A stretch of DNA of 64,000 nucleotides from Planctomycetota bacterium (lineage in GTDB: Bacteria; Planctomycetota; SZUA-567; H5-PLA8), in contig DASPJR010000088.1 of NCBI GenBank assembly GCA_035628505.1, positions 30,765 to 94,764 of the forward strand, written 5' to 3'. This document shows positions 1 to 64,000 of the stretch, one piece after another; position 1 is the first letter of the stretch; the number at the start of each line of letters is the position of its first letter. The notes beneath the pieces were generated by a model. That model saw nothing but the letters and a program-made list of their open reading frames with translations, was not told where the DNA came from and did not search any database. The translations under genes were made by a program, and so were the position numbers.

Positions 1-947
1 AGGATCTGACCTTCCGAAAAAACTTATTCGGAACCAATCCAGCGAACGAGTTTCTCACGTGTGGCGGCCACAACTTCGTGATGGAGAACAACACGATGAA
101 GGCCTACATCTGGGAACGGACAAATGGTTACGTATTCCGGCACAACACGTTAAAGAGCGCCGAGTACCGCGTGGGACGTGCAATGCGCTCGGGGTATGTC
201 CGCGTGCAGAACAACACGCATCAGGCTGCCGTTAGCATGCGGATGACAGCGCCTGAGGCAGACAGGGAATATTGCATCCGCGACAATGCCTGTCCTGCCG
301 GGATCAGCATGTCGGGACGGAACGTGTACGCGTTCCGCTGTCAGATCACAGGCGGGACGGTCAGCGGTAGAGCCGTGGAATGCGAGATTCTCAACACAAA
401 TACCGGCGGCGGATGGTTCGATATTCAGAACAGCCGGATCGCGGATTCCATGTTCAAGTGCAGCGGTCTGGGCGTTGCGGCGCGAATCAGCGGATCGCAG
501 ATCAGCCGGACAAAGTTCATGACGCAAGGCGCGGCGCTGGTGCTGGAAGGAAACACTGTGACAGAGGCGGAGTGCGCGGCCGGCGGCGACTGGTCGGACC
601 ACCACGAGCTGATTCTGCGGAAAAATGTTTGGACCACGAGCGCGCCGCACCTCGTTCACGTAGGCAATAGCTTTCGCAGTATCGTCCTTCATGGCAACAC
701 GATCAATGCCTCGCATCCTCAGTTTTCGGTCGTGCAGCTCGCAAATCCCGTGAAAAGCCGCCGGCAATTGGTTGAGCTACGTGAGAACCGGATGCAGGCG
801 GCAGGCGGGCTGGCCGTGAAAGCTGAGCGCGTGCCCGCACCCCCATGCGAGCTGAACGTCAACCTCATCCAAAACGAATACTCGAAGCTCGGCAGATTCA
901 GCAGCAATCTGAACGGAGCTGCCGCAGTTAAAATTACAGAAAAGTAA
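1..947 (+). CDS. Right-handed parallel beta-helix repeat protein (pectate-lyase-like), 5'-truncated by the window edge
   Basis: The frame of the tracked ORF 78..947 stays open back to position 1. The protein is rich in N/G/T/S with a periodicity typical of beta-helix coils (e.g. NVWTTSAPHLVHVGNSFRSIVLHGNTINASH). Confidence 0.45.
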   Translation, partial: DLTFRKNLFGTNPANEFLTCGGHNFVMENNTMKAYIWERTNGYVFRHNTLKSAEYRVGRAMRSGYVRVQNNTHQAAVSMRMTAPEADREYCIRDNACPAGISMSGRNVYAFRCQITGGTVSGRAVECEILNTNTGGGWFDIQNSRIADSMFKCSGLGVAARISGSQISRTKFMTQGAALVLEGNTVTEAECAAGGDWSDHHELILRKNVWTTSAPHLVHVGNSFRSIVLHGNTINASHPQFSVVQLANPVKSRRQLVELRENRMQAAGGLAVKAERVPAPPCELNVNLIQNEYSKLGRFSSNLNGAAAVKITEK

Positions 948-995
948 AACAAAGGCGGCTCGCCTGAAGCAGTTCACTGAACGGAGAGGATCAGC

Positions 996-3900
996 ATGAG
1001 CAGTCGGTCGTGTAAACCGTTTTGCGTTTTTTCCGCCTGGGCGGTGATTGCATTGTTGACTGTTCCTGTTCTGGCACCTGCGGCGGAACCGAAGGTCTTC
1101 TTCCAAGAAAACTTTCAGAACTATCGCGACGTCGCACCGCTCTGTACTTCGGATCTCGGCATTGAGATCGGGAACGATCCGATTTGGACGCAGAGCGCCG
1201 AAGCGAACTGCCGAATGAAGTCGTCGGGATTGATTTTCAAGGAGTTCGTTCCGGCGCCAAATGCGCGCCCCAGCGTCGAACAGTATGAGGTCATGTTCAA
1301 GTTTCGCTTTCACTCCGATGCGGAACGCAAGTTTGAAGTGCGCGTCCGTCAGAGCCAGGGCGGAAAGATGGGTGAGATCGCTTTAACCATTTTCGCAACC
1401 GGCGTGAGTGTCACGGGCCATGGAATAAGCGCGTCGGTTTCCGGTCAGGCCGCGCTGCGGCTGGAGATTCCCAATCATCAGTGGCGCTGGGCAACCGTGC
1501 GGGTTCAGGACGGCACGCTTAGCGTCTTTGTAGACGAAAACCGGGTATTGAAGCCCGTCTTGAAAACAGCGTTGCCTGCCGGTCAGTTTGATGGCGTCAA
1601 CTTTTATGGGTTCAAAGATTGTCCGTTCAGCATCACCAACGTGGTTGTGCGCGAGCCCGGGCCGCTGCCGGATCATAGCGTAACGCGAATGCTCCCCGCA
1701 ACGCCATTGGAGGATCTCTCCACCTATAAGACTGGTGCGGAGCAATCGGAAGTGACTGTGCCCGCGAACGAGGTTTTCGGCGCAACCGTCAAAACTGGGC
1801 TCGAGAAAAACGCCGTTAAACTTTCAGTGAACTGGGCAGACGGCAAAAAGAGTGAGGTGACATTCACCGTCGCAGCGATTCAAGGCGAGCGGAAAATCAA
1901 GAAGGACGGCAAGGACGTCGTCGAGAGGTATCCCCTGCCGGATGCCGTCATCGAAGTTCGAGGGATTGCCAATCCAAAAGCACAGCTCAACTACCACGTT
2001 CGGCCGCTTTTGCGGCGTTATCACACCAGTTACAGTTTTACCGACGCCTATCACGACATCATCCGCGATTGGGAACTGCTGCCGAAGGCATCTGAGCACC
2101 CGGTTAAAGTCGAATGTCACCGCGTCACCGACGGGCTTCATGTGTATCTGAATGGGCGTTTCGCCGGAATGATGCATGGCGGCGGCGTGAGCAGTATCGT
2201 GTTTACGCTGGCACCGGGCGCGGCTTTGAAGGATGTGGTTTCGCGCGCGGCCGGATATGAGCCTTCCCGCTATCTGCCGCTGGATGTAGCGGCGCTTCGG
2301 AAAGCTAAAGCATTCGCCACGGCCAAAACGTCTACAGGCGCAGGTTTGGAAAATATTGAGGGTGTTCCGCTGCAGGTAGCGTCGCCAGATTACAGCGCTG
2401 ATATCGGACTCACGCGTGAAGGCCAGGGCAACTGGGCGCTGGAAGTGGATGAGTATCTGGCGCGCTCGCCGTTCGATGGACTGCTCACTGAAGTTCATTT
2501 CACCGTTCCGTCAGCCGTGTACACGAAGGCATGGGTGCTTTGCGCGGTGGATCCGGACCCTCGCAAGGATCCCGTTCTGACGACGCGGCTCGCCCACTAC
2601 GTGGAAAGCGGCGTCGGCAACAATACGCTGGCCGATACTGTTATTGCTCTGCCCCGCGGTGAGGACGAGCCGCGGCCGGGTGTGCGCAAGGTCGGCAGTG
2701 TTTCGCTTAAAGATGGCACCGAGGTCCCGCTGCACCTCGTCGAAGTGGAACTCAAGAGCGGCCAGATCGTCGACCTGCTGATGCGCAAGCCGGTACTCAA
2801 CTTTGAATTCTTCGGCAAACCATGGGAAAACTTCGAGCAGCTCGATAACACTTCAAAGCCCGATCCGCGTTCCACCAGCGCTGTGCAGGTCTTCGGTGTT
2901 ACCCTCGAAAAGTCGCCTGTCGGGCTCGAATTCATTCAGGCTCAGCCGGCCAACATTTTCCACAACGATGAAACACCAGAGACCACCGCCGTGGTACGCT
3001 CGTTCGCGCCCGCCCGCGGCAAGCTCGCGTGGTCAATCGTGAATGCCGAAGGAAAAGTGGTAGGCACAAGTTCGGCTGAGTACAGGTTCGACGAAGCCGG
3101 CAAAGAACAGCAGATCCATATCCCGCTGAAAACCGGCGAGTCCGGCTGGTTCGAGCTGCGAGTGGCGCTTTTGGATGAGGCCGGTAACAAGCTGCTGGAG
3201 CACCCCGCGCGCTTTGCCATACTCGGCAAAGACGAGCGCAAAGCGCGATACGAGTCGCCGTATGGGATCTGGTGGTTCGACGGCACACACGGTACGCCGG
3301 CGGCGCTCGAATTCGGCGGATCAGTGATGTTCAAAGCCGGCATTCGGCAAGTCGCATGGACCTCACATAAAGAGAAGGCGATGGAAAAATGGCTGCTGAC
3401 CAAGGACCAGGTCAACATGCCTTTCAAGTTCGATGATCTGAAAAATCCGGACGCCGCGATGAAGCGCGCCGAAGAAAGCATGCGCAAGTATCTCGCCGAC
3501 TATCCGCATCTGCGGGAAGTGCTCGTCTTTCACGAAAGTGGCCCCGGCAATGACCTGCCGCTTGAGCTGATCGGGATCAAGCCGACGTTAAGCGATGCGC
3601 GCATCGCGCGCGAGAAGCGCTATGCTGATCTTTTCAACCTGGCGGGACAGTTTTTCCGCGAGAAGTTCCCGCAGCTCAAGCTTGTCGTCGGCAACAACAG
3701 TTGTTCGCAAGCATGCATCGCAGCTATCTTCCGGCACGGCGGCAAGCCCGAGTACATGGACTACATCGGGATCGAAGCGCCGGCGCAGGTGTACATTCCC
3801 GAAAAACTGCAGGAGTGGGGTCTGCAGGGGCTGAACATTGCCAAAGACACGGCGAAGATCCTGACCGGCAAGGACATTCCAGCCACGGGCTGCTACGAGT

Positions 3901-5117
3901 TCACGTACCGCTCGGAACGCGACATGGGCGAGCAGCAGCAGGCTGAGTGGTACACACGTGACGTCCTGATTTCACTCGCGAACAACTTCACCCTCATCGG
4001 CCCGGGCATTCTGTTCGATTGCAGCAATGCCTACTACAATGGACTGTGGGGCGGCAGCGGACTGTTGCAGCGCGGCCCCTACGGCTATCCCAAGAAGGCG
4101 TACGTCGCGTATGCGACTCTCACGAATGTGCTCGACCAGGTGAAGTTCCGCCGGCAGATTCCGACGGGCTCTACGACCGTTTACGCGCTCGAGTTTGAAC
4201 GCGCTGATGGAAAGCACGCAGCAGCGCTGTGGGCGGCACGCGGGACAGCGGAGTTCGCCATACAATTCACCAGTGATACGCCCCTGCGGATCGTGGATAT
4301 GTATGGCCGCAGCCGCGAGGTCCAGACCAGCGACGCCAGGGTCGCCGTGAGCGGCGGCACGTCGCCCACTTACATACTCGCAGAAAAACCTGTAGCCGGT
4401 GTGACTGTCAGCGCGCGTGCTTTTCCAAAGGACGACGCGCGTGCGAAGCTTGCGCGTGTCGCCGCGGCCGTGGATCACGAAGGCCAGATAACATTGACTG
4501 CCGATAACACACTCGACACCCCGAAGGTATTCCCACTGCAGACGCCGATTCGGCAGCGCGGCGTGTTCGAGGTGCGGTCCGTGAATGATGAACAGAGAGG
4601 CGCCTGTGTGGAACTGGAACTCAAAACCGAAGCGCCAAAGGAATTGAGCAAGTACATCACTGAATATGCCACATTGAAGTTCAAGCAGCCGGCGAAGGTT
4701 ACTGGCGATCCTGCAGCCCTTGGCGTGTGGGTGAAAGGCAACTCAAACTGGGGCCGTGTGCTTTTTGAGATCGAAGATGCGGAAGGCGAAACGTGGCGGT
4801 CCATCGGCACGGGCGGCTGGGGCTGCGACGTGCTGGACTGGCCCGGAAACATCTCGGTGAACTTTGATGGCTGGAACTTTATCGCCCTGCCGCTGCGCGA
4901 TACACGGCTGTTCAATGACCACAGCCCGGGACCTGTGTCAGAGCAGTGGGTTTCGGACGGCGGGAACAAGAAGATCGATCTGCCGATCAAAGTCACCGGA
5001 CTGATCGTCGAGATGAACCGGCAGAGCCTGGATCTGCTGGATTTCAAAGCGCCCAAACCGGTAATTCGGCTGAAGGATGTCTCAGGGATTTACGAGCCGA
5101 GCACCCCAGCGAAATAA
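996..5117 (+). CDS. Large secreted hypothetical protein (1373 aa) with an N-terminal signal peptide
   Basis: ATG start preceded by GGAGAGGA. Hydrophobic N-terminus (FCVFSAWAVIALLTVPVLAPAA). Long ORF with normal codon usage. I recognise no confident family. Confidence 0.6.
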   Translation: MSSRSCKPFCVFSAWAVIALLTVPVLAPAAEPKVFFQENFQNYRDVAPLCTSDLGIEIGNDPIWTQSAEANCRMKSSGLIFKEFVPAPNARPSVEQYEVMFKFRFHSDAERKFEVRVRQSQGGKMGEIALTIFATGVSVTGHGISASVSGQAALRLEIPNHQWRWATVRVQDGTLSVFVDENRVLKPVLKTALPAGQFDGVNFYGFKDCPFSITNVVVREPGPLPDHSVTRMLPATPLEDLSTYKTGAEQSEVTVPANEVFGATVKTGLEKNAVKLSVNWADGKKSEVTFTVAAIQGERKIKKDGKDVVERYPLPDAVIEVRGIANPKAQLNYHVRPLLRRYHTSYSFTDAYHDIIRDWELLPKASEHPVKVECHRVTDGLHVYLNGRFAGMMHGGGVSSIVFTLAPGAALKDVVSRAAGYEPSRYLPLDVAALRKAKAFATAKTSTGAGLENIEGVPLQVASPDYSADIGLTREGQGNWALEVDEYLARSPFDGLLTEVHFTVPSAVYTKAWVLCAVDPDPRKDPVLTTRLAHYVESGVGNNTLADTVIALPRGEDEPRPGVRKVGSVSLKDGTEVPLHLVEVELKSGQIVDLLMRKPVLNFEFFGKPWENFEQLDNTSKPDPRSTSAVQVFGVTLEKSPVGLEFIQAQPANIFHNDETPETTAVVRSFAPARGKLAWSIVNAEGKVVGTSSAEYRFDEAGKEQQIHIPLKTGESGWFELRVALLDEAGNKLLEHPARFAILGKDERKARYESPYGIWWFDGTHGTPAALEFGGSVMFKAGIRQVAWTSHKEKAMEKWLLTKDQVNMPFKFDDLKNPDAAMKRAEESMRKYLADYPHLREVLVFHESGPGNDLPLELIGIKPTLSDARIAREKRYADLFNLAGQFFREKFPQLKLVVGNNSCSQACIAAIFRHGGKPEYMDYIGIEAPAQVYIPEKLQEWGLQGLNIAKDTAKILTGKDIPATGCYEFTYRSERDMGEQQQAEWYTRDVLISLANNFTLIGPGILFDCSNAYYNGLWGGSGLLQRGPYGYPKKAYVAYATLTNVLDQVKFRRQIPTGSTTVYALEFERADGKHAAALWAARGTAEFAIQFTSDTPLRIVDMYGRSREVQTSDARVAVSGGTSPTYILAEKPVAGVTVSARAFPKDDARAKLARVAAAVDHEGQITLTADNTLDTPKVFPLQTPIRQRGVFEVRSVNDEQRGACVELELKTEAPKELSKYITEYATLKFKQPAKVTGDPAALGVWVKGNSNWGRVLFEIEDAEGETWRSIGTGGWGCDVLDWPGNISVNFDGWNFIALPLRDTRLFNDHSPGPVSEQWVSDGGNKKIDLPIKVTGLIVEMNRQSLDLLDFKAPKPVIRLKDVSGIYEPSTPAK

Positions 5118-5224
5118 GCCATACTCCCCTCCGTAAATCTGCGAAGGACTCGGAGCAATGCGCGTTAGGCAACCAGTAAGTGTGCTACGCGCGTGACATT
5201 CACCGCCCGAGGTCTTCTATTGCC

Positions 5225-6529
5225 TTATTGCAGAGCCGCTGCGACCGCTGCCAGCGAACGTTCAACGTCCTCGTCAGTATGCGCGGCTGACACGAACCAG
5301 GTGCCTTCGGGGATGGTGCGTACACCTCGATTATGCAGAGCCTCCCAGAACCGTTCGTGTGCAGGCACGTCGCGCTTCAAAAAGGAACGGTAGTCGGTCA
5401 CTGCTTCGCATTCACCGAATGAGACGTTGAATGCCGGCGGAACTCCGCGCACAGAAACCGCCCTGCCCGCCTGCTGAGCGAGTTCTTCGATCCCTTTCAT
5501 CAGCGCTCTGCCCTGCTTATTGATATGACGATAAATATGACCCTCGCCGGCCTCGAGCATCTCCAGTGCGGCCTTACAGGCCGCCAGACAGAGCGGGTTG
5601 CTGTTGTAGGTGCCGGCGTGAACGGTTGCCAGCGTGGCGATCTCGTCCATGAGAGCGGCCTTGCCAGCCAGTACGCTCACGCAGAACCCGCCGCCCACGG
5701 CCTTGGCGAAAGTGGCGAGGTCGGGTGTGACACCGAAGTGATTCTGCGCGCCACCGATACCGAGTCTGAACCCGGTGATCACTTCATCAAAGATGAGCAC
5801 GATACCGTGGCGCGAGGTGAGTTTTCGCAGTCCTTCCAGATAACCAGGCTGCGGCAGAATGCCTCCGCTATTGCACATGAAAGGCTCGGTTATGAGCGCG
5901 GCAATATCGGCGCCATGCTCGGCTAGAACGCGTTCAACGGCGGGCAGATCGTTCCATGGGAGGACGATGACGTTGTCGGCGTCGCTCAGCGGGAGACCTT
6001 TGCTGACCGGAACCGGGCGCGGCCTTTCGCGCGGTCCAGCGTCTTCGAGTTTCGGCGCATAACTGAAGAAAACATTATCGAGCCAGCCATGATAATGACC
6101 TTCGAAACGAATGTGTTTGGTGCGACCGGTGCAGGCGCGCGCAAGACGCAGAGCCATATGCACTGCCTCGGAACCGGAGTTCGAAAAACGCACGCGTTCG
6201 GCACACGGAACATGGCGGCAGATCTTCTCAGCAACCTCGATTTCAAGTTCATGCTGGCCGGCATACATCAGCCCGCGCTCGAGCTGCCGCCGCACCGCTT
6301 CCAGAATCGGTTCAGGTGAATGCCCGAACAGCAGTGGCCCGCGCGCGAGGACGTAATCGATGTAGCGGTTGCCATCTACATCAAACAAATGAGCATCTTT
6401 GCCATGTGTATAAAACAGTGGGAACGGCTTCCAGCGTGCACGAATGTTGCTGGAGATCCCGCCTGGGATGACCTTCTTCGCGCGGGCAAGCAGCTGCTGG
6501 GAGCGTTCAAATTTCATGGGGATCCTCAC
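5225..6529 (-). CDS. Class-III pyridoxal-phosphate aminotransferase (glutamate-1-semialdehyde aminomutase-like)
   Basis: Motifs GGISSNIRA...FDEVITGFRLG...ATFAKAVGGG (PLP-lysine context) are typical of class III aminotransferases / HemL-like enzymes. Confidence 0.8.
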   Translation of the reverse strand: MRIPMKFERSQQLLARAKKVIPGGISSNIRARWKPFPLFYTHGKDAHLFDVDGNRYIDYVLARGPLLFGHSPEPILEAVRRQLERGLMYAGQHELEIEVAEKICRHVPCAERVRFSNSGSEAVHMALRLARACTGRTKHIRFEGHYHGWLDNVFFSYAPKLEDAGPRERPRPVPVSKGLPLSDADNVIVLPWNDLPAVERVLAEHGADIAALITEPFMCNSGGILPQPGYLEGLRKLTSRHGIVLIFDEVITGFRLGIGGAQNHFGVTPDLATFAKAVGGGFCVSVLAGKAALMDEIATLATVHAGTYNSNPLCLAACKAALEMLEAGEGHIYRHINKQGRALMKGIEELAQQAGRAVSVRGVPPAFNVSFGECEAVTDYRSFLKRDVPAHERFWEALHNRGVRTIPEGTWFVSAAHTDEDVERSLAAVAAALQ

Positions 6530-8045
6530 TGTGTTGAGAAGGCTTTATTGTTGGCGCCCTGGCCTGCCAGACTACACCGGAATCCAGTGGTGCGACCGGC
6601 CGGCGCACTTGCTTAAACGGCAGTGTTTCCAGGCACGCTGAACAGATTCCCGGTGCATCGACTTCGATAACTTCCCGCGCCATACCTCCGTACGCTGCGC
6701 GCCAGGCAATCGCCGACTTAACGACGATGATGTGGCACGCAAGCGGGTCAATGCCGAGCACGCGCAGTTCTTCGCTGTCGAAGGGCATCACTTTTCGTTC
6801 CCGTATGACGACTGTCACCCCACGTGCCTCGACCACAGCGGCAAGACCGGCATGCACGCGGCGCGAGGTCATGTATGAACCCTGATAGCTGAAGTCGCCC
6901 GAGCAGATGCGTCGCACCGTTCCATTGACCTGGACCGGCGCCCCGTGCAGCGAGTCGCTCGCTCCTCCCACCAGCACCGAAACATTCGCACCGATCCCAG
7001 CCTGCTGAATCGATTCCAGAGCTGCCGGATCGGCGATGGAGATTACCGCGCCGCTGGCGTCCGCATCCAGAAGCGCACGCAGCAGCGTGGTGCCGTCCCC
7101 TGGCGCACCGCCACCAATGTTGTCAGCCGAATCCACCAGCACCACGGGGAATTCGCGTGCCCGCAGAGCTTTTGCGACTGCCTCGAACGGCGGGAGCGCC
7201 TGGCTCACAAATTCGCTGCGCATGTCCCATGCCTGCTGTCCCAGCTCCGCAGCCAGAGCGGCGGCTTGCGGCGCGTTTCCATTCGTGGTGACGATGACAC
7301 TGAGACCTGCCTGCGGCACATCGGCATAAGGAAAGCCCGCCGCAAGGGTGACGTTGAGAACCCCAGGTATGCGCTCCATTGCTGCAGCGCGCCTCACCAG
7401 CTTTAACATCGGCAGACTTTCGGTGAACTGAACTTGAGGTGGAATCATCAAAGGCGGCTGCACGTAAGCTCTCACCGGCCGCATGTTGCCTAACGCGGTC
7501 TGGAATGTAAGCACGGCAACTTCGATGCCTCGGTCGTAATGGTCGGTATGCGGATAGGTCTCGTAGCCAGCGACAATGTCAATGAGATCGACAAATGTCT
7601 GGCTGATGTTGGCGTGGTAGTCGAGCACTGCGCCAATGGGAACGCGTCCGATTCTTCCGCGCAATCTGACAAGAAGATCGGATTCCACATCCAGACAGTT
7701 TTCAACCACCATGGCACCGTGGAGATCGAGCAGAATCAGATCTGGTGATAATCGCTTAATGCTCTGCACCAGCCGCGCGGAGAGTGTTTCGTATGCTTCC
7801 TTGCAAACTGTCGCAGAGGGCGTTGCCGATGCGAAAAATGCCGGAAATAGTTCAACCGAATTGCGGCGGCTCCAGTCGATGAAACCACCGAGGGGCGTGC
7901 GAGTTCCCGTAAATTGCTTCAGGATCTGCTCGCCCTCGAAGCACTCGAAATCCGCAATCGTGGTGCGACCTGCTGCAAACGCGTTCGTTTCGTGCCAGAT
8001 CCCACCAATGGCGACACGAAGAGGCTTGCGTAACGCGCTGTTCAT
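6507..8045 (-). CDS. M81-family metallopeptidase, MlrC-like (DUF1485 + MlrC C-terminal domain)
   Basis: N-terminal RVAIGGIWHETNAF motif is characteristic of MlrC/DUF1485 proteins. Length 512 aa. Overlaps neighbouring genes as in an operon. Confidence 0.7.
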   Translation of the reverse strand: MNSALRKPLRVAIGGIWHETNAFAAGRTTIADFECFEGEQILKQFTGTRTPLGGFIDWSRRNSVELFPAFFASATPSATVCKEAYETLSARLVQSIKRLSPDLILLDLHGAMVVENCLDVESDLLVRLRGRIGRVPIGAVLDYHANISQTFVDLIDIVAGYETYPHTDHYDRGIEVAVLTFQTALGNMRPVRAYVQPPLMIPPQVQFTESLPMLKLVRRAAAMERIPGVLNVTLAAGFPYADVPQAGLSVIVTTNGNAPQAAALAAELGQQAWDMRSEFVSQALPPFEAVAKALRAREFPVVLVDSADNIGGGAPGDGTTLLRALLDADASGAVISIADPAALESIQQAGIGANVSVLVGGASDSLHGAPVQVNGTVRRICSGDFSYQGSYMTSRRVHAGLAAVVEARGVTVVIRERKVMPFDSEELRVLGIDPLACHIIVVKSAIAWRAAYGGMAREVIEVDAPGICSACLETLPFKQVRRPVAPLDSGVVWQARAPTIKPSQHSEDPHEI

Positions 8046-9442
8046 TAGTGTCGCTCCGGCTGCGCTTCGGAATGAAACGTGCGTTCGGGATTAATAAACA
8101 GCCACATGGATGCGGCTAAAAGGAACGCACAGGCATAGACACCGAACATCGCGTTCCAACCGAAGGCATTGAAGATGTACGCCCCGATGATCGGCTGTGC
8201 GAAGCCACCAAGATTGCCAATCATATTGATGAAGCCGGCCGCCAGTCCAGCGTGCCGGCCGCCAATGTCCACGATGCTTGCCCAGTTGGCACTCTGGCCC
8301 ATATCGAACGCACCCGCGGCCAGGCACATCAGAAAAGCGGCCTGATAGGCAGACTCGGCCGAACGGATAAAGAACATTGCACTGCTGGCAACCAGGCAAC
8401 CGATGATGGGAAAGCACGCTCGAACCAGGCGTTTGCGGCCGGTTCGGACGACGAGCAGATCGCAAATGGTTCCGCCAACAATGCAGGCCAGTCCGCCGAC
8501 AAACAGGGGCAACGCAGCCATCCATTCGGAGTTGTGGAACTCGACGTGATGCGTGTCCTTCATGTAGCGCGGTACCCAGCTGACAAAGAAGGACCAGCCG
8601 AAGCCGCCGCAGAAATAATACAGCGCCAGACCCCAGAGACTGCGTGAGCTAAACAGCGCCACCCAGGTGCTTCTTGCAATGGAGTGGGATTCGCGCGTGC
8701 ACTCATCCGGCAGCAGTCGGCGCTCAGCAGCGTTGACTTCCTTTGATTGGGACGGGAGATCGCGGAACCAGGGATAGAAGGCAGCGCACCAGAACACACC
8801 CAGCAGCCCCGCGCCCCAAAAGCCGAAACGCCAGCTGGGCACATCACTGAGCGCGCTGAGCAGAGGCATCGAACGCAGGAACTCGCGAGCGGGTGCTGAG
8901 TCGATGTACGAGAGAACGATGCCAAACAGTATAGGCGAGAACGCTCCGCCCCAGCGTGCACACAGCCACAGCAGACCTCCGAATCGGGCGCGCTGTGCTA
9001 AGGGAACCCAGCGCGCCTGTACCGCCGCCATATTCGGGTACGCGCCGGCTTCTCCGATGCCAAAGCAAAGCCGGCAGATAAAAAGAGTGACAAAGCCGAT
9101 CGCACTGCCTGACAGAGCTGTGAAGAGAGACCAGGCTAACACGATACGCATGAGGCTGCTGCGCGGCCCGAAGCGATCACCCAGCCACCCGCCAGGGATC
9201 TCGAACATGCCATACGCAAACCAGAAAATCCCGAGCACCCAGCCCATCTGTTGATCGGTAATGTTTAAATCACGCTGAATGTCCTGCTGCGCACGGATGA
9301 TGCAGACCCGGTCGAAATACGTCAGAAAGGAGAGCGCGCAAAGAAATGCCATGACGCGGTAGCGGACGCGCGTGGGCGCCTGCATGGCTGAATCGGTAAT
9401 CAGCTCCGCGCCGGATGCATCTTTCAGTGCGCCCTGGTTCAT
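8045..9442 (-). CDS. MFS transporter
   Basis: About 12 predicted hydrophobic segments. MFS signature G-x-L-x-D-R-F-G-(P)-R (GWLGDRFGPRS). Its stop overlaps the MlrC start by 1 nt (TAATG). Confidence 0.8.
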   Translation of the reverse strand: MNQGALKDASGAELITDSAMQAPTRVRYRVMAFLCALSFLTYFDRVCIIRAQQDIQRDLNITDQQMGWVLGIFWFAYGMFEIPGGWLGDRFGPRSSLMRIVLAWSLFTALSGSAIGFVTLFICRLCFGIGEAGAYPNMAAVQARWVPLAQRARFGGLLWLCARWGGAFSPILFGIVLSYIDSAPAREFLRSMPLLSALSDVPSWRFGFWGAGLLGVFWCAAFYPWFRDLPSQSKEVNAAERRLLPDECTRESHSIARSTWVALFSSRSLWGLALYYFCGGFGWSFFVSWVPRYMKDTHHVEFHNSEWMAALPLFVGGLACIVGGTICDLLVVRTGRKRLVRACFPIIGCLVASSAMFFIRSAESAYQAAFLMCLAAGAFDMGQSANWASIVDIGGRHAGLAAGFINMIGNLGGFAQPIIGAYIFNAFGWNAMFGVYACAFLLAASMWLFINPERTFHSEAQPERH

Positions 9443-9912
9443 TCCCTGAGTCTCAAGATCATTTCGATTTCGACGCTTGAGCCGAGTGGCAAATTGGCCG
9501 TGCCGATTGCAGTACGCGCATGAATTCCCTTCTCTGGACCAAACAGATCCACGAGCAGTTGCGAGGCGCCGTTAATCACCAGATGCTGCTCTGTAAATCC
9601 GGGATCAGAATTCACGTACCCGGTTACCCGCAGAACGCGCTCGATGCGGTTCAGCGCGCCCACCGCCGCGCGAGCGTTACGCAGGCAGTTGGCCGCACAG
9701 AGAGCTGCCGCTCTCTGCGCATCCGCCAGACACGTCTGCGAAGGCACTTTTCCGGTACACATCAATCTATCACCGTCGAACGGAACGGCGCCCGAGCAGT
9801 AAACAATGCGTCCGTCGATCACGGCAGGAATCACCAGCGGCCCCGGCTTTCCATGGTAATCCAGTGGGTAACCCATGCCTTCTAGTTTCTGGTCGAGGCT
9901 GACGCTGATCAC
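9439..9912 (-). CDS. RidA/YjgF-family protein (reactive-intermediate deaminase)
   Basis: Size and motifs (IVYCSGAVP...RTAIGTANLPLGSSVEIEMI) match the RidA/L-PSP fold. Its stop overlaps the MFS start by 4 nt (ATGA). Confidence 0.8.
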   Translation of the reverse strand: MISVSLDQKLEGMGYPLDYHGKPGPLVIPAVIDGRIVYCSGAVPFDGDRLMCTGKVPSQTCLADAQRAAALCAANCLRNARAAVGALNRIERVLRVTGYVNSDPGFTEQHLVINGASQLLVDLFGPEKGIHARTAIGTANLPLGSSVEIEMILRLRE

Positions 9913-9924
9913 AGTTGACTCCAG

Positions 9925-11019
9925 TCATGCGGGCAAATGCTGCTCCAAAAAACGCAGCCAGTTGCCATGGAATATCGCATCGATTGCGTTTGAATCGTAG
10001 CCTCGCGCTTCGAGGATCGCATCCAGCTTCTGCAGATCGGCAATACTTTGCAGTTCGCGCGGCGTCTGTTCGGTGCCGAAGCCGCCATCCAGGTCACTTC
10101 CGATGGCAACATGATTGACATTTCCGGCAAGCTGGCAGATGTGATCGATATGCTCAGCGACGCTCGCCAGCGGCACGAGTTCGGGGCTGGTTTTTCCGCG
10201 TTCCCACCCCGGATGCAGCATCCATGCATCCAGGGCCACACCAATCACCGCGCCACGTTCGATCAGCAGGCGTATCTGAGCATCGTTCAGCTGTCGGTCC
10301 CCGGCCACCAGTGCGCGGCAGTTATGATGGCTGGCGAGAACTGGACCGCGAAACGCGTCAAGTGCCTGGTAGAATCCGGTGTCGCACAGATGGGTAACGT
10401 CCAGAATCATGCCCAGGCGTTCGAACTCGCGTAAAATATCGAAGCAAGCTGCGCTGAGCGGACCGTCTGTGCGCGTGCCATAAGCATACTGACTGCGCCC
10501 GTAATGTGCGGGCCCGACCGCACGTAACCCCTGGTTCCACCAATACTCGACTTGCGCCGGGGAGGTGATGGGATCGGCGCACTCCATGCTGAGTATGTAA
10601 CCGAGCGGCGCAGAAGCGTTCGCATGACTTGGCCGCCAGAAGCGCTGTAGTTCGGCCCTGGTGCGTATCTGGCGCATATAACCTTCGCTTTCCATCAGTC
10701 GGTAATAGGCCAGTTGCGCATGCGCCTGAGCGTACGCCAGCGCGGGGGTCCGCGAGTCCAAATCGGAGCGGCGCAGTTCTTTGCGGGGTAGCTGCTCGGG
10801 GCCGCCGCGCGCCAGCAGCGTCGCCAGGCACATACGTATACTGCCCCGGCGTAATTCGGGAAAGCAGACGGTGTTGCGGCCGCGACAGAGTTCATCGCTC
10901 ATGCCGGTTTCCTGCCGGCGAATCTCCGCAAGCGGCAAGGTGAGGTCACGATTGAAGAGCACGGCGCTATAAGCCAGATCCAGATGCGAATCGATAATTG
11001 GACGCGCTGCCGCACTCAT
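9925..11019 (-). CDS. Membrane dipeptidase (peptidase family M19)
   Basis: PIIDSHLDLAY N-terminal motif and overall length match M19. I chose the internal ATG at 11019 (MSAAARP...) preceded by GGAGAA, rather than the ORF-track start at 11145. Confidence 0.75.
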   Translation of the reverse strand: MSAAARPIIDSHLDLAYSAVLFNRDLTLPLAEIRRQETGMSDELCRGRNTVCFPELRRGSIRMCLATLLARGGPEQLPRKELRRSDLDSRTPALAYAQAHAQLAYYRLMESEGYMRQIRTRAELQRFWRPSHANASAPLGYILSMECADPITSPAQVEYWWNQGLRAVGPAHYGRSQYAYGTRTDGPLSAACFDILREFERLGMILDVTHLCDTGFYQALDAFRGPVLASHHNCRALVAGDRQLNDAQIRLLIERGAVIGVALDAWMLHPGWERGKTSPELVPLASVAEHIDHICQLAGNVNHVAIGSDLDGGFGTEQTPRELQSIADLQKLDAILEARGYDSNAIDAIFHGNWLRFLEQHLPA

Positions 11020-11205
11020 CGATAATTCTCCGGCACCCCGACTTGGCAAGTCTTGCGAAATTGCGCGCGATATCATTGCGCGGCAGTTCACACATTTGGT
11101 AAATACAACAACTTCAATCCGAACGATACGGGTTACATAGTTCAAGTTCCCTGCGTAGACGTTGGCTGAAGACGTACGTGAGAACGAACGGAGAGGTGAG
11201 GCAGC

Positions 11206-12162
11206 ATGGCACAGCGGCGGTACTTCAAGGAATTACGCATGCAGCAGTTTCGTTCTCTGGTTCAGACGCGGCGGCACGGCTCGTTCACGGCCGCGGCACG
11301 GGAACTTAATCTGTCACGAACGTCCGTGTGGCAGCAGATCCGCGCTCTCGAAGAGGATTTCGGCGTCGAGCTGGTTGTTGTTGTCGACCACCAGCCGCAA
11401 CTCACCGGCGAGGGAGAGTTGCTCGTGAACATGCTCTCGCCATTGGTCGATGAATTCGACACGCTGAAAGATAATTTCCTTTCGAAGATTAATCGTGTAG
11501 AGCAGAAGCTGACAGTCGCTACCACAACCAGCCTGCTCCATTACGAACTCGACGAGCCAACCGCTGAATTCCGCAAGAAATGTCCGGAGGTGTCCCTAAG
11601 CTTCATTGATCGCACTTCTGCGGCCGCTGCGGAACTTCTGCTGCAGGCGAAAGCCGATCTGGCGGTAATCGGAAGCATTAAGGGCCTGACGGATGAAGCC
11701 AGCCTCGAAATCGTGCCGCTGCTGCAGTGCCCCTTCGTGCTGGCCTGCCGCAAGAATCATCCTCTGGCAAAGAAAAGTAAGATCACGGTCAAGGAACTGA
11801 AAGATCACCCGTTGATCGTACCGAGCGTCGGCACGAACGGAAGGATGCGTATCGACTCAATCCTGGAGCACGCCGGCGTTAGCGAAAAGCTTCATGTCGT
11901 TTTGCAATCGTATAACAGCGCTGTGATGCTGGCCTATGCAGAGAAAAATCTCGGAGCGGCGCTACTGTCACTCAGCCCCAGGTTGATGGCCCTTCATAAT
12001 AAAGAACTAGTGTTCAAGGATCTTTCCAGCGTGTTCGGGTCCGAAGATGTGGTGCTTGTAAAAAGAAAGGCTCGCTTCAAAAGCCTTCAACGCCCCTATG
12101 TGGAGGAATTTGCAAATCTGGTCATCAAAAGTATTCGTTCAGATCGTTCGCTTCGACAATAG
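11206..12162 (+). CDS. LysR-family transcriptional regulator
   Basis: N-terminal HTH (LRMQQFRSLVQTRRHGSFTAAARELNLSRTSVWQQIRALEEDFG) followed by a LysR substrate-binding domain. Good RBS (GGAGAGGTGAGG). Divergent from the peptidase operon. Confidence 0.85.
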   Translation: MAQRRYFKELRMQQFRSLVQTRRHGSFTAAARELNLSRTSVWQQIRALEEDFGVELVVVVDHQPQLTGEGELLVNMLSPLVDEFDTLKDNFLSKINRVEQKLTVATTTSLLHYELDEPTAEFRKKCPEVSLSFIDRTSAAAAELLLQAKADLAVIGSIKGLTDEASLEIVPLLQCPFVLACRKNHPLAKKSKITVKELKDHPLIVPSVGTNGRMRIDSILEHAGVSEKLHVVLQSYNSAVMLAYAEKNLGAALLSLSPRLMALHNKELVFKDLSSVFGSEDVVLVKRKARFKSLQRPYVEEFANLVIKSIRSDRSLRQ

Positions 12163-12221
12163 CAGTCCCCAAACGCCGCATTATTGCTTAGCCCGTCTTT
12201 CCCGCAGTGGTGTATCTAGTG

Positions 12222-15200
12222 CTGATGCAAATCCGCTATGAAAATACTCGTCTGGTCCGCCTTCTTTTGACCGCGGTGCTTGCCGGCATCTTGGGAATTG
12301 GTGTCGGCGTAAACACGCTCGCCGGAGAATTTCCGGAGATCTACGACACTGAGCCTGACACGAAGACGCCACGGCTGGCGCCGCTCGCTGCCGCCGAGCA
12401 GTTTAAAGTGCCGGATGGCTTTAAGGTAACCCTGTTTGCCGGTGAGCCGGACGTGCGCAACCCGGTTGCGTTGACGTGGGATTCACGCGGGCGGCTCTGG
12501 GTGGCGGAGAACTACACCTACGCGGATCGCAATAAAAAATTCGACCGCAACCTGCGCGATCGGGTGCTCATCTTCGAAGATGCCGACGGCGACGGACGTT
12601 TTGATTCGCGCAGGGTGTTTACGGAGCAGGTCCAGTTTCTGACAAGCGTGGAAGTTGGATTCGGTGGCGTCTGGCTGACGTGTTCCCCTCACCTGCTGTT
12701 CATCCCAGACGCCAACCACGATGATGTTCCTGATGGCGCGCCCCAAGTCATGCTCGATGGCTTCAGTATCGGCACTGACAATTATCACACGATGGCAAAT
12801 GGGCTGCGCTGGGGGCCGGATGGCTGGCTCTATGGACGATGCGGCGCATCGAGTCCCGGACTCATCGGCACTCCCGGAACTTCCCCGGATAAGCGTGTGC
12901 CGTTGAATGGCGGAATCTGGCGCTTTCATCCGCGCACTAAGGTTTTTGAAGTGCTGGCGCACGGCACAACGAATCCATGGGGAATGGATTGGAATGACGT
13001 TGGTGAGACATTCTTCACCAACACAGTCACTGGCCATTTCTGGCACCTGATTCCCGGTGCGCACTTCAGGCGCTCGGCGACTGTTGATCCCAACCCCTAC
13101 GCCTACGTCCTGATGGAGCAGCACGCCGATCATCAGCATTTTGCCAATAAGCTGCTCGGCGCGGAGGCAGACAGCCACGGTGGCGGTCACGCACACTGCG
13201 GCCTGCTCATCTATTCCGGAGACAATTGGCCCGCTCCGTACCGTGGACGGATGTTCACGCTGAATCTGCATGGCCGCCGGATCAACTCGGATCGCATTGA
13301 GCGCGAAGGTTCAGGCTATGTATCCCGGCATGAGGCTGACTTCGCATTCGCTGCAGACCTCTGGTTCCGGGGGTTGGAATTGTCCTGCGGGCCCGATGGC
13401 GGAGTCTTTGCGCTCGACTGGAGCGACGTTGGAGAATGCCACGAACACAACGGGATTCATCGCAGTTCCGGACGGATTTTTAAAATCGCTCACGGCACGC
13501 CGAAGCGCTCAGAAAGCAGAGATCTTGCCGCACTCAGCCCCATTGAGCTTGTGCGCCTGCATGAACATACCAACGAGTGGTACTGCCGGATGGCGCGGCT
13601 GCAGCTTCTGGAACGGGCGCGAGCAAACGTCAAAATAGATGCGGCGTTTCCCGAATTGAACCGTCTTATCGAAGGCAGTGCGCCGGAACCCACGCGCATC
13701 CGTGCCCTTTGCACGTTGAACGTGCTGGGTGGAATTACTCACGAGCGCAAGCGCGAACTGCTCCGCGACCGAAGCGAGCATGTCCGCGTATGGGCGCTTC
13801 GATTTCTCACGGACGAATTACCGCTGGATACCGTTATGGGACGCCGGCATCCGCAAGCGACGGACGATCTGCGGGCTGAACTGCTTTCTGACCTGACGCG
13901 CGCCGCACGAGAGGATGCGTTTGGGCTAATGCGTCTGATGCTGGTCTCCGCCATGCAGCGGTTGCCCCATGCGAGCCGGAAAATTCTGGCGGAACCACTT
14001 CTGATGCACGCCAAAGATGCTTCTGATCACAACATACCCATCATGGCATGGTACGGGCTGATGCCGCTGGCCGAGAGCGCCCCAGCCGATTTGGCACGGC
14101 TGGGAGCGGTCTGCAAGTTTCCACTGACGCGGCGTCTTATCGCGCGCCGACTGGCGGAGTCAATCCGCGACGACACCGCACCGCTGGATATTTTACTGAA
14201 CGCGGCTGCAACTGATGCAGTGGTTGCTCGCGACGTGCTGAACGGGATGAGCGAGGGTTTGCAAGGACTGCGCAAAGCGCCGAAGCCGGCCCGCTGGGAT
14301 GCACTTGCGGGAAAGCTTGCGGCAGACGCAGCAGTTGGCGAACGTGTGCGCGAGTTGAGTCTGCTGTTCGGCGACGGCCGCGCGCTTGACGAGGTGAAAC
14401 GAATCGCGCTGGATGCTGAAGCTCCGCTGGCGGCGCGGCGTTCGGCGTTGCAGACATTGATCGAAAGCCGGCCGCCAGACCTGCGCGAGATCTGCGAGAA
14501 CCTCCTGCAGGTACGCTTCCTCAATGCGACGGCGGCAAAGGGCCTGGCACTTTTCGATGACGCAGCGATTGGCGTTAAGCTCGCGAAGAGCTATCGCAAC
14601 TTTCATCCCACCGACCGTGGAAGTGTAATTGAAACACTGGTCTCGCGGCCAACGTTTGCAGTGGCGCTTTTGGAAGAGATCGGCGCCGGGCGCATTCCGC
14701 GCGGTGATCTGCCGGCGTTTCAGGCGCGGCAGATTTCCAGCTTCAACGACGAGTCCATCAGCAAGCGCCTCACGGAAGTGTGGGGGCAATTGCGCGAAGC
14801 GGATGACGAAAAACGCCAGCTCATTACGGGCTTAAAGACGCAGCTCACGACGGAGACACTCTCAGCCGGCGACAAGAGTCGCGGTCGAGCGATGTACAAT
14901 AAGGTCTGCGCGAGCTGTCACTCGCTCTATGGCGAAGGCGGCCGCATCGGCCCGGATTTGACCGGCTCGGGACGCGCCGATCTGAGCTACCTGCTCGACA
15001 ACATTGTGGATCCCAGCGCGGTGGTCGGCGCGGACTTTCGCATGACGATCGTGATCCTGACAGATGGCCGGGTTCTGAATGGCATCGTCGCCGCACGCAC
15101 CGAGCGGACGCTCACGCTTCAAACGCCTACAGAGCGGATCACAATTGAGAAGAGCGAAATAAAAAAGACGCGCGAGTCCCCACAGTCGCTGATGCCGGAA

Positions 15201-15293
15201 GGGCTGCTTCAGGCACTTACGGCAGAGGAGGTTCGCGACTTATTTGCGTACCTGATGCATCCAACGCAGGTTCCGCTTGCAGAAGGGAAGTAG
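12222..15293 (+). CDS. PVC-type heme-binding CxxCH protein (membrane-bound dehydrogenase domain, HEAT repeats, C-terminal cytochrome c)
   Basis: Signal peptide / TM segment, then a beta-propeller-like dehydrogenase region, then HEAT-like helical repeats, then a C-terminal CASCH heme-binding motif. This architecture is typical of planctomycete-type CxxCH proteins. Confidence 0.7.
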   Translation: MMQIRYENTRLVRLLLTAVLAGILGIGVGVNTLAGEFPEIYDTEPDTKTPRLAPLAAAEQFKVPDGFKVTLFAGEPDVRNPVALTWDSRGRLWVAENYTYADRNKKFDRNLRDRVLIFEDADGDGRFDSRRVFTEQVQFLTSVEVGFGGVWLTCSPHLLFIPDANHDDVPDGAPQVMLDGFSIGTDNYHTMANGLRWGPDGWLYGRCGASSPGLIGTPGTSPDKRVPLNGGIWRFHPRTKVFEVLAHGTTNPWGMDWNDVGETFFTNTVTGHFWHLIPGAHFRRSATVDPNPYAYVLMEQHADHQHFANKLLGAEADSHGGGHAHCGLLIYSGDNWPAPYRGRMFTLNLHGRRINSDRIEREGSGYVSRHEADFAFAADLWFRGLELSCGPDGGVFALDWSDVGECHEHNGIHRSSGRIFKIAHGTPKRSESRDLAALSPIELVRLHEHTNEWYCRMARLQLLERARANVKIDAAFPELNRLIEGSAPEPTRIRALCTLNVLGGITHERKRELLRDRSEHVRVWALRFLTDELPLDTVMGRRHPQATDDLRAELLSDLTRAAREDAFGLMRLMLVSAMQRLPHASRKILAEPLLMHAKDASDHNIPIMAWYGLMPLAESAPADLARLGAVCKFPLTRRLIARRLAESIRDDTAPLDILLNAAATDAVVARDVLNGMSEGLQGLRKAPKPARWDALAGKLAADAAVGERVRELSLLFGDGRALDEVKRIALDAEAPLAARRSALQTLIESRPPDLREICENLLQVRFLNATAAKGLALFDDAAIGVKLAKSYRNFHPTDRGSVIETLVSRPTFAVALLEEIGAGRIPRGDLPAFQARQISSFNDESISKRLTEVWGQLREADDEKRQLITGLKTQLTTETLSAGDKSRGRAMYNKVCASCHSLYGEGGRIGPDLTGSGRADLSYLLDNIVDPSAVVGADFRMTIVILTDGRVLNGIVAARTERTLTLQTPTERITIEKSEIKKTRESPQSLMPEGLLQALTAEEVRDLFAYLMHPTQVPLAEGK

Positions 15294-15483
15294 GCGCCTC
15301 CCAAATACTCCGTTCAACCTGCGCTATCGCCGCGATTAATCCAATTAAAGAAACATATAATATCTTCCTGCCGGTCTCGAGCGTATCCCGTACTCGCGGA
15401 CTATGTAATCCTGCCGGGTTCTACATTTCGTCCTGAATGGCACAGGGCCTGAGGATTGCATCACCTCTTGCGAGGGCTCGGGA

Positions 15484-16008
15484 GTGATGATGTCTAAAGG
15501 TGAAAAACCACAATTGCGCGGCCTGGAGGTGGACGAGGACTTACAATTTGAGCAGCGCGATTGGATTGTTCAGAGAGTTGCCTGGACTGTAATGCTTCTC
15601 GTTGCGATTGCCGCGCTGCTCGGACTGCTCGGCCACGGCCCTCTTACACGCCTTACAGCAGCTGACGAAAAGGGCCTGCTTACGGCGAAGTATTATCGCT
15701 TCGAGCGCGCACAAGGTCCAAGCGACATAACGCTCAACATTGGCGCAGACGCCCTCAAGGGTTCTGAGGCACGCATCTGGGTAAGTAAAACATTTTTTAC
15801 GGCTGTCGAATTGGAAAAAGTAGTGCCAGAACCCATTCGCGTGGAATCGGCTGCGGATCGGCTTACCTACGTTTTTCATATCGAAAGTAAAACTCCGGCC
15901 GCCTGGGTCCGGTTTCATTTTAAACCGCAGGAATTTTGGAACCACAAGGTGCGGATCGGTCTCGAGGATGTGACGGAACTCAGCTTCCAACAGTTCGTTT
16001 GGCCCTGA
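15484..16008 (+). CDS. Hypothetical membrane protein
   Basis: ORF with one predicted TM segment (VAWTVMLLVAIAALLGLLG). No family recognised. Confidence 0.4.
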   Translation: MMMSKGEKPQLRGLEVDEDLQFEQRDWIVQRVAWTVMLLVAIAALLGLLGHGPLTRLTAADEKGLLTAKYYRFERAQGPSDITLNIGADALKGSEARIWVSKTFFTAVELEKVVPEPIRVESAADRLTYVFHIESKTPAAWVRFHFKPQEFWNHKVRIGLEDVTELSFQQFVWP

Positions 16009-16044
16009 TCCTGAAGTTGTTGTCTGGTTTTGGAGTATTGAAGC

Positions 16045-16491
16045 ATGGAGTCGGTTCTGCGTGGCGCAGTAGTTTATCTATTCGTATGGGTAATTATTCG
16101 GATTGCCGGAAAGAGAACGATGGCAGAGGCGACGACGTTCGATTTAGTGCTGCTGCTCATCATCAGCGAAACAACCCAGCAGGCGATGATCGACAGCGAT
16201 CATTCTGTAACGAATGCCTTTCTGCTCATTATTACACTCGTAGGAATCGACATCCTGATCTCGCTTTTTAAGCAGCGCTCCAGCACGCTCGAGAAGTTTA
16301 TGGATGGCGTGCCCCTTGTCGTGCTGGAAAATGGCAAGCTGCTGAAAGAACGAATGGACAAAGTCAGAGTTGACGAATCGGACATCCTCTCCGAAGCGCG
16401 GAAGGCGCATGGGCTGGAAAGGCTGGACCAGATCAAGTATGCCGTGCTCGAACGTAACGGCGGTATCAGCATAATCCCATATTCGGAGTGA
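16045..16491 (+). CDS. DUF421 (YetF-like) membrane protein
   Basis: The N-terminal TM pair and the C-terminal [45 protein letters not shown] region resemble the DUF421/YetF family. Confidence 0.6.
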
Positions 16492-16508
16492 GGGACTTGT
16501 GGAGCGAG

Positions 16509-18685
16509 CTAAACGGCTTCTGTTGTCGTCAGCTCAGCCTGGGAAATTGCAGCCTCCAGAACGGTCAGGTCAACTGGCTTTGTTAAGTGCAGATGAAAGC
16601 CAGAGTCCCGCGCGCGCTGCCGATCCTGCGCCTGGCCGTACCCCGTTAGTGCGATAAAGCGGGTCTTTGAAAGGATCGGATTGCTTCGCATGGTTCTGCA
16701 TACGTCGTAGCCGCTGAGATCCGGCAGTCCGATATCGCAGATTACAATTTCTGGTTTTAGCTCGGCAGCCCTGTTGATGCCCCTTTGTCCTGTATTCTCG
16801 GCGGACACGCGGTGCCCATTGAGCTCCAGCATCAAGGATAAACTTTCGGCCGCGTCCACATTGTCTTCGATAATCAGAATCCTGCGCCCGGGTCGACCCA
16901 TAGGGCTGATCACTGCAGCGGAGTGCTCTTCTTCCTCCGACACATCGATGGGAATCTCGATCACGAAACTGCTGCCTTTACCTACTCCACCGCTCGCAAC
17001 GCGAATTTCTCCGTCGTGGAGAGAGACAATACCTCGTACGATTGCGAGCCCTAAACCCAGGCCGCCGCGACTGCGGTTCAGACTTCGGTCTGCCTGGCTG
17101 AACGGCTCAAACAATTCATTCAGCAGCTGAGGTTCAATACCAATCCCCGTATCGCGGACCTCGATCCTTGAATGACATGAATCAAGGACTGAAACACTCA
17201 GGGAAACCTCGCCTCCGGGATCGGTGAATTTCGCGGCATTGCTCAGCAAGTTCTCCATGACCTGGGTTATGCGTGTTGAGTCCGCCTTGATCCATACTGG
17301 GTCGCTGGGAAGATCGACCGAGAGCCGCAATCCCGCCTTTTCAAGGGCAGGCCTGTTATCATCAGCGACTGTTTGCGCGAGTGCGCAAAGATCGAGACGC
17401 TCGCGTTGCAGATGAAATTTGCCGCGCGTAATGCGCGAGATCTCGAGAAGATCATCAATCATGCGCGCCAGATGCTTGACCTGGCGTTCGATGACGCCGC
17501 TCGAGCGGGCGATCAGCCCGTCGTTTCCCGCTGACTGCCGCAGAACATACGCGGCGTTGCGAATCGGCCCCAACGGATTCCTGAGTTCATGCCCCAGCAC
17601 CGCGAGAAAATGGTTCTTTCTGCGGTCTGCTTCAAGCAGCGATTCTTCAGCTCTTTTTCGCTCTGTGACGTCGTGAACCACAACAAAAAAACCCGCCAGT
17701 TCGAAACCCCGCCAGTGAGGAATATAGGACATTTCAGTATGCCGAATCTCGCCGTTGGGCAGGATCGTTGGCGCATCGAAGTGAACGGCTTCACCGTGTT
17801 GTACACGCTGGATGAACGGTTCACGTACTTAAACGTTTCTTCCCCGAGAAGTTCCCGCACGTGCATGCCGCGAATGTCACTGGTGCGAACCCCGAACCAG
17901 TCCTCATAGGCCGCGTTTATGAACTGGTAACGAAGGTCTTCATCTATGTAGCCAATCAAAACGGGGACGCTGTCGGTCACGATACGCAGCCACTGCTCGC
18001 TGTCAGCTAGCGCCGCTTCAATACGTTTGCGTTCAGCGATCTCCCGTTCAAGTTCGGCATTCGCGTGTTCAGCGGCAGCCTGGCGGGATGCGACTTCCCA
18101 CATTTCAGCTATGCCTTGACGTGTCGCGAGGATCAGGAAGGCGTTCTCAAAAGTGACCCACCACAGGTGCTCCAGCCACCGCCAGTTGCTGGTAACGATG
18201 ACGCCGAATACGGATTGCGGCCAGTACATTCCGCGCAGCCAGTGGTCGGTGATCACAACGAGTGAGGCCGTCACCAGGACGCGCCAGTCACGGTAGAACG
18301 CGAGAAACGCGAGAGAACCAAAGACGTGAAAATGAGTTTCAATTCGGCCGCCTGTCAGGTGGATCAGCAGCGCCGAGAACAGCATCTGTGCCACGCTAAC
18401 AACGTGTCGCGTGTGTGCCTTTCCCGGCGCCATCAGCACCAGCACGACCGGGAACAGTGCGATCGTACCACCCAGAAACACAGCGGCCCACACGTGTACA
18501 TGCACGGCGCTGCTGGCTCCGGTCCACGTGCGTGGTGAAATGAACAGTGCCACACCAATGCAGGCCAGCCACTGTACCAGCATCAACGCTGCAAACAGCC
18601 GGTCCGTTCGCTGGAAGACCCGCTGCTGATGTTCGGAAAAGAGAGCAGCGGCGCGCGCCGCTGTTTTGTCGTTTACACAGGGCAT
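16509..18685 (-). pseudogene. Hybrid sensor histidine kinase (membrane sensor, PAS, HisKA, HATPase, receiver) interrupted by a -1 frameshift near 17815-17830
   Basis: ORF 17513..18685 encodes TM helices and the start of a PAS domain ending ...LLGEETFKYV. The adjacent frame (ORF 16509..17732, extended upstream) continues EPFIQRVQHGEAVHFDAPTILPNGEIRHTEMSYIPHW...HDVTERKRAEE. It then has an H-box (HELRNPLGPI), ATPase G-boxes and a receiver domain. A single missing base near gtgaacc would fuse the two frames. Confidence 0.6.
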
Positions 18686-18688
18686 TAA

Positions 18689-19276
18689 CTATCTCGAAAT
18701 CTCACGCTGAATCTGGCAGCCATAAACAGGAGCATTCGTGGTGGCAGGCGTCTCGCCGTTCAAGCGCGCCAGAATTGCAGAGCGGCCGATACTTTCCCCG
18801 CGCTGCCCGCGCGAGGACGTCAATCCTCCATGAAAAAGGAGCGTACCTGTTGGGCCGTACAAAACCGCGTCTCCGGACGTCGGCGCCCCCAGTTGCTCAG
18901 CGGCGAGGCCGTCGACGTCAATCACACGTTGCACGCCAGGCAGAGTCGCTGCCTCACGCCATAACCGAGTATCCACCCAGTTATCTTCCTGATCTTTTGG
19001 CTTGTAGAAAAAGATCACCACATCAAGTCCATTCGGCGCCTGCGAAATGACATGTGTCAATTCATCCAGCGTGGCGGCGGAACAGGGACATTTCGGATGG
19101 AGCGCCAGGTACAATTTATGTCTTGTCGATTCAGCTGAGGAAAAACCCTGGGGCTTGCTGAGTGGCGAATTGCCGGTCTTGCCTGGAATAGAACCGTACC
19201 GCATCAATTGCAACGTTCCCAGGATGCTTAATGCAAGCCAAATAAACAGAAGTCCCCAGTGAAATACGATTCGCAT
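18689..19276 (-). CDS. Membrane-anchored thioredoxin-fold-like hypothetical protein
   Basis: Internal ATG at 19276 (MRIVFHWGLLFIWLALSILG, signal/TM). Contains CPC (HPKCPCS). Sits between the frameshifted histidine kinase and the multiheme cytochrome. Function uncertain. Confidence 0.4.
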   Translation of the reverse strand: MRIVFHWGLLFIWLALSILGTLQLMRYGSIPGKTGNSPLSKPQGFSSAESTRHKLYLALHPKCPCSAATLDELTHVISQAPNGLDVVIFFYKPKDQEDNWVDTRLWREAATLPGVQRVIDVDGLAAEQLGAPTSGDAVLYGPTGTLLFHGGLTSSRGQRGESIGRSAILARLNGETPATTNAPVYGCQIQREISR

Positions 19277-19412
19277 ATTTAGATTCAAACGCAGCCCACT
19301 CGAATGGAGAGGACACCGTTAGTACATGTTGAAGGAGAGATCGAGTATTCCCCATTGACAAGAAGGCGGGTTTTGCCGAGCTACCCATTAGCAAAGATGT
19401 CGGGATTATTGC

Positions 19413-22400
19413 TCAGGGAACTGGAATCTCATTGAGTGTGTACGCCGCATGCGGGTTAACAAGGGCGTCGCCGGTAGCGGACTTTACCCCCGCTGCGCCG
19501 ATCATGTAGACTCGATCCCTGATCAGCGCGCCTGTCCGGATCTCGACCGAGCGCCCGTCAGCGGCCACGGCGATCTTTTCAATGCTTAAAGGCATTCGAT
19601 CCAGTTCCGGCGATCCATACGAGCCCGTGTACTCATAGCGGTAGTGTTCGATCGCGTAAGACTCGGGCAGGCCTGCCAGCTTCGCGTCGACGGCTTGTGT
19701 GAAATTCAAGCGGAAGCCCTGGGGCCTTACGTTGATGGAATGAATTTCGAACGGAGTCTGTCCCGTGAAATCGATTCGGAACAAAGCGCCTCGATCCGGC
19801 TGTGCCATCCAGCCGGGTTCGGTGATGCTTCCAACGAAGAGCCGCCCACGTGGATCGAATGCCAGTGTCAGCGGCCCAAGCAGCCCCTTGCCCCAGAACG
19901 GAAAACAGGCACCCTGGTACTCGCCATTCACTTTTTCCAGACTCGCGCGAATGATGGCGCCGCCATACATCAACTCCGCCAGGAAGAATTGGCCCTTGAA
20001 GGGACCGAACTTTTCCCCAGAGTTATAGGTCACACCGTTAATCGAACGCCCCCACGCATACGGCACCCACAGCGCGGTTTTCCCTGGGGGTTTTGTCGCG
20101 TGCTCCTTCTGATCAGGGTTGGGAAAACCGTAGTACCGTCCCTTCACCACATGGCAGAGCTTGTTTGTGGCAACCCATTCGCCCTGGTTGTCTGTGTAGA
20201 AGATTTCGGAGTCCGGTCCGTTGCACCAGCCCAGTGGATTGCGGAATCCAAAGGCGATTTCTTCGGGCTTCTCGCCTGGAATCAGGCGAATTGCCGAGCC
20301 TGATCCGGGAAGCTTGCGATTGGCATACGGCGCAAAACTGATCACCAGGGCACCCGTCTTGTCACGCACAAGGCCATAGCCGTAGTCGTATGTTTCAGCA
20401 ATGCCGTGCGGAAGCGCAAACACACGTTCAAAATTTGTTGCCCTGCCGCCTGTCTCCGTAATGCGTGTCACATTTCGCCGATGAAGTACGTACAATCCGT
20501 CTTTCTCCGCCAGCATCGCATAGACTTCCTGAAACAGCCCGCCCGCGTAGTTTTCGAATTGCGCGCCCTTCCCGTCATCGGCTTGGTCCCGAAGCACGAA
20601 AAGCTCACCGTTCTTCATTGAAGCGACGAAGACACGACCGTCGATGGGGTGAACCGCCACCGCGCCCGGCATCAGCAGATCTTCGCCGGTAACAGTTTTC
20701 GGCCGCGGATAGACAATCGCACGGTATCCGGGGCGTTCGAGCGAGCCGCCAATCGGTCCGGGATCCGGCAGTTGCGGGTAGTTCGTGGGCGGTGGCGACG
20801 CCACGTTTTTCAAGTCGTGCGTTACGCTCTTCACCGGCAAGCCTGACCATTGAATTTCATGCGTCAGTTTGCGAGCCGTGACTCGGAACGTTTCGCTTCC
20901 CTCGATTGATTTCTCTGCATACCGCGCGAGCAGCTTAATGCGCGCGCCATCTGCCAATCGTTCGTACCCAAGCAGTTCGACTGCTTGCGGCGGAGATGTC
21001 AGAGCGTCGATTGCAGACGAGGCTGTGAACTCTGTAAGCGCTACGCCTGCCAACGAGAAAGTGCGTGTGCGCCCACGCACGTTTCTTAAAATCTGCGCAC
21101 CCGAGTACGCTCCGCGTAACTTCAGTGCTCCAATATCGTAAACCAGCAGGTCGTGCGAACCGTACGCCACGCAAATGCTTTCAACGTTCGCTTTGTCCGG
21201 CAAGCGTATGGGAATCTGCGCAACCAGCGGAGGCGCGCCGGCAGGCGGAATGTCAACAGGCACCGCGGGAAGCGGCTTGGGGCTCGGCGCCTCCTTTCCG
21301 AGAGAAAGATAAGCCCAGATCGCTTCCTTCTGCCGAGCCACGTCGCCATCCAGAACAGATTTGATCGTCGCGGGCTGGCCATGCGTAAAGATCTGCGGCA
21401 TGACTGTTCCGGGAACAATGCGTGCAGGCTCGTCCATCCAGCGATCGAACCAATCGCGCCGAATGCGCTGCGTTGTGGTTGTAAGGTCCGGGCCCACCGC
21501 GCCTGGATCGCCTTCGTTCAGCTGCGCGCCATTCCACGTGTGGCAGGAAACACAGGAGTAGCCTTCAAATCCGACCAGCGAGGCGCCCGGTCCGGTCAAC
21601 GTGGGATCAGTTTCCTTCTTAGCCGCCGACGGCGGGCTTACCACGTCACCATCCATCTCAGCAAGCGCCTGAATAATGCTTTCGACATGCGCGCCATAGT
21701 GGGGCATGACGAAGGAGTAACTTTTGTAGCGCACACCGCTCACGCCCTGACGCAAGGCGCTGGAGAGATACTCACGCGTGTACTTCGCCAGCGCGTTGTT
21801 CAACCGCGGCGTTCGCAGGAAGGGAACGGTCTGCAGGAACGCCCCACCCACGGATGCGCTGGCTTCTTCCAGCGGAGGCGGACGATCGTCCACACTGTGG
21901 CAGCGAAAACATCCCAGGCGGCCGATTAACAGCCTGCGATCTTCCACAGGCGATGCATGGCGCTCGCGCGTTGAAACAGATGTGTACGCCACGAGAGCTT
22001 TGCGCGTGGACTCATCCAATTTGAAGCGGACGCTTCCGCTGTCGGAAAGACACCCCGCAACTTTCTCCGGAGTAAGCGGAATCATCTGTTTTTCTGCTTG
22101 AGGCAGCCCCGCGTGACACGCAGCACAACCTTTCGTGCGCAGGAGTGAAATTGCCGCGCCGCTCTTGTCGGGCGCTCCGAGCCTCTTGACCGCCGCGTCC
22201 AGTTCGGCGTCGCTCACAGGAGCTTCCCGTGTGGCAGGCGCGGCCTGTTGCTTGCACCATAGCAACAGATACGCGGCCAGATCACGAGCGGCCTCTGCGG
22301 ACAGCGCGAATTGCGGATGCCTTCCATCCGGGTAGCGGACAATGGGATTCTTCAGGAATTCAGCCAGTTGCGCCGCCGGAAGGCGGTCGGCCAGGCCGTC

Positions 22401-23342
22401 GAAGGATATTCGGTCTACAACCTTCTGCTCCTCTCGCCTGGTCTCAAGATCGTAGTGGCAGGCCACGCATCCGATACTCAGATAAAGCTTTCTGCCGCGC
22501 CGGTGATCGCCTGCCGGGGTCACTGCTGCTTTCGCGCTATTTTCCGTCAGAAGAAAATCGGCAATCAACCGCCGTTCAATGGCGCCATCGCGATCAGGCT
22601 TGAACAAGCTCGGCATTCTTGCTGCAGGGTGCGCCTCTGCTGGATTATTTAAAAACGAAACGAGCCATTCGCGCGAAACACGCGCACCCAGGCCGCTCAG
22701 CGACGGACCGGGTGGCGCATCCTGTAGTGCAGGGAATGCGCCGGCGTGGCACTGTGCGCAGCCGAGTCGGCTCGCCGCGTTGCGCCCTTCCATCGCCAAG
22801 CTATCCAGCCGGACAGTTTCCGGAATTTCCTGCGGCACATGCTTGAACACCCACGCAGGAATTGGTTCGCGCGAAAAGGTTGCGCCCTGCCACCAGAGTT
22901 GCAGACGAGCCGGCACGTTCGCAAGCGAGCGGTAATCGATGCTGATCCGGTAGCGGCCGGCGCGGCGCACAAGAGACTGCTCCGAGCGGACCTGGGCTGA
23001 TTCGCTTTCACCGCGGCCTTTGAGAACCTCATCGCCGTCGATTTTGACGGTCAATTCGCCGCCGACGAAGGCATCAAATAAAAAAGGGGCATCCCCGCGA
23101 AGGACTATCACTCCTTCAAAGGACGCGCTGAATACGCCGGAAGGCAAGCGCGGGTGCGGGCTGGAGTTTCCAAACGAGAACGCCGGCTTCGGCTCGATCC
23201 GCGATACAGTGGCTCCCTCCGGAGATCGATATGTTGCGACGAGCCCAGGCGAAAGTGACTTCGGATTGATCGGCGCAGCATCGCCTGCGTTTGCAGCAGC
23301 AGTTGCAAGCATCGCCAGAATGAGTGTGCAGGTGAGACGCAT
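19413..23342 (-). CDS. Multi-heme c-type cytochrome / PVC-type dehydrogenase (1309 aa, five CxxCH motifs plus a beta-propeller)
   Basis: Signal peptide. CxxCH motifs GCAQCHAG, GCVACHYD, GCAACHAG, GCFRCHSV, CVSCHTW. C-terminal region resembles a sorbosone/glucose-dehydrogenase-like propeller. Confidence 0.7.
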   Translation of the reverse strand: MRLTCTLILAMLATAAANAGDAAPINPKSLSPGLVATYRSPEGATVSRIEPKPAFSFGNSSPHPRLPSGVFSASFEGVIVLRGDAPFLFDAFVGGELTVKIDGDEVLKGRGESESAQVRSEQSLVRRAGRYRISIDYRSLANVPARLQLWWQGATFSREPIPAWVFKHVPQEIPETVRLDSLAMEGRNAASRLGCAQCHAGAFPALQDAPPGPSLSGLGARVSREWLVSFLNNPAEAHPAARMPSLFKPDRDGAIERRLIADFLLTENSAKAAVTPAGDHRRGRKLYLSIGCVACHYDLETRREEQKVVDRISFDGLADRLPAAQLAEFLKNPIVRYPDGRHPQFALSAEAARDLAAYLLLWCKQQAAPATREAPVSDAELDAAVKRLGAPDKSGAAISLLRTKGCAACHAGLPQAEKQMIPLTPEKVAGCLSDSGSVRFKLDESTRKALVAYTSVSTRERHASPVEDRRLLIGRLGCFRCHSVDDRPPPLEEASASVGGAFLQTVPFLRTPRLNNALAKYTREYLSSALRQGVSGVRYKSYSFVMPHYGAHVESIIQALAEMDGDVVSPPSAAKKETDPTLTGPGASLVGFEGYSCVSCHTWNGAQLNEGDPGAVGPDLTTTTQRIRRDWFDRWMDEPARIVPGTVMPQIFTHGQPATIKSVLDGDVARQKEAIWAYLSLGKEAPSPKPLPAVPVDIPPAGAPPLVAQIPIRLPDKANVESICVAYGSHDLLVYDIGALKLRGAYSGAQILRNVRGRTRTFSLAGVALTEFTASSAIDALTSPPQAVELLGYERLADGARIKLLARYAEKSIEGSETFRVTARKLTHEIQWSGLPVKSVTHDLKNVASPPPTNYPQLPDPGPIGGSLERPGYRAIVYPRPKTVTGEDLLMPGAVAVHPIDGRVFVASMKNGELFVLRDQADDGKGAQFENYAGGLFQEVYAMLAEKDGLYVLHRRNVTRITETGGRATNFERVFALPHGIAETYDYGYGLVRDKTGALVISFAPYANRKLPGSGSAIRLIPGEKPEEIAFGFRNPLGWCNGPDSEIFYTDNQGEWVATNKLCHVVKGRYYGFPNPDQKEHATKPPGKTALWVPYAWGRSINGVTYNSGEKFGPFKGQFFLAELMYGGAIIRASLEKVNGEYQGACFPFWGKGLLGPLTLAFDPRGRLFVGSITEPGWMAQPDRGALFRIDFTGQTPFEIHSINVRPQGFRLNFTQAVDAKLAGLPESYAIEHYRYEYTGSYGSPELDRMPLSIEKIAVAADGRSVEIRTGALIRDRVYMIGAAGVKSATGDALVNPHAAYTLNEIPVP

Positions 23343-23512
23343 AGCCGGCCAGCCCCACTCGATTGAGGATTACATCGTGGGGTTGTATTTCCAAAGCGCA
23401 CTCGGCGCAAAGAAAATCATGTGATTCTGCGCTAAACATGAACACGCGCCGTTCATAACGCCAGTACTGCTCTGGGTGAATGCCATTGACGGCGTCGCCT
23501 GGATTGCGCGGT

Positions 23513-24007
23513 TCAGACTGAGATGAGTCTGAGAAGCCAATTAATAACCAGGGCGGCAAGCACCAGCGAGCCCGTGTAGACCTGCAGTCGTCTGGCCCAG
23601 TTCGCCTGCCGCGCGGCAGGGCGACGGTAGAGATAAAAGCGGAAGGGCACCTGTATGACGAAGAAGGCATACAGCAGCAATCCGACGCGGTTGCTTGAAA
23701 ATGAGTGCTCCAGCCGCCCATGCGTTAAGTGCACAAAAGCACGGGTCATCCCGCAGCCCGGGCATTCCGCGCCACACATTTTGCTGATGCACATCGGCGG
23801 CAGTTTATATCTGCCCAGAGATATTTCTTCAGAGTCCGCTTTGCCATTGAGCAGGAATGGCAGCGAGATCATGGCCAGGCTGATCAGAAAATACGTCAGG
23901 TGCGTGGCGCTATCCTGCGGCAAAGCTCTCTCGGGCGAGAAAGCTGCGCGCATCGACGCCGCCAGTCTCGAGATAACAGATGGTCTGCCGAGAGGTATCT
24001 GGTCCAT
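23513..24007 (-). CDS. DUF2752-family small membrane protein, last gene of the ubiquitin-like operon
   Basis: Signature CPGCGMTRAF followed by hydrophobic helices. The ORF-track start (24016) overlaps the E2 stop by 4 nt. An ATG lies 9 nt inside, at 24007. Confidence 0.55.
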   Translation of the reverse strand: MDQIPLGRPSVISRLAASMRAAFSPERALPQDSATHLTYFLISLAMISLPFLLNGKADSEEISLGRYKLPPMCISKMCGAECPGCGMTRAFVHLTHGRLEHSFSSNRVGLLLYAFFVIQVPFRFYLYRRPAARQANWARRLQVYTGSLVLAALVINWLLRLISV

Positions 24008-24012
24008 GCGAC

Positions 24013-24915
24013 TCACGAATTGACCATCACTGCGGGCGCGCAGCGTGTACAGAACATCTGCGAACCTGCGCCGGATTTCACTTTTTGAATGTGCTCAAGG
24101 CATGTGGATTTGCCGCACGCCTGGCACTCCACGATGCAGTCCATGCAGCGGCTGTGTTCGCAGATACTGCAGCGGGCCTGGTGGCGCATGCAGGTTGTCT
24201 GCTGACAGGAGGCGCACTTCATGGCGCATTTCTGACACGTGACTGCCTTGCAGCTCGCGCAGGTCAGCAGCGCGCATTTCAGACAGACGACGGCATCGCA
24301 GAGCTGGCAATGCAGCTTGCAGTTCTCGCAGCAGACGTGGCTGTTCAGACAGACACTCATGCTTTCAGTCGAGCCATTCTTGCCGCAATTGGCGCATGTG
24401 TCGCCAGCGAGCATCTTCCCATCGCTCGACCGGCCGACGGCCTCACCGACGGCAAGCATTGAACCGAAGTCGAACGTGTCCAGGGGCAGCGAGGCACTGT
24501 TCTCTTCGACCCACTTCGCCGCCTCGCCGTTCAATGGGCTCTTCACGTTGTAGGACTGATACGAGAGCATCTCGGCGATGCGTACGATCAGATTTGCCAG
24601 CGATTCGCCGGCCGCCCAGTGATCGCCGATGCAGATCGCATGCGGCGCAATGTTGGGATGAAACACCGGGGTCAGCATCCGGCACTGCGGCGCCAGGCGC
24701 GGGTACGCGGCAGTGAGGTTGATCTCCACAAGGAACGTGTTGCGAATATGGATCTGCCCATCCATTGCTTTTTCGAGCCCTTTGACGAGGTACTCGATCT
24801 GGTACTTTTCAGGCGGATCCCCAAGCGATTTCTTGATGTGTATGCGCGACTTCTGCGTAAACAGTGTGCACAGACGGTCGTAATCGGCCTTCAAGCGGCG
24901 CAGCCTGACGCTCAT
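24013..24915 (-). CDS. Ubiquitin-conjugating enzyme E2 (UBC fold) with a cysteine-rich C-terminal tail
   Basis: N-terminal helix RLRRLKADYDRL. Core YPRLAPQCRMLTPVFHPNIAPHAICIGDHW...SPLNGEAAKW aligns to the eukaryotic E2 HPN-x(5-6)-ICL-x2-W...SPLN pattern, with a catalytic Cys. The C-terminal ~115 aa contain ~27 Cys in periodic C-x2-C / C-x4-C spacing. Its start overlaps the upstream protease stop (ATGA). Confidence 0.8.
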   Translation of the reverse strand: MSVRLRRLKADYDRLCTLFTQKSRIHIKKSLGDPPEKYQIEYLVKGLEKAMDGQIHIRNTFLVEINLTAAYPRLAPQCRMLTPVFHPNIAPHAICIGDHWAAGESLANLIVRIAEMLSYQSYNVKSPLNGEAAKWVEENSASLPLDTFDFGSMLAVGEAVGRSSDGKMLAGDTCANCGKNGSTESMSVCLNSHVCCENCKLHCQLCDAVVCLKCALLTCASCKAVTCQKCAMKCASCQQTTCMRHQARCSICEHSRCMDCIVECQACGKSTCLEHIQKVKSGAGSQMFCTRCAPAVMVNS

Positions 24916-26222
24916 TTTTCGAGCCCCTCGATCGTGTTCGGCATGAAGTACTTTTCCCGCTCAGCGGGGCTGAGCAGCTTTACGAAGCTCGGCGTAGAGA
25001 TGGCGAAGTTGATGCCTTCTGTCGTGGACTTGTCATGTGTCCAGGTGTTTACGCCGACCAGCATTCCGTCGGAAGCGTACAGACCGCCGCCGCTGTTGCC
25101 CTGGTTAATCGGCGTCTGCGTCTGATAAATTTCCATGGACTGATTGCCGAGCTTACTCGTGCGTACGCCGGAGATAATGCCTTCCGTATAGGACCACGAC
25201 AGTGAAACGGGATTGCCTATCGCAAAGACTTTTTCTCCCGGCGACAGCACGCGCGGCGAGATCTGGATGGGCTTGTATTTGTCCAGCGTGAGCGCCTGGC
25301 AGCCCACGATCGCCAGGTCGACTGCCTCATCCCCTGACCATTCAACCACGCCACTGCTTTCCTCGCCGTTATAGAAGACAATGCGAAGATCGCTGTTGTC
25401 CTTCTTGTCTCCGGCTACGTGCTTGTTTGTCAGAATGTAACACTTGCGATCCTGGCTCTTCAATATCACCCCGGATCCGAAACGCATGCCTTCAAGCACG
25501 CCCGCGTTGTTCTTGATAATCACGTTCGCCCGCATGGCATTGGCAGCGGGTGCAGGCATGCTCTGCAATTGCTGCTCTGAAGGCAGGTTTTCATTCAGCC
25601 GCATATCGGCAGTCTGCTGGCTGGCCGTGTGTTTATGGGCGTAGGCAAGGTAAGCGAAATAGAAAATGAGCAGCAGTCCCGGCGCGCCGATGGATGAAAT
25701 TGCCAGCGGCATTCCACTGCGTCTGTTTTCTGGCGTCGTGATAATAACGAGTGCGATCACGCCCAGCACGGTGGCCGCCAGGCACAGCATGATTCCAAGA
25801 ATCACCAGCTTCTGGTGCCCTGCTACTGCTCCCAGCAACCCAATGGCGCTGAGGCCCGCAACAATCGCTCCGGCGACAGCCAACCGGCTCGTGCTGACAG
25901 GGCCCTTGGGCATGAATGAGGCCGCCACATCCTGCGGCGCCTGCCGGGCCGGGCGCACGGGCACTGTAATATTCGCCAGTTCGTCTTCACGAATGACGAT
26001 GTCCGGCTGGGCGTTGCCGGCGGTCGTGCGCACGGCCGTGTCACAGTGATACGACGCGCAGCCCTGCTTGCGGGCCCAGCAGGTGTCGTGATGAATCGCC
26101 CCGCAGTCGTTGCAGAAGCAGACCATCTGGCCAACGTCCACGGGGGCCTGGCAATACGGGCACGTGTTGCCGGAGTGAAACGTATTGGCGACAATCGGCC
26201 GTGATGGTGCGGAGGTCTTCAT
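24912..26222 (-). CDS. C4HC3 zinc finger + transmembrane segment + trypsin-like (S1, HtrA-like) serine protease fusion
   Basis: N-terminal CPYCQAPVDVGQMVCFCNDCGAIHHDTCWARKQGCASYHC. Two hydrophobic helices. A catalytic-domain-like region follows: ILTNKHVAG...DLAIV...GNSGGGLY (Ser nucleophile context GNSGG). Probable start at the internal ATG 26222. The ORF track extends to a GTG at 26297 that overlaps the upstream gene. Confidence 0.65.
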   Translation of the reverse strand: MKTSAPSRPIVANTFHSGNTCPYCQAPVDVGQMVCFCNDCGAIHHDTCWARKQGCASYHCDTAVRTTAGNAQPDIVIREDELANITVPVRPARQAPQDVAASFMPKGPVSTSRLAVAGAIVAGLSAIGLLGAVAGHQKLVILGIMLCLAATVLGVIALVIITTPENRRSGMPLAISSIGAPGLLLIFYFAYLAYAHKHTASQQTADMRLNENLPSEQQLQSMPAPAANAMRANVIIKNNAGVLEGMRFGSGVILKSQDRKCYILTNKHVAGDKKDNSDLRIVFYNGEESSGVVEWSGDEAVDLAIVGCQALTLDKYKPIQISPRVLSPGEKVFAIGNPVSLSWSYTEGIISGVRTSKLGNQSMEIYQTQTPINQGNSGGGLYASDGMLVGVNTWTHDKSTTEGINFAISTPSFVKLLSPAEREKYFMPNTIEGLEK

Positions 26223-26230
26223 CGAGGCTC

Positions 26231-26842
26231 TCAATCGAAGAGAATCATCAAACCCATCAGGAGCAGCAGAAAACCGCTGATCCCGACAGAACACCACACC
26301 AGAGCTTTGAGTGTGGACGGCAGGCGGCGATAGTCAATACCCATGAATTCCTTCTGGTAGATAAGGACTCCGTTGAGTACCAGTGCCAGAGGTGACAGAC
26401 ACGCAGCTGCCGACAGAAGGAACAGGCCGACAACTTTGTTTCGCGCCGCGTTGTACTCTTTGCCCTCATATTCCCGCGTGAGGTACTCTTCTTTGCTCAC
26501 CACATCGCGTGTTTCAAATGACGCGCCGCAGAAGCGGCACTTGAGCGCCTGCCCCTTGATTGTTTTGCCGCATGCCGGGCAGGGCTTCTCGCCAGCCCAT
26601 GCATTGGTGACGGGCAAGCCCTCTGCATGTTTTGTTGTTTTAGGCGTGCATTCACAGCCATAGGCCGAGCAGCCGCCGTTTTCTTTCCAGCACTCCGTAT
26701 GAAATGGAAGGTTGCACGCCGGGCAGTAAACAATGCGTTCGCCGGCAATCACGCCGGTCTGGCAGATCGAACACAGCTTTCCTGCCGTGCTCGTGCCGGC
26801 CTCAAACTCCTTGGGCAAAGCAGCGGGTTCGGGAGCAGACAT
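26231..26842 (-). CDS. Membrane-anchored C4HC3 (RING/PHD-like) zinc-finger protein with an extra C-terminal zinc ribbon
   Basis: CSICQTGVIAGERIVYCPACNLPFHTECWKENGGCSAYGC, then CPACGKTIKGQALKCRFCG, then two C-terminal TM helices. ATG at 26842 (GGGGAGA upstream) lies 7 nt after the upstream gene's stop. Confidence 0.6.
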   Translation of the reverse strand: MSAPEPAALPKEFEAGTSTAGKLCSICQTGVIAGERIVYCPACNLPFHTECWKENGGCSAYGCECTPKTTKHAEGLPVTNAWAGEKPCPACGKTIKGQALKCRFCGASFETRDVVSKEEYLTREYEGKEYNAARNKVVGLFLLSAAACLSPLALVLNGVLIYQKEFMGIDYRRLPSTLKALVWCSVGISGFLLLLMGLMILFD

Positions 26843-26849
26843 GGCTGTT

Positions 26850-27578
26850 CTATCTCCCCTCGGCCGCAAGACGGATCAATGTAAAGACTGCCTGTGAAAC
26901 CAGGGAGATCAGCAGCAGCTTGCCGCCCTTCTTCTTTCCCTGCACCATCCAAACAATCGCCATGATGCAAGCAATGCCGCCGCACAGAATGCCGAAGGCG
27001 ATTTCCGCACCGGTGAGATTCTCATCATCATCAGCCCCCGCCTGGAGCTTTTTCTGCCTTTCGCGATCCACCGGATCCTGGTACTCGCCGCAAAAGCGGC
27101 ACACGCGCGCTTTTTTCTGAATCTGCTCGCCGCACGAGACACATTCTTTTGTGTCTCCAGCAGGAGCCGAAACGACCGTTCCAATGGCTGCGGCGGACGC
27201 CAACTTTGGCTGCGACGGGCAAGCTGGATGCCCGCAGGCACCTGCTTTCTCACGGCAGGCCTGATGCATGGTGCTGCCGCAGCTCTGACAGTTGCAGACG
27301 TCATCGCCCAGTTCGATTGCAACCGAACAGGACGGACAGGTGCGGCCAAGCAGAGCCTTGTTCGCCTTCATGCGTTCAGGGAAAAAGGGCGGGCCGGGCG
27401 GCGGAGGCAGAGACGGCGCGCCATGAGACGGCGTCAGCGCAAGCGGGTCGGCCGTCAACGGCGGTGCGGCTGCAGCAACGGGCTTGGGAAGTTCCGCTCC
27501 ACAGTACATGCAGGAATTGCTTGTGTTGACTGCAACATTCCTGTCGCAGCTCGTGCACCGGACCGTTTCCCTGTTCAT
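26850..27578 (-). CDS. Membrane-anchored C4HC3 (RING/PHD-like) zinc-finger protein with flanking zinc ribbons
   Basis: CTSCDRNVAVNTSNSCMYCG (ribbon), then CPSCSVAIELGDDVCNCQSCGSTMHQACREKAGACGHPAC (C4HC3), then CVSCGEQIQKKARVCRFCG (ribbon), then a C-terminal TM segment. ATG at 27578. Confidence 0.6.
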   Translation of the reverse strand: MNRETVRCTSCDRNVAVNTSNSCMYCGAELPKPVAAAAPPLTADPLALTPSHGAPSLPPPPGPPFFPERMKANKALLGRTCPSCSVAIELGDDVCNCQSCGSTMHQACREKAGACGHPACPSQPKLASAAAIGTVVSAPAGDTKECVSCGEQIQKKARVCRFCGEYQDPVDRERQKKLQAGADDDENLTGAEIAFGILCGGIACIMAIVWMVQGKKKGGKLLLISLVSQAVFTLIRLAAEGR

Positions 27579-27610
27579 TTCCCCTCTCCCCTGCCCCGCA
27601 TTCAAACGTC

Positions 27611-28690
27611 TCAGGCGCCCTTTGTCTTTTCCGAATATTTCAACACGGCTTCGCCGAGTGAAATGACATCGTTGGATTGAAGCACGTACTTGTCGATGGC
27701 CTTGCCGTTCACGAAAGTTCCCTTGCCGCTGCCTTCATCGGTCAGGATGTATTTGCTGCCGGATTTCATGACGGTGGCGTGCAGCGGCGCAATGTCCGGG
27801 TCCTTGAAAAGGTAAATGTCGGACTTGGGAGACGAACCGATCAGCATCGGATTTTTGAAGACAATGAATTGTTTTCCCGTCAGCGGGCCTTTCAGCATGA
27901 GAAACCAGGCTTCCTTGGACAGGTTTTCGAAGAGCCCGATGAAGATGCCAACGAAGAGTGACACCGCAAAGATGCCCACGAATCTGCTCACGGAACCATC
28001 CGAGGCCTGTCCGAGCACAAAGCGGCTGATGGGATCAAAAAACAAACCGCCGATCAGTCCGCCAATCATTCCCCCGACAAAACCATTCAGCACAAGCTTT
28101 TTGGATTTCAGCGCAATCCCCAGCCCCATCCCCGCGCCCATGCTGACGACCGACCACGCGATAGCCCGCCCGCTCATGAAGATGACGAACGACATGCCTT
28201 TTAACGGAAACTCGCCCGGCGCAGGCGGCGCCTGATTGCGCATGAAAGCCACCGCAATCATGGACGTGATTCCGAAGAGAATATCCGCCACGATGGTGGT
28301 CAGCAGGGTGACGACCAGTCCGACGCCCATTCCCACCGCGCCGCAATAGAGCACCTGTTTCCAGTTGCGATTCATCAATCCGTAAACGGTGCCAATAGAA
28401 AGGCCGAGCGCAGCAGCAACCGGCCCGAAGAGGAGATAATCGGAGACGAAGGGAATCCCGCGCGAATGGCCGTGGTCGCCTTCCCTGTTATACGGTTCAG
28501 TGATTGCCCATACCGTCACGCCGCCGATGACCGAAGCCACTGAGTAATAGAAGATCGGGTTGTAGTAAAACGGCGTCTTAACGTCGGCAGTCTGCTGAGC
28601 GGCCTGGGGCTGCACGGAGCGATGCAGCGCCAGCACATCGTCGATGGCCGGGTCGCGCAGATCGTCTTCCGAAATCATGATGTCGGGCAT
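27611..28690 (-). CDS. Polytopic membrane protein with a C-terminal FHA domain
   Basis: At least six hydrophobic helices, followed by GKQFIVFKNPMLIGSSPKSDIYLFKDPDIAPLHATVMKSGSKYILTDEGSGKGTFVNGKAI...LQSNDVISLG. This is the classic FHA pattern (GR/SxxD..L.D..VS..HA.I...Y.L.D.GS.NGTFVNG). ATG with a GGAGAGGAGA RBS. Confidence 0.7.
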   Translation of the reverse strand: MPDIMISEDDLRDPAIDDVLALHRSVQPQAAQQTADVKTPFYYNPIFYYSVASVIGGVTVWAITEPYNREGDHGHSRGIPFVSDYLLFGPVAAALGLSIGTVYGLMNRNWKQVLYCGAVGMGVGLVVTLLTTIVADILFGITSMIAVAFMRNQAPPAPGEFPLKGMSFVIFMSGRAIAWSVVSMGAGMGLGIALKSKKLVLNGFVGGMIGGLIGGLFFDPISRFVLGQASDGSVSRFVGIFAVSLFVGIFIGLFENLSKEAWFLMLKGPLTGKQFIVFKNPMLIGSSPKSDIYLFKDPDIAPLHATVMKSGSKYILTDEGSGKGTFVNGKAIDKYVLQSNDVISLGEAVLKYSEKTKGA

Positions 28691-28716
28691 CGCTTGTCTC
28701 CTCTCCAGCGCCGTGC

Positions 28717-30021
28717 TTATTTCTTGCTGGGAATCGCGCTGCCGCTTGCGGCGGGCGCGGCCTTTTGTTCCTTGCCATACAGAATTTCCAGCGCCCGCGG
28801 CATCTCCTGTTCGAGGATGGGCTTTATGCCAGGGGAAATACGGAGTGCATTTTCAAGAATCCGGCGTGCTGTTTCCTTTTCCAAGTCGCCAAATTTGGAC
28901 GGATCGGCTTCGTACGGCTTGATGATTTCGCTGGCGCGCTGAACGTACAACATCGCCACAGCCGCGCTCAGTTCATCCTGGTGACGTGACGTAGCAGCGA
29001 CGCGCTGGCTGAGGTTCTGCCGCGAATTCATCATCTGCTCGATGTCGTCGCGGAACTTCGTTCGAGATTTGTTGTAGTGCTGCTCCAGCTTCGCCAACTG
29101 ATCCGTAAGTGCTTTAAGCTCGGTTTGTGCGGCGGCGTCACCAGCCTTGACCTTCTCTCCGATGGTCTGCATTTTTTCACGAATTTCCGCGAAGTCGCGC
29201 GAAGCAAGCGCATTAAGCGCGCTGAATTCGACAATGGAATAGATCTCGCTTTCGAGACTGGCCGTCACTTCTTTCCGGATATCCTGCACCGCCTGGTAAC
29301 GGCCCAGCATCAGCCCGCAACCGAGCGCCACCAGCATGAAAATAAGGGTGGTCAGAAAGCCGGGACCGCTTTCGCCGGAGGAATACTGCACGGGGGTGTC
29401 GTAAGTCGCCGCAGGCTGAGCCGAGCGCCCAGCGGAATTCATCGGCTTGGGACCGTCAACTTCAACAGGCTCGGCAATGCCTGTCGCAAGCTTGATCTGC
29501 CGGCTGCCAACCCAGTAGCGGGACAGGGGCACGCTCTTGCCTTCAATCCAGGCAAAGCAGCCTTCCTCATGCTTTTTCGTTTCAATGACGATTGCGACCT
29601 GGTACGGGAGATTGAAGAAGTTCTCCTGGATGAACATGTCCATTCCGGAAAGGAACACGCCGAACCCCGGATGCGTGTGGTACCAGCCGACGATGCGCTG
29701 TTTGGGATATTCCTTGTCTTTGATGCTGTTGATGTGGTCCCACGTCTGGTGCGTGAAGGTCACCTGCGCGCCGTAATTGTTCGAATGAAGCCCTTCGATG
29801 ACCGCGGTGATGCACAGAAAATAACCTTGCGAATCGCGGCACACGTCTCCGATCAGTACGCCGCACAGCTCGACTTCATTGGTCGTGTTCGCGTGGCTTT
29901 TCATCCGCTCATAGGCACGCTCGTCGATGTGCACGCGGTATTCCGAGGCAATCTGTGTCGGAAAGACCGCCTCTCGCGCATCCTTTTTTTCGATATTTGA
30001 ATAGTCCAGAGTCGCGGCCAT
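28717..30021 (-). CDS. JAB/MPN (JAMM) metalloprotease with a TM helix and a coiled-coil C-terminal extension
   Basis: Perfect JAMM motif: upstream Glu (NEVELCGVLIGD) and HTHPGFGVFLSGMD (H-x-H-x7-S-x2-D). TM helix GFLTTLIFMLVALGCGLMLG. C-terminal ~200 aa are helical and charged. Confidence 0.8.
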   Translation of the reverse strand: MAATLDYSNIEKKDAREAVFPTQIASEYRVHIDERAYERMKSHANTTNEVELCGVLIGDVCRDSQGYFLCITAVIEGLHSNNYGAQVTFTHQTWDHINSIKDKEYPKQRIVGWYHTHPGFGVFLSGMDMFIQENFFNLPYQVAIVIETKKHEEGCFAWIEGKSVPLSRYWVGSRQIKLATGIAEPVEVDGPKPMNSAGRSAQPAATYDTPVQYSSGESGPGFLTTLIFMLVALGCGLMLGRYQAVQDIRKEVTASLESEIYSIVEFSALNALASRDFAEIREKMQTIGEKVKAGDAAAQTELKALTDQLAKLEQHYNKSRTKFRDDIEQMMNSRQNLSQRVAATSRHQDELSAAVAMLYVQRASEIIKPYEADPSKFGDLEKETARRILENALRISPGIKPILEQEMPRALEILYGKEQKAAPAASGSAIPSKK

Positions 30022-30052
30022 CGCCGAGGGTCCTCATTAAAAACGGTCATTG

Positions 30053-31264
30053 TCACACGCGAATTTCTTTTCCTACATCACTCTCACGCCACGCTTCACC
30101 CAGCACCGCTTGCGCATCGCCGGAAAACAGATACGAAATGGAACGTTCTCCCTTGCGCGCGGTCACCACGTCAAAGCGCGGCGTTCCGATTTGCTCAAAA
30201 GTCATGTTGTCGATCGGAGCCGGCTCAAGTCCGAGCGTGTGTGTCAGTTCCGGAGCACGCATCTGCCCGCACTGCGGACATTTTCCTTCCGCTTCGGTCG
30301 TCTTCCCCAGTGAACGGAAAACGGGTTCGCTGGTCCCGCAGGCGGGGCAGTTGAGCGCCGTGAGAATATCCCGGCCGAGCTGCAGAACGGTGCCTTCGCC
30401 GAGCTCCGCGCGTGCGATCTTCAGAAGATCGGAGACTCTCATGTCGGCCACGCCAGCCTTCAGCCGCCGGAGATCCTGGTGCGGCTCATGGGCTGCACAA
30501 TCCGGCTTTCGCGTGTAAGCGACGGTGTACGATTCGGCGCTCAGGCCGTGATAAACGAACCCCTTGCCGCTGAGCGTCTCCATTCCATGCAGCAGCTTGA
30601 TAGCTTCCTGCATCTGCACCGCGGAGATAATGCTCGCGGTTGTCGGTGTCGTCGGGACTTTGCCTTCGTTCAGCTGGGTGCGTGTGAGCAGCGCGCAGGA
30701 GCGGCGGTTCTCAAGCATCTTCCAGTCTGTTGCGTTCATCGTACATTCGTAACAGGGGCCCGGCCCCGGCGCGAAAACGCGCGCCACGCCATCAAGCACC
30801 TCAATCGCGCCATCGATCCAGGGTTTTCCCGCAAACAGAGCAGCGCTGTTGATCGCCACGCGAGCCTCCCGATTGTCGAGGCCGCCGAGAATTACATCGG
30901 CCCAGAAATACACTCCGAGCCCAAGGTCATGAACAACGTTGCCGATGAATGGTTGCGCCCTGATCTGCGGATAAAGCTCCCGCGCCGAGCGGCAGGCGAT
31001 CTCGGCTTTGTATTTTCCATTGTCCGATTCACGGAAGAGCGGCGAGCGCGTGAGGTTTGAGTTTTCGATGCGGTCCATATCCGCGACCACGAGGTTGCCA
31101 ATACCGAGCAGCGCGCAATTCTTGACAATCTCATTGCCCAGCGCGCCGGCGCCGATAACAAGCACCCGCGCGTTCCGCAGACGGTTCTGGTCCCACCAGG
31201 AGATGAGCTCAAAGCGGCTGAAGCGGTGCTCTGGAACGGCCTCGCGAATGTTCAGGACGCTCAT
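30053..31264 (-). CDS. E1-like ubiquitin-activating enzyme (ThiF/MoeB/HesA family) with a C-terminal Cys4 extension
   Basis: Rossmann nucleotide-binding motif RVLVIGAGALGNEIVKNCALLGIGNLVVADMDRIENSNLTR. MoeB-like PGPGPCYECT motif. C-terminal CPACG...CPQCG zinc-binding pair plus an extra ~100-aa domain. Its ATG overlaps the Ubl stop (ATGA). Confidence 0.85.
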   Translation of the reverse strand: MSVLNIREAVPEHRFSRFELISWWDQNRLRNARVLVIGAGALGNEIVKNCALLGIGNLVVADMDRIENSNLTRSPLFRESDNGKYKAEIACRSARELYPQIRAQPFIGNVVHDLGLGVYFWADVILGGLDNREARVAINSAALFAGKPWIDGAIEVLDGVARVFAPGPGPCYECTMNATDWKMLENRRSCALLTRTQLNEGKVPTTPTTASIISAVQMQEAIKLLHGMETLSGKGFVYHGLSAESYTVAYTRKPDCAAHEPHQDLRRLKAGVADMRVSDLLKIARAELGEGTVLQLGRDILTALNCPACGTSEPVFRSLGKTTEAEGKCPQCGQMRAPELTHTLGLEPAPIDNMTFEQIGTPRFDVVTARKGERSISYLFSGDAQAVLGEAWRESDVGKEIRV

Positions 31265-31575
31265 GCGCAGCCTCGGCCGGCTTCGTGGACAGCGCGTCCG
31301 CCAGCCGTGATCTCCGGCTGAAGTCGAAGCACATCGCCATCTTTTACGCTGGCGCTCTGCAGCGTTTCTTCATCGAGCAGCTGGCGGCCGCTGGCCTTGT
31401 GGTGGAATTTGTAGCTCATGAGCTGCCCATCGGGACTGTGCCGCGGCAGGTTCATGCGTTCGACAAGCAGCACAATGATGCGGTTCACCGGCGCCGCGCG
31501 CGGCAGATTGACTGTCACCTTCTTGTTGCCGGTGGCATCCCAGACTTCAACATTCATGCCAGCTTCATCTGCCAT
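31261..31575 (-). CDS. Ubiquitin-like beta-grasp protein with a Gly-Gly followed by an 11-residue C-terminal tail (pro-Ubl)
   Basis: Start ATG 31575 with AAGGAG 10 nt upstream. Sequence MADEAGMNVEVWDATGNKKVTVNLPRAAPVNRIIVLLVERMNLP...GQLMSYKFHHKASGRQLLDEETLQSASVKDGDVLRLQPEITAGG|RAVHEAGRGCA parallels the secondary-structure order of ubiquitin. Its C-terminal half mirrors [29 protein letters not shown]. Its stop overlaps the E1 start. Confidence 0.75.
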   Translation of the reverse strand: MADEAGMNVEVWDATGNKKVTVNLPRAAPVNRIIVLLVERMNLPRHSPDGQLMSYKFHHKASGRQLLDEETLQSASVKDGDVLRLQPEITAGGRAVHEAGRGCA

Positions 31576-31613
31576 CTCTGGTGCACTCCTTCTGGTAAGC
31601 GTGTTCAAGGACG

Positions 31614-32684
31614 TTAAAGAGTCTTTATTGCATCAATGGGCCCGGCGAGTTCGCTTTCGGCGACGTACCAGCGGCCTTCTCCCCGAATCAATATTTTTCG
31701 AAATGCGCGCTTTTCGGTCCTGCGAATGACAAGGTAGACAATGGCGAAAATCAACGGGCTGATCACAAAAACAACGATCCAGGAAGGATAGCTCGTAAAG
31801 GTGATGTTTGCCTCGACCATGGCGACGCCACCGTGTTCGCTGATTGACTTCACTGAAGTGAGCTCGGCACTGCGGGCATGGCTGCTCGGACCCGTGAACA
31901 CCGATTTCCAGTACGCCTTGAAAGATTCGACATCCTTTATGTGAAACTGTCCGGCTTGAGATGGGATTTTCGGGTCGTTGAAAGTAAGGCTCGGCACCGG
32001 ACCAATGTTCCGTGCCGACGGAGCCAGACACGCGAACGCGCGCTCCGCGCGGTTGGTCGCAACGGCCGTATAGAAGCCCTTGAAGGCATGATGCGCTGTT
32101 AATGCGCCCGCAATCTTGTGCGTGATACTGTCGTTGTACCAGGACACACACACCGGAATCACAAAGATCAGGGTGCCGAGGATTCCGAATACGCCGAACG
32201 GAGCGCCATTGTCGCCTTTCAGCACGATGCCCGATACGATCGACATCAATGACAGTCCGAGCAGGCCCATGAGGACCTTGGTCTTTGTGGAAAGCAACGC
32301 ACCGGTCAACTCTGCATCGGCTGCCACTGCTTCCGGATTTGCGCTGTATTTTTGAACCTCAGCAACGCGCGCCTCAAGCAGCTGCCGCTGCTGCTCGGCG
32401 TTCAATTCACCTGCGATGGATTGCCGGCAAAGCGGACAGATCGCCGAACCGGCAGGGATCTGTTCGGCACACGCAGGACACTCGGTCATCTGTTGAGCGG
32501 TGACAGGCGGCGAAGAAATCGCGGGCGAATCTCGCAAGACAGCAGGTCCAGGCGAACCTTTGTCATCAGTGGTGCTCGGTGCCGTTAACTCTGCCCCGCA
32601 GACGGCACAGAGAACCAGACCACCGGCATTGAGATCATGTACGCGAAACGTTTTTCCACACTGGCATGAGACAGTAATTGGCAT
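31614..32684 (-). CDS. Zinc-ribbon membrane protein (first gene of the operon)
   Basis: N-terminal CQCGKTFRV...CAVCG and CPACAEQIPAGSAICPLCRQ ribbons, then four or five TM helices, then a C-terminal ~130-aa domain of unknown function. It lies 38 nt upstream of the Ubl gene on the same strand. Confidence 0.5.
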   Translation of the reverse strand: MPITVSCQCGKTFRVHDLNAGGLVLCAVCGAELTAPSTTDDKGSPGPAVLRDSPAISSPPVTAQQMTECPACAEQIPAGSAICPLCRQSIAGELNAEQQRQLLEARVAEVQKYSANPEAVAADAELTGALLSTKTKVLMGLLGLSLMSIVSGIVLKGDNGAPFGVFGILGTLIFVIPVCVSWYNDSITHKIAGALTAHHAFKGFYTAVATNRAERAFACLAPSARNIGPVPSLTFNDPKIPSQAGQFHIKDVESFKAYWKSVFTGPSSHARSAELTSVKSISEHGGVAMVEANITFTSYPSWIVVFVISPLIFAIVYLVIRRTEKRAFRKILIRGEGRWYVAESELAGPIDAIKTL

Positions 32685-32973
32685 ATGAAAAAACCTACTT
32701 TTCTAACAGGGTGCACAGCATTTTTTATATCAATAAATAGACTACTAGTTGCCACAAAGTATTGCAACCACTCAAATATATAGAATAAAAAGTAAACGAT
32801 ACTTTTGTATAAGTTATTGCTATGCAACAGCTTAAGCTTGCGTAACAGGCCAGGCACAAGGCGCTGCACCTTATGCGCGATTGTTTAAGGCAGTCTCGCA
32901 CACTCAATTGCGTAGATTCCTAAGTAACTTTGAATATTTAGTTTTAGGCTTCTACAAAGACCTGCCGAAGTAT
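32685..32973. promoter_or_regulatory. AT-rich (~37% GC) 290-bp intergenic island upstream of the ubiquitin-like operon
   Basis: GC content visibly drops compared with the ~60% flanks, with runs such as ttttttatatcaataaatagactactag and aaatatatagaataaaaagtaaacg. Candidate -35/-10-like hexamers on the minus strand are TTGCAA-17-TAGTCT and TTGATA. It lies between two minus-strand genes. Confidence 0.4.
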
Positions 32974-33924
32974 TTACTTAAGCAGTTCAATCTTTGCCGA
33001 ATCGTGAAGCGCCTTGATTTCAGCATCGCTTAGCGCGCGATTGAAGACTGCGAGTGCGCCGAATTTTCCGCGCGTCGCTTCATAAAACATGGAGCCTCCC
33101 GCGTAGCGCGCACCGATCGTAAAATCGGAGCCAGGAATCCTGGACTTTGCATGCGCTTCGGGATCGTAGCGGAAGATTCCACGTCCGTGATAGAACGGAT
33201 TCATTCCACGGTCTTTGCCGTCCGGACCTTCTTTGGTGAAGTAGCGGTCGTTGCGCTTGTCTTTCACGGGATCCAGTTCGCGCACATCCAGCACGCCGTT
33301 GATGTACGCGCGGATATATTTTGAGTCGTACGTAAATGCCAGCGTGCACCATTTCTCTTCGGGAATTTCCTGCTTCGAAGCCGCGTAGTCCGCGCACCAC
33401 GGCAGCGCACTGCCGTCCGCCCGGCGCGTTACGCCGCCCTCGCTGGAGATGTGCGGCGTCAGCTGGCGGTTGCCGCCATACGCAGGCATGTGCATCAGCA
33501 TGGCATACTGCCGCGTGCCAGTGTCGTCGTGAGCGCCTTTTCCTTCGCTCCACATTCCGGCGATGGTGCGGCTCTTGTTCACGTTGACAATGCGCACGAC
33601 GGTGAACATGGTCACCTGCGCATCCTTGCCGCTGATGTTGAGATCGCCCGTTTCCGCATACGGGATGCGAAAATATTGCTTGCCATTCATTTCCGCCGAA
33701 TACCCGGAATACGGACCGCCTTCAACGCGCGGAATAGGCCCGCCGACCTCAAGCAGCGGGTGCTTTTCCTTTGTACCGCTCGACACGCGCTGGCCGGGCT
33801 CTTCACCGAACGTCCAGAAGGCAACGAGATTCGGCGTTTTTTCAACCACCGACCGGTCGCCGACGGGTTCAGCCGCTTGTGCAAGCACCACAAACGCCAC
33901 AGCAACGGCGATAACGTTTTTCAT
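32974..33924 (-). CDS. Secreted hypothetical protein (possible concanavalin/LamG-like jelly roll)
   Basis: Signal peptide [18 protein letters not shown]. 316 aa. I cannot assign a family confidently. Confidence 0.45.
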
Positions 33925-34052
33925 GTGCTCAGCCTCCTTTGATCACCTGTGCCAGAGCGGCAGTTCAAGCTGCACAGTACTACTTACAAAGCGGAACCAG
34001 CTTTGACCATCGATACGATGGTTAAAGTTTCCTGCATGCATGTTGCTATCGG

Positions 34053-34113
34053 GAGAAAAAAGGCGCAGGCAAACGATGCAGCCAGTCAGTTCCTGGCTCC
34101 ACCATTTGCCTGC
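34053..34113 (-). terminator. Rho-independent terminator downstream of the giant adhesin gene
   Basis: Minus-strand reading GCAGGCAAA-(31-nt loop containing the nested gccag...ctggc pair)-TTTGCCTGC followed by gcCTTTTTTCTCCC. It lies ~20 nt after the stop at 34132. Confidence 0.55.
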
Positions 34114-34131
34114 AATTTCACGCTTTGAACT

Positions 34132-37100
34132 TTACCGCTTGCCGTCTTTCGCCTGGCCGGCATTCGGCGTTGCATCGTACGATTCGGTCTGGATGGTCTG
34201 GTAAATCGCGTTGTTGAAGTAGATGCGTACTGGAAGCATCAGCGTCTTGTCTTTCACCGGCGTGTTGGTCAGTCCGTACGGCTGCAGTGTTGAGACCAGG
34301 TCTGCCTTCTTCAGTGAGATGCGGAACTTAATCGAGCGTGCCTTCTCGCCGCGCGTACGCATCGACAGATAGTCTGTGCTTGTCAGAACGCGGCCCTTCG
34401 GATTCAACGTAAAGCTTCTCGTGACGCCTGCCACATCCATGATGCAGGTCTGCGTTCCCAACGTGAAGCCATCGGGCACGCCGAAAGTTCCGCTAAGTGT
34501 CAGCTTGTCATTGCTCGTGCGCACAAAATTAAGCTTGATGAGCAGCTTCGCATCGAGGAGCAGTTGCGGCGGCGGAGCCGTGGTGCCGAATGGCGTTTCC
34601 GAAGCATTCGTGGACGACGATCCCGCGACCACTTCGACCGAGTCCGGGAAGCCATCGTTGTCGCTGTCCACCTGGACAGGGAACGGCAGCGCACCGCCTC
34701 CGCCGCTGGCCACCACCAGCATCGTCAGCGTCGCGCTCGTTGAGAGTTTCGCGCCGTTAGTGATGACCACGGTCACCTTGTACGTACCGAGCGATGTGTA
34801 GGTGTGCGTCGGGCCCGGCAGCGTGCTCGTCGAGCCGTCACCAAAATCCCACGCGTAGGTCAAACTCGAGGGCACCTGGTCGGTTGCGCCCAGCGCGAAC
34901 GATACTGGCGCGCCAGGAGTGGCCGGATTGGGTGTCGCCGCAGGCTGGGAAACAACGACCGGCGCGACGGCTGTCACGTTCAGTGCGACAACACTGCTAA
35001 CTGTCTTGAAGTTCACGGTATCGTTCGGCGTGAACGTTGCTGTCAGCGGCTGGCCGTTACCGGTTCCAAGAATGGTGCCGCTGGCGGGCGAGTACTCGAA
35101 CGTTCCCGGCACATCCGCGGTCGCATTTAGTTGCAGACCGCTTAAAGCCGTGCCCGTCTGTATATCCGCCGGAGTAGCCCACGTGATGACTGGCGCTGCT
35201 TTCTGCACGTTAATCAGCACCGTTGCAGTGATTGTGCTCGGCTGAATCGTGGAATCGGCTGCAGTGAACGATACAAGCAGCGTCTGATTGGCGCCGGCAT
35301 TCAGCACCGTTCCGATGGCAGGCGTGTAGGTGAATGTGCCAGGCGTGTTGGCGCTCGCGTTCAATTCAGCGGCACTTAGCGCAGTGCGGTACAGGATATC
35401 AGCCGGATTGTTCCACGTAATCACCGGCGTGGCGTGCACCGTCAGTGTAAAGAGCTGCATGTCATCGACCGGCACACCATTGCTCGCCGTAAAGATAAGC
35501 GTATACGTCCCGGACGTTCCCGACGCGGGCGTTCCGGAGAGTTCGCCTGTGAGAGCGTTGAACGTCATGCCTGCCGGAAGGGCGCCGCTCAGGCTTAGTG
35601 CCGGCTGCGGAGAACCCGTTCGGACAACCGTGAAGTTGCCGGCACTTCCGATCGTGAAGGCCACATTGTTGCCGCTGGTAATCGCCGGCGCCTGGTTCAC
35701 GGTCAACGTGAACGCCTGGGTGGCGACAACTCCTACTCCGTTGCTGGCGCTGAAGGTCAAATTGTAAACCGCCGCCGTCCCGGCTGCGGGCGTGCCGCTG
35801 AGAACGCCGGTCGCGCTGTTGAACGACAGCCCGGACGGAAGCGTGCCGGAGAGGCTTAACACCGGAGCCGGCGAACCATCCGCTGTGACGCTGAAGCTTC
35901 CGGCAGCGCCGACCGTAAACGCTGCGTTGTCGACACTCGTAATTCCAGCCGGCCGGTAAACCGACAGCATAAAATTCTGAATCGAGTCCGGTCCGATTCC
36001 GTTACTGGACGTGAACACGATCGGGTAATCCCCGCCGGTGCCCGCCGCGGGAGTTCCCGACAGCAGTCCCGTCGCCGGATTGAACGTAACGCCTGTGGGC
36101 AGCGCGCCGCTCTGTGAGAGCGTCGGTGCTGGTTCGCCGAGCGAAGTGACACCGAAGCTGCCGGCGGCACCTTCGGTGAAGATCGTGCTGGCCGCGCTGG
36201 TGATCGAGGCCGGTTGATTGACGATCAGGCTGAAGTTCTGAATTGCTGCCGATCCCACTCCGTTGTCAGCGTTGAGCGTGAGATTGTACGTGCCTCCCGT
36301 TCCTGTCGCTGGATTGCCGCTCAGCACGCCGGTGGCCGCATTGAAGCTTACGCCCGTCGGCAGCGTGCCGGTCAGTGTGAGTGCTGGAGCCGGCGATCCG
36401 CTGGCAGTCATCGTGAAGCTGTTTGAACTGCCTACCGTGAAAGTCGTGGTGTTGGCGCTGGTGATCGCGGGGACCTGGTTGACCGTTAACGTAAAGTTCT
36501 GAACATGCGGCGTGGCAACGCCGTTCTGCGCCGTGAACGTCAGCGGATACGTTCCAGCCGTGCCCGCCGCAGGCGTTCCGCTCAGCACGCCTGTAGATGC
36601 ATCGAAGGATACGCCATTGGGCAACGTGCCGGAGAGGCTCAGAAGAGCGGCGGGGTAACCGCTGCGCGTCACGCTGAAGCTGCCGGCCGATCCGACCGTG
36701 AATGTCGTATTGTCGGCGCTGGTCACCGCCGGCGCCTGTTCGACCGTCAGCACGAAATTCACCACAGAATCCGAACCGACGCCGTTCGCTGCCGTGATCG
36801 TGAAGTTGTACACGCCGCCTGTTCCGGCTGCCGGCGTGCCGCTCAGGGTGCTGCCAACAAAGGTGACGCCTGTGGGCAGCGGACCTGTCAGTGTGAACGT
36901 CGGCGCCGGCACGCCAGTCGCGGTGACCACGAAATTGCCCGCAGTCCCCACCCGGAAGGTTGTCGCCGTACCGCTCGTGATATTCGGAGCCTTGTTGATA
37001 ACCAGGGTGAAATTCTGCACGGCATTGACGCCGACGCCGTTGGCTGCAGTGAACGCGATATCGTAGCTGCCGGAGGTTCCCGCCGCTGGAACGCCGCTGA

Positions 37101-40100
37101 GCACCGGCGAGTTGAACGTGATGCCGTTGGGCAGCGTGCCAGTCATCGTGATCGTCGCCGCCGGCGCAGCGGAGGCCGTAACCGTAAAGCTTTCCGTGTC
37201 GCCTTCAGTAAAGCTGATCGTGGCCGGACTCGTGAAGTACGGAGCCTGGTTCACAATCAGTGTAAAGTTCTGCACAGACGGCGAGCCGACGCCATTCTGG
37301 GCGGTGAACACCGGCGAGTATGTTCCAGCCGTTCCCGCGGCTGGCGTGCCGCTGAGGATTCCGGTCCCGGCGTCGAAGGAGACGCCCGTCGGCAGACTGC
37401 CGGTCATGCTCAATGTCGGCGTAGGCGAACCGACCATCGTAATTGAGAAACTGCCGGACGTGCCATCCGTGAAGGTCGTTGTATTAGCGCTGGTGATCAC
37501 GGCAGCCGTATTGATCGTCAGGACGAAAACCTGCGTATTCGTACCGACTCCATTATTGGCTGTGAATGAGAGGTTGTAGTCACCCACCGTTCCGATCGCC
37601 GGTGTACCGCTGAGCACGCCCGAGGCCTGATCGTAACTGACGCCTGACGGAAGCGCGGCACCGCCGATCGTTATGGTCGGGGCCGGCGTACCGGTCGCGG
37701 TGACAGTGTGGCTGCTGAACACGCCCACAGGGAATGCGACTGCCGCGGCGCTGGTGATCAGCGGGCGTTGATTGACAACAAACGTGAAATTCTGCGTCGT
37801 GCTGCCGCTGCTGTTGACAGCGGTAAAGATGAGATTGTATGTGCCGACCGTTCCAGCCGCCGGCGTGCCGCTCAGGACGCCAGAGTTCGTGTCGAACGAA
37901 ACGCCCGTCGGCAGGTTGTCGCCGCTGCGCGAGAGAACGGGTGTCGGCGTTCCGTTGGTATTGACTTGGAAGCTTCCGGAGACTCCGACGGTGAACGCCG
38001 TCGAGCTTGCGCTGGTGAAATCCGGCTTCTTGTTGATTGTCAGTGTGAAGTTCTGGTTTACCGATGTCACCGAATTGGTCGCCGTAAACACCAAGTTGTA
38101 GACGCCGACTGTCGCCGGGCCGGGCGTTCCACTGAGCACGCCCGAGCCGTCCAGCGTGAGTCCTGCCGGCAGAGGCGTACTGGTGATGACCGGCGTTGGC
38201 GTGCCGGTGGTCAGCACGGCAAAGCTGCTGTTGACGCCGACCGAGAAGATCGTGTTATCCGCGCTGGTGAATGCCGGCGCCTCGTTAATGGTCAGAGTGA
38301 AGCTCTGCACGGCATTCGATCCCACGCCGTTGCTCGCGGTGAAGACCAGGATAAATGTTCCGGTTGCAGTGGGAGTACCGCTCAGCGTGCCTGTGCCCGG
38401 ATCGAAGGTAATCGTTCCCGGCAGCGCCGCGCCGGAAATGGCAAGCGTCGGTGCAGGAGATCCTGTCGCGGTCACGTTAAAGCTACCCAGCGAGCCTACC
38501 ACGAAGGTTGCATTATTGGCGCTCGTAACGGCCGGCGCCTGATTGACCGTCAGCGTGAAATTCTGCGTGACGGTCAGACCGACGCCGTTCTGCGCTTCGA
38601 AAACAAGATTGAACGTGCCGGCGGTGCCCGGCGCGGGTGTTCCGCTGAGCACTCCTGAAGCCGCGTCAAAAGTCACTCCTGCCGGCAGAGCCGCTCCGAT
38701 CTGATTGAGCGTGGGAAGCGGGAAGCCCGTGCGCGTCACCGTGAAGCTGCTGTTCGTTCCGACGGTGAAGGTCGCGCTGGTTCCACTGGTGATCGCGGGA
38801 GGCTGGTTAACCACCAGCGAGAACGACTGCGTCGCGAAGGGATTGACGCCGTTGATTGCACGCAGGTTCAGCGGGTAAACGCCGCCAGTTCCCGCCGCCG
38901 GTGTACCACTCAGCAGACCCGCGCCTGTCAATGTCACGCCCGTTGGCAGCGTGCTGACGGTTGAGAAGGTCGGAGCCGGAGTACCGCTGGCCGTCACGTT
39001 GAAGCTGCCGTTTGTTGACGTCACAAAGGTAGTGGTGTTGGCGCTGGTAAACGCCGGCGCCTGGTGGACCGTGAGCGTGAAATTCTGCGTCGCCGCCGTT
39101 CCGACTCCATTGCTGGCCGTGAATACCAGACTGTACGTGCCGTTTGTATTGAGGTTCGGTGTCCCGCTCAGGATACCTGATGCGGGGTCAAACGTTACCC
39201 CGGCCGGAAGAGCGGCGGACTGGCTGAGCACTGGTGCCGGGAATCCCGTCTTCGTAACAGCAAAGCTGTTGGTGGAGCCCACCGTGAAGATGGTGTTGTC
39301 GGCACTGGTGATGGCTGGCGCCTGGTTCACTGTAAGAGTGAAATTCTGTGTGGCATTCGAACCAATTCCATTGCTGGCGGTGATGACAACCGGGTACGTG
39401 CCGCCCGTTCCCGCTGCGGGGGTTCCGCTGAGTACGCCGGCCGCTGAAAGCGACACGCCGCTGGGCAGCGTGCTGCTGGTGCTGAACGTCGGCACGGGTG
39501 TTCCCGTGGCGGTGGCGGTGAAGCTTCCGGCGGCTCCGGCGATAAACGTGGTCGACGTTCCACTCGTGATGGCCGGTGCCTGGTTGATCGTCAGCGTGAA
39601 GTTTTCGTCGACCGTATTCAACACGTTCGTTGCGCGGAAGACGATGTTGTAGACGCCGTTGCTATTGACCGGCGGCGTGCCACTGAGAACGCGTGTCGCT
39701 GAATCGTAGCTGAGACCCGAGGGCAGCGTCGACTGAAGAGTTACCGACGGGACGGGGAAGCCATTGACCTGCAGCGTATAACTGTTGGATACGCCTGTCA
39801 GGAAAGACGTGCTGGTCTGCGCGAAGCTCGGCGGCTGCTGCACAGTCAGCGTGAAATTCTGCGTGGCGTCTGCGCCCACGCCATTCTGGGCAACGATCAG
39901 CAGCGGGTAGCTTCCGCCGGTAGTGGCCTGCGGCGTGCCGCTTAGCACACCGGCGGCGGAGAGCGTGACTCCCGCTGGCAACGTGCTGTTCGTGAAGAAC
40001 GTCGGGACCGGCGTTCCGGTTGCCGTAACCGTGAAGCTGCCGGCGTTGCCTGTCTCGAAGGTCGTGGATGCAGCGCTTGTGATAGCGGCAACCTGTCGCA

Positions 40101-43100
40101 CAGTGAGTGTAAAGTTCTGTACAAAATCAGGACCCGCGCTGCTGCTGGCCGTAAACGTCAGATTATAGACGCCATTCGTGTCGGTTGCCGGCGTGCCGCT
40201 CAGGACGTTTCCAGAGAAGCTCAGGCCGGAAGGCAGCGTCGCGCCACCAATCGCGATGGTCGGCGTCGGCCGCCCGGTGGGCACGACGGTAAAGCTGCTC
40301 AGCGTCCCCGTGGTAAAAGCGAAATTATCGGCACTCGAGATTCCCGGCACCTGATTGACCACGACGGTAAAGCTCTGCGTGGCATCCGCACCCGCGTCGC
40401 TGGAAGCCGTAAAGGTGACGGTGTAGTTTCCCGCCGTGCCGGCGGCCGGCGTGCCGCTCAACACGCCCGTGGCCGGCACAAAGGTCAGGCCCGAAGGCAG
40501 CGTGCCGCTCATGCTTAGTGTGGGTGTGGGCGAGCCGGTCTTAGTGACAGTAAAGGAGCTGAACGCGCCTACGGTAAACGTGCTCGTGTTAGCGCTCGTG
40601 ATCGCCGCAAGCTGCTTGACTGTGATCGAGAAACTCTGCGGTGCGGCTGAACCGGCGCTGTTCACGGCATTGATGGTGAGCGGGTAAATTCCCGGGGTCG
40701 CGGTGGTGGTTCCACTGAGCAACCCGCTGCCCGGATCGAACGTGAGACCCGCGGGAAGTGTGCCGCTGATCGAGAGCGTCGGGGTCGGGATGCCGACGGC
40801 GGTCACGGTGAAGTTTCCAGCGACTGTCCGTGTAAAGTTCGCGCTGGCGGCGCTGGTGATCACCGGCACCTGGTGAACATTCAGGACGAAGTGCTGGGTG
40901 GCATTTGTGCCGACGCCGTTGGAGGCGGTGAAATCGATGTAGTACGTGCCGCCGGCAGTGCCGGCCGCAGGCGTTCCGCTGATCACACCATTTGAGTACG
41001 TCACGCCAGTGGGCAGCGTGACATTTGCGGCGCTCAGCGTCACCGGCGTCGTGCCGACGGTGGTCACTGTGAATGAGCCGGCCTGGTTCATGATGAACGT
41101 GGCGCTTGCAGCGCTGGTGATTGACGGCGGCTCGTTAACGGTCAGCGTAAAGTTCTGTGTAACCGGTCCGCCCACGCCATTGTTGGCACTGAAGACCAGA
41201 TTGTATGTTCCCGACGAGCCCGACACAGGATTTCCGCTGAGCGCGCTGCCGTTGAACGTGATTCCCGCAGGCAGTGCCGGCGTCGACGAGGAGAGCGTGA
41301 TCGTCGGTGCCGGAGGTCCGCTGGCCGTGACGTTGAAGCTGTTGGCGTTGCCGACTGTAAACGTCGTGCTGGTGCCGCTCGTGAAGAGCGGCGCTTTGCC
41401 AATATTCAGAGTGAAATTCTGGAAGGCGTCGAGGTCCGCGCCGGCGCTCGTGGCTTTGAAGACGAGCGCGTAAACGCCAGCCTGGGCGACGGTAGGCGTT
41501 CCACTCAACGTACCGCTGGTCGGATTGCCCGCCGCACCCGGAGAGAACGTTACGCTCGCCGGAAGCTCCGGCGTCGAGCTCTGCAGGCTCAGCGTTGAAT
41601 TTCCGGTGCCCAGCGCCGTGACGGTGAAAGTCCCGGCCTGTCCTCCCACGAACAACGTGTTGTCGGCTGAGGTGATATTCAGCGTGGCCTCGATAGACAT
41701 ATCGTTGCCCGTTCCGCCCGTGTATCTCAGCCTGAAGTTTTTTCCACCTAGATTAATAGAATTGTTGTTCGCCACGCCGTTGACCGTGCCGGTGATAGCG
41801 TCGGCGGCATCATTGGTAATCAGCACCAGTGGCGTACCGTTGGTCACGTTGAATCCAGCCGCCAGGTTGCCAGTCATCAGCGCGCCGGCGCCGAATGTCA
41901 TGCTGCCGGTCAGGTTGATGTTTCCATACTGGCCCGCCGAGTTCCCGTTCAACGTCGTATTCAGCGTGCCTGACGCAGCGATGCTCAGGTTGCCGGTCAC
42001 ATTCAAGGTCTGCGTTCCGAGCGATAGCGTGCCGAAGGTCGCGGATGTACCGTTTGCCGTCAACGTTCCGCCGAATGACGCATTGCCGCCGCTGATCGAC
42101 AGGGAGGGAGCGACAGAAATCACGCCGATGCCACCGGTGCCAGTCAGGCTGATCGTGCCCGGCTGCTGGTTGGTGACGCCGGCGCCATTGCGGATCTGGG
42201 CCGTGAGCAGGCCGGTTCCAAGCGTTAGAATGGCGCCGCCGCTGGTCGTAATATTTCCTGCGCCCGCGTCGCGTTCGGCGTTGATCACACCGTTGGCGAG
42301 CACGTCGTTGGCGATGAGGGTCAGCGAACCATTGTTGGTATTGATGTGGGCATTGATAAGGATGCTGCGGCCGGCCTGCAGCGTCAGGCTTCCACCCGCC
42401 GGCGAGGTGACGGTAATCGGGTCGCTCACCGTGATGTCATTATTGGCCTGCAGGACCACGGACGTTCCGGCCAGGAGCGAGCTGGTAATAAAGGAGGGGG
42501 GAATTGTCAGTGTCTGTGACTGCTTGAAACGGTAAGTGTAGTTCTGGCCCCTGGAAGAGCCGCCGCGGACAATTCCGCTCTGCACGGCCCCATCCGTATC
42601 GTTGATGAACGTGGCGATAATGGACTGGCTCACCGTGTCTTCAAAGACGCGGTTGAGCTGCGTGAAAGCCCCGCCGCCGACGATGCTGTTCAGCGTACTG
42701 ATCGGACCGAAACCAGTTACCGTCTGGCCTGTCTTGCCGTTCACCCAAGTCGCCGCGCCCGCTCCGCCATTGCTGCCGTTCTTGAAGTTGGGCGTGACCA
42801 ACACGTAGTCGCCGTTGCTGAGCACGACCGGGTTGCCCATCGAAGGAACAGACACGCCTGTGAAGAAGTCCGTTGCATTCTGAAACGTTCCTACATTGTC
42901 GCGGTGAAACGGGCTGGACGTCGCGGTCGCACCGATCACGCTATTCGTCGCGGAGATCGCGCCCGAAATACCCGTGGTGCCACTGCCCCAGGTTGCGGCT
43001 CCCAGACCGTTGTTCCAGTTATAGGAGCCGACCACGTAATCTCCCGTCGGCAGCACGCACACTCCAGGATCCGAACCGCCGCCACTGATGCCGACCTTGT

Positions 43101-46100
43101 CGCCGCCAAAGGTTCCCACCAGGCTGATAGCCGAGCTGACCGCGCCGGCCGTGCCGGTCGTTCCGTTACAGAATGTCACCGCGCCGGCATTGCTCGCGCC
43201 CGGCGAGAGGTTGGTCCAGTTGGGCATCACGACGAGGTAGTTATTGTTGCTGTTGGTCGGCTTCTTGAGCTTCACCACCTGCATGCCGCTGCCGTCGCTC
43301 GGAACGGTGCCACACACGCTGTTGGCTGGAGTGACGGGGCCGAAACCGGTGATGCTCTGGCCGTTGGAGCCATTGATCCATGTCGCGGCGCCGGCATTGT
43401 TGATGCCTCCGTTGTGCCAGTTGGGCGTATAGACAACGGCGTTTCCGTTGTTGAGCAGAACAAACTGCTGACCAACATTGTCGCTATCGACGCTACCAAC
43501 GATGCTGTTGCTGGCGCTGACCACCCCGCTGATTCCCGTGGCTCCGCTTCCCCACGTGACCGCTCCGCGATGTGAACCGCCGTTGGAGAACTGTGCACTG
43601 CCGACCAGGTAATTGCCGTTGGTAAGCTCAACGACAAACGAGCTTCCGATAGAGTCGCCTCCGCCCGAGAACGGCGGCGCTCCGGCCGCGCCGATGAGGC
43701 TGTTGCTTGAATTCACCGTTCCAACGACACCGGTGGCAAAGCTGCCCCACGTCACGGCACCTTTATTACTGTCGAACTGGGTACTGCGCACCAGATAGTT
43801 GCCCGTCACCGTCAACGGGATGATGCCATTATTTCCAATGCGGTCTCCGATCACGGAAAACCCTGAATCGGCCGTTACCCCCGTGAGGCTATTGGTCAGG
43901 TTGATTTCGCCCACTGTTCCGCCGGTGCCGCTGCACAGCGTCACCGCGCCCTTTCCAGTTCCCCAGTTCGAACTGCAGACAACGTATTTGCTGGTTACCC
44001 CTGTCCCGACATCATACACCGCGGCCCCGCTGGACGTCGAACCCACGCGGTCGCCCGTGTTGCTGTCAAACGCGGTGCCCTGCGTGGTGCCGACGAGACT
44101 ATTGGCATTGCTGATCGTGCTGGAATTATCTGAAGTCTTGCCGGTCGTTCCATTCACCCACGTCACGGCGCCGCGCAGGTTGCCCCAGTTCGGGCTGGCA
44201 ATGACATAATGGCCGTTGCGCAGGGCAATCACGCCCTGGCCACTGAAGGATCCGCCGCCGCCAACACTGTCGCCGGGGAACTGAGAGGTATTGCCAGTTG
44301 TTCCGATCACACTGTTGGTTGCATCGATAGTCCCCACAACACCGGCCGTCCCACTGCCCCAGGTTACGGCGCCGCGTCCGTTATTGAAATAGGGCGAGAC
44401 GACCACGTAATTGCCGTTCGCCAGAACCATTACGCTGCCGTAATTGCTCGCATCGGCTACGGGGCCCGTGAGGCTGTTAGCAGAACTTACATTGCCCACT
44501 TTGCCGGTCGTTCCATCGCACCAGGTCACCGACACGTTGGAGGCGATGATGAGGAAATTGCCGCTGGGCAGCAGCCTGAATTCTTTGAATCCGCCGCCGA
44601 TGAGGCTGTTCGTGTTATTGACTGCTCCGGCCATCGGCGCTGCGCAGAACGTAGACCCGCCGCTGCCGAGCGTAACGAATTTGCTGCTCGCCGGGAAAAC
44701 GCCAAACGAAGCACCCGATCCGGCACCGGTCAGGCTTAGTGTCGAGTTCACTGTTCCGTCGGCGACGAGTCCCTGGCCGGTGTTGCCGTTGACCCACGTC
44801 GTTGCACCCTGATTGCTGCTCCAGCCCGGAGTGCCGATGACGTAGTTGCCGTCGTTAAGCACCAGAATGTTGATCGTGATAAAGTCATTGTTGCTGCTGC
44901 CCACGATGCTGTTCGCGCTGCTGAGGGCGCCGCTGACGAATCCGGCCTTGTTGATCCACGTCACGGCACCCTTGTTTCCGTTCCAGTTCGGACAGGGAAC
45001 CGCCGCATGGCCACTGCCGACAATTTTGACCGGCGAGGTGACCACGCTTCCGAAAAACGGATCCGCCGATCCACCGAGTCTGTCGTTCGCAGCGCCGACG
45101 TAAGCACAGATCAGCGCGCCGGTCTCGCCGTTGTACAGCCGAATCGATCCGGACAGATTGCCGTTGGTATGGTCGTTGTAGTTCAGGATCAGGACGTTAC
45201 CGCTGTTTAAGGGAACAACGCCGCCAGAGGATTGGGATGAATTGCCGAACCCATCCCCGTTGGCCTTGTTGGGATCCGGATTGGGGAACGTAAACTGCGG
45301 CAACGTGCCCGTGTTGGCGATCACGATGAACTTGGGATCAAGCAGCAACGTGCCGCGCTCGCCTTTCGGCGCTGCCGCGTCGCCGCTTCCATCAAAGCCC
45401 AGCTTGTCTTTTCCAGAGACCTCGATAAAGCCGCCGTTTCCGCCTTCCGGTCCTCCGCGCGCACTCAGGCGCGCCGACACATCGGTAGCGTCCTTTGACC
45501 AGAGAACAATTTTTCCGCCCGGGCCGTTGACTTTCGCATCCGCAAAAACGCGTGCGGCGTGATTGAGTGTGACCTCCAGCGCCGGTTCATCACCCAGCTT
45601 GCCGTGTTTGTCGCCGCCGATGAACACCGTGCCGCCGCCGGCATCGCCGCTGGCATCGATCGTGGCCGCAAAGAGCTTCACGCTCCGCGCGTTCAGATGC
45701 ATGGCGCCGCCGCCAAGACCCGTCAGGTCGTATGCTCCGCTGCTGAAGTACGCGCCGTCTTTGCCGCTCAGTTCGATCATGCCGCCCACGCCGCTGGCGC
45801 CGCGGGCACTGATGCGCGCTTCTGCCGTTTCGGTGTAGAGCTTGCTGAACGTGATTGAAATGCGTCCGCCAGAAGCGCCGTCAGCCAGCATTCGGCCGTG
45901 GCTGAAAAAATTCTTCGCGTCGATTGTGATTTCGCCCGCGGTGTTGCCGGAGACGTTCATCTTTCCGCCGGCGAGGAGGTACGGCGCCGACAGGCTGATG
46001 GTTCCGCCGTTCTCACCGTGTTTTGCAGTCAGTTCCGCTCCCGCTTCGATCATGATGCGTTCGCGCGCAATCAGCGTCAGCCGCGGAGCCGTTACCCGCG

Positions 46101-46479
46101 CGCTGCGCTCAAATGTGATCTGATGGGCTTCAAGTTCCAACGCTGCATACGCCTGAAACTGCTCGCTGACGATCAGCACGCTCTTTCCGGAAGAGCTGAT
46201 CGAGCGCAGCGTGTAACGCGTGGCCCCATTCAAACGGGCCAGGTACTGCGGCGATTCCGGATCGCTGCTGACCACCCATTCCCCCGCCGAAAGGGAGATG
46301 AACCCGCCCTCTGTGAAGCGGCAGCGCACACTCGCATCGTCGCCCGTACGGATGGCAAGCGAGCCCGCTTGAGGATCGAATGAGGCAGCGGGATCATCGG
46401 CTTTCAAGTGGAAGGCTGAGGTGAGTGCGGCCAGAAGAAGAATGGACGTAATATTCCATCGCTTGCAGCGCGGCGTCAT
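34132..46479 (-). CDS. Giant surface/adhesin-like protein (4115 aa): N-terminal Gly-rich beta-helical region, ~30 tandem Ig-like ('putative Ig'/He_PIG-type) domains, a PKD domain and a C-terminal domain
   Basis: Signal peptide MTPRCKRWNITSILLLAALTSAFHL. Repeats of the type TLPAGLTFDPGSGLLSGTP recur every ~90 aa. PKD signature YAWDFGDGSTSTLPGPTHTYTSLGTYKVTVV. A single uninterrupted 12.3-kb ORF. Confidence 0.8.
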   Translation of the reverse strand: MTPRCKRWNITSILLLAALTSAFHLKADDPAASFDPQAGSLAIRTGDDASVRCRFTEGGFISLSAGEWVVSSDPESPQYLARLNGATRYTLRSISSSGKSVLIVSEQFQAYAALELEAHQITFERSARVTAPRLTLIARERIMIEAGAELTAKHGENGGTISLSAPYLLAGGKMNVSGNTAGEITIDAKNFFSHGRMLADGASGGRISITFSKLYTETAEARISARGASGVGGMIELSGKDGAYFSSGAYDLTGLGGGAMHLNARSVKLFAATIDASGDAGGGTVFIGGDKHGKLGDEPALEVTLNHAARVFADAKVNGPGGKIVLWSKDATDVSARLSARGGPEGGNGGFIEVSGKDKLGFDGSGDAAAPKGERGTLLLDPKFIVIANTGTLPQFTFPNPDPNKANGDGFGNSSQSSGGVVPLNSGNVLILNYNDHTNGNLSGSIRLYNGETGALICAYVGAANDRLGGSADPFFGSVVTSPVKIVGSGHAAVPCPNWNGNKGAVTWINKAGFVSGALSSANSIVGSSNNDFITINILVLNDGNYVIGTPGWSSNQGATTWVNGNTGQGLVADGTVNSTLSLTGAGSGASFGVFPASSKFVTLGSGGSTFCAAPMAGAVNNTNSLIGGGFKEFRLLPSGNFLIIASNVSVTWCDGTTGKVGNVSSANSLTGPVADASNYGSVMVLANGNYVVVSPYFNNGRGAVTWGSGTAGVVGTIDATNSVIGTTGNTSQFPGDSVGGGGSFSGQGVIALRNGHYVIASPNWGNLRGAVTWVNGTTGKTSDNSSTISNANSLVGTTQGTAFDSNTGDRVGSTSSGAAVYDVGTGVTSKYVVCSSNWGTGKGAVTLCSGTGGTVGEINLTNSLTGVTADSGFSVIGDRIGNNGIIPLTVTGNYLVRSTQFDSNKGAVTWGSFATGVVGTVNSSNSLIGAAGAPPFSGGGDSIGSSFVVELTNGNYLVGSAQFSNGGSHRGAVTWGSGATGISGVVSASNSIVGSVDSDNVGQQFVLLNNGNAVVYTPNWHNGGINNAGAATWINGSNGQSITGFGPVTPANSVCGTVPSDGSGMQVVKLKKPTNSNNNYLVVMPNWTNLSPGASNAGAVTFCNGTTGTAGAVSSAISLVGTFGGDKVGISGGGSDPGVCVLPTGDYVVGSYNWNNGLGAATWGSGTTGISGAISATNSVIGATATSSPFHRDNVGTFQNATDFFTGVSVPSMGNPVVLSNGDYVLVTPNFKNGSNGGAGAATWVNGKTGQTVTGFGPISTLNSIVGGGAFTQLNRVFEDTVSQSIIATFINDTDGAVQSGIVRGGSSRGQNYTYRFKQSQTLTIPPSFITSSLLAGTSVVLQANNDITVSDPITVTSPAGGSLTLQAGRSILINAHINTNNGSLTLIANDVLANGVINAERDAGAGNITTSGGAILTLGTGLLTAQIRNGAGVTNQQPGTISLTGTGGIGVISVAPSLSISGGNASFGGTLTANGTSATFGTLSLGTQTLNVTGNLSIAASGTLNTTLNGNSAGQYGNINLTGSMTFGAGALMTGNLAAGFNVTNGTPLVLITNDAADAITGTVNGVANNNSINLGGKNFRLRYTGGTGNDMSIEATLNITSADNTLFVGGQAGTFTVTALGTGNSTLSLQSSTPELPASVTFSPGAAGNPTSGTLSGTPTVAQAGVYALVFKATSAGADLDAFQNFTLNIGKAPLFTSGTSTTFTVGNANSFNVTASGPPAPTITLSSSTPALPAGITFNGSALSGNPVSGSSGTYNLVFSANNGVGGPVTQNFTLTVNEPPSITSAASATFIMNQAGSFTVTTVGTTPVTLSAANVTLPTGVTYSNGVISGTPAAGTAGGTYYIDFTASNGVGTNATQHFVLNVHQVPVITSAASANFTRTVAGNFTVTAVGIPTPTLSISGTLPAGLTFDPGSGLLSGTTTATPGIYPLTINAVNSAGSAAPQSFSITVKQLAAITSANTSTFTVGAFSSFTVTKTGSPTPTLSMSGTLPSGLTFVPATGVLSGTPAAGTAGNYTVTFTASSDAGADATQSFTVVVNQVPGISSADNFAFTTGTLSSFTVVPTGRPTPTIAIGGATLPSGLSFSGNVLSGTPATDTNGVYNLTFTASSSAGPDFVQNFTLTVRQVAAITSAASTTFETGNAGSFTVTATGTPVPTFFTNSTLPAGVTLSAAGVLSGTPQATTGGSYPLLIVAQNGVGADATQNFTLTVQQPPSFAQTSTSFLTGVSNSYTLQVNGFPVPSVTLQSTLPSGLSYDSATRVLSGTPPVNSNGVYNIVFRATNVLNTVDENFTLTINQAPAITSGTSTTFIAGAAGSFTATATGTPVPTFSTSSTLPSGVSLSAAGVLSGTPAAGTGGTYPVVITASNGIGSNATQNFTLTVNQAPAITSADNTIFTVGSTNSFAVTKTGFPAPVLSQSAALPAGVTFDPASGILSGTPNLNTNGTYSLVFTASNGVGTAATQNFTLTVHQAPAFTSANTTTFVTSTNGSFNVTASGTPAPTFSTVSTLPTGVTLTGAGLLSGTPAAGTGGVYPLNLRAINGVNPFATQSFSLVVNQPPAITSGTSATFTVGTNSSFTVTRTGFPLPTLNQIGAALPAGVTFDAASGVLSGTPAPGTAGTFNLVFEAQNGVGLTVTQNFTLTVNQAPAVTSANNATFVVGSLGSFNVTATGSPAPTLAISGAALPGTITFDPGTGTLSGTPTATGTFILVFTASNGVGSNAVQSFTLTINEAPAFTSADNTIFSVGVNSSFAVLTTGTPTPVITSTPLPAGLTLDGSGVLSGTPGPATVGVYNLVFTATNSVTSVNQNFTLTINKKPDFTSASSTAFTVGVSGSFQVNTNGTPTPVLSRSGDNLPTGVSFDTNSGVLSGTPAAGTVGTYNLIFTAVNSSGSTTQNFTFVVNQRPLITSAAAVAFPVGVFSSHTVTATGTPAPTITIGGAALPSGVSYDQASGVLSGTPAIGTVGDYNLSFTANNGVGTNTQVFVLTINTAAVITSANTTTFTDGTSGSFSITMVGSPTPTLSMTGSLPTGVSFDAGTGILSGTPAAGTAGTYSPVFTAQNGVGSPSVQNFTLIVNQAPYFTSPATISFTEGDTESFTVTASAAPAATITMTGTLPNGITFNSPVLSGVPAAGTSGSYDIAFTAANGVGVNAVQNFTLVINKAPNITSGTATTFRVGTAGNFVVTATGVPAPTFTLTGPLPTGVTFVGSTLSGTPAAGTGGVYNFTITAANGVGSDSVVNFVLTVEQAPAVTSADNTTFTVGSAGSFSVTRSGYPAALLSLSGTLPNGVSFDASTGVLSGTPAAGTAGTYPLTFTAQNGVATPHVQNFTLTVNQVPAITSANTTTFTVGSSNSFTMTASGSPAPALTLTGTLPTGVSFNAATGVLSGNPATGTGGTYNLTLNADNGVGSAAIQNFSLIVNQPASITSAASTIFTEGAAGSFGVTSLGEPAPTLSQSGALPTGVTFNPATGLLSGTPAAGTGGDYPIVFTSSNGIGPDSIQNFMLSVYRPAGITSVDNAAFTVGAAGSFSVTADGSPAPVLSLSGTLPSGLSFNSATGVLSGTPAAGTAAVYNLTFSASNGVGVVATQAFTLTVNQAPAITSGNNVAFTIGSAGNFTVVRTGSPQPALSLSGALPAGMTFNALTGELSGTPASGTSGTYTLIFTASNGVPVDDMQLFTLTVHATPVITWNNPADILYRTALSAAELNASANTPGTFTYTPAIGTVLNAGANQTLLVSFTAADSTIQPSTITATVLINVQKAAPVITWATPADIQTGTALSGLQLNATADVPGTFEYSPASGTILGTGNGQPLTATFTPNDTVNFKTVSSVVALNVTAVAPVVVSQPAATPNPATPGAPVSFALGATDQVPSSLTYAWDFGDGSTSTLPGPTHTYTSLGTYKVTVVITNGAKLSTSATLTMLVVASGGGGALPFPVQVDSDNDGFPDSVEVVAGSSSTNASETPFGTTAPPPQLLLDAKLLIKLNFVRTSNDKLTLSGTFGVPDGFTLGTQTCIMDVAGVTRSFTLNPKGRVLTSTDYLSMRTRGEKARSIKFRISLKKADLVSTLQPYGLTNTPVKDKTLMLPVRIYFNNAIYQTIQTESYDATPNAGQAKDGKR

Positions 46480-46742
46480 GCGTTACCTCCCGGTGTGGTG
46501 CCTAATAGGCGCGATACGGTGGCACGTATGACTGTGCGGCGAGGCGCGCGAACATTCTCAATTGTGAGATTCAGGGAAAAGTCTGGATCATGAGCGGGAT
46601 AAAGCAACAGTATTCACGTGATTTGTATCTTGTTAAAACATAACGCACGTGTGCTTAGGCGAGCCCAGCTAAGCAACGCTGGAGCTCGCCGGCGGCCACG
46701 CCGGCAGCGGACAGTGCACTTGTTCCGAGCGAAGTCGAAAAT

Positions 46743-48455
46743 TTAGCGCTTCTCAACCACTTGGAAATTCAGCGTGAACGCCGTTCCAGCCTCACCGGCG
46801 TAGCTCTTTCCCGTATACGGCGTCACACGAATCGAATACTTGCCGGCATTCGGCCGCCAGGCGGTAAAATTACCTTTGAAATCGTCACCGAAAACCGCAT
46901 AGGGCGGCGCATTCTCGGGAGACTTGTTCGGCACGCCATTGATTTCAATTTTCAAGCTGCCAACAACCTCTGGTCGCGTGCGGATGAGAATGTTCAGATT
47001 GCGAGAAGGCAGCGTGCTCAGATTGATGGTCGCGCCTTCGGCGATCGGATCGAAGCCATCGATCACCTTGCCCGTATCAGCGTTCAAAAGCGAGAGACCT
47101 GAAATTGAGAGCTGCGCCGTTCCTGCGGGCGCGAGCGGACCCTTGCGGCCCCGCCAGAGTTTCACTGGATCGAGCGCCGCCGGCGCGTCGGGCGCCTGTC
47201 CTGCCCGGCACGACGAACCCTGGCCGGCCGCCACGCTGCGCGATCCGCGGTCATTGAAGAAATTTACTACGCCCTCCTCCATTTGGACCGACGCCTGGCG
47301 GCCGTCGCTGCGCAGATCAAACTGCGTCCCTGTGACGCCGACGGTCGCCGCGGCGGTGTGGAGCGTCAGCGCGTACTCTTTTTTGTCGGCGGGACTCCGC
47401 GAGGTATCTTTTTCGACGTCTGCATAGAGCAGCCCCTGCTTCAGGCGCAGCACGCGCTCGGAGACGATTTCGATTTCGGTGCCCTCGGCCAGATCAATCG
47501 TCGAGCCGCTGAACAGCGCCAGCGCCGCCTGCGCGACGGGAACAGCGCCCGGCCGAGCGCCGACGCTGATCACGTCGCCCGCCTGCAGCGTTACGCCTGT
47601 CGTAAGCTTTTCACGAACTGCGCCTCGAATGCGTGTGACCGGCGCCGTCTCCGATGCGACGAAGATAATCCGCGCGATCGCCGCATTGGAAGCTGGATCA
47701 GGTCTGATACCCGGCTGAGGCTGAGGCTGAAGCGGGACTGGCGCGATGGCAATTTCTGGCATCTCAGCGGTCTTCCGGTTCTGCACTTCAGCCATTTCGC
47801 GCCGCTCGCGCGCCGCCTGCAGTTCGGCTTCGATTGACTGGCGCTGCTGGTCGAGCGCGGCCAGCGACGCTTCGCGCTGGCGCTGTTCTTCGCTGGTGGG
47901 GCTTGCCAGCGGCTGAGCCTGCAGATTCGCGCGCTGTTTTTCGACTTCGGCAAGTCTCTTCGCTGCTGCTGCGTGCTCAGCCTCGAGCTGTGCCAGGCGC
48001 TGCGCGTGCAGGCGCCGGGCCTCGGCTTCAGCGATGCTGTCAGGCGGCGTCGTCTTTGGCTTTTCCGGATTGGACTGTGCGCGCTCGGTTGGCTTCCCGC
48101 TGAGCAGAAGGATTATTCCAACCAGCACGGCAAGCGCCACTCCCGCGGCGATGCCTGGATGAATCGCCCACGCTTCCTGCGCGCGCCGGCGGACCGACAA
48201 CGACGTGCGCGCCGAGCGGCGCGGTGCGGCCGGCAGACGCGTGCTGACCTTCACGGCCTGGGCCGGCCCTTCGGCCAGGTGTACGGCCTGCAGCATCAGT
48301 TCAGCCATCTCGCGGCGCAGCGCCGCATCGTTGCGCAGGGCCTGCTCGAGCCGTTCGATTTCGAAATCTTTGAGCTCGCCGGCGATATAACGCAGCATCA
48401 GCTCGCGCGGGCTATCCGCGGCATCAGAAGGAGCGGGTGTGCTCGCGGGGCTCAT
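46743..48455 (-). CDS. FecR-family anti-sigma factor / transmembrane sensor
   Basis: N-terminal anti-sigma helix region (LRYIAGELKDFEIERLEQAL). One TM helix. A coiled-coil linker rich in Q/A/E. FecR-like domain (GTEIEIVSERVLRLKQGLLYADV...VGVTGTQFDL). The ATG at 48455 overlaps the sigma stop (ATGA). Confidence 0.75.
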   Translation of the reverse strand: MSPASTPAPSDAADSPRELMLRYIAGELKDFEIERLEQALRNDAALRREMAELMLQAVHLAEGPAQAVKVSTRLPAAPRRSARTSLSVRRRAQEAWAIHPGIAAGVALAVLVGIILLLSGKPTERAQSNPEKPKTTPPDSIAEAEARRLHAQRLAQLEAEHAAAAKRLAEVEKQRANLQAQPLASPTSEEQRQREASLAALDQQRQSIEAELQAARERREMAEVQNRKTAEMPEIAIAPVPLQPQPQPGIRPDPASNAAIARIIFVASETAPVTRIRGAVREKLTTGVTLQAGDVISVGARPGAVPVAQAALALFSGSTIDLAEGTEIEIVSERVLRLKQGLLYADVEKDTSRSPADKKEYALTLHTAAATVGVTGTQFDLRSDGRQASVQMEEGVVNFFNDRGSRSVAAGQGSSCRAGQAPDAPAALDPVKLWRGRKGPLAPAGTAQLSISGLSLLNADTGKVIDGFDPIAEGATINLSTLPSRNLNILIRTRPEVVGSLKIEINGVPNKSPENAPPYAVFGDDFKGNFTAWRPNAGKYSIRVTPYTGKSYAGEAGTAFTLNFQVVEKR

Positions 48456-48982
48456 GACGCGGACATCCCCCGCTGCACGCATTCGGAAAGCGACTGATGA
48501 ATACGGTTGAACGCGACATACAGCGCGTTCGCTTCACGCTTGAGCGCGGCGGCGATTTCGCTATACGAGCGCCCTTCGCGGTAGCGCATGGCGATCAGTT
48601 GCTGGTTGAGCGCTGAGAGCTTGCTGACGCAGTTGTGCAGCACGTGCTTGCGCCGCTCCAGCCACGCTTCGTCGCCAAACTGGTCGATCTCGCTGGCCAC
48701 GGATTCGAGCACTGCCGCATCCATCAGCAGCGTGCGGCCGGAGCGTTTGCGGAGGTTGGCCAACGCCACGCGCCGGGCAATGCCGCGCGCCCAGCTGGTG
48801 AACGGCGCTCGCGTGGGATCGAAGTCCGCCCAGCAGCGGGCCACTTCAACGGCCACGTCGCCCAGCGTGTCTTCGGCCAGCTCGGGGTTGTGAACGATGG
48901 CGAAGATGTAGGCCTTAAGCATCGTGCGATGCGCGAGGAATTCGCGAAAAGCCTGCTCTGTATTGGTCTGATTCCCGTTCAC
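48452..48982 (-). CDS. ECF (sigma-70 family) RNA polymerase sigma factor
   Basis: Region 2 (AEDTLGDVAVEVARCWADFD...FTSWARGIARRVALA) and region 4 (LIAMRYREGRSYSEIAAALKREANALYVAFNRI). GTG start preceded by GGAGAGG. Confidence 0.85.
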   Translation of the reverse strand: MNGNQTNTEQAFREFLAHRTMLKAYIFAIVHNPELAEDTLGDVAVEVARCWADFDPTRAPFTSWARGIARRVALANLRKRSGRTLLMDAAVLESVASEIDQFGDEAWLERRKHVLHNCVSKLSALNQQLIAMRYREGRSYSEIAAALKREANALYVAFNRIHQSLSECVQRGMSAS

Positions 48983-49072
48983 TGGAGCCTCTCCGAGTGA
49001 ACACTATTGTGTCCGCCTGCTCCAGTCTTACGTAAATTCTTAAAAATTAAATCTACACAGGGTGCACCTGTA

Positions 49073-49169
49073 TGAGTCTTGAGTCGGGAGTCTGGGAGTC
49101 GGGAGTCTAGGAGCCTCCAGACTCTAAGACTCACGACTCCAGACTCCAGACTCCAAGACTCACGACTCA
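49073..49169. repeat. Long imperfect inverted repeat built from tandem GAGTC (left arm) and GACTC (right arm) pentamers
   Basis: tgagtcttgagtcgggagtctgggagtcgggagtctaggag / cctcc / agactctaagactcacgactccagactccagactccaagactcacgactca. It abuts the stop codon of the hydrolase gene at 49170 and lies upstream of the ECF sigma gene. Confidence 0.6.
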
Positions 49170-50429
49170 TTACCTCACGTCGCTGCGGATTTCTTTAAAA
49201 AAGCGCGCGCGCATATCTCCGAGCCACGGTTTGATGCAGCGTTCGTTCAGATCGACGGGGAACACTTTGAACGTTCCGGACTCGTTGGTTTCGTGAATGA
49301 CGTTCCCTTTCGGATCGATGACCGCTGTCTTGGCGTCGTAGCCTGCAGAGACCAGATACACGTGATTTTCGTTGGCGCGCGCTTTCATCAGGTCCCAGTC
49401 GCAGCCCCACACCGGGAAGCAGATGATCTCCGCGCCCTTTGCGGCGAGCGCGCGCGCCGGATCGGGGAAGAAGCCGTCGTAGCAGACCATCATGCCGACT
49501 TTGCCGAAATCGGTATTGAACACCGGATACATCGTGCCGGGGGTGACACCGGCTTCGACCTCTTCGCGCGGCAGATAGACCTTGCGGTATTTTCCGGCGA
49601 GCTTGCCGTCACGGCCGATCAGCACCGCCGTGTTGTAAATCGCGTTGCCTTCGCGCTCGATGAGCCCGGCAACGACGTACATCTTGTGCTGCGCAGCCTT
49701 CGCGCCCAGCTTTTCCGTGCTCGGTCCGGGGATCGTTTCAGCGACCTGCTCCATGGTCAGCTGCGTGCCAATCTTGGTGATGCATTCGCCCAGGCAGACG
49801 ATATCGGGTTTGTCGGCAGCGATTTTGTCGAGCGCCTCACAGAAGGCGGCGACGCTCTCGTCGGCCGATTTCGTATTGCGCGGGCGCAGCGCGAGGCTGC
49901 CGATGCGGACGATACGCGGAGCCGGCGGCGTAGCCTCCTTGAAGCTGATATCATCCCACCACACGGCGCCTTGCGGCGCCCAGCCCAGCAGCAGTTCGAG
50001 CTTCGCCGCTGCGGCATTGGGCGGAGCGGGAACGTTCAGCACAATTTTCTTCCAGTCGCCTTCGGTGGCTTCGACTTGAAACACATAGTCCGGCTCGCCG
50101 GCGCGCTTGCCGTCTGCTTTGCGCCAGTCGATCCGCGCGACGACCTGCCGGTTTTCAGACGTCAACCCGTCGCTGCAGTACCAGGCGCTGAACTGGTAAT
50201 TCTTTCCGGGCTGAATGTCTGTGAACTGGCGAATCCACCCGCCGTACTCGGCCGCGTTGCTGTCGCCGCTGATCGCCAGCGAATCCGGCGCGGAGCGGAA
50301 GCGGATCGTGTCGCGGTAACATCGCGGCATGATCTCCTTGCGCGGCGCCCACGTCTCCCACGTTCCTTCCGAGCACAGCGCGCTCAGGCAGAGCATCAGC
50401 GAAAGGGCAAGCAGCAGGGGGCGTTTCAT
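49170..50429 (-). CDS. Secreted carbon-nitrogen hydrolase (nitrilase superfamily) with an N-terminal carbohydrate-binding-like domain
   Basis: Signal peptide. Nitrilase-superfamily E-K-C signature context (YRKVYLPREE ... GMMVCYDGFFPD). Confidence 0.7.
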   Translation of the reverse strand: MKRPLLLALSLMLCLSALCSEGTWETWAPRKEIMPRCYRDTIRFRSAPDSLAISGDSNAAEYGGWIRQFTDIQPGKNYQFSAWYCSDGLTSENRQVVARIDWRKADGKRAGEPDYVFQVEATEGDWKKIVLNVPAPPNAAAAKLELLLGWAPQGAVWWDDISFKEATPPAPRIVRIGSLALRPRNTKSADESVAAFCEALDKIAADKPDIVCLGECITKIGTQLTMEQVAETIPGPSTEKLGAKAAQHKMYVVAGLIEREGNAIYNTAVLIGRDGKLAGKYRKVYLPREEVEAGVTPGTMYPVFNTDFGKVGMMVCYDGFFPDPARALAAKGAEIICFPVWGCDWDLMKARANENHVYLVSAGYDAKTAVIDPKGNVIHETNESGTFKVFPVDLNERCIKPWLGDMRARFFKEIRSDVR

Positions 50430-50487
50430 AGTGATTAATCTCCGGCGGACAGGTAGTTTTTATACCCCGCTGGAGAGGCACATGAGC

Positions 50488-50516
50488 CGTAAAAAAGACC
50501 GGCCGCGGGGGGCCGG
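50488..50516 (-). terminator. Rho-independent terminator (minus strand)
   Basis: Minus-strand CCGGCC-ccccgc-GGCCGG followed by TCTTTTTTAC. Confidence 0.55.
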
Positions 50517-50672
50517 AAATACAGAGCAACGGCCGCATGGTGCGACTGGCTCGGCCGCGGCTGTTCAGCGGCCTAGCCAGTGCGACTGCGGGTTAACGCG
50601 TCGTCTGGTTCAACGACCACCGCGTCAGTGACGAGGAAAAGTCAACGACGACAGCGTCCGTTTCCGCGTTCG

Positions 50673-50800
50673 CACTGGCTGCGGCCAGTGGCACGCGGAC
50701 GAATACAAGCCGCGATTCGGCAGCAAGCTGAAGCTTTGACTCAAAGCGCTGCATCAGCTTGCACTGAAGTTTCGTGCCACTGGCCGCAGCCAGTGCTCTC
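50673..50800. repeat. Pair of mutually reverse-complementary 23-mers, each containing a palindromic 18-mer, plus a third hairpin
   Basis: cactggctgcggccagtggcacg at ~50673-50695 and cgtgccactggccgcagccagtg at ~50773-50795. An additional gcaagctga...tcagcttgc stem lies between them. All are in the 3' region of the citramalate synthase gene. Confidence 0.5.
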
Positions 50801-50821
50801 CGTTGCTTTCAGGACTTTGCC

Positions 50822-52507
50822 TTAGCCCGCCCGCACCGCGGTCTTGCGTTCTTTCTTTTCCGGCTTCTCCACTTTCTCGATTTTCTGCGAGCGGGTTTCG
50901 CCGCGGGAGCGGTAGAGCATGTACTCGACGCTGTCCACCAGCGCGTGCCAGCTGGCGTCGATGATGTTTTCGCTGACGCCAACCGTCGTCCAGCGGCTCT
51001 TGTGGTCGCTGGAAGTAATCAGTACCAGCACCTTCGCGCCGGTCGCCGCGCGCGGGTTGCAGACGCGGACTTTGTAGTCCACCAGCGTGATATATTTGAG
51101 CTCGGGGAAGAACTTTTCGAGCGCCTTGCGCAAGGCGCCGTCGAGCGCGTTCACCGGGCCATTGCCTTCGGCGGCGGTGTGTTCAACCTTGCCGGCAACT
51201 TCGATCTTCACCGTCGCTTCAGTGATGCTGCGGCCTTCGTCGTTGACCTGCGTCAGCACGCGGAAGCCATGCAGATCGAAAAACGGCTGATGGTGGTTGA
51301 GCGCCTTGCGCACGAGCAGCTCAAACGAGGCCTCGGCCGCTTCGAAGACGTAGCCCTGGTTCTCCAGGTCGGCGACGCGGTCTACGACTTTCTTCAGATC
51401 CTCCGGGCGCTCCTTCAGGTTGAAACGGTCGCCCATCGTGGCCACGACATTGCTGCGGCCGGCCAGTTCGCTGATCAGCACGCGGCGCGAATTGCCGACC
51501 AGTTCGGGGGCAATGTGTTCGTAGGTCGCGGCCACCCGCGAAACGGCGCTGACGTGGATGCCGCCTTTGTGCGCGAACGCGCTGCGCCCGACGTAAGGCT
51601 GGTTGTCGCGCGGCGGAAGGTTGCCGACTTCGTACACCTGGCGGCTGACTTCCGTCAGGCGCGCGAGGCTCTCTTTTCCGCGCAGACACGTGCAGCCCAT
51701 TTTCAGCTGCAGGTTGGCGATCACCGGAAGCAGATCGACGTTTCCGCAACGCTCGCCGAAACCGTTGATCGTTCCCTGCACGTGACTGGCGCCGGCTTCA
51801 ACGGCCGCCAGCGCGTTCGCGACGGCCACGCCGCTGTCGTTATGCGGATGGATGCCGATGCGCACGCCGCTGAATTCTTTTGCCACGGTCTCGACGATCG
51901 ACTTGATCTCACCCGGCACCGTGCCGCCGTTGGTGTCGCACAGGATCAGGCATCTGGCGCCGCCTTCGGCTGCCGCGCGCAGCGTCTTCAGCGCGTAGGC
52001 AGGATTGTTCTTGTAGCCGTCGAAGAAGTGCTCGGCATCATAAAGCATCTCCTCGCAATGCGCGGCGAGGTATTTGACGCTGCTGGCGATCATCTGCAGG
52101 TTGTCGTCCAGTGAAACGCGCAGCGCTTCGGTGACCTGAAAATCCCAGCTCTTGCCGAAGATGATCAGCACCGGCGCCTTGCTGTTGACCAGCGCCTGCA
52201 GATTGGGATCGGTCTTCACGTCATTCTTCGCGTGGCGCGTCGAACCGAAAGCGGTGATCTTCGCGTGATCCCACTTTTCTTTGCGCGCCTGGTCGAAGAA
52301 GGCCATGTCCTTGGGATTGCTGCCCGGCCAGCCGCCCTCAATGTAATCCACGCCGAACGAATCCAGTTCGTGCGCGATCTGGATCTTGTCGGCCAGCGAG
52401 TAAGCGATGTGCTCGCTTTGCGTGCCGTCGCGCAGCGTCGTATCGAAGATCTCGATGCGGCGCGCATTGTCCTTCTTCGGAGTGGAAGTTTTCGTAACCG
52501 ATTTCAT
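50822..52507 (-). CDS. Citramalate synthase / 2-isopropylmalate synthase family enzyme (CimA/LeuA-like)
   Basis: HMGL-like N-terminal motif IFDTTLRDGTQSE. HPHNDSGVAVANALAAVEAGA. C-terminal LeuA-dimerisation-like regulatory domain. Start is either the ATG at 52546 or the internal ATG at 52507 (with AAGAAAGG upstream). Confidence 0.8.
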   Translation of the reverse strand: MKSVTKTSTPKKDNARRIEIFDTTLRDGTQSEHIAYSLADKIQIAHELDSFGVDYIEGGWPGSNPKDMAFFDQARKEKWDHAKITAFGSTRHAKNDVKTDPNLQALVNSKAPVLIIFGKSWDFQVTEALRVSLDDNLQMIASSVKYLAAHCEEMLYDAEHFFDGYKNNPAYALKTLRAAAEGGARCLILCDTNGGTVPGEIKSIVETVAKEFSGVRIGIHPHNDSGVAVANALAAVEAGASHVQGTINGFGERCGNVDLLPVIANLQLKMGCTCLRGKESLARLTEVSRQVYEVGNLPPRDNQPYVGRSAFAHKGGIHVSAVSRVAATYEHIAPELVGNSRRVLISELAGRSNVVATMGDRFNLKERPEDLKKVVDRVADLENQGYVFEAAEASFELLVRKALNHHQPFFDLHGFRVLTQVNDEGRSITEATVKIEVAGKVEHTAAEGNGPVNALDGALRKALEKFFPELKYITLVDYKVRVCNPRAATGAKVLVLITSSDHKSRWTTVGVSENIIDASWHALVDSVEYMLYRSRGETRSQKIEKVEKPEKKERKTAVRAG

Positions 52508-52778
52508 CTCAGCCTTTCTTTTAGAGGCGTCACACGGCACCAGCATTGGAGCGTGCGGAGCATCTTATGCGTTTTCGTTTTAATTTCAGGCGCAAACGAC
52601 CGAGCGCCACGCGGGGAGGGTTTTCGCGTGGGCTTAAATCACGCCCCTGCCGTGATGAGCCGGCAGGGCGGTGATTCCTTTCGAGAATGTCTGGCTGGAG
52701 GCGATCATTATTTACGATCCTGTTTTGAACAAAAACGTTCCCGATAAAGGTAGCGAACAATCCGGCAATTTCAACGGG

Positions 52779-55748
52779 CTATTTCGCTTTAACGCCCTTT
52801 GCTGCAAGCCAGGCCGGATCGGCCTTGAAAACAATCTTCATGCTGCCGATCCAGTAGTTTCCGGTCGAGCCGAAGAACGCCAACTGCGCGCCCACGGCCT
52901 TGGCCGGCAGCGTGACCGGCGCGAGTTCCTCGCCATTGACCGTCCATTTCCAGGCCAGGCCCTTTGCCTCGACGATGAAGGGGACATTCTGCGTCCAGTC
53001 CAGCACCGTATTGCCAAGTGCGTTCGCCGCCAGGCGTCCGCTGCCGGCGCCTTCGAACATTTCCAGGTGAAGCTTGCGGTTATACGGTCGGATGATTGCT
53101 TTCGGGACCAGATCATAATCCGTGCTTCCCGGAGGAACGATGAGGATGCCCATGCGCGGGGTTCGGCCGAGCGTGCGGACGTTCACCTCCAGACGCCGCA
53201 GCTCCGCGATCGGCGCGATGAAACTAACCATCGTGTATTCTTCGCTGTGCTGCGGAACAGCAAAGCCGCCGTCCTGAATTGAGAGCGCGCCGTGTTCGTA
53301 CGTGAACGACTGCAGCTGCTGCTCGCTTGAAAAATCATAGCTCAGCTCGATGAAGCCGTCAGAGAGCATCTTCGCCGACTTCGTGCCAAAAATTTTCGGC
53401 AGCGGGCTGGTGACTTCCTCGGCAAATTCCCGGAACGCGCCGAGCTCGCCGGCTTTTTCCTGCGCAACGATGCTCTCTTTATGCAGCACTTCGAAAACGA
53501 TCAGTTTCTCGATGTATTCCTTCCACTTCTTCGCCTTGATCAGGCCAGTCAGTTCGGTGTACGCCGCGCGTGCTGCCAGCTCTGTGTCGCCGGCTTTGAT
53601 CAGGTTCAGCTTGCGTTCGAAGGCGGTCTTTTCTTTTTCGGGCAGCGTGTCCGCCAGTCTCTGGGCTTCGTCGCGTGCGCCGCGGTGCAGGCAGAGCAGC
53701 GCCGCCGCGTAGCCGCTCTTTGAGCCGGCCGCGTCGAGGATCATCTTGAGAGGCAGCGCCGCGGCAGTCAGCGGCATCTTCGCACCGCCGACGTCCACCA
53801 TCAGGCCGCGCTGCGGGTCGAAGGCTTCAATCTTCGCCTTGTCGCCGAATTTGCGCATCGGCAGATCGTTCGGCAGATCGACGGTCTTCTTGCTTTTGCC
53901 GATGACCGAGAGCGCTTCCTGCTCGAATTTCACGACCTGCGCCAGGTCAGCGAGCTCGGCCGTGAGTTCTTCGCGCGCGGGCTTGAAATCGTCTTTCCCG
54001 CTCAGGTCGCGCGCTTCCTTTTCGACTTTGCTGAAATCCATTTTCGCAGCGCGCTTTGCCACTTCCTGCAGGAACCTGGCGTAGGCGATATCGATCTGCG
54101 GATCCCTGGCGGGCACCGCGGGAGTTGCCGGCGTTGCGGGCTTTGATGCCGTCTCTTGAGGAGCGGCTGCCGGGGCCGGCGCAGACTCCGGCGGTTTGGC
54201 AGCGGCGGGTGCTTCCTCGCCATCTTCCGTGAGCGGCTTGTTTGTCTTTGTCGCCGGCGAAATCAGCGCGAGGATGTTGTCATCCTTGGTCTTCTCCGCC
54301 GCCTTCTCAGCTGTTTTCGGTTCAGCCGTACTTGCAGGCGTGCTTGCGGCCACGGGAGTCGTCGGCTTGGCGGCGACAGTCGCCGGTTTGGCGGCAGGCG
54401 AAGCCGTTCCGGCCGGAGCCGCGGGCTTCGCTGCGGGTTTGGCTGTATCATTGGGCTTGGCCGTGACAGCAGGAGGCTGCGGCTGCGGGGCGGGCTTGCC
54501 TTTTCCGAGCGCCAGCCACGCGACGATACCGAGCACCACAACACCCGCGCCCGCGATGAGCAGATTATTGTTCTTCTTCGGCGTTCCAGTACGCGCGCCG
54601 CGTGTCGTGCGCATCTGCAGCCCGGTGGCGGCGCCTGTGCCACGACGGGTGACGACGGGGTTATCAGAAGATGTACCGGCAAGCTTGAGCAGATCGCGCG
54701 GCGGCAGCGCGCACGAGGACTTCGCGCGGAACTCGGCGGCCACGGGCAGCTTTCCATTCGCTGCAGCATCGAGATCGCGCTGCAGCTGGGCGATATCGCT
54801 GTAGCGGTCGGTCGGCGCCTTGGCCATCATCTTCGAGAGGATCATGGCATATTCGACCGGGATCTCCGGGCACACATCGGTCAACGACGGCGCCGTGTCA
54901 GTCAGATGTTTAACCATCACCGCCGCGGACGTCGGCGCTTCGAACATCGGGCGGCCTGAGAAGATGTGGTAGAACGTCGCGCCCAGGGAGTAGATATCCG
55001 TGCGCGCGTCCAGGTTCTTCTCGCCGCGGGCCTGCTCGGGCGAAATGTAATAAGGAGTGCCCACCGCCTGTCCGGCGAGAGTGATGCTGGCGTCCTCGGT
55101 TTTTTCCATCGAGCGCGCCAGGCCCAGGTCGCAGAGCTTGGCCGTGCCGCTCGGCGCGACCATGATGTTCTCGGGTTTTACGTCGCGGTGGATGAGCTGC
55201 TTCGAGTGCGCATAGGCCAGCGCTTCGGAGATCTGCCGCAGGATGCTGATGGCCTGTTCGAAGGGAATGCGGCCTGATGCTTTTAAAAGCTGCAGCGCCG
55301 TCTGGCCTTCGACAAACTCCATGGCGAAGAACGTGTAGCCGCCCGACTCGCCACACTCGATGCCATTGATCAGATTGACGTGGTTCAGCTTGGCGCTCAC
55401 GCGCGCTTCGCGCAGGAAGCGTTCTTTGCAGGCCGGATCAGCCGCCATCTTCTTGGGCAGAATCTTCAGCGCGACAATGCGGTCCATCGAAATCTGCCGC
55501 GCGCGGAACACCGCGCCCATACCGCCCTGCCCTACTTTGTTCAAGATTTCAAAGCCGGCGATAATCGTTGGATTGGCGCGAATCGTTTCAGGCACGGCCG
55601 AGCCCGAGGTCAGGCTTGTGCCGGGCGCCTGACTTGTGCCGGGCGCCTGACTTGTGCCGGGCGCGTGGCTTGAGCCGGGTGCCTGGCTCGTGCTGGGAGG
55701 CAGTGGCGCGCCTGTCGTGGTTGCGTCGCTGCCGCTCGTCTCGGACAT
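52779..55748 (-). CDS. Ser/Thr protein kinase with a Pro/Ala-rich linker, a TM helix and a large C-terminal extracytoplasmic domain
   Basis: Hanks-type motifs GQGGMGAVFRA, HRDVKPENIMV, DLGLA, GTPYYISPE. TM segment LLIAGAGVVVLGIVAWLAL. Low-complexity PAAKPA stretch. Start is uncertain: ATGs at 55748 and 55754 have G-rich RBS-like upstream sequence, and an ATG at 55793 has none. The ORF track's first start is 55901. Confidence 0.8.
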   Translation of the reverse strand: MSETSGSDATTTGAPLPPSTSQAPGSSHAPGTSQAPGTSQAPGTSLTSGSAVPETIRANPTIIAGFEILNKVGQGGMGAVFRARQISMDRIVALKILPKKMAADPACKERFLREARVSAKLNHVNLINGIECGESGGYTFFAMEFVEGQTALQLLKASGRIPFEQAISILRQISEALAYAHSKQLIHRDVKPENIMVAPSGTAKLCDLGLARSMEKTEDASITLAGQAVGTPYYISPEQARGEKNLDARTDIYSLGATFYHIFSGRPMFEAPTSAAVMVKHLTDTAPSLTDVCPEIPVEYAMILSKMMAKAPTDRYSDIAQLQRDLDAAANGKLPVAAEFRAKSSCALPPRDLLKLAGTSSDNPVVTRRGTGAATGLQMRTTRGARTGTPKKNNNLLIAGAGVVVLGIVAWLALGKGKPAPQPQPPAVTAKPNDTAKPAAKPAAPAGTASPAAKPATVAAKPTTPVAASTPASTAEPKTAEKAAEKTKDDNILALISPATKTNKPLTEDGEEAPAAAKPPESAPAPAAAPQETASKPATPATPAVPARDPQIDIAYARFLQEVAKRAAKMDFSKVEKEARDLSGKDDFKPAREELTAELADLAQVVKFEQEALSVIGKSKKTVDLPNDLPMRKFGDKAKIEAFDPQRGLMVDVGGAKMPLTAAALPLKMILDAAGSKSGYAAALLCLHRGARDEAQRLADTLPEKEKTAFERKLNLIKAGDTELAARAAYTELTGLIKAKKWKEYIEKLIVFEVLHKESIVAQEKAGELGAFREFAEEVTSPLPKIFGTKSAKMLSDGFIELSYDFSSEQQLQSFTYEHGALSIQDGGFAVPQHSEEYTMVSFIAPIAELRRLEVNVRTLGRTPRMGILIVPPGSTDYDLVPKAIIRPYNRKLHLEMFEGAGSGRLAANALGNTVLDWTQNVPFIVEAKGLAWKWTVNGEELAPVTLPAKAVGAQLAFFGSTGNYWIGSMKIVFKADPAWLAAKGVKAK
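55609..55699. repeat. ~5 tandem copies of an 18-bp unit (cctgacttgtgccgggcg) inside the kinase coding sequence
   Basis: Seen directly. Encodes (SQAPGT)n, as in SQAPGSSHAPGTSQAPGTSQAPGTSLTSG, near the kinase N-terminus. In-frame, since the unit is a multiple of 3. Confidence 0.6.
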
Positions 55749-56022
55749 GCCCATCGCCCCCTGCTGCACCGCCTGCACGGTTGAGCCTCTCATTATATAG
55801 GTGAACCGTTTTGGGCGAAAGGGTGAAGAAAAGTTCTCTTTGTGCGTACCTCCATTTGCCAGGTGGCCGTACAGGTCCCCCACCCCCCGGAGAATTGGCA
55901 ATTCTCGTTACGTCAAAAGGGCCGTTGCGCATCGGGTGAAGGTCTCCTATAAACCCTTTAGCAGCCAGATCGATGCGCCCATCTCCTTTCTGGCCGCGTC
56001 GCCTCGCGAAAGGCACCTCGGA

Positions 56023-58170
56023 ATGGCGTTAGCGCCGCGCAAACCGGAACTCCCTTCCCTGCCGCCGCAGGATCTCTCGTCCGATTCGCTGCTTCAATAT
56101 CTTCCTCGCGTCGATTTCAACGGCCAGTCCGTCCCGCTGCTCGGAAAAATTCCGCTGCTTTCGCGCCTGGGCAAAGGCGCCATGGGAGCCGTCTATTATG
56201 GCGTGCACCCGCGGCTTAAAATCGAAGTGGCAGTGAAAGTTCTGCAGTCCTCCCTGGCGCAGCAGAATCCGGATCTGATCGAACGCTTCTACCGCGAAGC
56301 GCAGACGGCCGCCCGCGTCAGCTCGCGGCATCTGGTGCACGTCTCGGACGTAGACGAAGAATGCGGGCTCTTCTACATCACGATGGAATTCGTGCGGGGC
56401 CTCTCCGGCGTGGAATTCCTCAAGCGCGAGCTCAAGCGCGGCAAGCCCGGACTCGATGAGTGCGACGCGCTCGACGTGGTCATTGCCGCCACGCGAGGCC
56501 TCGCCGCGGCCCACGACGAAAGCATCATTCACCGCGATGTGAAGCCGGCGAATATCATGATTCCGCTGAACAAGAACGGCGAGACCTACGACCTGGAACT
56601 GTCCAAGCTCGCCGACCTGGGGCTGGCTCGTCCGGAAAACCAGGACGCCGGCCTGACCGGCGCGTACCAGGCGATCGGCACGCCCGGCTTCATGGCGCCC
56701 GAACAGATCGAAGATGCTTCGCGCGTGGGCAAGCCTGCCGATGTGTTTGCGATGGGCGCGACGCTCCACGCGCTGCTGACGGCGACGACGCCCTTTCCCG
56801 GCACTTCGCAGGTCGTCGTTTTTTCGAAGACTCTCAAGGATCCGCACCTGCGTGTGGACGAGAAGCGTCCCGATGTGTCGCTGGGCACGATCAGCGTGAT
56901 CGACCGCTGCCTGTCCAAGGATCCCGCTCGACGCTACGCAGACGGTGAAGCGCTGCTCGAAGCGCTCAAGAAATGCCGGCAGGAACTGACCGGAAGCGGC
57001 GTCCAGCCGCCGAAGAAGACATCCGAAGGCACCTCTCTTTATAAGAAAACGAGCAAGCGCCGCCAGACCCAGCAGCTCGGCGCGCCAACGATTCCTTCTA
57101 CGGCTGGGACGCCCGTGCCCGCCGCCAAGATCATGGCTGCGCTGCCGCCGAAACTGATCGACGAATCAACCGTTGTGAATACCGCACCGCCAGTTGCGCC
57201 CAAGCCAGCTGCACCGCCGCCTGGCGCCGACAAAACCGCCCTGACCGCCGCCGTGCAGGTCACTCTTCCGGGCGTGCCGCCGCCGAAGCTTGAAGCGTAC
57301 AAAGACAAAATTCCGATGCTCTTTCCATTCGACGCCCAGGAAGCCCGGCGCCGGCGCAAAGAAATATCCGAACGGCTGGGCCTGCCGGCGTCCGTGCAAC
57401 TGGATCTTCCCGGCGGCATACCGCTTCAGCTGCAGCTGATTCCGCCTGGCGAATTCCTCATGGGCAGCCCGGCCAGCGAAGACTTCCGCGCCAACGACGA
57501 ATACAATCACTACGCGCGCATGACGCGGCCCTACTACATCGGCACGACGCCGGTAACGCAGGAACAGTGGCAGGCAGTCGCCGGCTTTAACAACAGCCGC
57601 TTCAAAGATCTGCCCGACAGCCCCAGGCGTCCTGTCGAAAAAATTTCGTGGCTCGACATTCAGCAGAAGTTCCTGCCCGTTATTCAATCGTCGGCGACGG
57701 CGGGTTGGAAATTCCGCCTGCCCAGCGAAGCCGAGTGGGAAAATGCCTGCCGCGCCGGAACCGAGACTGCGTTCAATTTCGGTCTTTCGATTTCGATGGA
57801 CAAGCTCAACTGCAAGGAAGACGCCACCAGCGGCAACGACTGGAAGTGGGTCTATCGCAGCGATACCGGAAGCACCCTGCGCGAACGCGGCCAGACTTCT
57901 CCCGTGGGCATCTTCCCGCCGAACGCGTGGGGCTTAAGCGACATGCACGGCAACGTGTGGGAATGGTGCGAAGACTGGTACAGCGAACAGTTCTACAACA
58001 ATCAGCCCTGCGTGGATCCGCTGAATACCGAGCCTTCTGACGAGAGGGTCCTGCGCGGCGGAGGCTTCAATTACACGGCGCGTTACTGCCGCGCCGCCTG
58101 CCGCTACCACAGCCAGCCCGACAGCCGCAATTTCAGCTTTGGATTTCGCCTCGCTCTGGTGATGGCCTGA
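56023..58170 (+). CDS. Ser/Thr protein kinase fused to a C-terminal formylglycine-generating-enzyme (FGE/SUMF1) sulfatase-modifying domain
   Basis: Kinase motifs GKGAMGAVYYG, HRDVKPANIMI, DLGLA, GTPGFMAPE. C-terminal GEFLMGSP...RPYYIGTTPVTQEQW...RLPSEAEWENACRAG...GNVWEWCEDWY is the FGE signature. Start taken at the ATG at 56023 (MALAPRKPEL); the ORF track's first start is 55801. Confidence 0.8.
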   Translation: MALAPRKPELPSLPPQDLSSDSLLQYLPRVDFNGQSVPLLGKIPLLSRLGKGAMGAVYYGVHPRLKIEVAVKVLQSSLAQQNPDLIERFYREAQTAARVSSRHLVHVSDVDEECGLFYITMEFVRGLSGVEFLKRELKRGKPGLDECDALDVVIAATRGLAAAHDESIIHRDVKPANIMIPLNKNGETYDLELSKLADLGLARPENQDAGLTGAYQAIGTPGFMAPEQIEDASRVGKPADVFAMGATLHALLTATTPFPGTSQVVVFSKTLKDPHLRVDEKRPDVSLGTISVIDRCLSKDPARRYADGEALLEALKKCRQELTGSGVQPPKKTSEGTSLYKKTSKRRQTQQLGAPTIPSTAGTPVPAAKIMAALPPKLIDESTVVNTAPPVAPKPAAPPPGADKTALTAAVQVTLPGVPPPKLEAYKDKIPMLFPFDAQEARRRRKEISERLGLPASVQLDLPGGIPLQLQLIPPGEFLMGSPASEDFRANDEYNHYARMTRPYYIGTTPVTQEQWQAVAGFNNSRFKDLPDSPRRPVEKISWLDIQQKFLPVIQSSATAGWKFRLPSEAEWENACRAGTETAFNFGLSISMDKLNCKEDATSGNDWKWVYRSDTGSTLRERGQTSPVGIFPPNAWGLSDMHGNVWEWCEDWYSEQFYNNQPCVDPLNTEPSDERVLRGGGFNYTARYCRAACRYHSQPDSRNFSFGFRLALVMA

Positions 58171-58443
58171 TCATTAACAAATTTCTGGCACATTTATTTT
58201 GACTTTCGGCCGTTCGTAGGGTAATGTCTACCGCAGAGTCCGCTTGAATTATATACACCTCGGGCGCCGCGTTCTGTGGCGCGAGGGAAACCAGGCGGCG
58301 CTCGATACTTTTTCATCCGCGACAACTTTTTGCATGCACGCTTCGCCTCCTGGCGGGCCCGCTCACGCCTGAACTCGTATTTCCGGCGCGGCGGGACCAT
58401 GCAGCCCGAACCGTGCGCACACGCGGAAGAAAGGATGCCCGTT

Positions 58444-59385
58444 ATGAAGCGCTATGATGCACAGGTTCTCAAGCTTTATGGCCTCACCGAAGAGGACGCC
58501 CGCGACCCCGCGGCCGCGCTGCTCTCGGAAGGCGTCAAAAAGATGTTCAAAGTCGTCCAGTTCATGAAGCTGCCCGTTGACCTCGGTGATGACGGCCTCG
58601 GACAGGCCCGGGTGCTTGCCGAAGAGAAGAACGTTCCGCTCTGGCGGTCCATGACCGGACTCTTCCCGGACAGCGAAGGCAACATGTCGCCTGAAAAGCG
58701 CGAGCAAGCTGTGGAGCAGCTGGTGGGCATCGTCCTGAAGCTGCTGCGCTTTGAGATGAAAGCGGATGCGGAGGCAAAGAACCTCTATCACACTCCGTAC
58801 TGGGATCCGCTGCCGAAGATCTGCGCGCGCCTGGGCATTGCCAACTGCGAGCTCTCGCGCCTCTCCAAGGAAGCCTGCGGCCTGGCCGCGCACGAACTGG
58901 TCGATGTCGTACGCGTCAAAGCGGTCAAGGACCAGATGAAAGAGCACGTTCGCATGTTCATCGCTGCAATTAAAGAGGAGGCCGCTTCATCTCCGCCCGG
59001 CACGGAAGACACCTCCGTTCTCAGCGACCCGCTGGCACTCTTGAAAATCCTGCGCCAGGCGCGCCGCGGACCGCAGTTTCATCGCGGGCAGTGGGCCCTG
59101 ACCCTGGGTTTCCCTACTTACGCCCGCTTCTACCGGGCCAGCCTCGTCTTTTATCAGCTCGCCCCGCAGCAGCTTGAGCTGGTAGCCATCGAAGAAGTCC
59201 TGGCCGAGATCGCTGCCGCGGAGAAGGCCGAACAAGGCAGCGCCGCCGCGACTGTTACTCCCGCAAAGCCAAAGAAGAAGAGCGTCAGCCAACGCCTTGC
59301 CTACGTCGTGTGGGCGCAGCTCAAGCAACGCCACGTGCAATTTTTTGCAGATCTCAAGCAGACGGTGCTGGCCGAAGCCTGCTGA
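58444..59385 (+). CDS. Hypothetical protein
   Basis: Long ORF (track 58276..59385). The ATG at 58444 has AAAGGA 9 nt upstream. No family recognised. Confidence 0.4.
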   Translation: MKRYDAQVLKLYGLTEEDARDPAAALLSEGVKKMFKVVQFMKLPVDLGDDGLGQARVLAEEKNVPLWRSMTGLFPDSEGNMSPEKREQAVEQLVGIVLKLLRFEMKADAEAKNLYHTPYWDPLPKICARLGIANCELSRLSKEACGLAAHELVDVVRVKAVKDQMKEHVRMFIAAIKEEAASSPPGTEDTSVLSDPLALLKILRQARRGPQFHRGQWALTLGFPTYARFYRASLVFYQLAPQQLELVAIEEVLAEIAAAEKAEQGSAAATVTPAKPKKKSVSQRLAYVVWAQLKQRHVQFFADLKQTVLAEAC

Positions 59386-59419
59386 GGTTTTGAACGGACA
59401 GCACTGCTTGCGCGCTAAC

Positions 59420-59600
59420 GCTTCCGAGTGGCCCAGCCCAACGGGCTGGGTGCCGAAGGCACAAGAAGCCACGGAACAAGCGCTGTCCCGGTTTGCGTGT
59501 GCACTTCTGTGGGACAGCGTCCGTCCTGCGGCTTCTTGTCGCTAACGCGACACGGCCCGTCGGGCCGTGCCACCCTGCGGGGTCACGTGTTCGTAAAGGA
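59420..59600. repeat. Cluster of GC-rich stem-loops (REP-like) downstream of the hypothetical gene
   Basis: cccagccc-aac-gggctggg, gctgtccc-(22 nt)-gggacagc, and cacggccc-gtc-gggccgtg. Each has an 8-bp perfect stem. Coordinates are approximate. Confidence 0.45.
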
Positions 59601-59878
59601 GCAGCGCGTCAGCACTGCCCATGGATGCGCATGCCTTGCATGGTCAGTGCTGCATAGCTGAAGGTCTGGACTGCCAACGATGAAGGTGCAAGCGATGCTG
59701 TCCTACGTCTGCGTTGCCCATGCCACACAGCGATGGCCACACGAGCTGCCCGTGTCACACGCGCAGCCCGTGCACACACTGCACCAGTGCGCGCGTTGCA
59801 ATCTTTGTATCTGATTGTAATGGCCTGAGGCTCGTTGACTGCGGTACGGTGAAGGCAGAGTTACGGGACGGCTTTACT

Positions 59879-60703
59879 ATGCGGTATACCGACCTAATCG
59901 AGGTCAGGCGCGAGGACCTGGAAATAACGGCGTTGGTCATCGCCGGAAAAATTGAAAACGAACGCCGGAGGGCACTTCATTATGGCCTTGCCCTTGTGTT
60001 GATAACGCCCCTGGCATTTCTAATCGCGATCGCTCTGCTCATTGCAGGGGCTTTCTTGTGTCTTCATGATTCCCCTACCCCAGCGGCGATTCTTCCTTTT
60101 CTGCTGCCGATTTTTTCAGTCCTGGCGGCATTCGTTTTTCTGCTGGGTCAAATTAGCGTGGCGAAGCAAAAGGGATTCAACACGGCGGCGTTTGCACGCA
60201 TCGCCATCGCAGTCGTAGTTTCGTTTCTGCTGGCATCGTCGTCGATGTCAATCTCCCATCCCTCCCTGTTCTGGACGCTTCAAATCGCACTGACCTTGCT
60301 GATCATGGCCTTGGTGGGAACGACGCTCGAACTGGGGTGGTACGAGGAGAGTCCGCAATCTGAGGAAATTGATCGGGCAGTTCTCGGAACGTTTATTGCA
60401 TCAGCCGTTCCGGGCGCATTACTCATGATGTATGCCGAGCTCATCCGGAAAGCCTGGCTCTGGCGTGGCCTGGACCAGGATGAACGTTTTGCAGCATCGG
60501 CAATCCTCTACGCTGTCGCCAATGAGGACTTCGCCATGGAGAAAAAGATATTTCAGTGCCTCGGCAAGGAACGCGCGCGTCGTGTTCTCGACTCGCTGCT
60601 ACATCTGGAACTGGTTCGTTTTTCCGCCACGCGTCTGCGCCTGAATGAAAAAGGAGAAATCGCGATGGGCATAAGACCCGCGCCAGTGGATTACGAGCAT
60701 TGA
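59879..60703 (+). CDS. Hypothetical polytopic membrane protein
   Basis: ORF track 59714..60703. The internal ATG at 59879 (MRYTDLIEV...) is followed by at least five hydrophobic helices. The Cys/His-rich N-terminal 55 aa of the tracked ORF are probably not translated. Confidence 0.4.
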   Translation: MRYTDLIEVRREDLEITALVIAGKIENERRRALHYGLALVLITPLAFLIAIALLIAGAFLCLHDSPTPAAILPFLLPIFSVLAAFVFLLGQISVAKQKGFNTAAFARIAIAVVVSFLLASSSMSISHPSLFWTLQIALTLLIMALVGTTLELGWYEESPQSEEIDRAVLGTFIASAVPGALLMMYAELIRKAWLWRGLDQDERFAASAILYAVANEDFAMEKKIFQCLGKERARRVLDSLLHLELVRFSATRLRLNEKGEIAMGIRPAPVDYEH

Positions 60704-60738
60704 AAGCAGACACTGAAATCCAGTCATACACCCATTAT

Positions 60739-62163
60739 TCAGTGTTCGACCGGCTCCTGCTGCGGGAGGGGGGACTTGAAGCGCATGAAAAAAGTCGAGC
60801 CCTTATTCATTTCCGATTCCACATGGATGCTCGCGCCATGAGCCAGAGCGATGTGCTTGACGATCGCAAGGCCCAGGCCCGTGCCACCGCGGTCGCGCGA
60901 GCGGGCTTTGTCCACACGGTAGAATCGTTCAAAGACGTGCGGCAGCGCGTTGGGCGGAATTCCAATCCCCGTGTCGGCGACGCTCACCTCCCACTGCGAA
61001 TCGCTGTCGGATTCGCGGTTGAGCCTGGCCAGGCGCACCTGCACTTTTCCGTTCTCGCGGTTGTAGTTGATTGCGTTTTCAATCAGATTCGAAATCGCCT
61101 GCACCAGCAGGCCGCGTTCACCGCGAATGGGCACCGTCTGCTGCGGCAAGTCGGCCTCGAGCGCCACCCGGCGCGTGCCCGCCAGCGCCTGGCATTGCTC
61201 AACGGCTGTGTTCACCGCTTCGCACAGATCGAGCTGCGTGCTGGCGATCTCCTGCTGCGGGTTTTCAAGACGCGAAAGGCGCAGCAGGTCACCCACAATG
61301 CGGCTCAGGTTTTCAGCCTGGCGGTGACAGATCTTCAGGAATTGCTGCGCCTGATCCCGGTCCTCCCACGCGCCGGATTCAAGCGTTTCAAGATAGCCCA
61401 GCAGGGAAGTCAGCGGCGTGCGCAACTCGTGCGAAACGTTGGCGACGAATTCAGTGCGCATGCGTTCCAGGCGGCGCAGCTCCGACATGTCGTGGAAGAC
61501 GGCCACGGCGCCGGAAAGCCGGGCTTCGTCGTGAACCGGCGCGCAGCGCGCGAGGATGAAGCGTCTGCCCGTCTGGCCATCAAGCGGAAGCTGCATCTCA
61601 AAGCCGCAGGCCTGGGCGGCGTCAACGGCCTGCGAGATATTGCCGACCAGATCCGGAAGCGCGGCGACTTCCGCCAGCGGCCGTCCCACGGGCTCAGGGT
61701 CGCCGCTGATATTCAGCATCTTGCGGGCTGCCGGGTTGGCCACGATGACGCGCTTCTGGGAGTCGATCACGAGGATGCCTTCTTCCATCGCGGCGAGAAT
61801 GGCTTTAAGCCCGCTGCTCTCCGCCTGCAGATGCGCGATCCGCTCCTGCGCCTCACGCGCGTTTTTTTCGAGGATGCCTGTTACGGACTGGCTTTCATCC
61901 GGCGCCTGGCCGTGCAGCTTTGCGAGCGTGGCGTGGATCTCATCGAGCTGAGCGGCCTGCTCCCGCTGGCGTTTCAAAGCGATGGAAAGCAGCACCAGGA
62001 GGCCGGCAAGCGACAGGCCAAGCGCCGCAATCTGCAGCGGACCGCGCGGCTCAAGAAGACTATACGCAAGCACCGCCGCCGCGGTGAGAACGGCTCCGGC
62101 AGCGGCAGAATTTCGGATCGGACAGGGAGAGCGCATGGGCATCGTTGAGAGCCTCAAGAGCAA
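60739..62163 (-). CDS. Sensor histidine kinase, PhoR-like (TM, HAMP/PAS, HisKA, HATPase_c)
   Basis: H-box SHELRTPLTSLLGYLE. N-box LIENAINY. G1 DTGIGIPPNALPHVFERFYRVD. G2 GGTGLGLAIVKH. Two N-terminal TM helices. Confidence 0.8.
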   Translation of the reverse strand: MLLRLSTMPMRSPCPIRNSAAAGAVLTAAAVLAYSLLEPRGPLQIAALGLSLAGLLVLLSIALKRQREQAAQLDEIHATLAKLHGQAPDESQSVTGILEKNAREAQERIAHLQAESSGLKAILAAMEEGILVIDSQKRVIVANPAARKMLNISGDPEPVGRPLAEVAALPDLVGNISQAVDAAQACGFEMQLPLDGQTGRRFILARCAPVHDEARLSGAVAVFHDMSELRRLERMRTEFVANVSHELRTPLTSLLGYLETLESGAWEDRDQAQQFLKICHRQAENLSRIVGDLLRLSRLENPQQEIASTQLDLCEAVNTAVEQCQALAGTRRVALEADLPQQTVPIRGERGLLVQAISNLIENAINYNRENGKVQVRLARLNRESDSDSQWEVSVADTGIGIPPNALPHVFERFYRVDKARSRDRGGTGLGLAIVKHIALAHGASIHVESEMNKGSTFFMRFKSPLPQQEPVEH

Positions 62164-62206
62164 GTATAGCAGCGAGGCGGCGCCACGGGCGGTCAGAATT
62201 TCCGGC

Positions 62207-62899
62207 TCATTCGTCCTTCAAGCGATACCCGACGCCGCGGACGGTTTCCACCAGCGCGCCGCACGGACCCAGCTTGCGGCGCAGGGAGCTGACGTGGACA
62301 TCGATGGTACGGTTGAGCACGAAATGATCCTGCCCGAGCGCCAGGTCGAGGAGCTGGTTGCGCGTCAGCACGCGGCCGATCTGCCGCGCGAGGTTCTGCA
62401 GGATGCGGAATTCGGCGAGCGTCAGATCGATGCGCTGGCCCTTGACCGTAACCTCGTGACGGGTGGCATCGATCTTGAGCGCGCCCAGCACAAAGGGTTT
62501 TTCATCTGCTTCGGCGTCCAGGTCCGACACGCGCCGGACCACGGCGCGCACGCGCGCCAGCAGAACGCGGATGCTGAAAGGTTTCACCAGGTAATCGTCG
62601 GCGCCCAGCTCCAGCCCGGTGACGATGTCGGCTTCCTCGTCCTTGGCCGTAACAATGAGAATGCCGGTGCGGCGCAGGTTGGCGTTCGCGCGGATGCGGC
62701 GGCAGACTTCGAGGCCGTGCATGCCCGGAAGCATCAGGTCGAGGATCACCATATCGTAATGATTCGTTTCGACGAGCTTGAGGCCTTTTTCGCCTTCAGC
62801 GGTGCCCGAAACATCGTAGCCCTCGCGCGTGAGGTTGTGCCGGATCAACTCGCGGATGTCATTGTCGTCTTCGATAACCAGGATCTTGCTCTTCGCCAT
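62207..62899 (-). CDS. OmpR/PhoB-family response regulator
   Basis: Receiver domain (KILVIEDD...DMVILDLMLPGMHG...LIVTAKDEE) plus a winged-helix DNA-binding domain (LTLAEFRILQNLA...VGYRL). Start at the ATG at 62899 (MAKSK). Confidence 0.85.
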   Translation of the reverse strand: MAKSKILVIEDDNDIRELIRHNLTREGYDVSGTAEGEKGLKLVETNHYDMVILDLMLPGMHGLEVCRRIRANANLRRTGILIVTAKDEEADIVTGLELGADDYLVKPFSIRVLLARVRAVVRRVSDLDAEADEKPFVLGALKIDATRHEVTVKGQRIDLTLAEFRILQNLARQIGRVLTRNQLLDLALGQDHFVLNRTIDVHVSSLRRKLGPCGALVETVRGVGYRLKDE

Positions 62900-63117
62900 G
62901 GCACTCTCCGTTTCCAATCTGGCACGGCGACATTAACACGCGAAAAATGCACACTGCAACAACCATTACACATTCTTAACGAGAGCTTGTTCAAAGCATG
63001 ATCTTTGAAAGTCTTGATTTGCACGCGGCTGCTGTGATACACTCATGCTCGAAGTTGGCCTGCATGAATCCGCGCAGATCGCCGATAAGAGTGTGGCGAA
63101 AGGCGGGTCTCAGACGT

Positions 63118-63807
63118 ATGGCACAACTGCTCAGTATGTTCCCGCGAGGTATTTCCGGAACCATGACCAATCCCCTCCTTGAAGTGCGCATGGAGAGCTT
63201 GCGCGAATCGCTCGAAAAGCTCGCCGCGGCCGTCGATGACAACCTGCGCTCAGTCCTGCTGAAGCTGACTTGCGACAAGGCAGTGTCGGCTGGCGCCCCG
63301 TTTGTCAGCGTCGATGAACTGGCGCGAACAGTTCGCGAACGCTGTCTGTTGCTGCTGGCGCGCGAACACCCCATGGCTGGCGACCTGAAGTTCGCAATGG
63401 CCGCGCTGCGCGTTGGACACGATTACGAACGCGTCAATGAACTGGCGCAGGCGCTCATCCGCCGCATCGAGAAGCTCACCGGAACGCCCGTGCAGGACCT
63501 GATGCAGGATATGACCGGCGTCATGGCCGACATCCTGAAGCTTCACGAAATCGTCCGCCGCACGTGGTTGCGCGACCGCGGCCATTTCACATCGGAGGAA
63601 ATCAAACCACAGGTCGCGGCGCATTCCTCCGTGGTCGGCTCGCAGATCAGCGTGATCCAGAACAAGATCATGGAAGCGATCGCGCGCGGCGGAAACAACG
63701 CCGAGATCTTCGTGGAGGTCGTCCTCGCCTGCCGGCATCTCAAGCGCATCGCGACGACTCTCGAATCCATTCCAGACGAGCTGAACGCGTTCGACAAAGC
63801 AGCGTGA
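63118..63807 (+). CDS. PhoU-domain protein (phosphate-signalling accessory regulator)
   Basis: Two PhoU-like helical repeats (DNLRSVLLKL...ARTVRERC and HSSVVGSQISVIQNKIMEAIARGG...). Start at the ATG at 63118; the ORF track begins at 62998. Confidence 0.6.
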   Translation: MAQLLSMFPRGISGTMTNPLLEVRMESLRESLEKLAAAVDDNLRSVLLKLTCDKAVSAGAPFVSVDELARTVRERCLLLLAREHPMAGDLKFAMAALRVGHDYERVNELAQALIRRIEKLTGTPVQDLMQDMTGVMADILKLHEIVRRTWLRDRGHFTSEEIKPQVAAHSSVVGSQISVIQNKIMEAIARGGNNAEIFVEVVLACRHLKRIATTLESIPDELNAFDKAA

Positions 63808-63886
63808 CGCATCGATAAAAAAAGCAGTTGAACGGCTCTTCTATATAGAGGCTTTGGTCGCAGGCCTCGCAGCGCCTGGATTTTAG

Positions 63887-64000
63887 ATGTCGAACAAATC
63901 AAAGGATAAGCCGGCGCGCGCCACACATGACGCGACGCCGGCCGCACCTTCTATTGCACACCCAAATGCGCTCCGCCGGAGTCTGCCGTGGCTGATGCTG
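63887..64000 (+). CDS. 5' end of an unknown CDS truncated by the window edge
   Basis: ATG at 63887 (MSNKSKDKPARATHDATPAAPSIAHPNALRRSLPWLML...) is open to the end of the window. Confidence 0.25.
   Translation, partial: MSNKSKDKPARATHDATPAAPSIAHPNALRRSLPWLML

Follow-up and report, generated by a model that had tools for sequence, protein, structure and literature searches.

A predicted membrane-anchored ubiquitin-like conjugation and deconjugation operon on a planctomycete chromosome

A chromosomal operon within the analysed window (a single stretch of DNA of 64,000 nucleotides) probably encodes a complete system for the conjugation and deconjugation of a ubiquitin-like modifier (Ubl), working on the cytoplasmic side of the inner membrane. 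Judged by their sequences, the ten co-directional minus-strand genes (23513-32684) constitute a complete membrane-anchored ubiquitin-like tagging kit. On the best reading its substrates would be membrane or envelope proteins, and the most likely role of the system is the regulated modification or turnover of such proteins, in the sense of regulation or quality control and not of phage defence.

Gene content and layout

All ten open reading frames described in the initial annotation are present and co-directional, and the identity proposed for each of the genes was upheld. The features are as follows.

23513..24016, minus strand: small DUF2752 membrane protein in which a CPGCG motif is conserved (DUF2752, 1.1e-14)
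24013..24915, minus strand: E2, 300 aa, UBC core in residues 1-150 (UQ_con, 8.9e-11)
24912..26297, minus strand: RING-protease, with an N-terminal C4HC3 RING, then three TM helices and, at the C terminus, an HtrA/DegS-like serine protease domain (Trypsin_2, 1.4e-20)
26231..26869, minus strand: RING-B, C4HC3 RING and zinc ribbon with a C-terminal two-TM hairpin (Prok-RING_1, 2.1e-10)
26850..27605, minus strand: RING-A, C4HC3 RING and zinc ribbons with a C-terminal two-TM hairpin (Prok-RING_1, 3e-8)
27611..28690, minus strand: FHA protein, polytopic (5-6 TM), with a C-terminal phospho-Thr-binding FHA domain (FHA, 1.8e-14)
28717..30021, minus strand: JAB/JAMM metalloprotease, 434 aa (JAB, 1.6e-13)
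30053..31264, minus strand: E1, 403 aa, ThiF adenylation domain and C-terminal domain (ThiF, 1.3e-49)
31261..31608, minus strand: Ubl, YukD/EsaB-family beta-grasp protein (YukD, 1.9e-10)
31614..32684, minus strand: Zn-ribbon membrane protein, 356 aa, with a pair of zinc ribbons at the N terminus and three TM helices (hydropathy; weak Pfam matches)
32685..32973, minus strand: AT-rich intergenic region (37% G+C versus 57.7% in the operon), likely the operon promoter region

The three overlaps noted earlier were borne out, each of 4 nt: ATGA for Ubl/E1 and for protease/E2, and GTGA for E2/DUF2752. When the longest ORFs are taken, the remaining junctions measure +5, +31, +26, +5, -20 and -67 nt; with the starts of public gene callers (probably ATG at 31575 for the Ubl, giving 104 aa, and ATG at 26222 for the RING-protease, giving 436 aa) the gaps stay, as had been claimed, at or below about 40 nt. 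The overlaps, together with the finding that none of the terminator-like sites in the operon rises above chance, suggest a single transcript with translational coupling. No sigma-70-type consensus was found in the upstream region. Crude hydropathy, on which the topology of all products rests, placed TM helices in seven of the ten, in agreement with the proposed membrane association. The locus was obtained from an uncultured MAG and lies on a planctomycete chromosome.

The modifier and the core enzymes

The Ubl matches a public 104-aa protein at 100%, which carries the NCBI name EsaB/YukD, and it scores 41.8 bits against the Pfam YukD model (cut-off 27); the Pfam ubiquitin model is sub-threshold (14.8 versus 25.4 bits). 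In the homologue alignment, which has 40 invariant columns, the conserved end reads ...LRLQPEITAG, with the AG invariant, and after it comes a tail that varies between 0 and 45 residues. In the window the mature end would be ...QPEITAG92, followed by a tail of 12 residues. As two homologues stop exactly at Ala-Gly and the tails vary, the second Gly of the window's Ubl is not conserved. The combination of an invariant QPEITAG with variable tails is, at the level of sequence, the hallmark of a modifier that is processed and then activated at its C terminus. The AF2 model is a beta-grasp of moderate confidence (mean pLDDT 70), with SUMO, Ub, NEDD8 and Caldiarchaeum Ub as top Foldseek matches. The beta-grasp fold expected by the initial annotation is thus retained, whereas its ubiquitin-like Gly-Gly end has to be replaced by a conserved Ala-Gly in a protein of the YukD/EsaB family.

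The assignment of the E1 is confirmed by its ThiF match, and among solved sequences the active adenylation domains of UBA7, UBA1, UBA3 and SAE2 are closest to it. Across 47 sequences the GxGxxG, LDNREAR, CYEC and RRSC(189)ALL stretches are conserved, and Cys189, carried by a short crossover loop, is kept in at least 90% of them. The C-terminal domain (~140 aa) contains a CxxC...CxxC zinc ribbon, for which the profile matches are weak, and no E2-binding UFD is recognisable in it by sequence.

The E2 is, as proposed, a canonical UBC protein. It passes UQ_con (42 bits, cut-off 27), its HPN (86-88), Cys95, Trp100 and SPLNG are invariant columns, and UBE2A, UBE2B and UBE2N are its closest relatives by sequence in the PDB. 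The AF2 model (mean pLDDT 84.7) has Rad6b, UbcH5c and Ubc13 as top Foldseek matches; the active-site geometry is not readable from it because residues 91-94, just before Cys95, have a pLDDT below 50. In this clade the E2 carries a C-terminal fusion whose 28 conserved Cys/His would suffice for about 7 Zn sites and which has no relative in Pfam or the PDB. The lone hydropathy 'TM' call in the E2 corresponds to this Cys-rich tail. Of the 45 full loci, 35 have a DUF2752 gene after the E2.

The metalloprotease is likewise correctly named as a JAB protein. It consists of an N-terminal Rpn11-like domain, one TM helix (found in 49/51 homologues) and a C-terminal coiled-coil region of ~190 aa, and the catalytic Glu and HxHx7Sx2D are conserved in the homologue alignment. 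The nearest solved sequences are Rpn11/PSMD14 (3e-9), CSN5 and the Caldiarchaeum Rpn11-like protein (1.5e-6).

RING proteins and accessory modules

When a strict C4HC3 pattern was applied, precisely the three proteins to which such fingers had been ascribed matched it, and none of the other seven did. RING-A (C4HC3 at residue 90; 33.9 bits) and RING-B (C4HC3 at residue 33; 40.8 bits) both exceed the Prok-RING_1 cut-off of 29.1, while the RING-protease (2.8e-4, 21.2 bits) falls below it. The pattern conserved in RING-B is C..C...C.C....H..CW...GC..YGC, and 65 of 70 RING-B homologues have two TM helices. Most loci contain two to four RING paralogues.

The FHA and trypsin-type protease modules, described before as additions to the core set, are both recovered by Pfam. 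In the RING-protease the His, the Asp and the Ser of GNSGGG are conserved (69 sequences); NCBIfam models of DegP/DegS match at about 1e-30, below their cut-offs, and a PDZ domain is lacking. As 34 homologues have three TM helices and 28 have two, any assignment of the protease domain to one side of the membrane is tentative. The FHA protein also matches Yop-YscD_cpl (4.9e-14), and both its intramembrane motifs and its FHA core are conserved (55 sequences).

The first gene, encoding the Zn-ribbon protein, is by its distribution a lineage-specific accessory. Only the four closest relatives (L003, L004, L006 and L009) have it upstream of the Ubl; a relative lies downstream of the E2 in L044 and L058, and elsewhere there is a weak match at best. 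The Pfam matches of the protein are below cut-off, both for the zinc ribbons (DZR, 2e-4; 21.9 versus 27.3) and for the C-terminal part (SnoaL-like, weak).

Conservation and genomic context

A comparison of gene neighbourhoods supported the proposed linkage: of 80 related loci, 45 share the order Ubl-E1-JAB-FHA-RING(s)-RING-protease-E2, and these 45 span Planctomycetota, Verrucomicrobiota, Riflebacteria, Sumerlaeota and Acidobacteriota. As this order recurs in independent genome loci of several phyla, the association of the genes is more than chance. An Anaeromyxobacter locus keeps the order and is without a RING-B match. Each enzyme or RING family retains its catalytic residues across 43-70 homologues. 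The median identity to the proteins of the window is highest for the Ubl (71%), followed by E1 (57%) and E2 (56%), the FHA protein (40%) and finally JAB and the RINGs (33-37%). Eukaryotic ubiquitin systems display the same gradient, with the modifier most and the E3s least constrained.

Around the operon the window contains ordinary chromosomal genes, which encode cytochrome c proteins, a histidine kinase, LysR and LeuA; integrase, restriction and other defence genes were not found among these neighbours. Conserved downstream neighbours are common to a subgroup of 11 loci, which includes Isosphaeraceae and unclassified Planctomycetota MAGs. The operon has no linked kinase gene; two for Ser/Thr kinases are located ~20 kb away, and a kinase family is near only 9 of the 80 loci. 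A neighbour-joining tree of the E1 is largely lineage-coherent, with some mixing of phyla. The multi-phylum spread and this mixing are compatible with horizontal spread, which is typical of defence systems.

Proposed cycle and alternative explanations

From the conserved domains, motifs, membrane anchors and gene order we infer the following cycle. The membrane-anchored Rpn11-like JAB would trim the Ubl precursor, exposing Gly92 of ...QPEITAG. The soluble ThiF-type E1 would adenylate Gly92, form a thioester on its crossover-loop Cys189 and hand the Ubl to Cys95 of the soluble UBC-fold E2. The membrane C4HC3 RINGs (RING-A, RING-B and the RING of the RING-protease) may then dock E2~Ubl at the membrane and steer the Ubl onto lysines of membrane or membrane-proximal substrates, while the polytopic FHA protein could tie recruitment to Ser/Thr phosphorylation. 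JAB would also remove the mark. The RING-protease, whose RING would be cytoplasmic and whose HtrA-like domain is probably periplasmic, might couple tagging on one side to proteolysis on the other. Since AAA unfoldase and proteasome genes are absent from the operon, a route from tag to degradation has no obvious executor besides this HtrA-like domain.

The initial annotation wavered between membrane modification or turnover and a Bub-like defence system, and this caution was justified. In an antiviral system of the Bil, Bub or CBASS-Cap2 kind, infection would trigger conjugation of the Ubl to a phage protein at the membrane, during entry or assembly, or else to an effector of the host, for instance the protease, and the phage would be blocked or the cell killed. 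Phage defence is the role of those bacterial Ubl-E1-E2-DUB operons characterised so far that conjugate proteins, and it is also what authors in the field predict for the remaining families. Membrane-spanning and protease modules are moreover common defence effectors, several phyla carry the system with some mixing in the E1 tree, and PADLOC models are weakly matched by E1 and JAB (E1-E2 and JAB models) and by the protease (RT-protease and LmuA models). The matches of E1 and JAB, however, are of the generic-domain type (1e-13 or weaker), the E2, Ubl, FHA, RING-A and DUF2752 proteins have none, the other products have only generic or weak ones, and NCBIfam defence models remain far below their cut-offs. 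The surroundings of the locus are free of integrase, restriction and other defence genes, and the unusual conservation of the Ubl across phyla (median identity 71%, 40 invariant columns) and the rigid gene order are unlike what is seen in fast-evolving defence loci. Unlike in Bub, the catalytic cysteines of both E1 and E2 are kept and a DUF6527 gene is absent. We therefore regard a defence role as unlikely; the ordinary neighbours, the sparse PADLOC matches, the conserved neighbours of the 11 loci and the lineage-coherent E1 tree argue for a different function, and the system looks more regulatory or housekeeping than antiviral.

Two further readings do without conjugation as the main activity. 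It is rather improbable that the Ubl acts non-covalently, as a YukD/EsaB-like assembly factor of an FHA/RING/DUF2752 membrane machine in which E1, E2 and JAB are minor or regulatory. YukD is the best Pfam family of the Ubl and also gave it its NCBI name, the EccD Ubl domain is weakly matched, and type VII systems too pair YukD-like domains with FHA and polytopic membrane proteins; by its title, a 2025 paper reports control of type VIIb secretion system assembly by a ubiquitin-like protein (PMC12637312). The operon, on the other hand, contains no FtsK/EssC-type ATPase and no WXG100 substrate, and both the invariant C-terminal Gly with variable tails and the strictly co-inherited E1, E2 and JAB with intact catalytic Cys point to covalent transfer. 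Hardly credible is a sulfur-carrier or cofactor module of the ThiS/MoaD-ThiF/MoeB kind, in which the Ubl would be thiocarboxylated and not conjugated. The small-residue-Gly end of the Ubl would fit, and the E1 adenylation domain matches ThiF and MoeB models and structures over its whole length, but all ThiF and MoeB equivalog scores are far below cut-off (117 versus 275; 111 versus 449), and the vicinity lacks genes for rhodanese, thiamin or molybdopterin. Such a module would also leave the conserved UBC E2, the RING fingers and JAB unexplained, and the fold neighbours of the Ubl are SUMO, Ub and NEDD8, with ThiS and MoaD absent from the best 50 matches.

Comparison with known systems

The Pfam family Prok-RING_1 reportedly derives from Burroughs, Iyer and Aravind 2011 (Mol Biosyst 7:2261), whose abstract is said to propose conjugation of YukD-like Ubls by such systems. 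PMC4197634 cites Burroughs et al. 2011 for such bacterial operons and names Planctomycetes and Acidobacteria; Arcas, Cases and Rojas 2013, on E2 enzymes in Planctomycetes, is also cited for them. As far as these sources extend, the operon type was already predicted computationally in 2011-2013, with the same Ubl, ThiF-type E1, HPN/Cys E2, C4HC3 RINGs and JAB and in the same phyla. The novelty implied by the initial annotation was therefore overstated, also because two of the three RINGs pass Prok-RING_1. No experimental study of this operon type was found.

YukD/EsaB and the EccD Ubl domain resemble the system in the best sequence family of the modifier and in the co-occurrence of FHA and polytopic membrane proteins. 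We know of no E1, E2 or JAB genes among type VII secretion components, and conversely a type VII ATPase or WXG100 gene is lacking here.

Eukaryotic and viral membrane E3 ligases of the RING-CH (C4HC3) type, such as MARCH, K3/K5 and Doa10, and the membrane E3/E2 sets of the ERAD type offer an analogy. Like these ligases, RING-A and RING-B combine an N-terminal, probably cytoplasmic C4HC3 RING with two subsequent TM helices and a UBC E2 partner with which they would mark membrane proteins. A Cdc48/p97 or proteasome partner is absent here. In Pfam the RING proteins have no RINGv/RING-CH match, only Prok-RING_1 and sub-threshold PHD and C1 matches, and the likeness is best described as architectural.

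Bil, Bub and type II CBASS (Cap2/Cap3), for which real conjugation chemistry has been demonstrated, likewise unite a Ubl or Ubl-like C-terminus, E1, E2 and a peptidase in one operon. They are devoid of a RING E3, of which three candidates occur here, and the present E2 is a canonical UQ_con member that PADLOC does not match. Bub employs Ser/Tyr oxyesters and a DUF6527 protease, in contrast to the Cys in both E1 and E2 here; a CD-NTase is lacking here, and the locus is not in a defence island.

Finally, the proposed parallel with the archaeal Ub-E1-E2-RING-Rpn11 operons holds, as the same five functional classes occur in one cluster. The Ub-E1-E2-small-RING-Rpn11 systems of Caldiarchaeum subterraneum and the Asgard archaea have been reconstituted in vitro (PMC5654768, PMC6043591). 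There the modifier has a C-terminal extension, which is removed by an Rpn11-like JAMM, as is predicted here. The model of the window's Ubl has 26-27% identity to Caldiarchaeum Ub, the highest among the top fold matches, and JAB matches the Caldiarchaeum Rpn11-like protein (1.5e-6, see above). The system described here differs in its bacterial host, in a YukD-family Ala-Gly modifier instead of a ubiquitin-family Gly-Gly one, in RINGs and a JAB that are membrane-anchored and not soluble, in its multiple RING paralogues (two to four in most loci) and in the added FHA, HtrA-like protease and DUF2752 modules.

Organization of the operon

Ten consecutive ORFs occupy the minus strand at 23513-32684 of the window. 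From first to last, they encode a zinc-ribbon membrane protein (ZnR-TM), a ubiquitin-like protein (Ubl), an E1, a JAB protein, an FHA membrane protein (FHA-TM), two RING proteins (RING-A and RING-B), a RING-protease, an E2 and a DUF2752 protein. The ORF listing and the Pfam identities of the products agree with the ten co-directional genes proposed in the initial annotation, and the three stop/start overlaps that it described were recovered as 4-nt junctions (ATGA, ATGA and GTGA). All intergenic gaps are at most about 40 nt when the starts of the public gene caller are used (Ubl of 104 aa; RING-protease of 436 aa). Long plus-strand ORFs across the region (e.g. 29077-30000) were taken as shadows of the minus-strand genes, since the minus-strand ORFs all have Pfam matches (some below cut-off). 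Three features need separate mention:

32685-32973, intergenic region upstream of the operon: 289 bp, with 37% G+C as compared to 57.7% for the operon
31261-31608, minus strand, Ubl gene: by far the most conserved component (alignment A1 of Ubl homologues)
24016-24423, minus strand, C-terminal domain of E2 (residues 165-300): clade-specific, containing 28 Cys/His that are all invariant or nearly so

The ten genes are likely to form a single transcription unit. A promoter scan of the operon yielded no sigma-70-type consensus, and terminator-like sites within the cluster were no commoner than in shuffled sequence; such scans are neither proof nor disproof of a single transcript. Downstream of the DUF2752 gene, the intergenic region 23343-23512 contains an inverted repeat (CCCCAC...GTGGGG) that lacks a T-run and could be a terminator hairpin unreported by the consensus scan.

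Domain identities of the products

Pfam matches were obtained for the Ubl (YukD, 41.8 bits against a cut-off of 27), the E1 (ThiF, 168.9 bits), the JAB protein (JAB, 50.9 bits), FHA-TM (FHA, 54.3 bits), the RING-protease (Trypsin_2, 75 bits), the E2 (UQ_con, 42 bits against 27) and the DUF2752 protein (DUF2752, 54.7 bits). RING-A (33.9 bits) and RING-B (40.8 bits) both exceed the Prok-RING_1 cut-off of 29.1, whereas the RING-protease stays under it with 21.2 bits; its C4HC3 spacing is that of RING-A and RING-B. A strict C4HC3 pattern is matched by the three RING proteins and by no other product of the operon. For the C-terminal domain of ZnR-TM, the domain family search returned a sub-threshold SnoaL match. 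By hydropathy seven products have TM helices; what looks like a further segment in the E2 is its Cys-rich tail. The gene-by-gene description of the cassette in the initial annotation is thus supported by Pfam, C4HC3 pattern and hydropathy, including the membrane association of at least seven products; profile searches recovered the UQ_con, ThiF, JAB, FHA and Trypsin_2 domains and, in two of the three RINGs, Prok-RING_1.

All three RING proteins have two or three TM helices, which are conserved in their homologues (two in 65 of the 70 homologues of RING-B). For the RING-protease, three are predicted in the window and the homologues are split between two and three. The C4HC3 ligands are conserved, and so are the catalytic motifs of the protease (His, Asp and GNSGGG), in 43-70 sequences per family from related loci. 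The number of C4HC3 proteins per locus ranges from one to four, two being commonest. The homologues of the FHA protein have five or six TM helices. The membrane domain of the protein encoded at 27611-28690 (residues 40-260), for which no Pfam family was found, contains the strongly conserved motifs WA..EP, GR..AW, NG.VGG..GG..GGL.FDP and SR..G, and may be more than an anchor.

The modifier and its enzymes

Alignment A1 contains 40 invariant columns, Lys18 and Lys56 among them; at least 90% of the homologues also retain Lys19 and Lys60. The conserved sequence of the Ubl ends in ...LRLQPEITAG and is followed by tails of 0-45 residues; two homologues terminate exactly at Ala-Gly. The variable tails after the invariant ...ITAG suggest that the activated residue is Gly92 of the Ala-Gly end, so that the Ubl is predicted to have a conserved C-terminal Gly available for activation. 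The LRL..GG terminus proposed in the initial annotation therefore holds for LRL but not for Gly-Gly, the second Gly being an accident of the tail in the window. In line with the original assignment, the Ubl was modelled as a beta-grasp fold (mean pLDDT 70), and the top fold matches in Foldseek were SUMO, ubiquitin, NEDD8 and Caldiarchaeum Ub, the latter with 26-27% identity. The Pfam ubiquitin model scored 14.8 bits, below its cut-off of 25.4, and YukD was the best family.

The closest solved sequences of the E1 are the active adenylation domains of UBA7, UBA1, UBA3 and SAE2 (to 7e-25). MoeB and ThiF structures align over the full adenylation domain, because the crossover loop of this E1 is short and no Cys domain is inserted. 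Conserved in 47 sequences are GxGxxG, LDNREAR, CYEC and, within an RRSCALL stretch, Cys189, which is probably the thioester site, as assigned by position only. An E2-binding UFD was not recognised in the C-terminal domain of E1, where matches were limited to sub-threshold zinc ribbons. The JAB protein is closest to Rpn11/PSMD14 and CSN5 (3e-9), followed by a Caldiarchaeum Rpn11-like protein and AMSH, and its metal site (Glu and HxHx7Sx2D) is conserved in 51 sequences. Beyond the Rpn11-like domain it carries a TM helix, found as a single helix in 49 of 51 homologues, and a coiled coil.

The E2 is closest to UBE2A, UBE2B, UBE2N and UBE2C among solved sequences (3e-6 and weaker). Residues H86, P87, N88, C95 and W100, and the SPLNG motif, are invariant in 30 homologues, and the AlphaFold2 model based on 30 homologues (mean pLDDT 84.7) matched Rad6b, UbcH5c and Ubc13 best in Foldseek. 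The eukaryotic HPN-Cys-W-SPLN core and UBC fold claimed earlier are thus corroborated by the UQ_con match, the invariant residues and the fold matches. Loop 91-94, beside Cys95, has a pLDDT below 50 and the geometry of the active site can therefore not be judged from this model.

The Cys and His residues of the C-terminal domain of the E2 would be enough for about seven zinc sites. In the model the domain consists of short hairpins stacked on each other (block means of pLDDT 81-97 from residue 171 onwards), and the searches gave no Pfam family and no sequence relative in the PDB. In other clades (L037, L042, L055, L057, L061, L070, L077 and L078, all related loci in other genomes) the UBC core instead continues into a Pro-rich linker that leads to one CPxC...CPxC zinc ribbon, annotated in the database as Pfam PF13717. 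The Sumerlaeota locus L036 (6500-8128) has a long extension after the UBC core with hydrophobic segments at its end, and the E2 of the Anaeromyxobacter and Holophagaceae loci has no extension.

Conservation across related loci

A pattern-limited scan with one genome per species gave 96 relatives of the E2; 80 loci were kept, and their ORFs were searched with the ten window proteins. In 45 of the 80 loci all seven core families are present and stand in the order Ubl-E1-JAB-FHA-RING(s)-RING-protease-E2, and in 35 of these 45 DUF2752 follows the E2. Most of the remaining loci are interrupted by contig ends. The hosts include many orders of the Planctomycetota, Verrucomicrobiota, Riflebacteria, Sumerlaeota and Holophagaceae. 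Variants of the operon were looked at in L035, L047, L026-L028, L041 and L044. The RING-protease is absent from the Aminicenantes locus L035, two ORFs of the Anaeromyxobacter locus L047 match FHA and none matches RING-B, and L041 shows a weak match to a second DUF2752. In loci of the Riflebacteria type RING-A is positioned after the E2, and some Planctomycetia loci contain extra RING-TM paralogues. ZnR-TM is an accessory gene; of the related loci, only those of the four closest relatives have it ahead of the Ubl.

Median identity to the window proteins decreases from the Ubl (71%), E1 (57%) and E2 (56%), via FHA (40%), JAB (37%) and RING-B (37%), to RING-A (34%), the RING-protease (33%) and DUF2752 (33%). 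A gradient with the modifier most and the E3s least conserved is found in eukaryotic ubiquitin systems as well. All-against-all clustering of the flanking ORFs revealed no further family that is consistently linked, the neighbours being clade-specific. A flanking kinase, phosphatase or AAA ATPase was rejected as a core component; a Ser/Thr kinase family lies near only 9 of the 80 loci. The family is large: for the E2, more than 3,500 clusters were counted at E <= 1e-20, and for the Ubl 2,885 at E <= 0.001. The best 120 matches to a Planctomycetaceae E2 query included no cultured host, all of them carrying metagenome or MAG names.

Other genes in the window

At a distance of about 20 kb from the operon lie two divergent Ser/Thr protein kinase genes (52779-55901, minus; 55801-58170, plus), one of which is fused to an FGE-sulfatase domain; they are possible unlinked partners of the FHA protein. 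A single ORF of 4115 aa (34132-46479, minus) is built from dozens of Thr-, Ser-, Gly- and Ala-rich repeats, each about 90 residues long, and would encode a giant surface or adhesin-like protein. Upstream of it lies a gene for a FecR-domain protein (46743-48482). Large cytochrome c-containing proteins are encoded at 19413-23342 (1309 aa) and 12207-15293 (1028 aa, with DUF7133).

Regulation or defence

As the role of the operon we put first the regulated modification or turnover of envelope proteins, and second an antiviral defence system. The latter is the role of the bacterial Ubl-conjugation systems characterised so far, and it would fit the spread of the loci across phyla and some mixing in the E1 tree. 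The same neighbour-joining tree, which lacks support values and is a rough guide, however places the Riflebacteria, the Isosphaerales and most Planctomycetia by lineage. Moreover, the Ubl is tightly constrained, the gene order is rigid, and downstream neighbours are common to one subgroup of loci, Isosphaeraceae among them. The operon is flanked by genes of an ordinary kind, which encode a hybrid histidine kinase, LysR, LeuA, a LamG-like protein and multihaem cytochrome c proteins, and PADLOC gave no match for the E2, Ubl, FHA, RING-A and DUF2752 proteins. The E1 and JAB proteins match generic E1-E2/JAB models only, in a PADLOC release of 2023 that may lack Bil/Bub models. Flanks, PADLOC, Ubl constraint, gene order, shared neighbours and E1 tree together make the RING-containing operon appear more regulatory or housekeeping than defensive.

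More specific searches gave 40 and 17 bits for NCBIfam 6A-MBL cap2_3, against a cut-off of 320, and neither DUF6527 nor a CD-NTase domain turned up in the ten genes or in those next to them. Another role, the non-covalent one of YukD/EsaB, would agree with the family of the Ubl; a scan of the ten genes and of 20 neighbouring proteins found neither an FtsK-type ATPase (EssC/EccC) nor WXG100 proteins. The reading of the Ubl and E1 as a sulfur-carrier pair was rejected.

Proposed mechanism

For the regulated modification of envelope proteins, the components encoded support a conjugation cycle tethered to the membrane, of which we infer the chemical steps, the topology and the substrates. The JAB protein would trim the tail of the Ubl, and the E1 would adenylate Gly92 and then form a thioester, probably on Cys189, from which the Ubl would be handed to Cys95 of the E2. 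The membrane RINGs would dock E2~Ubl for transfer to lysines of nearby substrates, which are expected to be membrane-associated because they are near the membrane RINGs, and the JAB protein would remove the mark. The FHA domain implies a dependence on Ser/Thr phosphorylation. A cytoplasmic zinc-binding RING followed by three TM helices would put the HtrA/DegS-like domain of the RING-protease, tentatively, in the periplasm; likewise the coiled coil of the JAB protein, 190 residues that come after its single TM helix, would be periplasmic.

A further-reaching proposal, which we consider rather improbable, is that of a vertically inherited housekeeping trans-envelope module, a bacterial counterpart of the ERAD- or MARCH-type ubiquitylation of membrane proteins in eukaryotes, in which cytoplasmic tagging by the membrane RINGs is gated by the FHA domain through its recognition of phospho-Thr and is coupled in one polypeptide to a periplasmic HtrA-like protease. 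Membrane proteins would then be marked and removed from both sides. In a bolder variant, the membrane-bound E2/RING set would conjugate the Ubl to a lipid head group, e.g. that of phosphatidylethanolamine. If either were true, the bacterial E1-E2-RING-Rpn11 set would be about as near to the eukaryotic enzymes as the archaeal system is, and the origin of the eukaryotic ubiquitin system would be reopened.

Comparison with known systems

The possession of complete E1-E2-RING E3 cascades is regarded as a eukaryotic hallmark. The Pfam family Prok-RING_1 presumably originates from Burroughs, Iyer and Aravind (2011). The novelty of the cassette implied in the initial annotation was overstated, as two of the three RINGs pass Prok-RING_1 and the operon type has long been predicted. 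In a 2014 review that cites the 2011 paper, the Actinobacteria, Planctomycetes and Acidobacteria are said to "carry related operons", referred to as "uncharacterized ubiquitylation operons" (PMC4197634). The paper on the Caldiarchaeum reconstitution speaks of "some examples of complete operons" among bacteria (PMC5654768), and Arcas, Cases and Rojas (2013) reported E2 enzymes in Planctomycetes, as cited in PMC5493775. Since these citing papers describe them, operons of this type were already known from comparative genomics; no experimental work on bacterial RING-containing Ubl operons was found in the full-text literature searched. The only prokaryotic E1-E2-RING cascade reconstituted so far is that of an uncultured archaeon (PMC5654768).

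The operon in the window is not a new kind of system. It belongs to a widespread type of bacterial E1-E2-RING operon, of which it is a clean and complete example. Its existence would not surprise a specialist; its substrates and role would be a testable question. The value of the locus is that of a well-defined example for experiment, from an operon family that is abundant and rigidly organised. If found, the substrates of the Ubl would reveal the task of a RING-dependent ubiquitin-like system in a cell that has no proteasome, and whether membrane-protein ubiquitylation predates the eukaryotes.

Bil, Bub and CBASS systems have no RING E3, whereas the operon has RING E3s, a canonical UBC E2 and a catalytic Cys in both E1 and E2. 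In Bub, the E1 and E2 lack the catalytic Cys (Tyr/Ser oxyesters) and the protease is DUF6527, whereas Cys189 and Cys95 are kept here; type II CBASS has a CD-NTase partner, which is absent from the ten genes and their neighbours. With the type VII YukD/EsaB module the operon shares a YukD-family Ubl (41.8 bits against 27), but not the ATPase or WXG100. With the operons of the type described by Burroughs and co-workers in 2011 it shares C4HC3 Prok-RING proteins, a UBC E2 with HPN and Cys, a ThiF-type E1 in which the nucleotide-binding motif and a Cys are conserved, a beta-grasp Ubl whose C-terminal Gly is conserved, a JAB protein with an intact metal site, and a conserved linkage (45 of 80 loci). 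Compared with the Caldiarchaeum/Asgard operons, where a Pfam-ubiquitin modifier ends in Gly-Gly and the RING is small and soluble, the modifier in the window is of the YukD family and ends in Ala-Gly, the RINGs are membrane-anchored, and several RING paralogues and FHA, HtrA-like and DUF2752 modules are added. The component classes match, and the parallel with the archaeal Ub-E1-E2-RING-Rpn11 operons drawn in the initial annotation stands.

Follow-up and report, generated by a model that had tools for sequence, protein, structure and literature searches.

Three genes predicted to encode membrane-anchored RING-type proteins in a ubiquitin-like conjugation operon of a Planctomycetota genome

Introduction

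RING E3 ligases have long been taken as a eukaryotic and archaeal feature, and the bacterial ubiquitin-like (Ubl) conjugation systems studied so far (CBASS, Bil, Bub) all work, to our knowledge, without an E3. Three neighbouring genes in a Planctomycetota genome raise the question at stake here, whether bacteria have a true E1-E2-RING cascade and what its targets are. They lie in the window that we analysed, a stretch of 64,000 nucleotides, in which a first-pass annotation had proposed three tandem zinc-finger proteins, one of them fused to a protease, as E3 ligases or adaptors. Our analysis predicts that the three genes encode membrane-anchored RING-type proteins inside a Ubl conjugation operon. 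We consider it probable that all three, here called RingA, RingB and RING-protease, are members of the Prok-RING_1 family and predicted E3 or adaptor subunits of a membrane-associated operon of about ten genes, the RING domains lying on the cytoplasmic side of the membrane and a protease lacking a PDZ domain on the periplasmic side.

Results

The three open reading frames lie in tandem on the minus strand where the first-pass annotation had placed them, with ATG starts at 27578, 26842 and 26222 that agree with public gene calls. RingA (26850-27578, 242 aa) consists of an additional N-terminal zinc ribbon (27501-27557, residues 8-26), a Pro-rich linker, a C4HC3 RING (27219-27338), a CxxC..CRFC ribbon (27090-27143) and a membrane module of two segments (26862-27002) that has a basic loop, QGKKKGGK. 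RingB (26231-26842, 203 aa) comprises a C4HC3 RING (26654-26773), a CxxC..CRFC ribbon (26528-26581) and two TM segments (26237-26434). In RING-protease (24912-26222, 436 aa) the C4HC3 RING (26043-26162) is followed by three membrane helices (25638-25886) and an HtrA/DegS-like S1 protease domain (24975-25538). The zinc ribbons described as flanking the finger in two of the proteins were found again, as CxxC-x10-CRFCG in RingA (residues 146-163) and RingB (residues 88-105).

An identical 40-residue, eight-ligand C4HC3 motif, C-x2-C-x12-C-x2-C-x4-H-x2-C-x6-C-x4-C, is present in all three proteins (residues 81-120 in RingA, 24-63 in RingB and 21-60 in RING-protease). The shared Cys/His spacing first proposed thus stands, but nine ligand positions had been listed and only eight are common: the ninth Cys (of a 'CxC') is found in RingA and RING-protease, is missing from RingB and is unconserved over 90 homologues. 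The zinc ligands show no or almost no variation across 90 homologues of RING-protease and 54 of RingB. Against Pfam Prok-RING_1 (PF14446, gathering threshold 29.1 bits), RingA (34.0 bits, E = 2.8e-8) and RingB (41.0 bits, E = 1.8e-10) score above the threshold and RING-protease below it (21.3 bits, E = 2.6e-4), homologues of the latter having precomputed PF14446 matches. Prokaryotic RINGs are C4HC3 domains whose last ligand pair is widely spaced (PMC11354881, section 3.8), and all three proteins show this eight-ligand arrangement with the longer spacer. Pairwise BLASTP aligned RingA with RingB (4e-16 over 117 aa), RingB with RING-protease (3e-10) and RingA with RING-protease (4e-8); judged by this similarity, the three are paralogues. 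One of them is already named 'RING finger protein' at NCBI, and NCBIfam holds no model for the RING, E2 or DUF2752 proteins.

The genes around the three, likewise on the minus strand, supply a YukD-type Ubl, a ThiF-type E1, a UBC-type E2 and a JAMM peptidase. The head of the operon is a zinc-ribbon and TM protein (31614-32684) with only weak double zinc ribbon (DZR) matches in Pfam, followed by the Ubl (31261-31608; Pfam YukD, 41.8 bits), the E1 (30053-31264; Pfam ThiF, 169 bits) and the JAB/JAMM isopeptidase (28717-30021; Pfam JAB, 50.9 bits), whose JAMM motif, HTHPGFGVFLSGMD, is intact. The conserved C-terminus of the Ubl, ...LRLQPEITAG, has an Ala-Gly end and is extended by an 11-residue tail in this genome; its homologues end at ITAG or bear variable tails. 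The JAB protein has one TM (residues 221-239) after the JAB domain and then a coiled coil of about 190 aa. Between it and RingA lies a polytopic membrane protein of about six hydrophobic segments with a C-terminal FHA domain (27611-28690; Pfam FHA, 54 bits), which keeps its place in the operon across related loci. Downstream of RING-protease come the E2 (24013-24915; Pfam UQ_con, 42 bits), with a UBC fold, an FHPNIAPHAIC active-site context (HPN...Cys) and a Cys-rich C-terminal tail, and, as the last gene, a DUF2752 membrane protein (23513-24016; Pfam DUF2752, 54.7 bits). Four-base start/stop overlaps were found in the operon, among them the ATGA shared by the E2 start and the RING-protease stop codon.

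The same gene order (YukD-type Ubl, E1, JAB, FHA, a RingA-like gene in some, RingB, RING-protease, E2, DUF2752) recurs in 83 related loci, mostly of Planctomycetota, and is kept in at least 80 species-level genomes; it was seen in Lacipirellula, in Gimesia and in 80 more genomes. E1, E2, Ubl and JAB neighbours, as in PF14446 operons, thus accompany the RING genes both in the window and in these loci, and the E2 adjoins the RING-protease gene in 81 of the 83. The RING-protease fusion itself is found in at least 90 proteins and in the 83 loci. The three-copy set described in the first-pass annotation is present here, but across related loci only RingB and RING-protease are universal, the third RING being limited to certain clades: 59 of the 83 loci have a RingA-like homologue, but just 24 RingA-like open reading frames contain the RING motif. 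The DUF2752 gene is present in 59/83 loci, and the zinc-ribbon head gene is clade-specific (7/83).

Whether the fingers form a RING-like fold bears on several readings. In the predicted structure the 40-residue unit is one compact domain of a beta-hairpin and a helix (E36-39, E46-48, H49-55) with a block-mean pLDDT of 92-95, and this model, a zinc-free prediction, aligns structurally with RING-H2 domains to about 2 A across 54-59 residues, PHD structures ranking lower. The C4HC3 domains are therefore modelled as a cross-braced binuclear treble clef and not as two independent ribbons, and the RING-H2/PHD-like character first assigned to them agrees with Prok-RING_1 membership, predicted fold and gene context alike. 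That the clusters are independent zinc ribbons or knuckles, resembling a RING in spacing alone, would fit the genuine separate ribbons (CxxC-x10-CxxC) in the same proteins and their weak Pfam ribbon and DZR matches, but the single compact domain and the conservation of the eight ligands as a block with fixed spacing make this barely credible. More weight, although we still think it unlikely, belongs to the idea that the domains are PHD- or C1-like treble-clef modules that bind a peptide, the Ubl or a membrane lipid and serve as a scaffold without activating E2~Ubl, the E2 conjugating directly as in the E3-less bacterial Bil and CBASS systems. RingB also has sub-threshold Pfam matches to C1_1 and PHD, which count against the main reading. 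A PHD finger was rejected on the Pfam score (19.2 bits, threshold 24) and on the last ligand pair, which is C-x4-C and not C-x2-C. For a C1 (phorbol-ester/DAG-binding) domain, the pattern H-x12-C-x2-C-x13/14-C-x2-C-x4-H-x2-C-x7-C with its N-terminal His and an above-threshold Pfam score was not found. A RingB profile searched against PDB sequences gave weak matches (E 0.001-0.06), the best to an engineered C2H2 finger protein and the others to C1, PHD and RING-H2 domains, a result that does not settle the fold by itself.

A second set of readings concerns the side of the membrane on which the protease acts. Hydrophobic segments number two in RingA, two in RingB and three in RING-protease, so that the one or two TM helices first assigned to each protein are right for the first two and too few for the fusion. 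By hydropathy, the positive-inside rule and AF2 helices (RING-protease pLDDT 91.9; long helices 113-134, 137-162 and 171-211), the RING of the fusion most likely lies on one side of the membrane and the protease on the other, as three membrane helices separate them; the charge distribution over 90 homologues (net +2.64 in the N-flank, +0.11 in loop 1, +1.77 in loop 2 and -1.96 in the C-flank) most likely makes the RING cytoplasmic and the protease domain periplasmic in this model. The concern that the zinc fingers might be periplasmic and the E2 cytoplasmic was not borne out, the RING domains being predicted cytoplasmic like the E2. In RingA an acidic N-flank and a basic loop misfit a simple N-in two-TM topology, and the TM segment that Kyte-Doolittle analysis reports in the Cys-rich tail of the E2 is a false positive. 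As first described, the third copy continues into a trypsin-fold protease (Pfam Trypsin_2, 75 bits): GNSGGGL lies at residues 375-381, and His268 (25419-25421), Asp302 (25317-25319) and Ser377 (25092-25094) are invariant across the 90 homologues. The nearest solved relatives are the periplasmic DegS, DegP and DegQ, DegS being best (E 5e-23 by sequence, 1.4e-14 by Foldseek). The label HtrA-like holds for the catalytic domain but not for the whole protein, in which Pfam finds no PDZ domain and which ends about 20 residues past the protease domain; its scores against NCBIfam DegS/HtrA models (88-106 bits) fall far under the cut-offs of 408-470.

Were the protease domain to share the cytoplasm with the RING, it could break down or process Ubl-tagged proteins, giving a tag-and-cleave polypeptide that needs no proteasome. 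This picture is close to what the first-pass annotation seems to have had in mind. Cytoplasmic Trypsin_2 domains do exist in defence proteins, with weak PADLOC matches here (RT-Protease, LmuA), and 28 of the 90 homologues give just two hydrophobic peaks in a simple hydropathy scan. A two-TM state of these distant homologues was rejected, their sequences having a short H1-turn-H2 hairpin (GIPLFG), merged by the window size of the scan, then a basic loop and H3, which again yields N-in/C-out. Together with the consistent charge bias of the 90 sequences, the three AF2 helices and a catalytic domain far nearer DegS/DegP than defence proteases (1e-10 to 1e-6), this makes a cytoplasmic protease quite improbable. 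The predicted periplasmic protease is on the far side of the membrane from the RING, and any ligase-protease coupling would therefore cross the membrane; the first-pass fusion of protease and RING-like module in one polypeptide is upheld, but on opposite predicted faces and not in one compartment.

Discussion

The candidate E3 or adaptor role proposed for genes beside an E1, E2 and Ubl gains from PF14446 membership and from E2 adjacency in the related loci, and the E3 reading, as a putative activity, is supported by fold and context. Counting against it, the E2-contact features of RING-H2 domains appear, from sequence comparison, to be only partly kept. In alignments of RING homologues, RingB alone has the Ile of C-x-(I/V)-C conserved at 80% or more, and no basic 'linchpin' residue, a feature of RING-H2 domains, is conserved after the last Cys. 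The E2 positions that we take to contact the RING differ from those of UbcH5 (YPR against YPF, and WAAG against WSPA). A conserved Trp in RingB and RING-protease lies at ligand 6 +1, not at +4, by reference positions that include those of PMC5654768.

In the mechanism that we propose, the JAB peptidase would trim the Ubl tail, the Ubl would be loaded as thioesters on E1 and E2, and the cytoplasmic RING domains would hold E2~Ubl at the cytoplasmic face of the membrane, steering the Ubl onto lysines of membrane-associated targets close by. The subunit most likely to bind the E2 would be RingB, since no other of the three retains both the C-x-I-C isoleucine and the C-W tryptophan; RingA and RING-protease may be partner RINGs or substrate adaptors. 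Three helices would join the cytoplasmic RING of RING-protease to its periplasmic DegS-like, PDZ-less protease, and with the RING inside and the protease outside, Ubl conjugation and proteolysis would therefore take place on opposite membrane faces, either acting on the same membrane-protein substrates or one reporting to the other.

Several known systems offer comparison. The Caldiarchaeum subterraneum operon of ubiquitin, E1, E2, a small RING finger protein and Rpn11 has been reconstituted in vitro; its RING protein is required for substrate modification, Ile30, Trp58 and Arg69 being important (PMC5654768). The present operon resembles it in having a Ubl with a C-terminal tail, a JAMM peptidase, E1, E2 and a RING-H2-like protein. 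The Caldiarchaeum RING, however, is small and soluble, whereas those here are membrane-anchored, come in two or three copies and include a protease fusion; its modifier is a true ubiquitin with a Gly-Gly end and not a YukD-type Ubl with an Ala-Gly end; and FHA, DUF2752 and zinc-ribbon membrane proteins are added here. Eukaryotic comparators among membrane-anchored RING-H2 ligases are the PA-TM-RING proteins RNF13 and RMR1, Hrd1, gp78 and the peroxisomal Pex2/10/12 trio. With DegS/HtrA (S1C) proteases RING-protease shares a chymotrypsin fold, a His-Asp-Ser triad, GNSGG, an N-terminal anchor and a predicted periplasmic catalytic domain, but it has no PDZ domain, and three TM helices with a cytoplasmic RING replace the single anchor. 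BilABCD, Bub and type II CBASS Cap2/Cap3 combine a bacterial E1, E2 and Ubl with a JAB or other peptidase (PMC10557695, PMC11601596); they are without RING proteins, and Bub uses oxyesters, in contrast to the operon here, where RINGs are present and the E2 keeps its Cys. PADLOC gave no defence-system match, only generic E1-E2 and JAB domain matches, nothing for the E2, Ubl, RingA, FHA and DUF2752 proteins and one weak unrelated match for RingB. The genes neighbouring the operon are not defence-like, and a scan of viral contigs found only protease-domain relatives, none with a RING.

The abstract of the 2011 paper by Burroughs, Iyer and Aravind is said to propose YukD-type Ubl conjugation. As represented in papers that cite it, that work predicted such operons and the RING family from sequence (Burroughs, Iyer and Aravind, Mol Biosyst 2011, 7:2261), and related operons are reported from Planctomycetes (PMC4197634). 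Nothing essential separates our locus from the PF14446 and E1/E2/JAB/Ubl/RING operons as reported there; it is a further instance, and the E3-candidate reading, which matches that publication, is not new but a rediscovery. What we add to this account is the topology with the RING inside and the protease outside, the division of the RING copies into core and accessory ones and the observation that the Ubl ends in Ala-Gly. The planctomycete operon is not treated in the 2006 Iyer paper, the accessible parts of Cavalier-Smith 2020 hold no relevant text, and our literature searches returned no experimental work on the operon, Prok-RING or PF14446.

A bolder proposal, which we hold to be rather doubtful, is that the two or three RING proteins form one hetero-oligomeric ligase of the cytoplasmic membrane, RING-protease joining a periplasmic protease to Ubl conjugation, in a housekeeping and not anti-phage system widespread in Planctomycetota. 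If so, bacteria would possess true RING E3s in a machine akin to ERAD or to Pex2/10/12, which would either tag membrane or envelope proteins on one face and cut them on the opposite one, or pass envelope proteolysis on to Ubl signalling. The operon is present in the cultured strains Gimesia panareensis, Lacipirellula parvula, L. limnantheis and Aeoliella straminimaris, and a true bacterial E1-E2-RING cascade and its targets are therefore directly testable.

Results

Three consecutive minus-strand ORFs with ATG starts occupy 24912-27578 and encode RingA (26850-27578, 242 aa), RingB (26231-26842, 203 aa) and a RING-protease fusion (24912-26222, 436 aa), whose lengths match the public gene calls on the same contig, part of a Planctomycetota metagenome-assembled genome. 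The first-pass annotation had described three tandem membrane-anchored RING-type proteins here, and our data confirm this observation with small corrections. A regular-expression scan identified a 40-residue unit, C-x2-C-x12-C-x2-C-x4-H-x2-C-x6-C-x4-C, with identical spacing in RingA (residues 81-120), RingB (24-63) and RING-protease (21-60). The ligand pattern proposed earlier is also C4HC3 in kind, but lists nine positions; the extra cysteine (CxC) occurs only in RingA and RING-protease, and 90 fusion-protein homologues do not conserve it, which leaves an eight-ligand C4HC3 pattern shared by all three. Six ligands are invariant and two at least 90% conserved among RING-protease homologues (n=90), and all eight are invariant among RingB homologues (n=54). 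This conservation and pairwise BLASTP (RingA-RingB, 4e-16 over 117 residues covering RING and ribbon; RingB-RING-protease, 3e-10; RingA-RING-protease, 4e-8) put the proposed paralogy of the three proteins beyond chance. The CxxC-x10-CRFCG ribbons were found in RingA and RingB, as stated earlier, and RingA has one further zinc ribbon at its N-terminus.

RingA (34.0 bits) and RingB (41.0 bits) score above the Pfam gathering threshold for PF14446, Prokaryotic RING finger family 1. At 21.3 bits the fusion protein stays below this threshold, and its homologues carry precomputed PF14446 matches. When RingB residues 1-120 were modelled with AlphaFold2 from 54 sequences, block-mean pLDDT values were 92-95 across the RING, which is predicted as a beta-hairpin with a helix after it. 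So far as a model lacking zinc can show, this favours a cross-braced RING over independent zinc ribbons. C1, PHD and RING-H2 domains are related binuclear treble-clef folds, and the sub-threshold Pfam matches to C1_1 and PHD, as well as weak profile matches to C1, PHD and RING-H2 chains, fit this kinship.

The three genes are embedded in a tightly packed minus-strand operon. It begins with a zinc-ribbon membrane protein (31614-32684; zinc ribbons, two TM segments, a weak SnoaL-like region and a C-terminal TM) and continues with a YukD-type ubiquitin-like protein (Ubl; 31261-31608), a ThiF-type E1 (30053-31264), a JAB/JAMM peptidase (28717-30021) and a polytopic membrane protein with about six hydrophobic segments and a C-terminal FHA domain (27611-28690). 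A UBC-type E2 (24013-24915) and a DUF2752 protein (23513-24016) follow the RING genes. Intergenic gaps measure 7-32 bases, and 4-base start/stop overlaps at Ubl/E1 (ATGA, 31258-31268), RING-protease/E2 (ATGA, 24909-24919) and E2/DUF2752 (GTGA, 24010-24020) suggest translational coupling of these pairs. Just downstream, 19413-23342 on the minus strand holds a 1309-aa ORF with several CxxCH haem-binding motifs, presumably resembling large planctomycete cytochrome-domain proteins.

More than 90 proteins, at 29-52% identity, share the RING, membrane helices and trypsin-fold domain of the fusion protein. The gene order of the window (YukD, E1, JAB, FHA, one or two small zinc-finger proteins, RING-protease, E2, DUF2752) is kept amid unrelated flanking genes in Gimesia panareensis and Lacipirellula parvula. 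A scan of one genome per species found 80 more loci, most from Planctomycetota (Pirellulales, Planctomycetales, Isosphaeraceae, Phycisphaerales) and others from Riflebacteria/Ozemobacteraceae, Sumerlaeota, Verrucomicrobia and Victivallales. We scored the ORFs of 83 loci (L001-L083) against the window proteins, and the complete gene order was seen wherever the contig was long enough. The E2 adjoins the RING-protease gene in 81/83 loci, and RingB is present in 77/83. Two complete RING motifs are found in 54 loci, three in 19 loci, four in 3 loci and a single one in 7 loci, which lie on cut contigs. Based on these counts, RingB and RING-protease are the universal core pair.

RingA-type proteins of L002-L083 share a highly conserved membrane module, LCxGIxCIxGIVWMIQGKPKGxK, and usually have zinc ribbons but no RING; RING-bearing forms are confined to the window's clade and to the Riflebacteria group. 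In that group (L015, L017-L019, L022, L024, L030, L036, L037, L039 and L054), mainly Riflebacteria/Ozemobacteraceae MAGs with some labelled only 'uncultured bacterium', the RING-bearing RingA-type gene follows the E2 rather than preceding RingB, and four ORFs with a RING motif occur in some loci, so the operon has been rearranged and expanded outside Planctomycetota. The first operon gene (31614-32684) has a counterpart in only 7/83 loci and is thus a clade-specific addition.

The earlier count of one or two TM helices per protein suits RingA and RingB, with two hydrophobic segments each, but not the fusion protein, which has three. AlphaFold2 (pLDDT 91.9) models these as long helices at 113-134 (kinked), 137-162 and 171-211. 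The fusion protein lacks a signal peptide and its N-terminal ~110 residues are hydrophilic. Across 90 homologues, net charge is +2.64 in the flank before helix 1, +0.11 in the helix 1-2 turn, +1.77 in the helix 2-3 loop and -1.96 in the 25-residue stretch beyond helix 3. In distant homologues the hairpin of helix 1, turn and helix 2 is shorter (GIPLFG), but the basic loop and third helix are kept. As to the side that the protease faces, the positive-inside rule makes it fairly likely that the protease domain lies outside, across the membrane from the RING, which would be cytoplasmic together with the helix 2-3 loop. The protease part contains GNSGGGL, as first noted, and His268, Asp302 and Ser377 are invariant in 90/90 homologues. 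The catalytic domain is closest to DegS, a periplasmic membrane-anchored protease (5e-23 by sequence, 1.4e-14 by Foldseek), and much less similar to cytoplasmic defence proteases. Pfam detected no PDZ domain in the fusion protein, whose scores against the NCBIfam models of DegS and HtrA are far under the cut-offs.

The RingA membrane module (residues 193-239; 26862-27002) combines an acidic N-flank with a basic loop, charges that do not suit a simple N-in two-TM hairpin, and it may comprise a re-entrant segment and one TM. The JAB protein has one TM (residues 221-239) followed by a coiled coil of ~190 residues that would lie outside the cytoplasm, making it a second operon protein predicted to have domains on both membrane sides.

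Ubl homologues (L001-L083) share a strongly conserved C-terminus, ...LRLQPEITAG; several stop exactly at the terminal glycine of ITAG and others carry unrelated tails, of 11 residues in the window (31264-31296). The pattern looks like that of a processed, conjugatable modifier, with Ala-Gly, not Gly-Gly. Since homologues are ~90 aa, the true Ubl start probably lies downstream of the listed one (TTG at 31608). Judged by catalytic motifs, the remaining cascade looks competent, the JAB protein keeping an intact HxH...S..D JAMM motif and the E2 its HPN and downstream cysteine. The E2 also has a C-terminal extension of ~120 residues (174-292; 24040-24396) with 26 cysteines, mostly in CxxC pairs, one every 4-5 residues. 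This extension has no Pfam match in the window, and homologues give weak Zn_ribbon_4/5 matches; an E2 fused to a zinc-knuckle array is unusual. FHA domains read phosphothreonine, and the conserved FHA domain of the polytopic protein (27611-28690) hints at control by Ser/Thr phosphorylation.

Discussion

The first-pass reading of these proteins as candidate E3s is supported by RING-family membership, predicted fold and a conserved operon with E1, E2 and Ubl. It is already known, because it repeats an existing computational prediction and database annotation. Burroughs, Iyer and Aravind reportedly linked prokaryotic RING fingers to E1, E2, JAB and Ubl genes in 2011. Papers citing that work describe prokaryotic RINGs as C4HC3 with a longer last spacer (PMC11354881) and call related operons in Actinobacteria, Planctomycetes and Acidobacteria uncharacterised (PMC4197634). 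NCBI labels the window's RingB 'RING finger protein', and a JGI annotation of a homologue reads 'Trypsin-like peptidase domain / DUF4190 / Prokaryotic RING finger family 1'. No experimental work on this operon came up in our literature searches.

Among the three RING proteins, RingB is the strongest candidate for binding the E2, because in it alone the isoleucine of C-x-I-C is kept (in 80% or more of 76 sequences), together with a tryptophan after ligand 6. Compared with RING-H2 domains this tryptophan is displaced, the last cysteine is not followed by a basic linchpin, and E2 positions aligned with eukaryotic RING-contact residues presumably differ, so a RING-E2 interface, if it exists, would be divergent. 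The isoleucine and tryptophan correspond to Ile30 and Trp58 of the reconstituted Caldiarchaeum system, both required there; its operon is the closest tested relative (PMC5654768). Structurally, the RING comes closest to eukaryotic RING-H2 ligases, among them the membrane-anchored RNF13 and RMR1.

A model based on our data is that JAB would trim the Ubl, E1 and E2 would load it, and cytoplasmic RINGs would dock E2~Ubl at the membrane and steer transfer to nearby targets. In the fusion protein, ligase and protease would sit on opposite membrane faces and may act on common substrates or pass signals between them. The characterised bacterial Ubl systems Bil, Bub and CBASS lack RINGs, unlike this operon. 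PADLOC returned no defence-system match for the operon proteins, neighbouring genes in the L. parvula and G. panareensis loci are not defence-like, and the RING fusion was not found in viral contigs.

Our study adds a topology with the RING probably inside and the protease outside, the core pair, the confinement of the clearest E2-contact signature to RingB, and a Ubl ending in Ala-Gly. The system occurs in cultured planctomycetes and is hence accessible to biochemical testing.

Follow-up and report, generated by a model that had tools for sequence, protein, structure and literature searches.

The protein encoded at positions 27611 to 28690 of the window, by which we mean the whole stretch of 64,000 nucleotides of Planctomycetota DNA that was analysed, is a six-TM protein with a C-terminal FHA fold (TM-FHA), and it belongs as an obligate subunit to the core of a ubiquitin-like system; this invariant core is made up of a YukD-type Ubl, an E1, a JAB peptidase and TM-FHA itself. 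The FHA domain of this protein is without the canonical phosphothreonine (pThr) triad family-wide. Because the pThr contact residues are lost and the apical loops are invariant, the FHA domain most likely docks partners and does not read kinase signals, and from our analysis we lean towards the view that the FHA fold of TM-FHA serves as a phosphorylation-independent membrane scaffold or adaptor.

The operon is on the minus strand and its genes, in the order of transcription, are as follows.

31614 to 32684, minus strand: Zn-ribbon membrane protein with 3 TM, 5 nt upstream of the Ubl gene
31261 to 31608, minus strand: YukD-family Ubl, soluble, with a probable ATG start at 31575
30053 to 31264, minus strand: E1-like adenylating enzyme of the ThiF family, soluble, with a 4-nt overlap with the Ubl gene
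28717 to 30021, minus strand: JAB/JAMM metallopeptidase with the intact motif HTHPGFGVFLSGMD
27611 to 28690, minus strand: TM-FHA, 359 aa, with an N-terminal motif (cytoplasmic), six TM helices and a C-terminal FHA fold (cytoplasmic)
26850 to 27605, minus strand: Prok-RING_1 zinc-finger protein with two C-terminal TM helices
26231 to 26869, minus strand: second Prok-RING_1 protein with two C-terminal TM helices
24912 to 26297, minus strand: Prok-RING and about 3 TM followed by a serine protease domain (HtrA/Trypsin_2-like) with a predicted periplasmic location
24013 to 24915, minus strand: E2 (UQ_con), soluble, with the motif FHPNIAPHAIC and a Cys-rich C-terminal extension
23513 to 24016, minus strand: DUF2752 membrane protein, which closes the operon and is followed by a 170-nt gap

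The genes are closely packed with intergenic gaps of -67 to +31 nt. When the operon was scanned for promoters and terminators, 0 promoter-like sites turned up and the count of terminator-like sites was not above that of shuffled sequences. The upstream Zn-ribbon gene is conserved in the closest relatives only and is thus a possible accessory first gene. Gene annotation bears out the preliminary description in that TM-FHA lies between the JAB and the zinc-finger genes inside a ubiquitin-like operon. The Prok-RING_1 family of Pfam reportedly has its source in the work of Burroughs, Iyer and Aravind (Mol Biosyst 2011). The catalytic motifs are intact in the E2 (HPN...Cys, as FHPNIAPHAIC), in the JAMM domain (H-x-H-x7-S-xx-D, as HTHPGFGVFLSGMD) and at the C-terminal Gly of the Ubl (...EITAG plus tail), and covalent conjugation of the Ubl is predicted. 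The Ubl matches Pfam YukD with E=1.9e-10 and has a conserved C-terminus, ...LRLQPEITAG, which is followed by a putatively removable tail of 11-12 residues. Throughout its family the C-terminus is an invariant ...LR[LI]QPEITAG with 0 to about 30 variable residues after it, and several homologues end exactly at ...TAG, a pattern that is as expected for a modifier whose Gly would be exposed by a JAB peptidase. The JAB protein has, beyond its JAMM domain, one TM segment (aa 219-241) and then a C-terminal coiled-coil region, and TM segments are also found in all three RING proteins, DUF2752, the upstream Zn-ribbon protein and TM-FHA. Since only the Ubl, the E1 and the E2 are without TM segments, the whole system is membrane-embedded, and the general idea put forward earlier that this system acts at a membrane agrees with the TM segments of most of its subunits. 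Secretion ATPase, WXG100 and T3SS genes were looked for among the operon products and none was present.

TM-FHA is a real gene. Its ORF has an ATG start with a Shine-Dalgarno-like purine-rich run, GGAGAGGAGA, 6 nt upstream, and an identical protein is already on record from a Planctomycetota MAG. At E<=1e-3 there were 243 homologues, nearly all of about 355 aa and aligning end to end; a spurious ORF was ruled out by these hundreds of full-length homologues. The parts of the protein that matter for what follows are listed here.

28637 to 28681, minus strand: conserved N-terminal cytoplasmic motif, aa 4-18 (IMISEDDLRDPAIDD)
27917 to 28558, minus strand: six-helix TM bundle, aa 45-258, with the Gly-zipper GGxxGGxxGGLFFDP
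27632 to 27907, minus strand: FHA-fold domain, aa 262-353, beginning right after TM6
27824 to 27838, minus strand: beta3-beta4 loop GSSPK, aa 285-289, with Ser286 in place of the Arg of the canonical GR
27779 to 27790, minus strand: beta4-beta5 loop APLH, aa 301-304, with Ala301 in place of the Ser of SxxH and the structural His304 retained
27716 to 27730, minus strand: beta6-beta7 loop SGKGT, aa 321-325, with Lys323 in place of the Asn of S-x-N-G-T

The topology of TM-FHA is N-in, six TM, C-in in the inner membrane. Hydropathy, the structure model and the positive-inside rule applied to 190 homologues all agree on this, and their concordance places both the N-terminus and the FHA domain in the cytoplasm; in these 190 homologues loops 2 and 4 carry 2.0 and 2.8 K+R, respectively, with D/E nearly nil, and loops 1, 3, and 5 are acidic or of mixed charge. 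The same three lines together with the profile match confirm that, as had been described from the ORF translation, an FHA domain is carried on a polytopic 6-TM protein. Conserved polar residues, namely E65-P66, R175, W179, D219-P220, and S235-R236, lie at the predicted periplasmic face of the TM bundle, and a comparison of the bundle with solved structures found no structural homologue. The N-terminal motif has the family pattern I-x-I-[T/S/D/N]-x-x-[D/E]-L-x-x-P, in which position 7 is T in 51%, S in 23%, D in 10%, and N in 5% of the homologues, and relative to this position there is D/E at +3 in 183/190 and L at +4 in 174/190. The model confidence of this N-terminal region is low (pLDDT 37-56).

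Domain searches had been proposed as a check on the FHA region, and it passes the curated cut-offs of Pfam: the FHA match is E=1.8e-14 (aa 283-346), above the curated cut-off, and the Yop-YscD_cpl match is E=4.9e-14 with 52.8 bits against a gathering cut-off of 33.2. The NCBIfam matches of this region, which were to the OdhI, FhaB, and TagH FHA domains, were all sub-threshold. Searching the PDB by sequence returned GarA, DgcB, and OdhI, and the structures found nearest to the domain by structure search were those of pThr readers, with DgcB FHA-tail complexes among the matches. Thus, its membership of the FHA fold (Pfam PF00498, SMAD/FHA clan) is recognised both by profile and by structure as a beta-sandwich. 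In canonical FHA domains the Ser of SxxH contacts the phosphate and the Asn of NG contacts the peptide backbone. Three motifs make up the canonical pThr pocket (PMC3162421): GR follows strand 3, SxxH precedes strand 5, and NG precedes strand 7. We placed these motifs in TM-FHA by pairwise alignments to GarA and DgcB, which were gapless through the motifs, the only break being one inserted residue in the F295/K296 region of the beta4-beta5 loop. Where GarA has GR, SRRH, and S-L-N-G-T, TM-FHA has G285-S286, A301-P-L-H304, and S321-G-K323-G-T, respectively.

This replacement extends over the family. Among 190 non-identical homologues the position of the GR Arg (286) was Ser in all 190, and the position of the SxxH Ser (301) was Glu in 133, Ala in 37, Asp in 15, and Ser in 2, so that 185/190 have E, A, or D there; the position of the NG Asn (323) was Asp in 70, Ser in 32, Lys in 26, Asn in 5, and other residues in the remainder. 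The structural residues G285, H304, and N328 are conserved in at least 95% of the same homologues, and Pro288 and Lys289 are nearly invariant across the family. When 40 far more distant relatives, found with the TM domain alone as the query, were examined, the pThr residues were lost likewise, with GS in 35/40 and GR in 1/40. The apical loops hold near-invariant residues that are specific to the family, G-S-[SA]-P-K, F295-K296-D297, and P302-x-H304, and because these loops are not decaying their surface appears to be selected for a different but conserved ligand. The preliminary description had proposed phosphorylation-dependent recruitment of the conjugation machinery and had itself tied this proposal to the Arg, Ser, and Asn contact residues; as these are absent family-wide (Arg 0/190, Asn 5/190) the proposal is not supported. 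Judged from its sequence, with all three contact residues replaced, TM-FHA is very unlikely to be a canonical phospho-reader.

In a survey that took one genome per species, relatives of TM-FHA were present in 275 species-representative genomes, mostly of Planctomycetota with some of Victivallales, Brocadiia, Verrucomicrobia, Sumerlaeota, Riflebacteria, and Aminicenantes. Neighbours were counted at 80 retrieved loci and only those with adequate flanks were scored (n=61 upstream and n=56 downstream). The JAB gene was immediately upstream of TM-FHA and on the same strand at 61/61 loci, and colinear upstream genes for the E1 and the YukD-Ubl were found at 60/61 and 59/61, respectively. Downstream, Prok-RING was found at 55/56 loci, the RING-protease at 51/56, the E2 at 48/56, and DUF2752 at 43/56. 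The co-occurrence of FHA-TM proteins with E1/E2 operons, for which an analysis had been suggested, is therefore upheld by the E1 count upstream and the E2 count downstream. The reciprocal test gave the same picture, as E1, JAB, and TM-FHA followed in order at 21/21 Ubl-anchored metagenome loci with enough downstream sequence, and the FHA domain was present in 40/40 sampled diverse relatives of the TM bundle. At the L163 locus, a vWA-containing variant, the genes for Ubl, E1, JAB, and FHA are kept with neither RING nor E2 nearby, and at a Riflebacteria locus they are kept with one Prok-RING and no E2. Membrane-anchored Prok-RING E3s, the RING-HtrA protease, the E2, and DUF2752 are the usual additions to the core. 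Natural fusions of JAB with TM-FHA (P0153), of Prok-RING with TM-FHA (P0189), and of TM-FHA with trypsin (P0254) were all inside the same operon type, and insertions into periplasmic loops of relatives were seen as about 100 aa in loop 1 and as a vWA domain in loop 3. The idea that in the JAB-fused relative the TM helix of JAB replaces TM1 was rejected because in P0153 a soluble JAB domain is joined to an entire TM-FHA protein, with TM1 and the N-terminal motif still in place.

As a scaffold, TM-FHA would sit in the inner membrane with its FHA fold directly on the cytoplasmic face, and the FHA domain would dock a cytoplasmic component onto the membrane complex. The leading candidates for the docked partner would be the JAB domain and the YukD-like Ubl, the latter in its precursor, free, or conjugated form. 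Through its TM bundle the protein may also interact with a partner in the periplasm or the membrane, for which the conserved polar cluster and the insertions in loops 1 and 3 of relatives would be the pointers. Phosphorylation-independent binding is our inference, as are the partner's identity and a possible role in sensing. The Ubl and JAB are the best candidates because the FHA gene tracks Ubl, E1, and JAB more faithfully than it tracks the E2 and RING, because JAB can be fused to TM-FHA, and because YukD-like proteins together with FHA-bearing ATPases recur across T7SS subtypes (PMC11217815); the Ubl is a candidate also because YukD is gripped by the FHA domains of YukB in T7SSb (PMC12637312). 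A specific contact between the FHA domain and the Ubl, within the scaffold reading, is put forward tentatively as a possibility that this analysis raises. A bolder proposal, which we hold to be doubtful, is that T7SS and this conjugation system have in common an ancient pairing between a YukD-type Ubl and an FHA fold carried by a polytopic membrane protein. If it is true, the 6TM-FHA protein would bind the Ubl, or clients tagged with it, at the membrane and would couple what happens on the periplasmic side (the polar cluster, the vWA or other loop insertions, and the HtrA-like domain) to cytoplasmic Ubl processing and conjugation, and the whole would be a bacterial ERAD-like or trans-envelope signalling machine of the ubiquitin type.

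Three observations on the FHA domain and its surroundings go against the scaffold reading, namely that the invariant Ser and Lys of its loops (S286, S287, K289, and K296) could form a non-canonical phosphate site, that the conserved N-terminal [T/S]-x-x-[D/E]-L resembles the FHA ligand consensus, and that the structures nearest to the domain are true pThr readers. A different explanation is that the FHA domain is a non-canonical reader of phosphorylated or acidic peptide and that what it reads, either in cis or in trans, is the I-x-I-[T/S]-x-x-[D/E]-L motif at the protein's own N-terminus, the loops with the four residues just named binding the motif and thereby giving regulated oligomerisation or auto-inhibition as in the case of the DgcB FHA-tail. 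The conservation of the motif with T in 51% and S in 23% at position 7, its retention in the JAB-fused and the vWA-containing variants, and the DgcB FHA-tail complexes among the structural matches are consistent with such a reader. However, FHA pockets are pThr-specific but the putative site also accepts Ser, Asp, and Asn, position 7 showed no covariation beyond lineage with the FHA loop positions 301, 303, and 323, and the N-terminus is modelled at a pLDDT of 37-56, and on balance we consider this explanation unlikely.

It is about equally improbable that TM-FHA is mainly a substrate receptor, a conduit, or the main substrate of an ERAD-like process in which the membrane RING E3s tag clients and the FHA domain only tethers the bundle to the ligases. 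That the TM bundle recognises membrane or periplasmic clients or passes them is likewise an outside possibility. What points this way is that there are Gly-zippers as well as conserved charged or polar residues within the bilayer or close to it, that relatives have periplasmic-loop insertions (about 100 aa in loop 1 and vWA in loop 3), that the RINGs are membrane-anchored and one RING protein carries a periplasmic HtrA-like domain, and that the FHA lysines K273, K289, and K296 are invariant.

The preliminary description was right that the window holds two Hanks kinases, and their coordinates are as follows.

52779 to 55901, minus strand: Hanks kinase
55801 to 58170, plus strand: Hanks kinase with an FGE-sulfatase domain

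Their suggested link to the system did not hold, as a kinase is near only 4/80 homologous loci; this count is of kinase domains within +/-10 kb in 1.27 Mb of flanks, and their positions and orientations differ. That the FHA domain is a canonical pThr reader which couples Hanks-kinase signalling, for example from these kinases about 25 kb away, to membrane recruitment of the conjugation machinery is therefore very improbable. In its favour, the domain does have the FHA fold, with pThr readers as the nearest structures, two Hanks kinases are present in the window, and some T7SS subtypes bring together kinases or phosphatases with FHA domains and YukD-like proteins (PMC11217815). Against it, all three phosphate and peptide contact residues are replaced family-wide with Glu at the Ser position in most members, the few kinases near homologous loci have no fixed position, and gene-by-gene inspection of operon variants revealed neither a kinase nor a phosphatase.

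We return to the scaffold reading and to what it means for this system. Complete bacterial cascades of E1, E2, RING-E3, JAB, and Ubl matter for the question of how eukaryotic ubiquitin signalling arose. That TM-FHA is in the invariant core with the Ubl, E1, and JAB even where the E2 and RING are absent redirects the study of such systems, and since its FHA domain does not qualify as a canonical phospho-reader the focus should be on the assembly of the membrane complex and on FHA-Ubl or FHA-JAB contact, and not on kinases. A concrete, testable hypothesis for TM-FHA comes from the 2025 T7SSb structure, in which FHA domains hold YukD, and cultured hosts are available, e.g., Lacipirellula limnantheis and Gimesia alba.

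The operon class has been known since 2011 and the copy in the window belongs to it. Operons with a YukD-like Ubl, E1, E2, JAB, and Prok-RING were described by Burroughs, Iyer and Aravind in 2011, according to the citation in PMC10557695, a 2023 preprint that refers to this class as rare and uncharacterised. The earlier remark that there was no bacterial precedent was thus mistaken, both because of that description (cited in PMC10557695) and because TM-FHA occurs in the 275 species-representative genomes. Like the operons of that class, the one in the window has a YukD-family Ubl, a ThiF E1, a UQ_con E2 with HPN-Cys, a JAMM JAB, and three TM Prok-RING_1 proteins; at the operon level there is no difference, and it is colinear with the loci in the 80 sampled genomes. 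What is added here is the family-wide loss of the pThr triad, the core of Ubl, E1, JAB, and FHA, and the link to the YukD-FHA contact of T7SS. The known anti-phage Ubl systems (Bil, CBASS Cap2/Cap3, and 6A-MBL) were ruled out by the PADLOC models, which gave weak generic matches to the E1 and JAB domains of the operon and none for TM-FHA, the Ubl, the E2, or the RINGs. Among the papers open to our literature search, none combined YukD and FHA with ubiquitin, RING, or JAB.

Among FHA proteins the best sequence and structure matches of TM-FHA are GarA/OdhI, FhaA, EmbR, and DgcB, with which it shares the structural Gly, His, and Asn-Gly, but unlike them it has GS, [E/A/D]PxH, and a variable residue at the NG Asn. 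It also differs from GarA and DgcB in the one-residue insertion in the beta4-beta5 loop that gives the invariant F-K-D, and unlike canonical pThr FHA proteins it has no conserved partner kinase nearby. In eukaryotes RNF8, CHFR, and Dma1 are FHA-RING E3 ligases, and RNF8 and CHFR use the pThr residues. The likeness to these three is that FHA and RING are in one ubiquitin-type pathway, and in the relative P0189 both are on one polypeptide; in the window, unlike in RNF8 and CHFR, FHA and RING are on separate proteins and the FHA domain of TM-FHA is without the pThr residues. The Hrd1/Der1 ERAD complexes are RING ligase complexes of the ER membrane, and what this operon has in common with them is multi-spanning membrane subunits beside membrane RING ligases, whereas the TM bundle showed no detectable homology to either Der1 or Hrd1. 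Closest to the reading that we prefer are the secretion systems. Cryo-EM of the B. subtilis T7SSb core, from 2025, shows the membrane ATPase YukB clasping YukD, without a covalent bond, between its FHA domains and its DUF (PMC12637312), and YukD-like proteins and FHA-bearing ATPases are recurrent across T7SS subtypes (PMC11217815); the likeness of our Ubl and FHA to this YukD:FHA contact is at the family level (Pfam YukD, E=1.9e-10) and not at the level of the interface. It has been shown that MxiG-N has an FHA fold without the motifs and does not bind pThr (PMC3162421), and EssC-N likewise has the fold without the motifs, with no phosphopeptide function assigned to it (PMC4925161). Unlike the operons of T3SS YscD and T7SS EssC, the TM-FHA operon is without secretion genes and for this reason TM-FHA is not their orthologue, but like T3SS YscD/MxiG and T7SSb EssC/YukB it carries a motif-less FHA fold on an inner-membrane subunit of a multi-protein machine.

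Conservation of the YukD-type Ubl is very high: across the homologous loci L003-L082 its cross-phylum identity is at least 64%, and in these loci as well as in the window copy it has the invariant end ...LR[LI]QPEITAG. Behind this end comes a variable tail whose length ranges from 0 to about 30 residues; in the window Ubl the tail is GRAVHEAGRGCA. From the sequence, the mature end of Ubl appears to be a single terminal Gly after Ala and not Gly-Gly. At its C-terminus the E2 is extended by about 130 aa that are dense in CxxC pairs, and these probably form multiple zinc ribbons.

31261-31608, minus strand, YukD-type Ubl
24013-24915, minus strand, E2, with FHPNIAPHAIC

When the operon was examined in other genomes and metagenomes, both reduced and expanded variants were found. 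The reduced locus L163 (JGI Ga0116238_10004843) encodes the YukD-type Ubl, E1, JAB and FHA proteins, including a second FHA protein, together with an RDD membrane protein and, within the fetched flanks, no RING; the Riflebacteria locus (L002/L018) has one Prok-RING on top of this type of gene set. In both of these variants E2 was absent within the fetched flanks. The expanded locus L164 (ENA k141_2275322) has two TM-FHA paralogues, one of them fused to Prok-RING, four more Prok-RING genes, two of which have DUF4190, a trypsin-like protease and E2, and a gene for a NACHT/FGE-sulfatase protein lies upstream on the opposite strand.

In some relatives of the TM-FHA protein the TM bundle has an insertion on its periplasmic side, with about 100 aa added to loop 1 or a vWA domain placed in loop 3; these relatives are about 450 aa (P0116, P0131 and similar) or about 600 aa long (P0193, P0195, P0201, P0233 and P0239). 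The insertions suggest that the periplasmic face of the bundle is a side that binds a ligand or partner. At the N-terminus of the TM-FHA protein there is a conserved motif, I-x-I-[T/S/D/N]-x-x-[D/E]-L-x-x-P (T 51%, S 23%, D 10%, N 5%), that looks like pT-x-x-D, the consensus for ligands of FHA domains, and is kept in the JAB-fused and the vWA-containing relatives. Covariation between this motif and the loops of the FHA domain was looked for and none was found.

28637-28681, minus strand, TM-FHA N-terminal motif, aa 4-18

Outside the operon, the nearby 1309-aa protein has a region resembling glucose/sorbosone dehydrogenase as well as several cytochrome c motifs; its gene lies 170 nt downstream of the operon and is probably a separate transcription unit. 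The 4115-aa protein has 22 He_PIG Ig-like repeats, 12 DUF5650 repeats and one PKD domain. The two Hanks-type kinases are divergent, the starts of the listed ORFs overlapping by about 100 nt, and the second has an FGE-sulfatase (formylglycine-generating-enzyme-like) domain at its C-terminus.

19413-23342, minus strand, cytochrome c/dehydrogenase-like protein
34132-46479, minus strand, repeat protein
46743-48482, FecR-like protein, upstream of the repeat protein gene
48452-48982, ECF sigma factor, upstream of the repeat protein gene
52779-55901, minus strand, first Hanks-type kinase
55801-58170, plus strand, second Hanks-type kinase

Two other operon proteins also have parts that are predicted to be periplasmic.

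24912-26297, minus strand, RING-protease polypeptide
28717-30021, minus strand, JAB peptidase

The former is a single polypeptide that joins a cytoplasmic Prok-RING, through about three TM helices, to a serine protease domain of the HtrA/DegS-like type whose predicted location is the periplasm. The polypeptide had no PDZ match; it would tie a ligase module to proteolysis in the periplasm. The JAB peptidase has a TM helix (aa 219-241) and, C-terminal to it, about 190 aa of coiled-coil region which, by predicted topology, would be periplasmic, and this is unusual among deubiquitinase-like enzymes.
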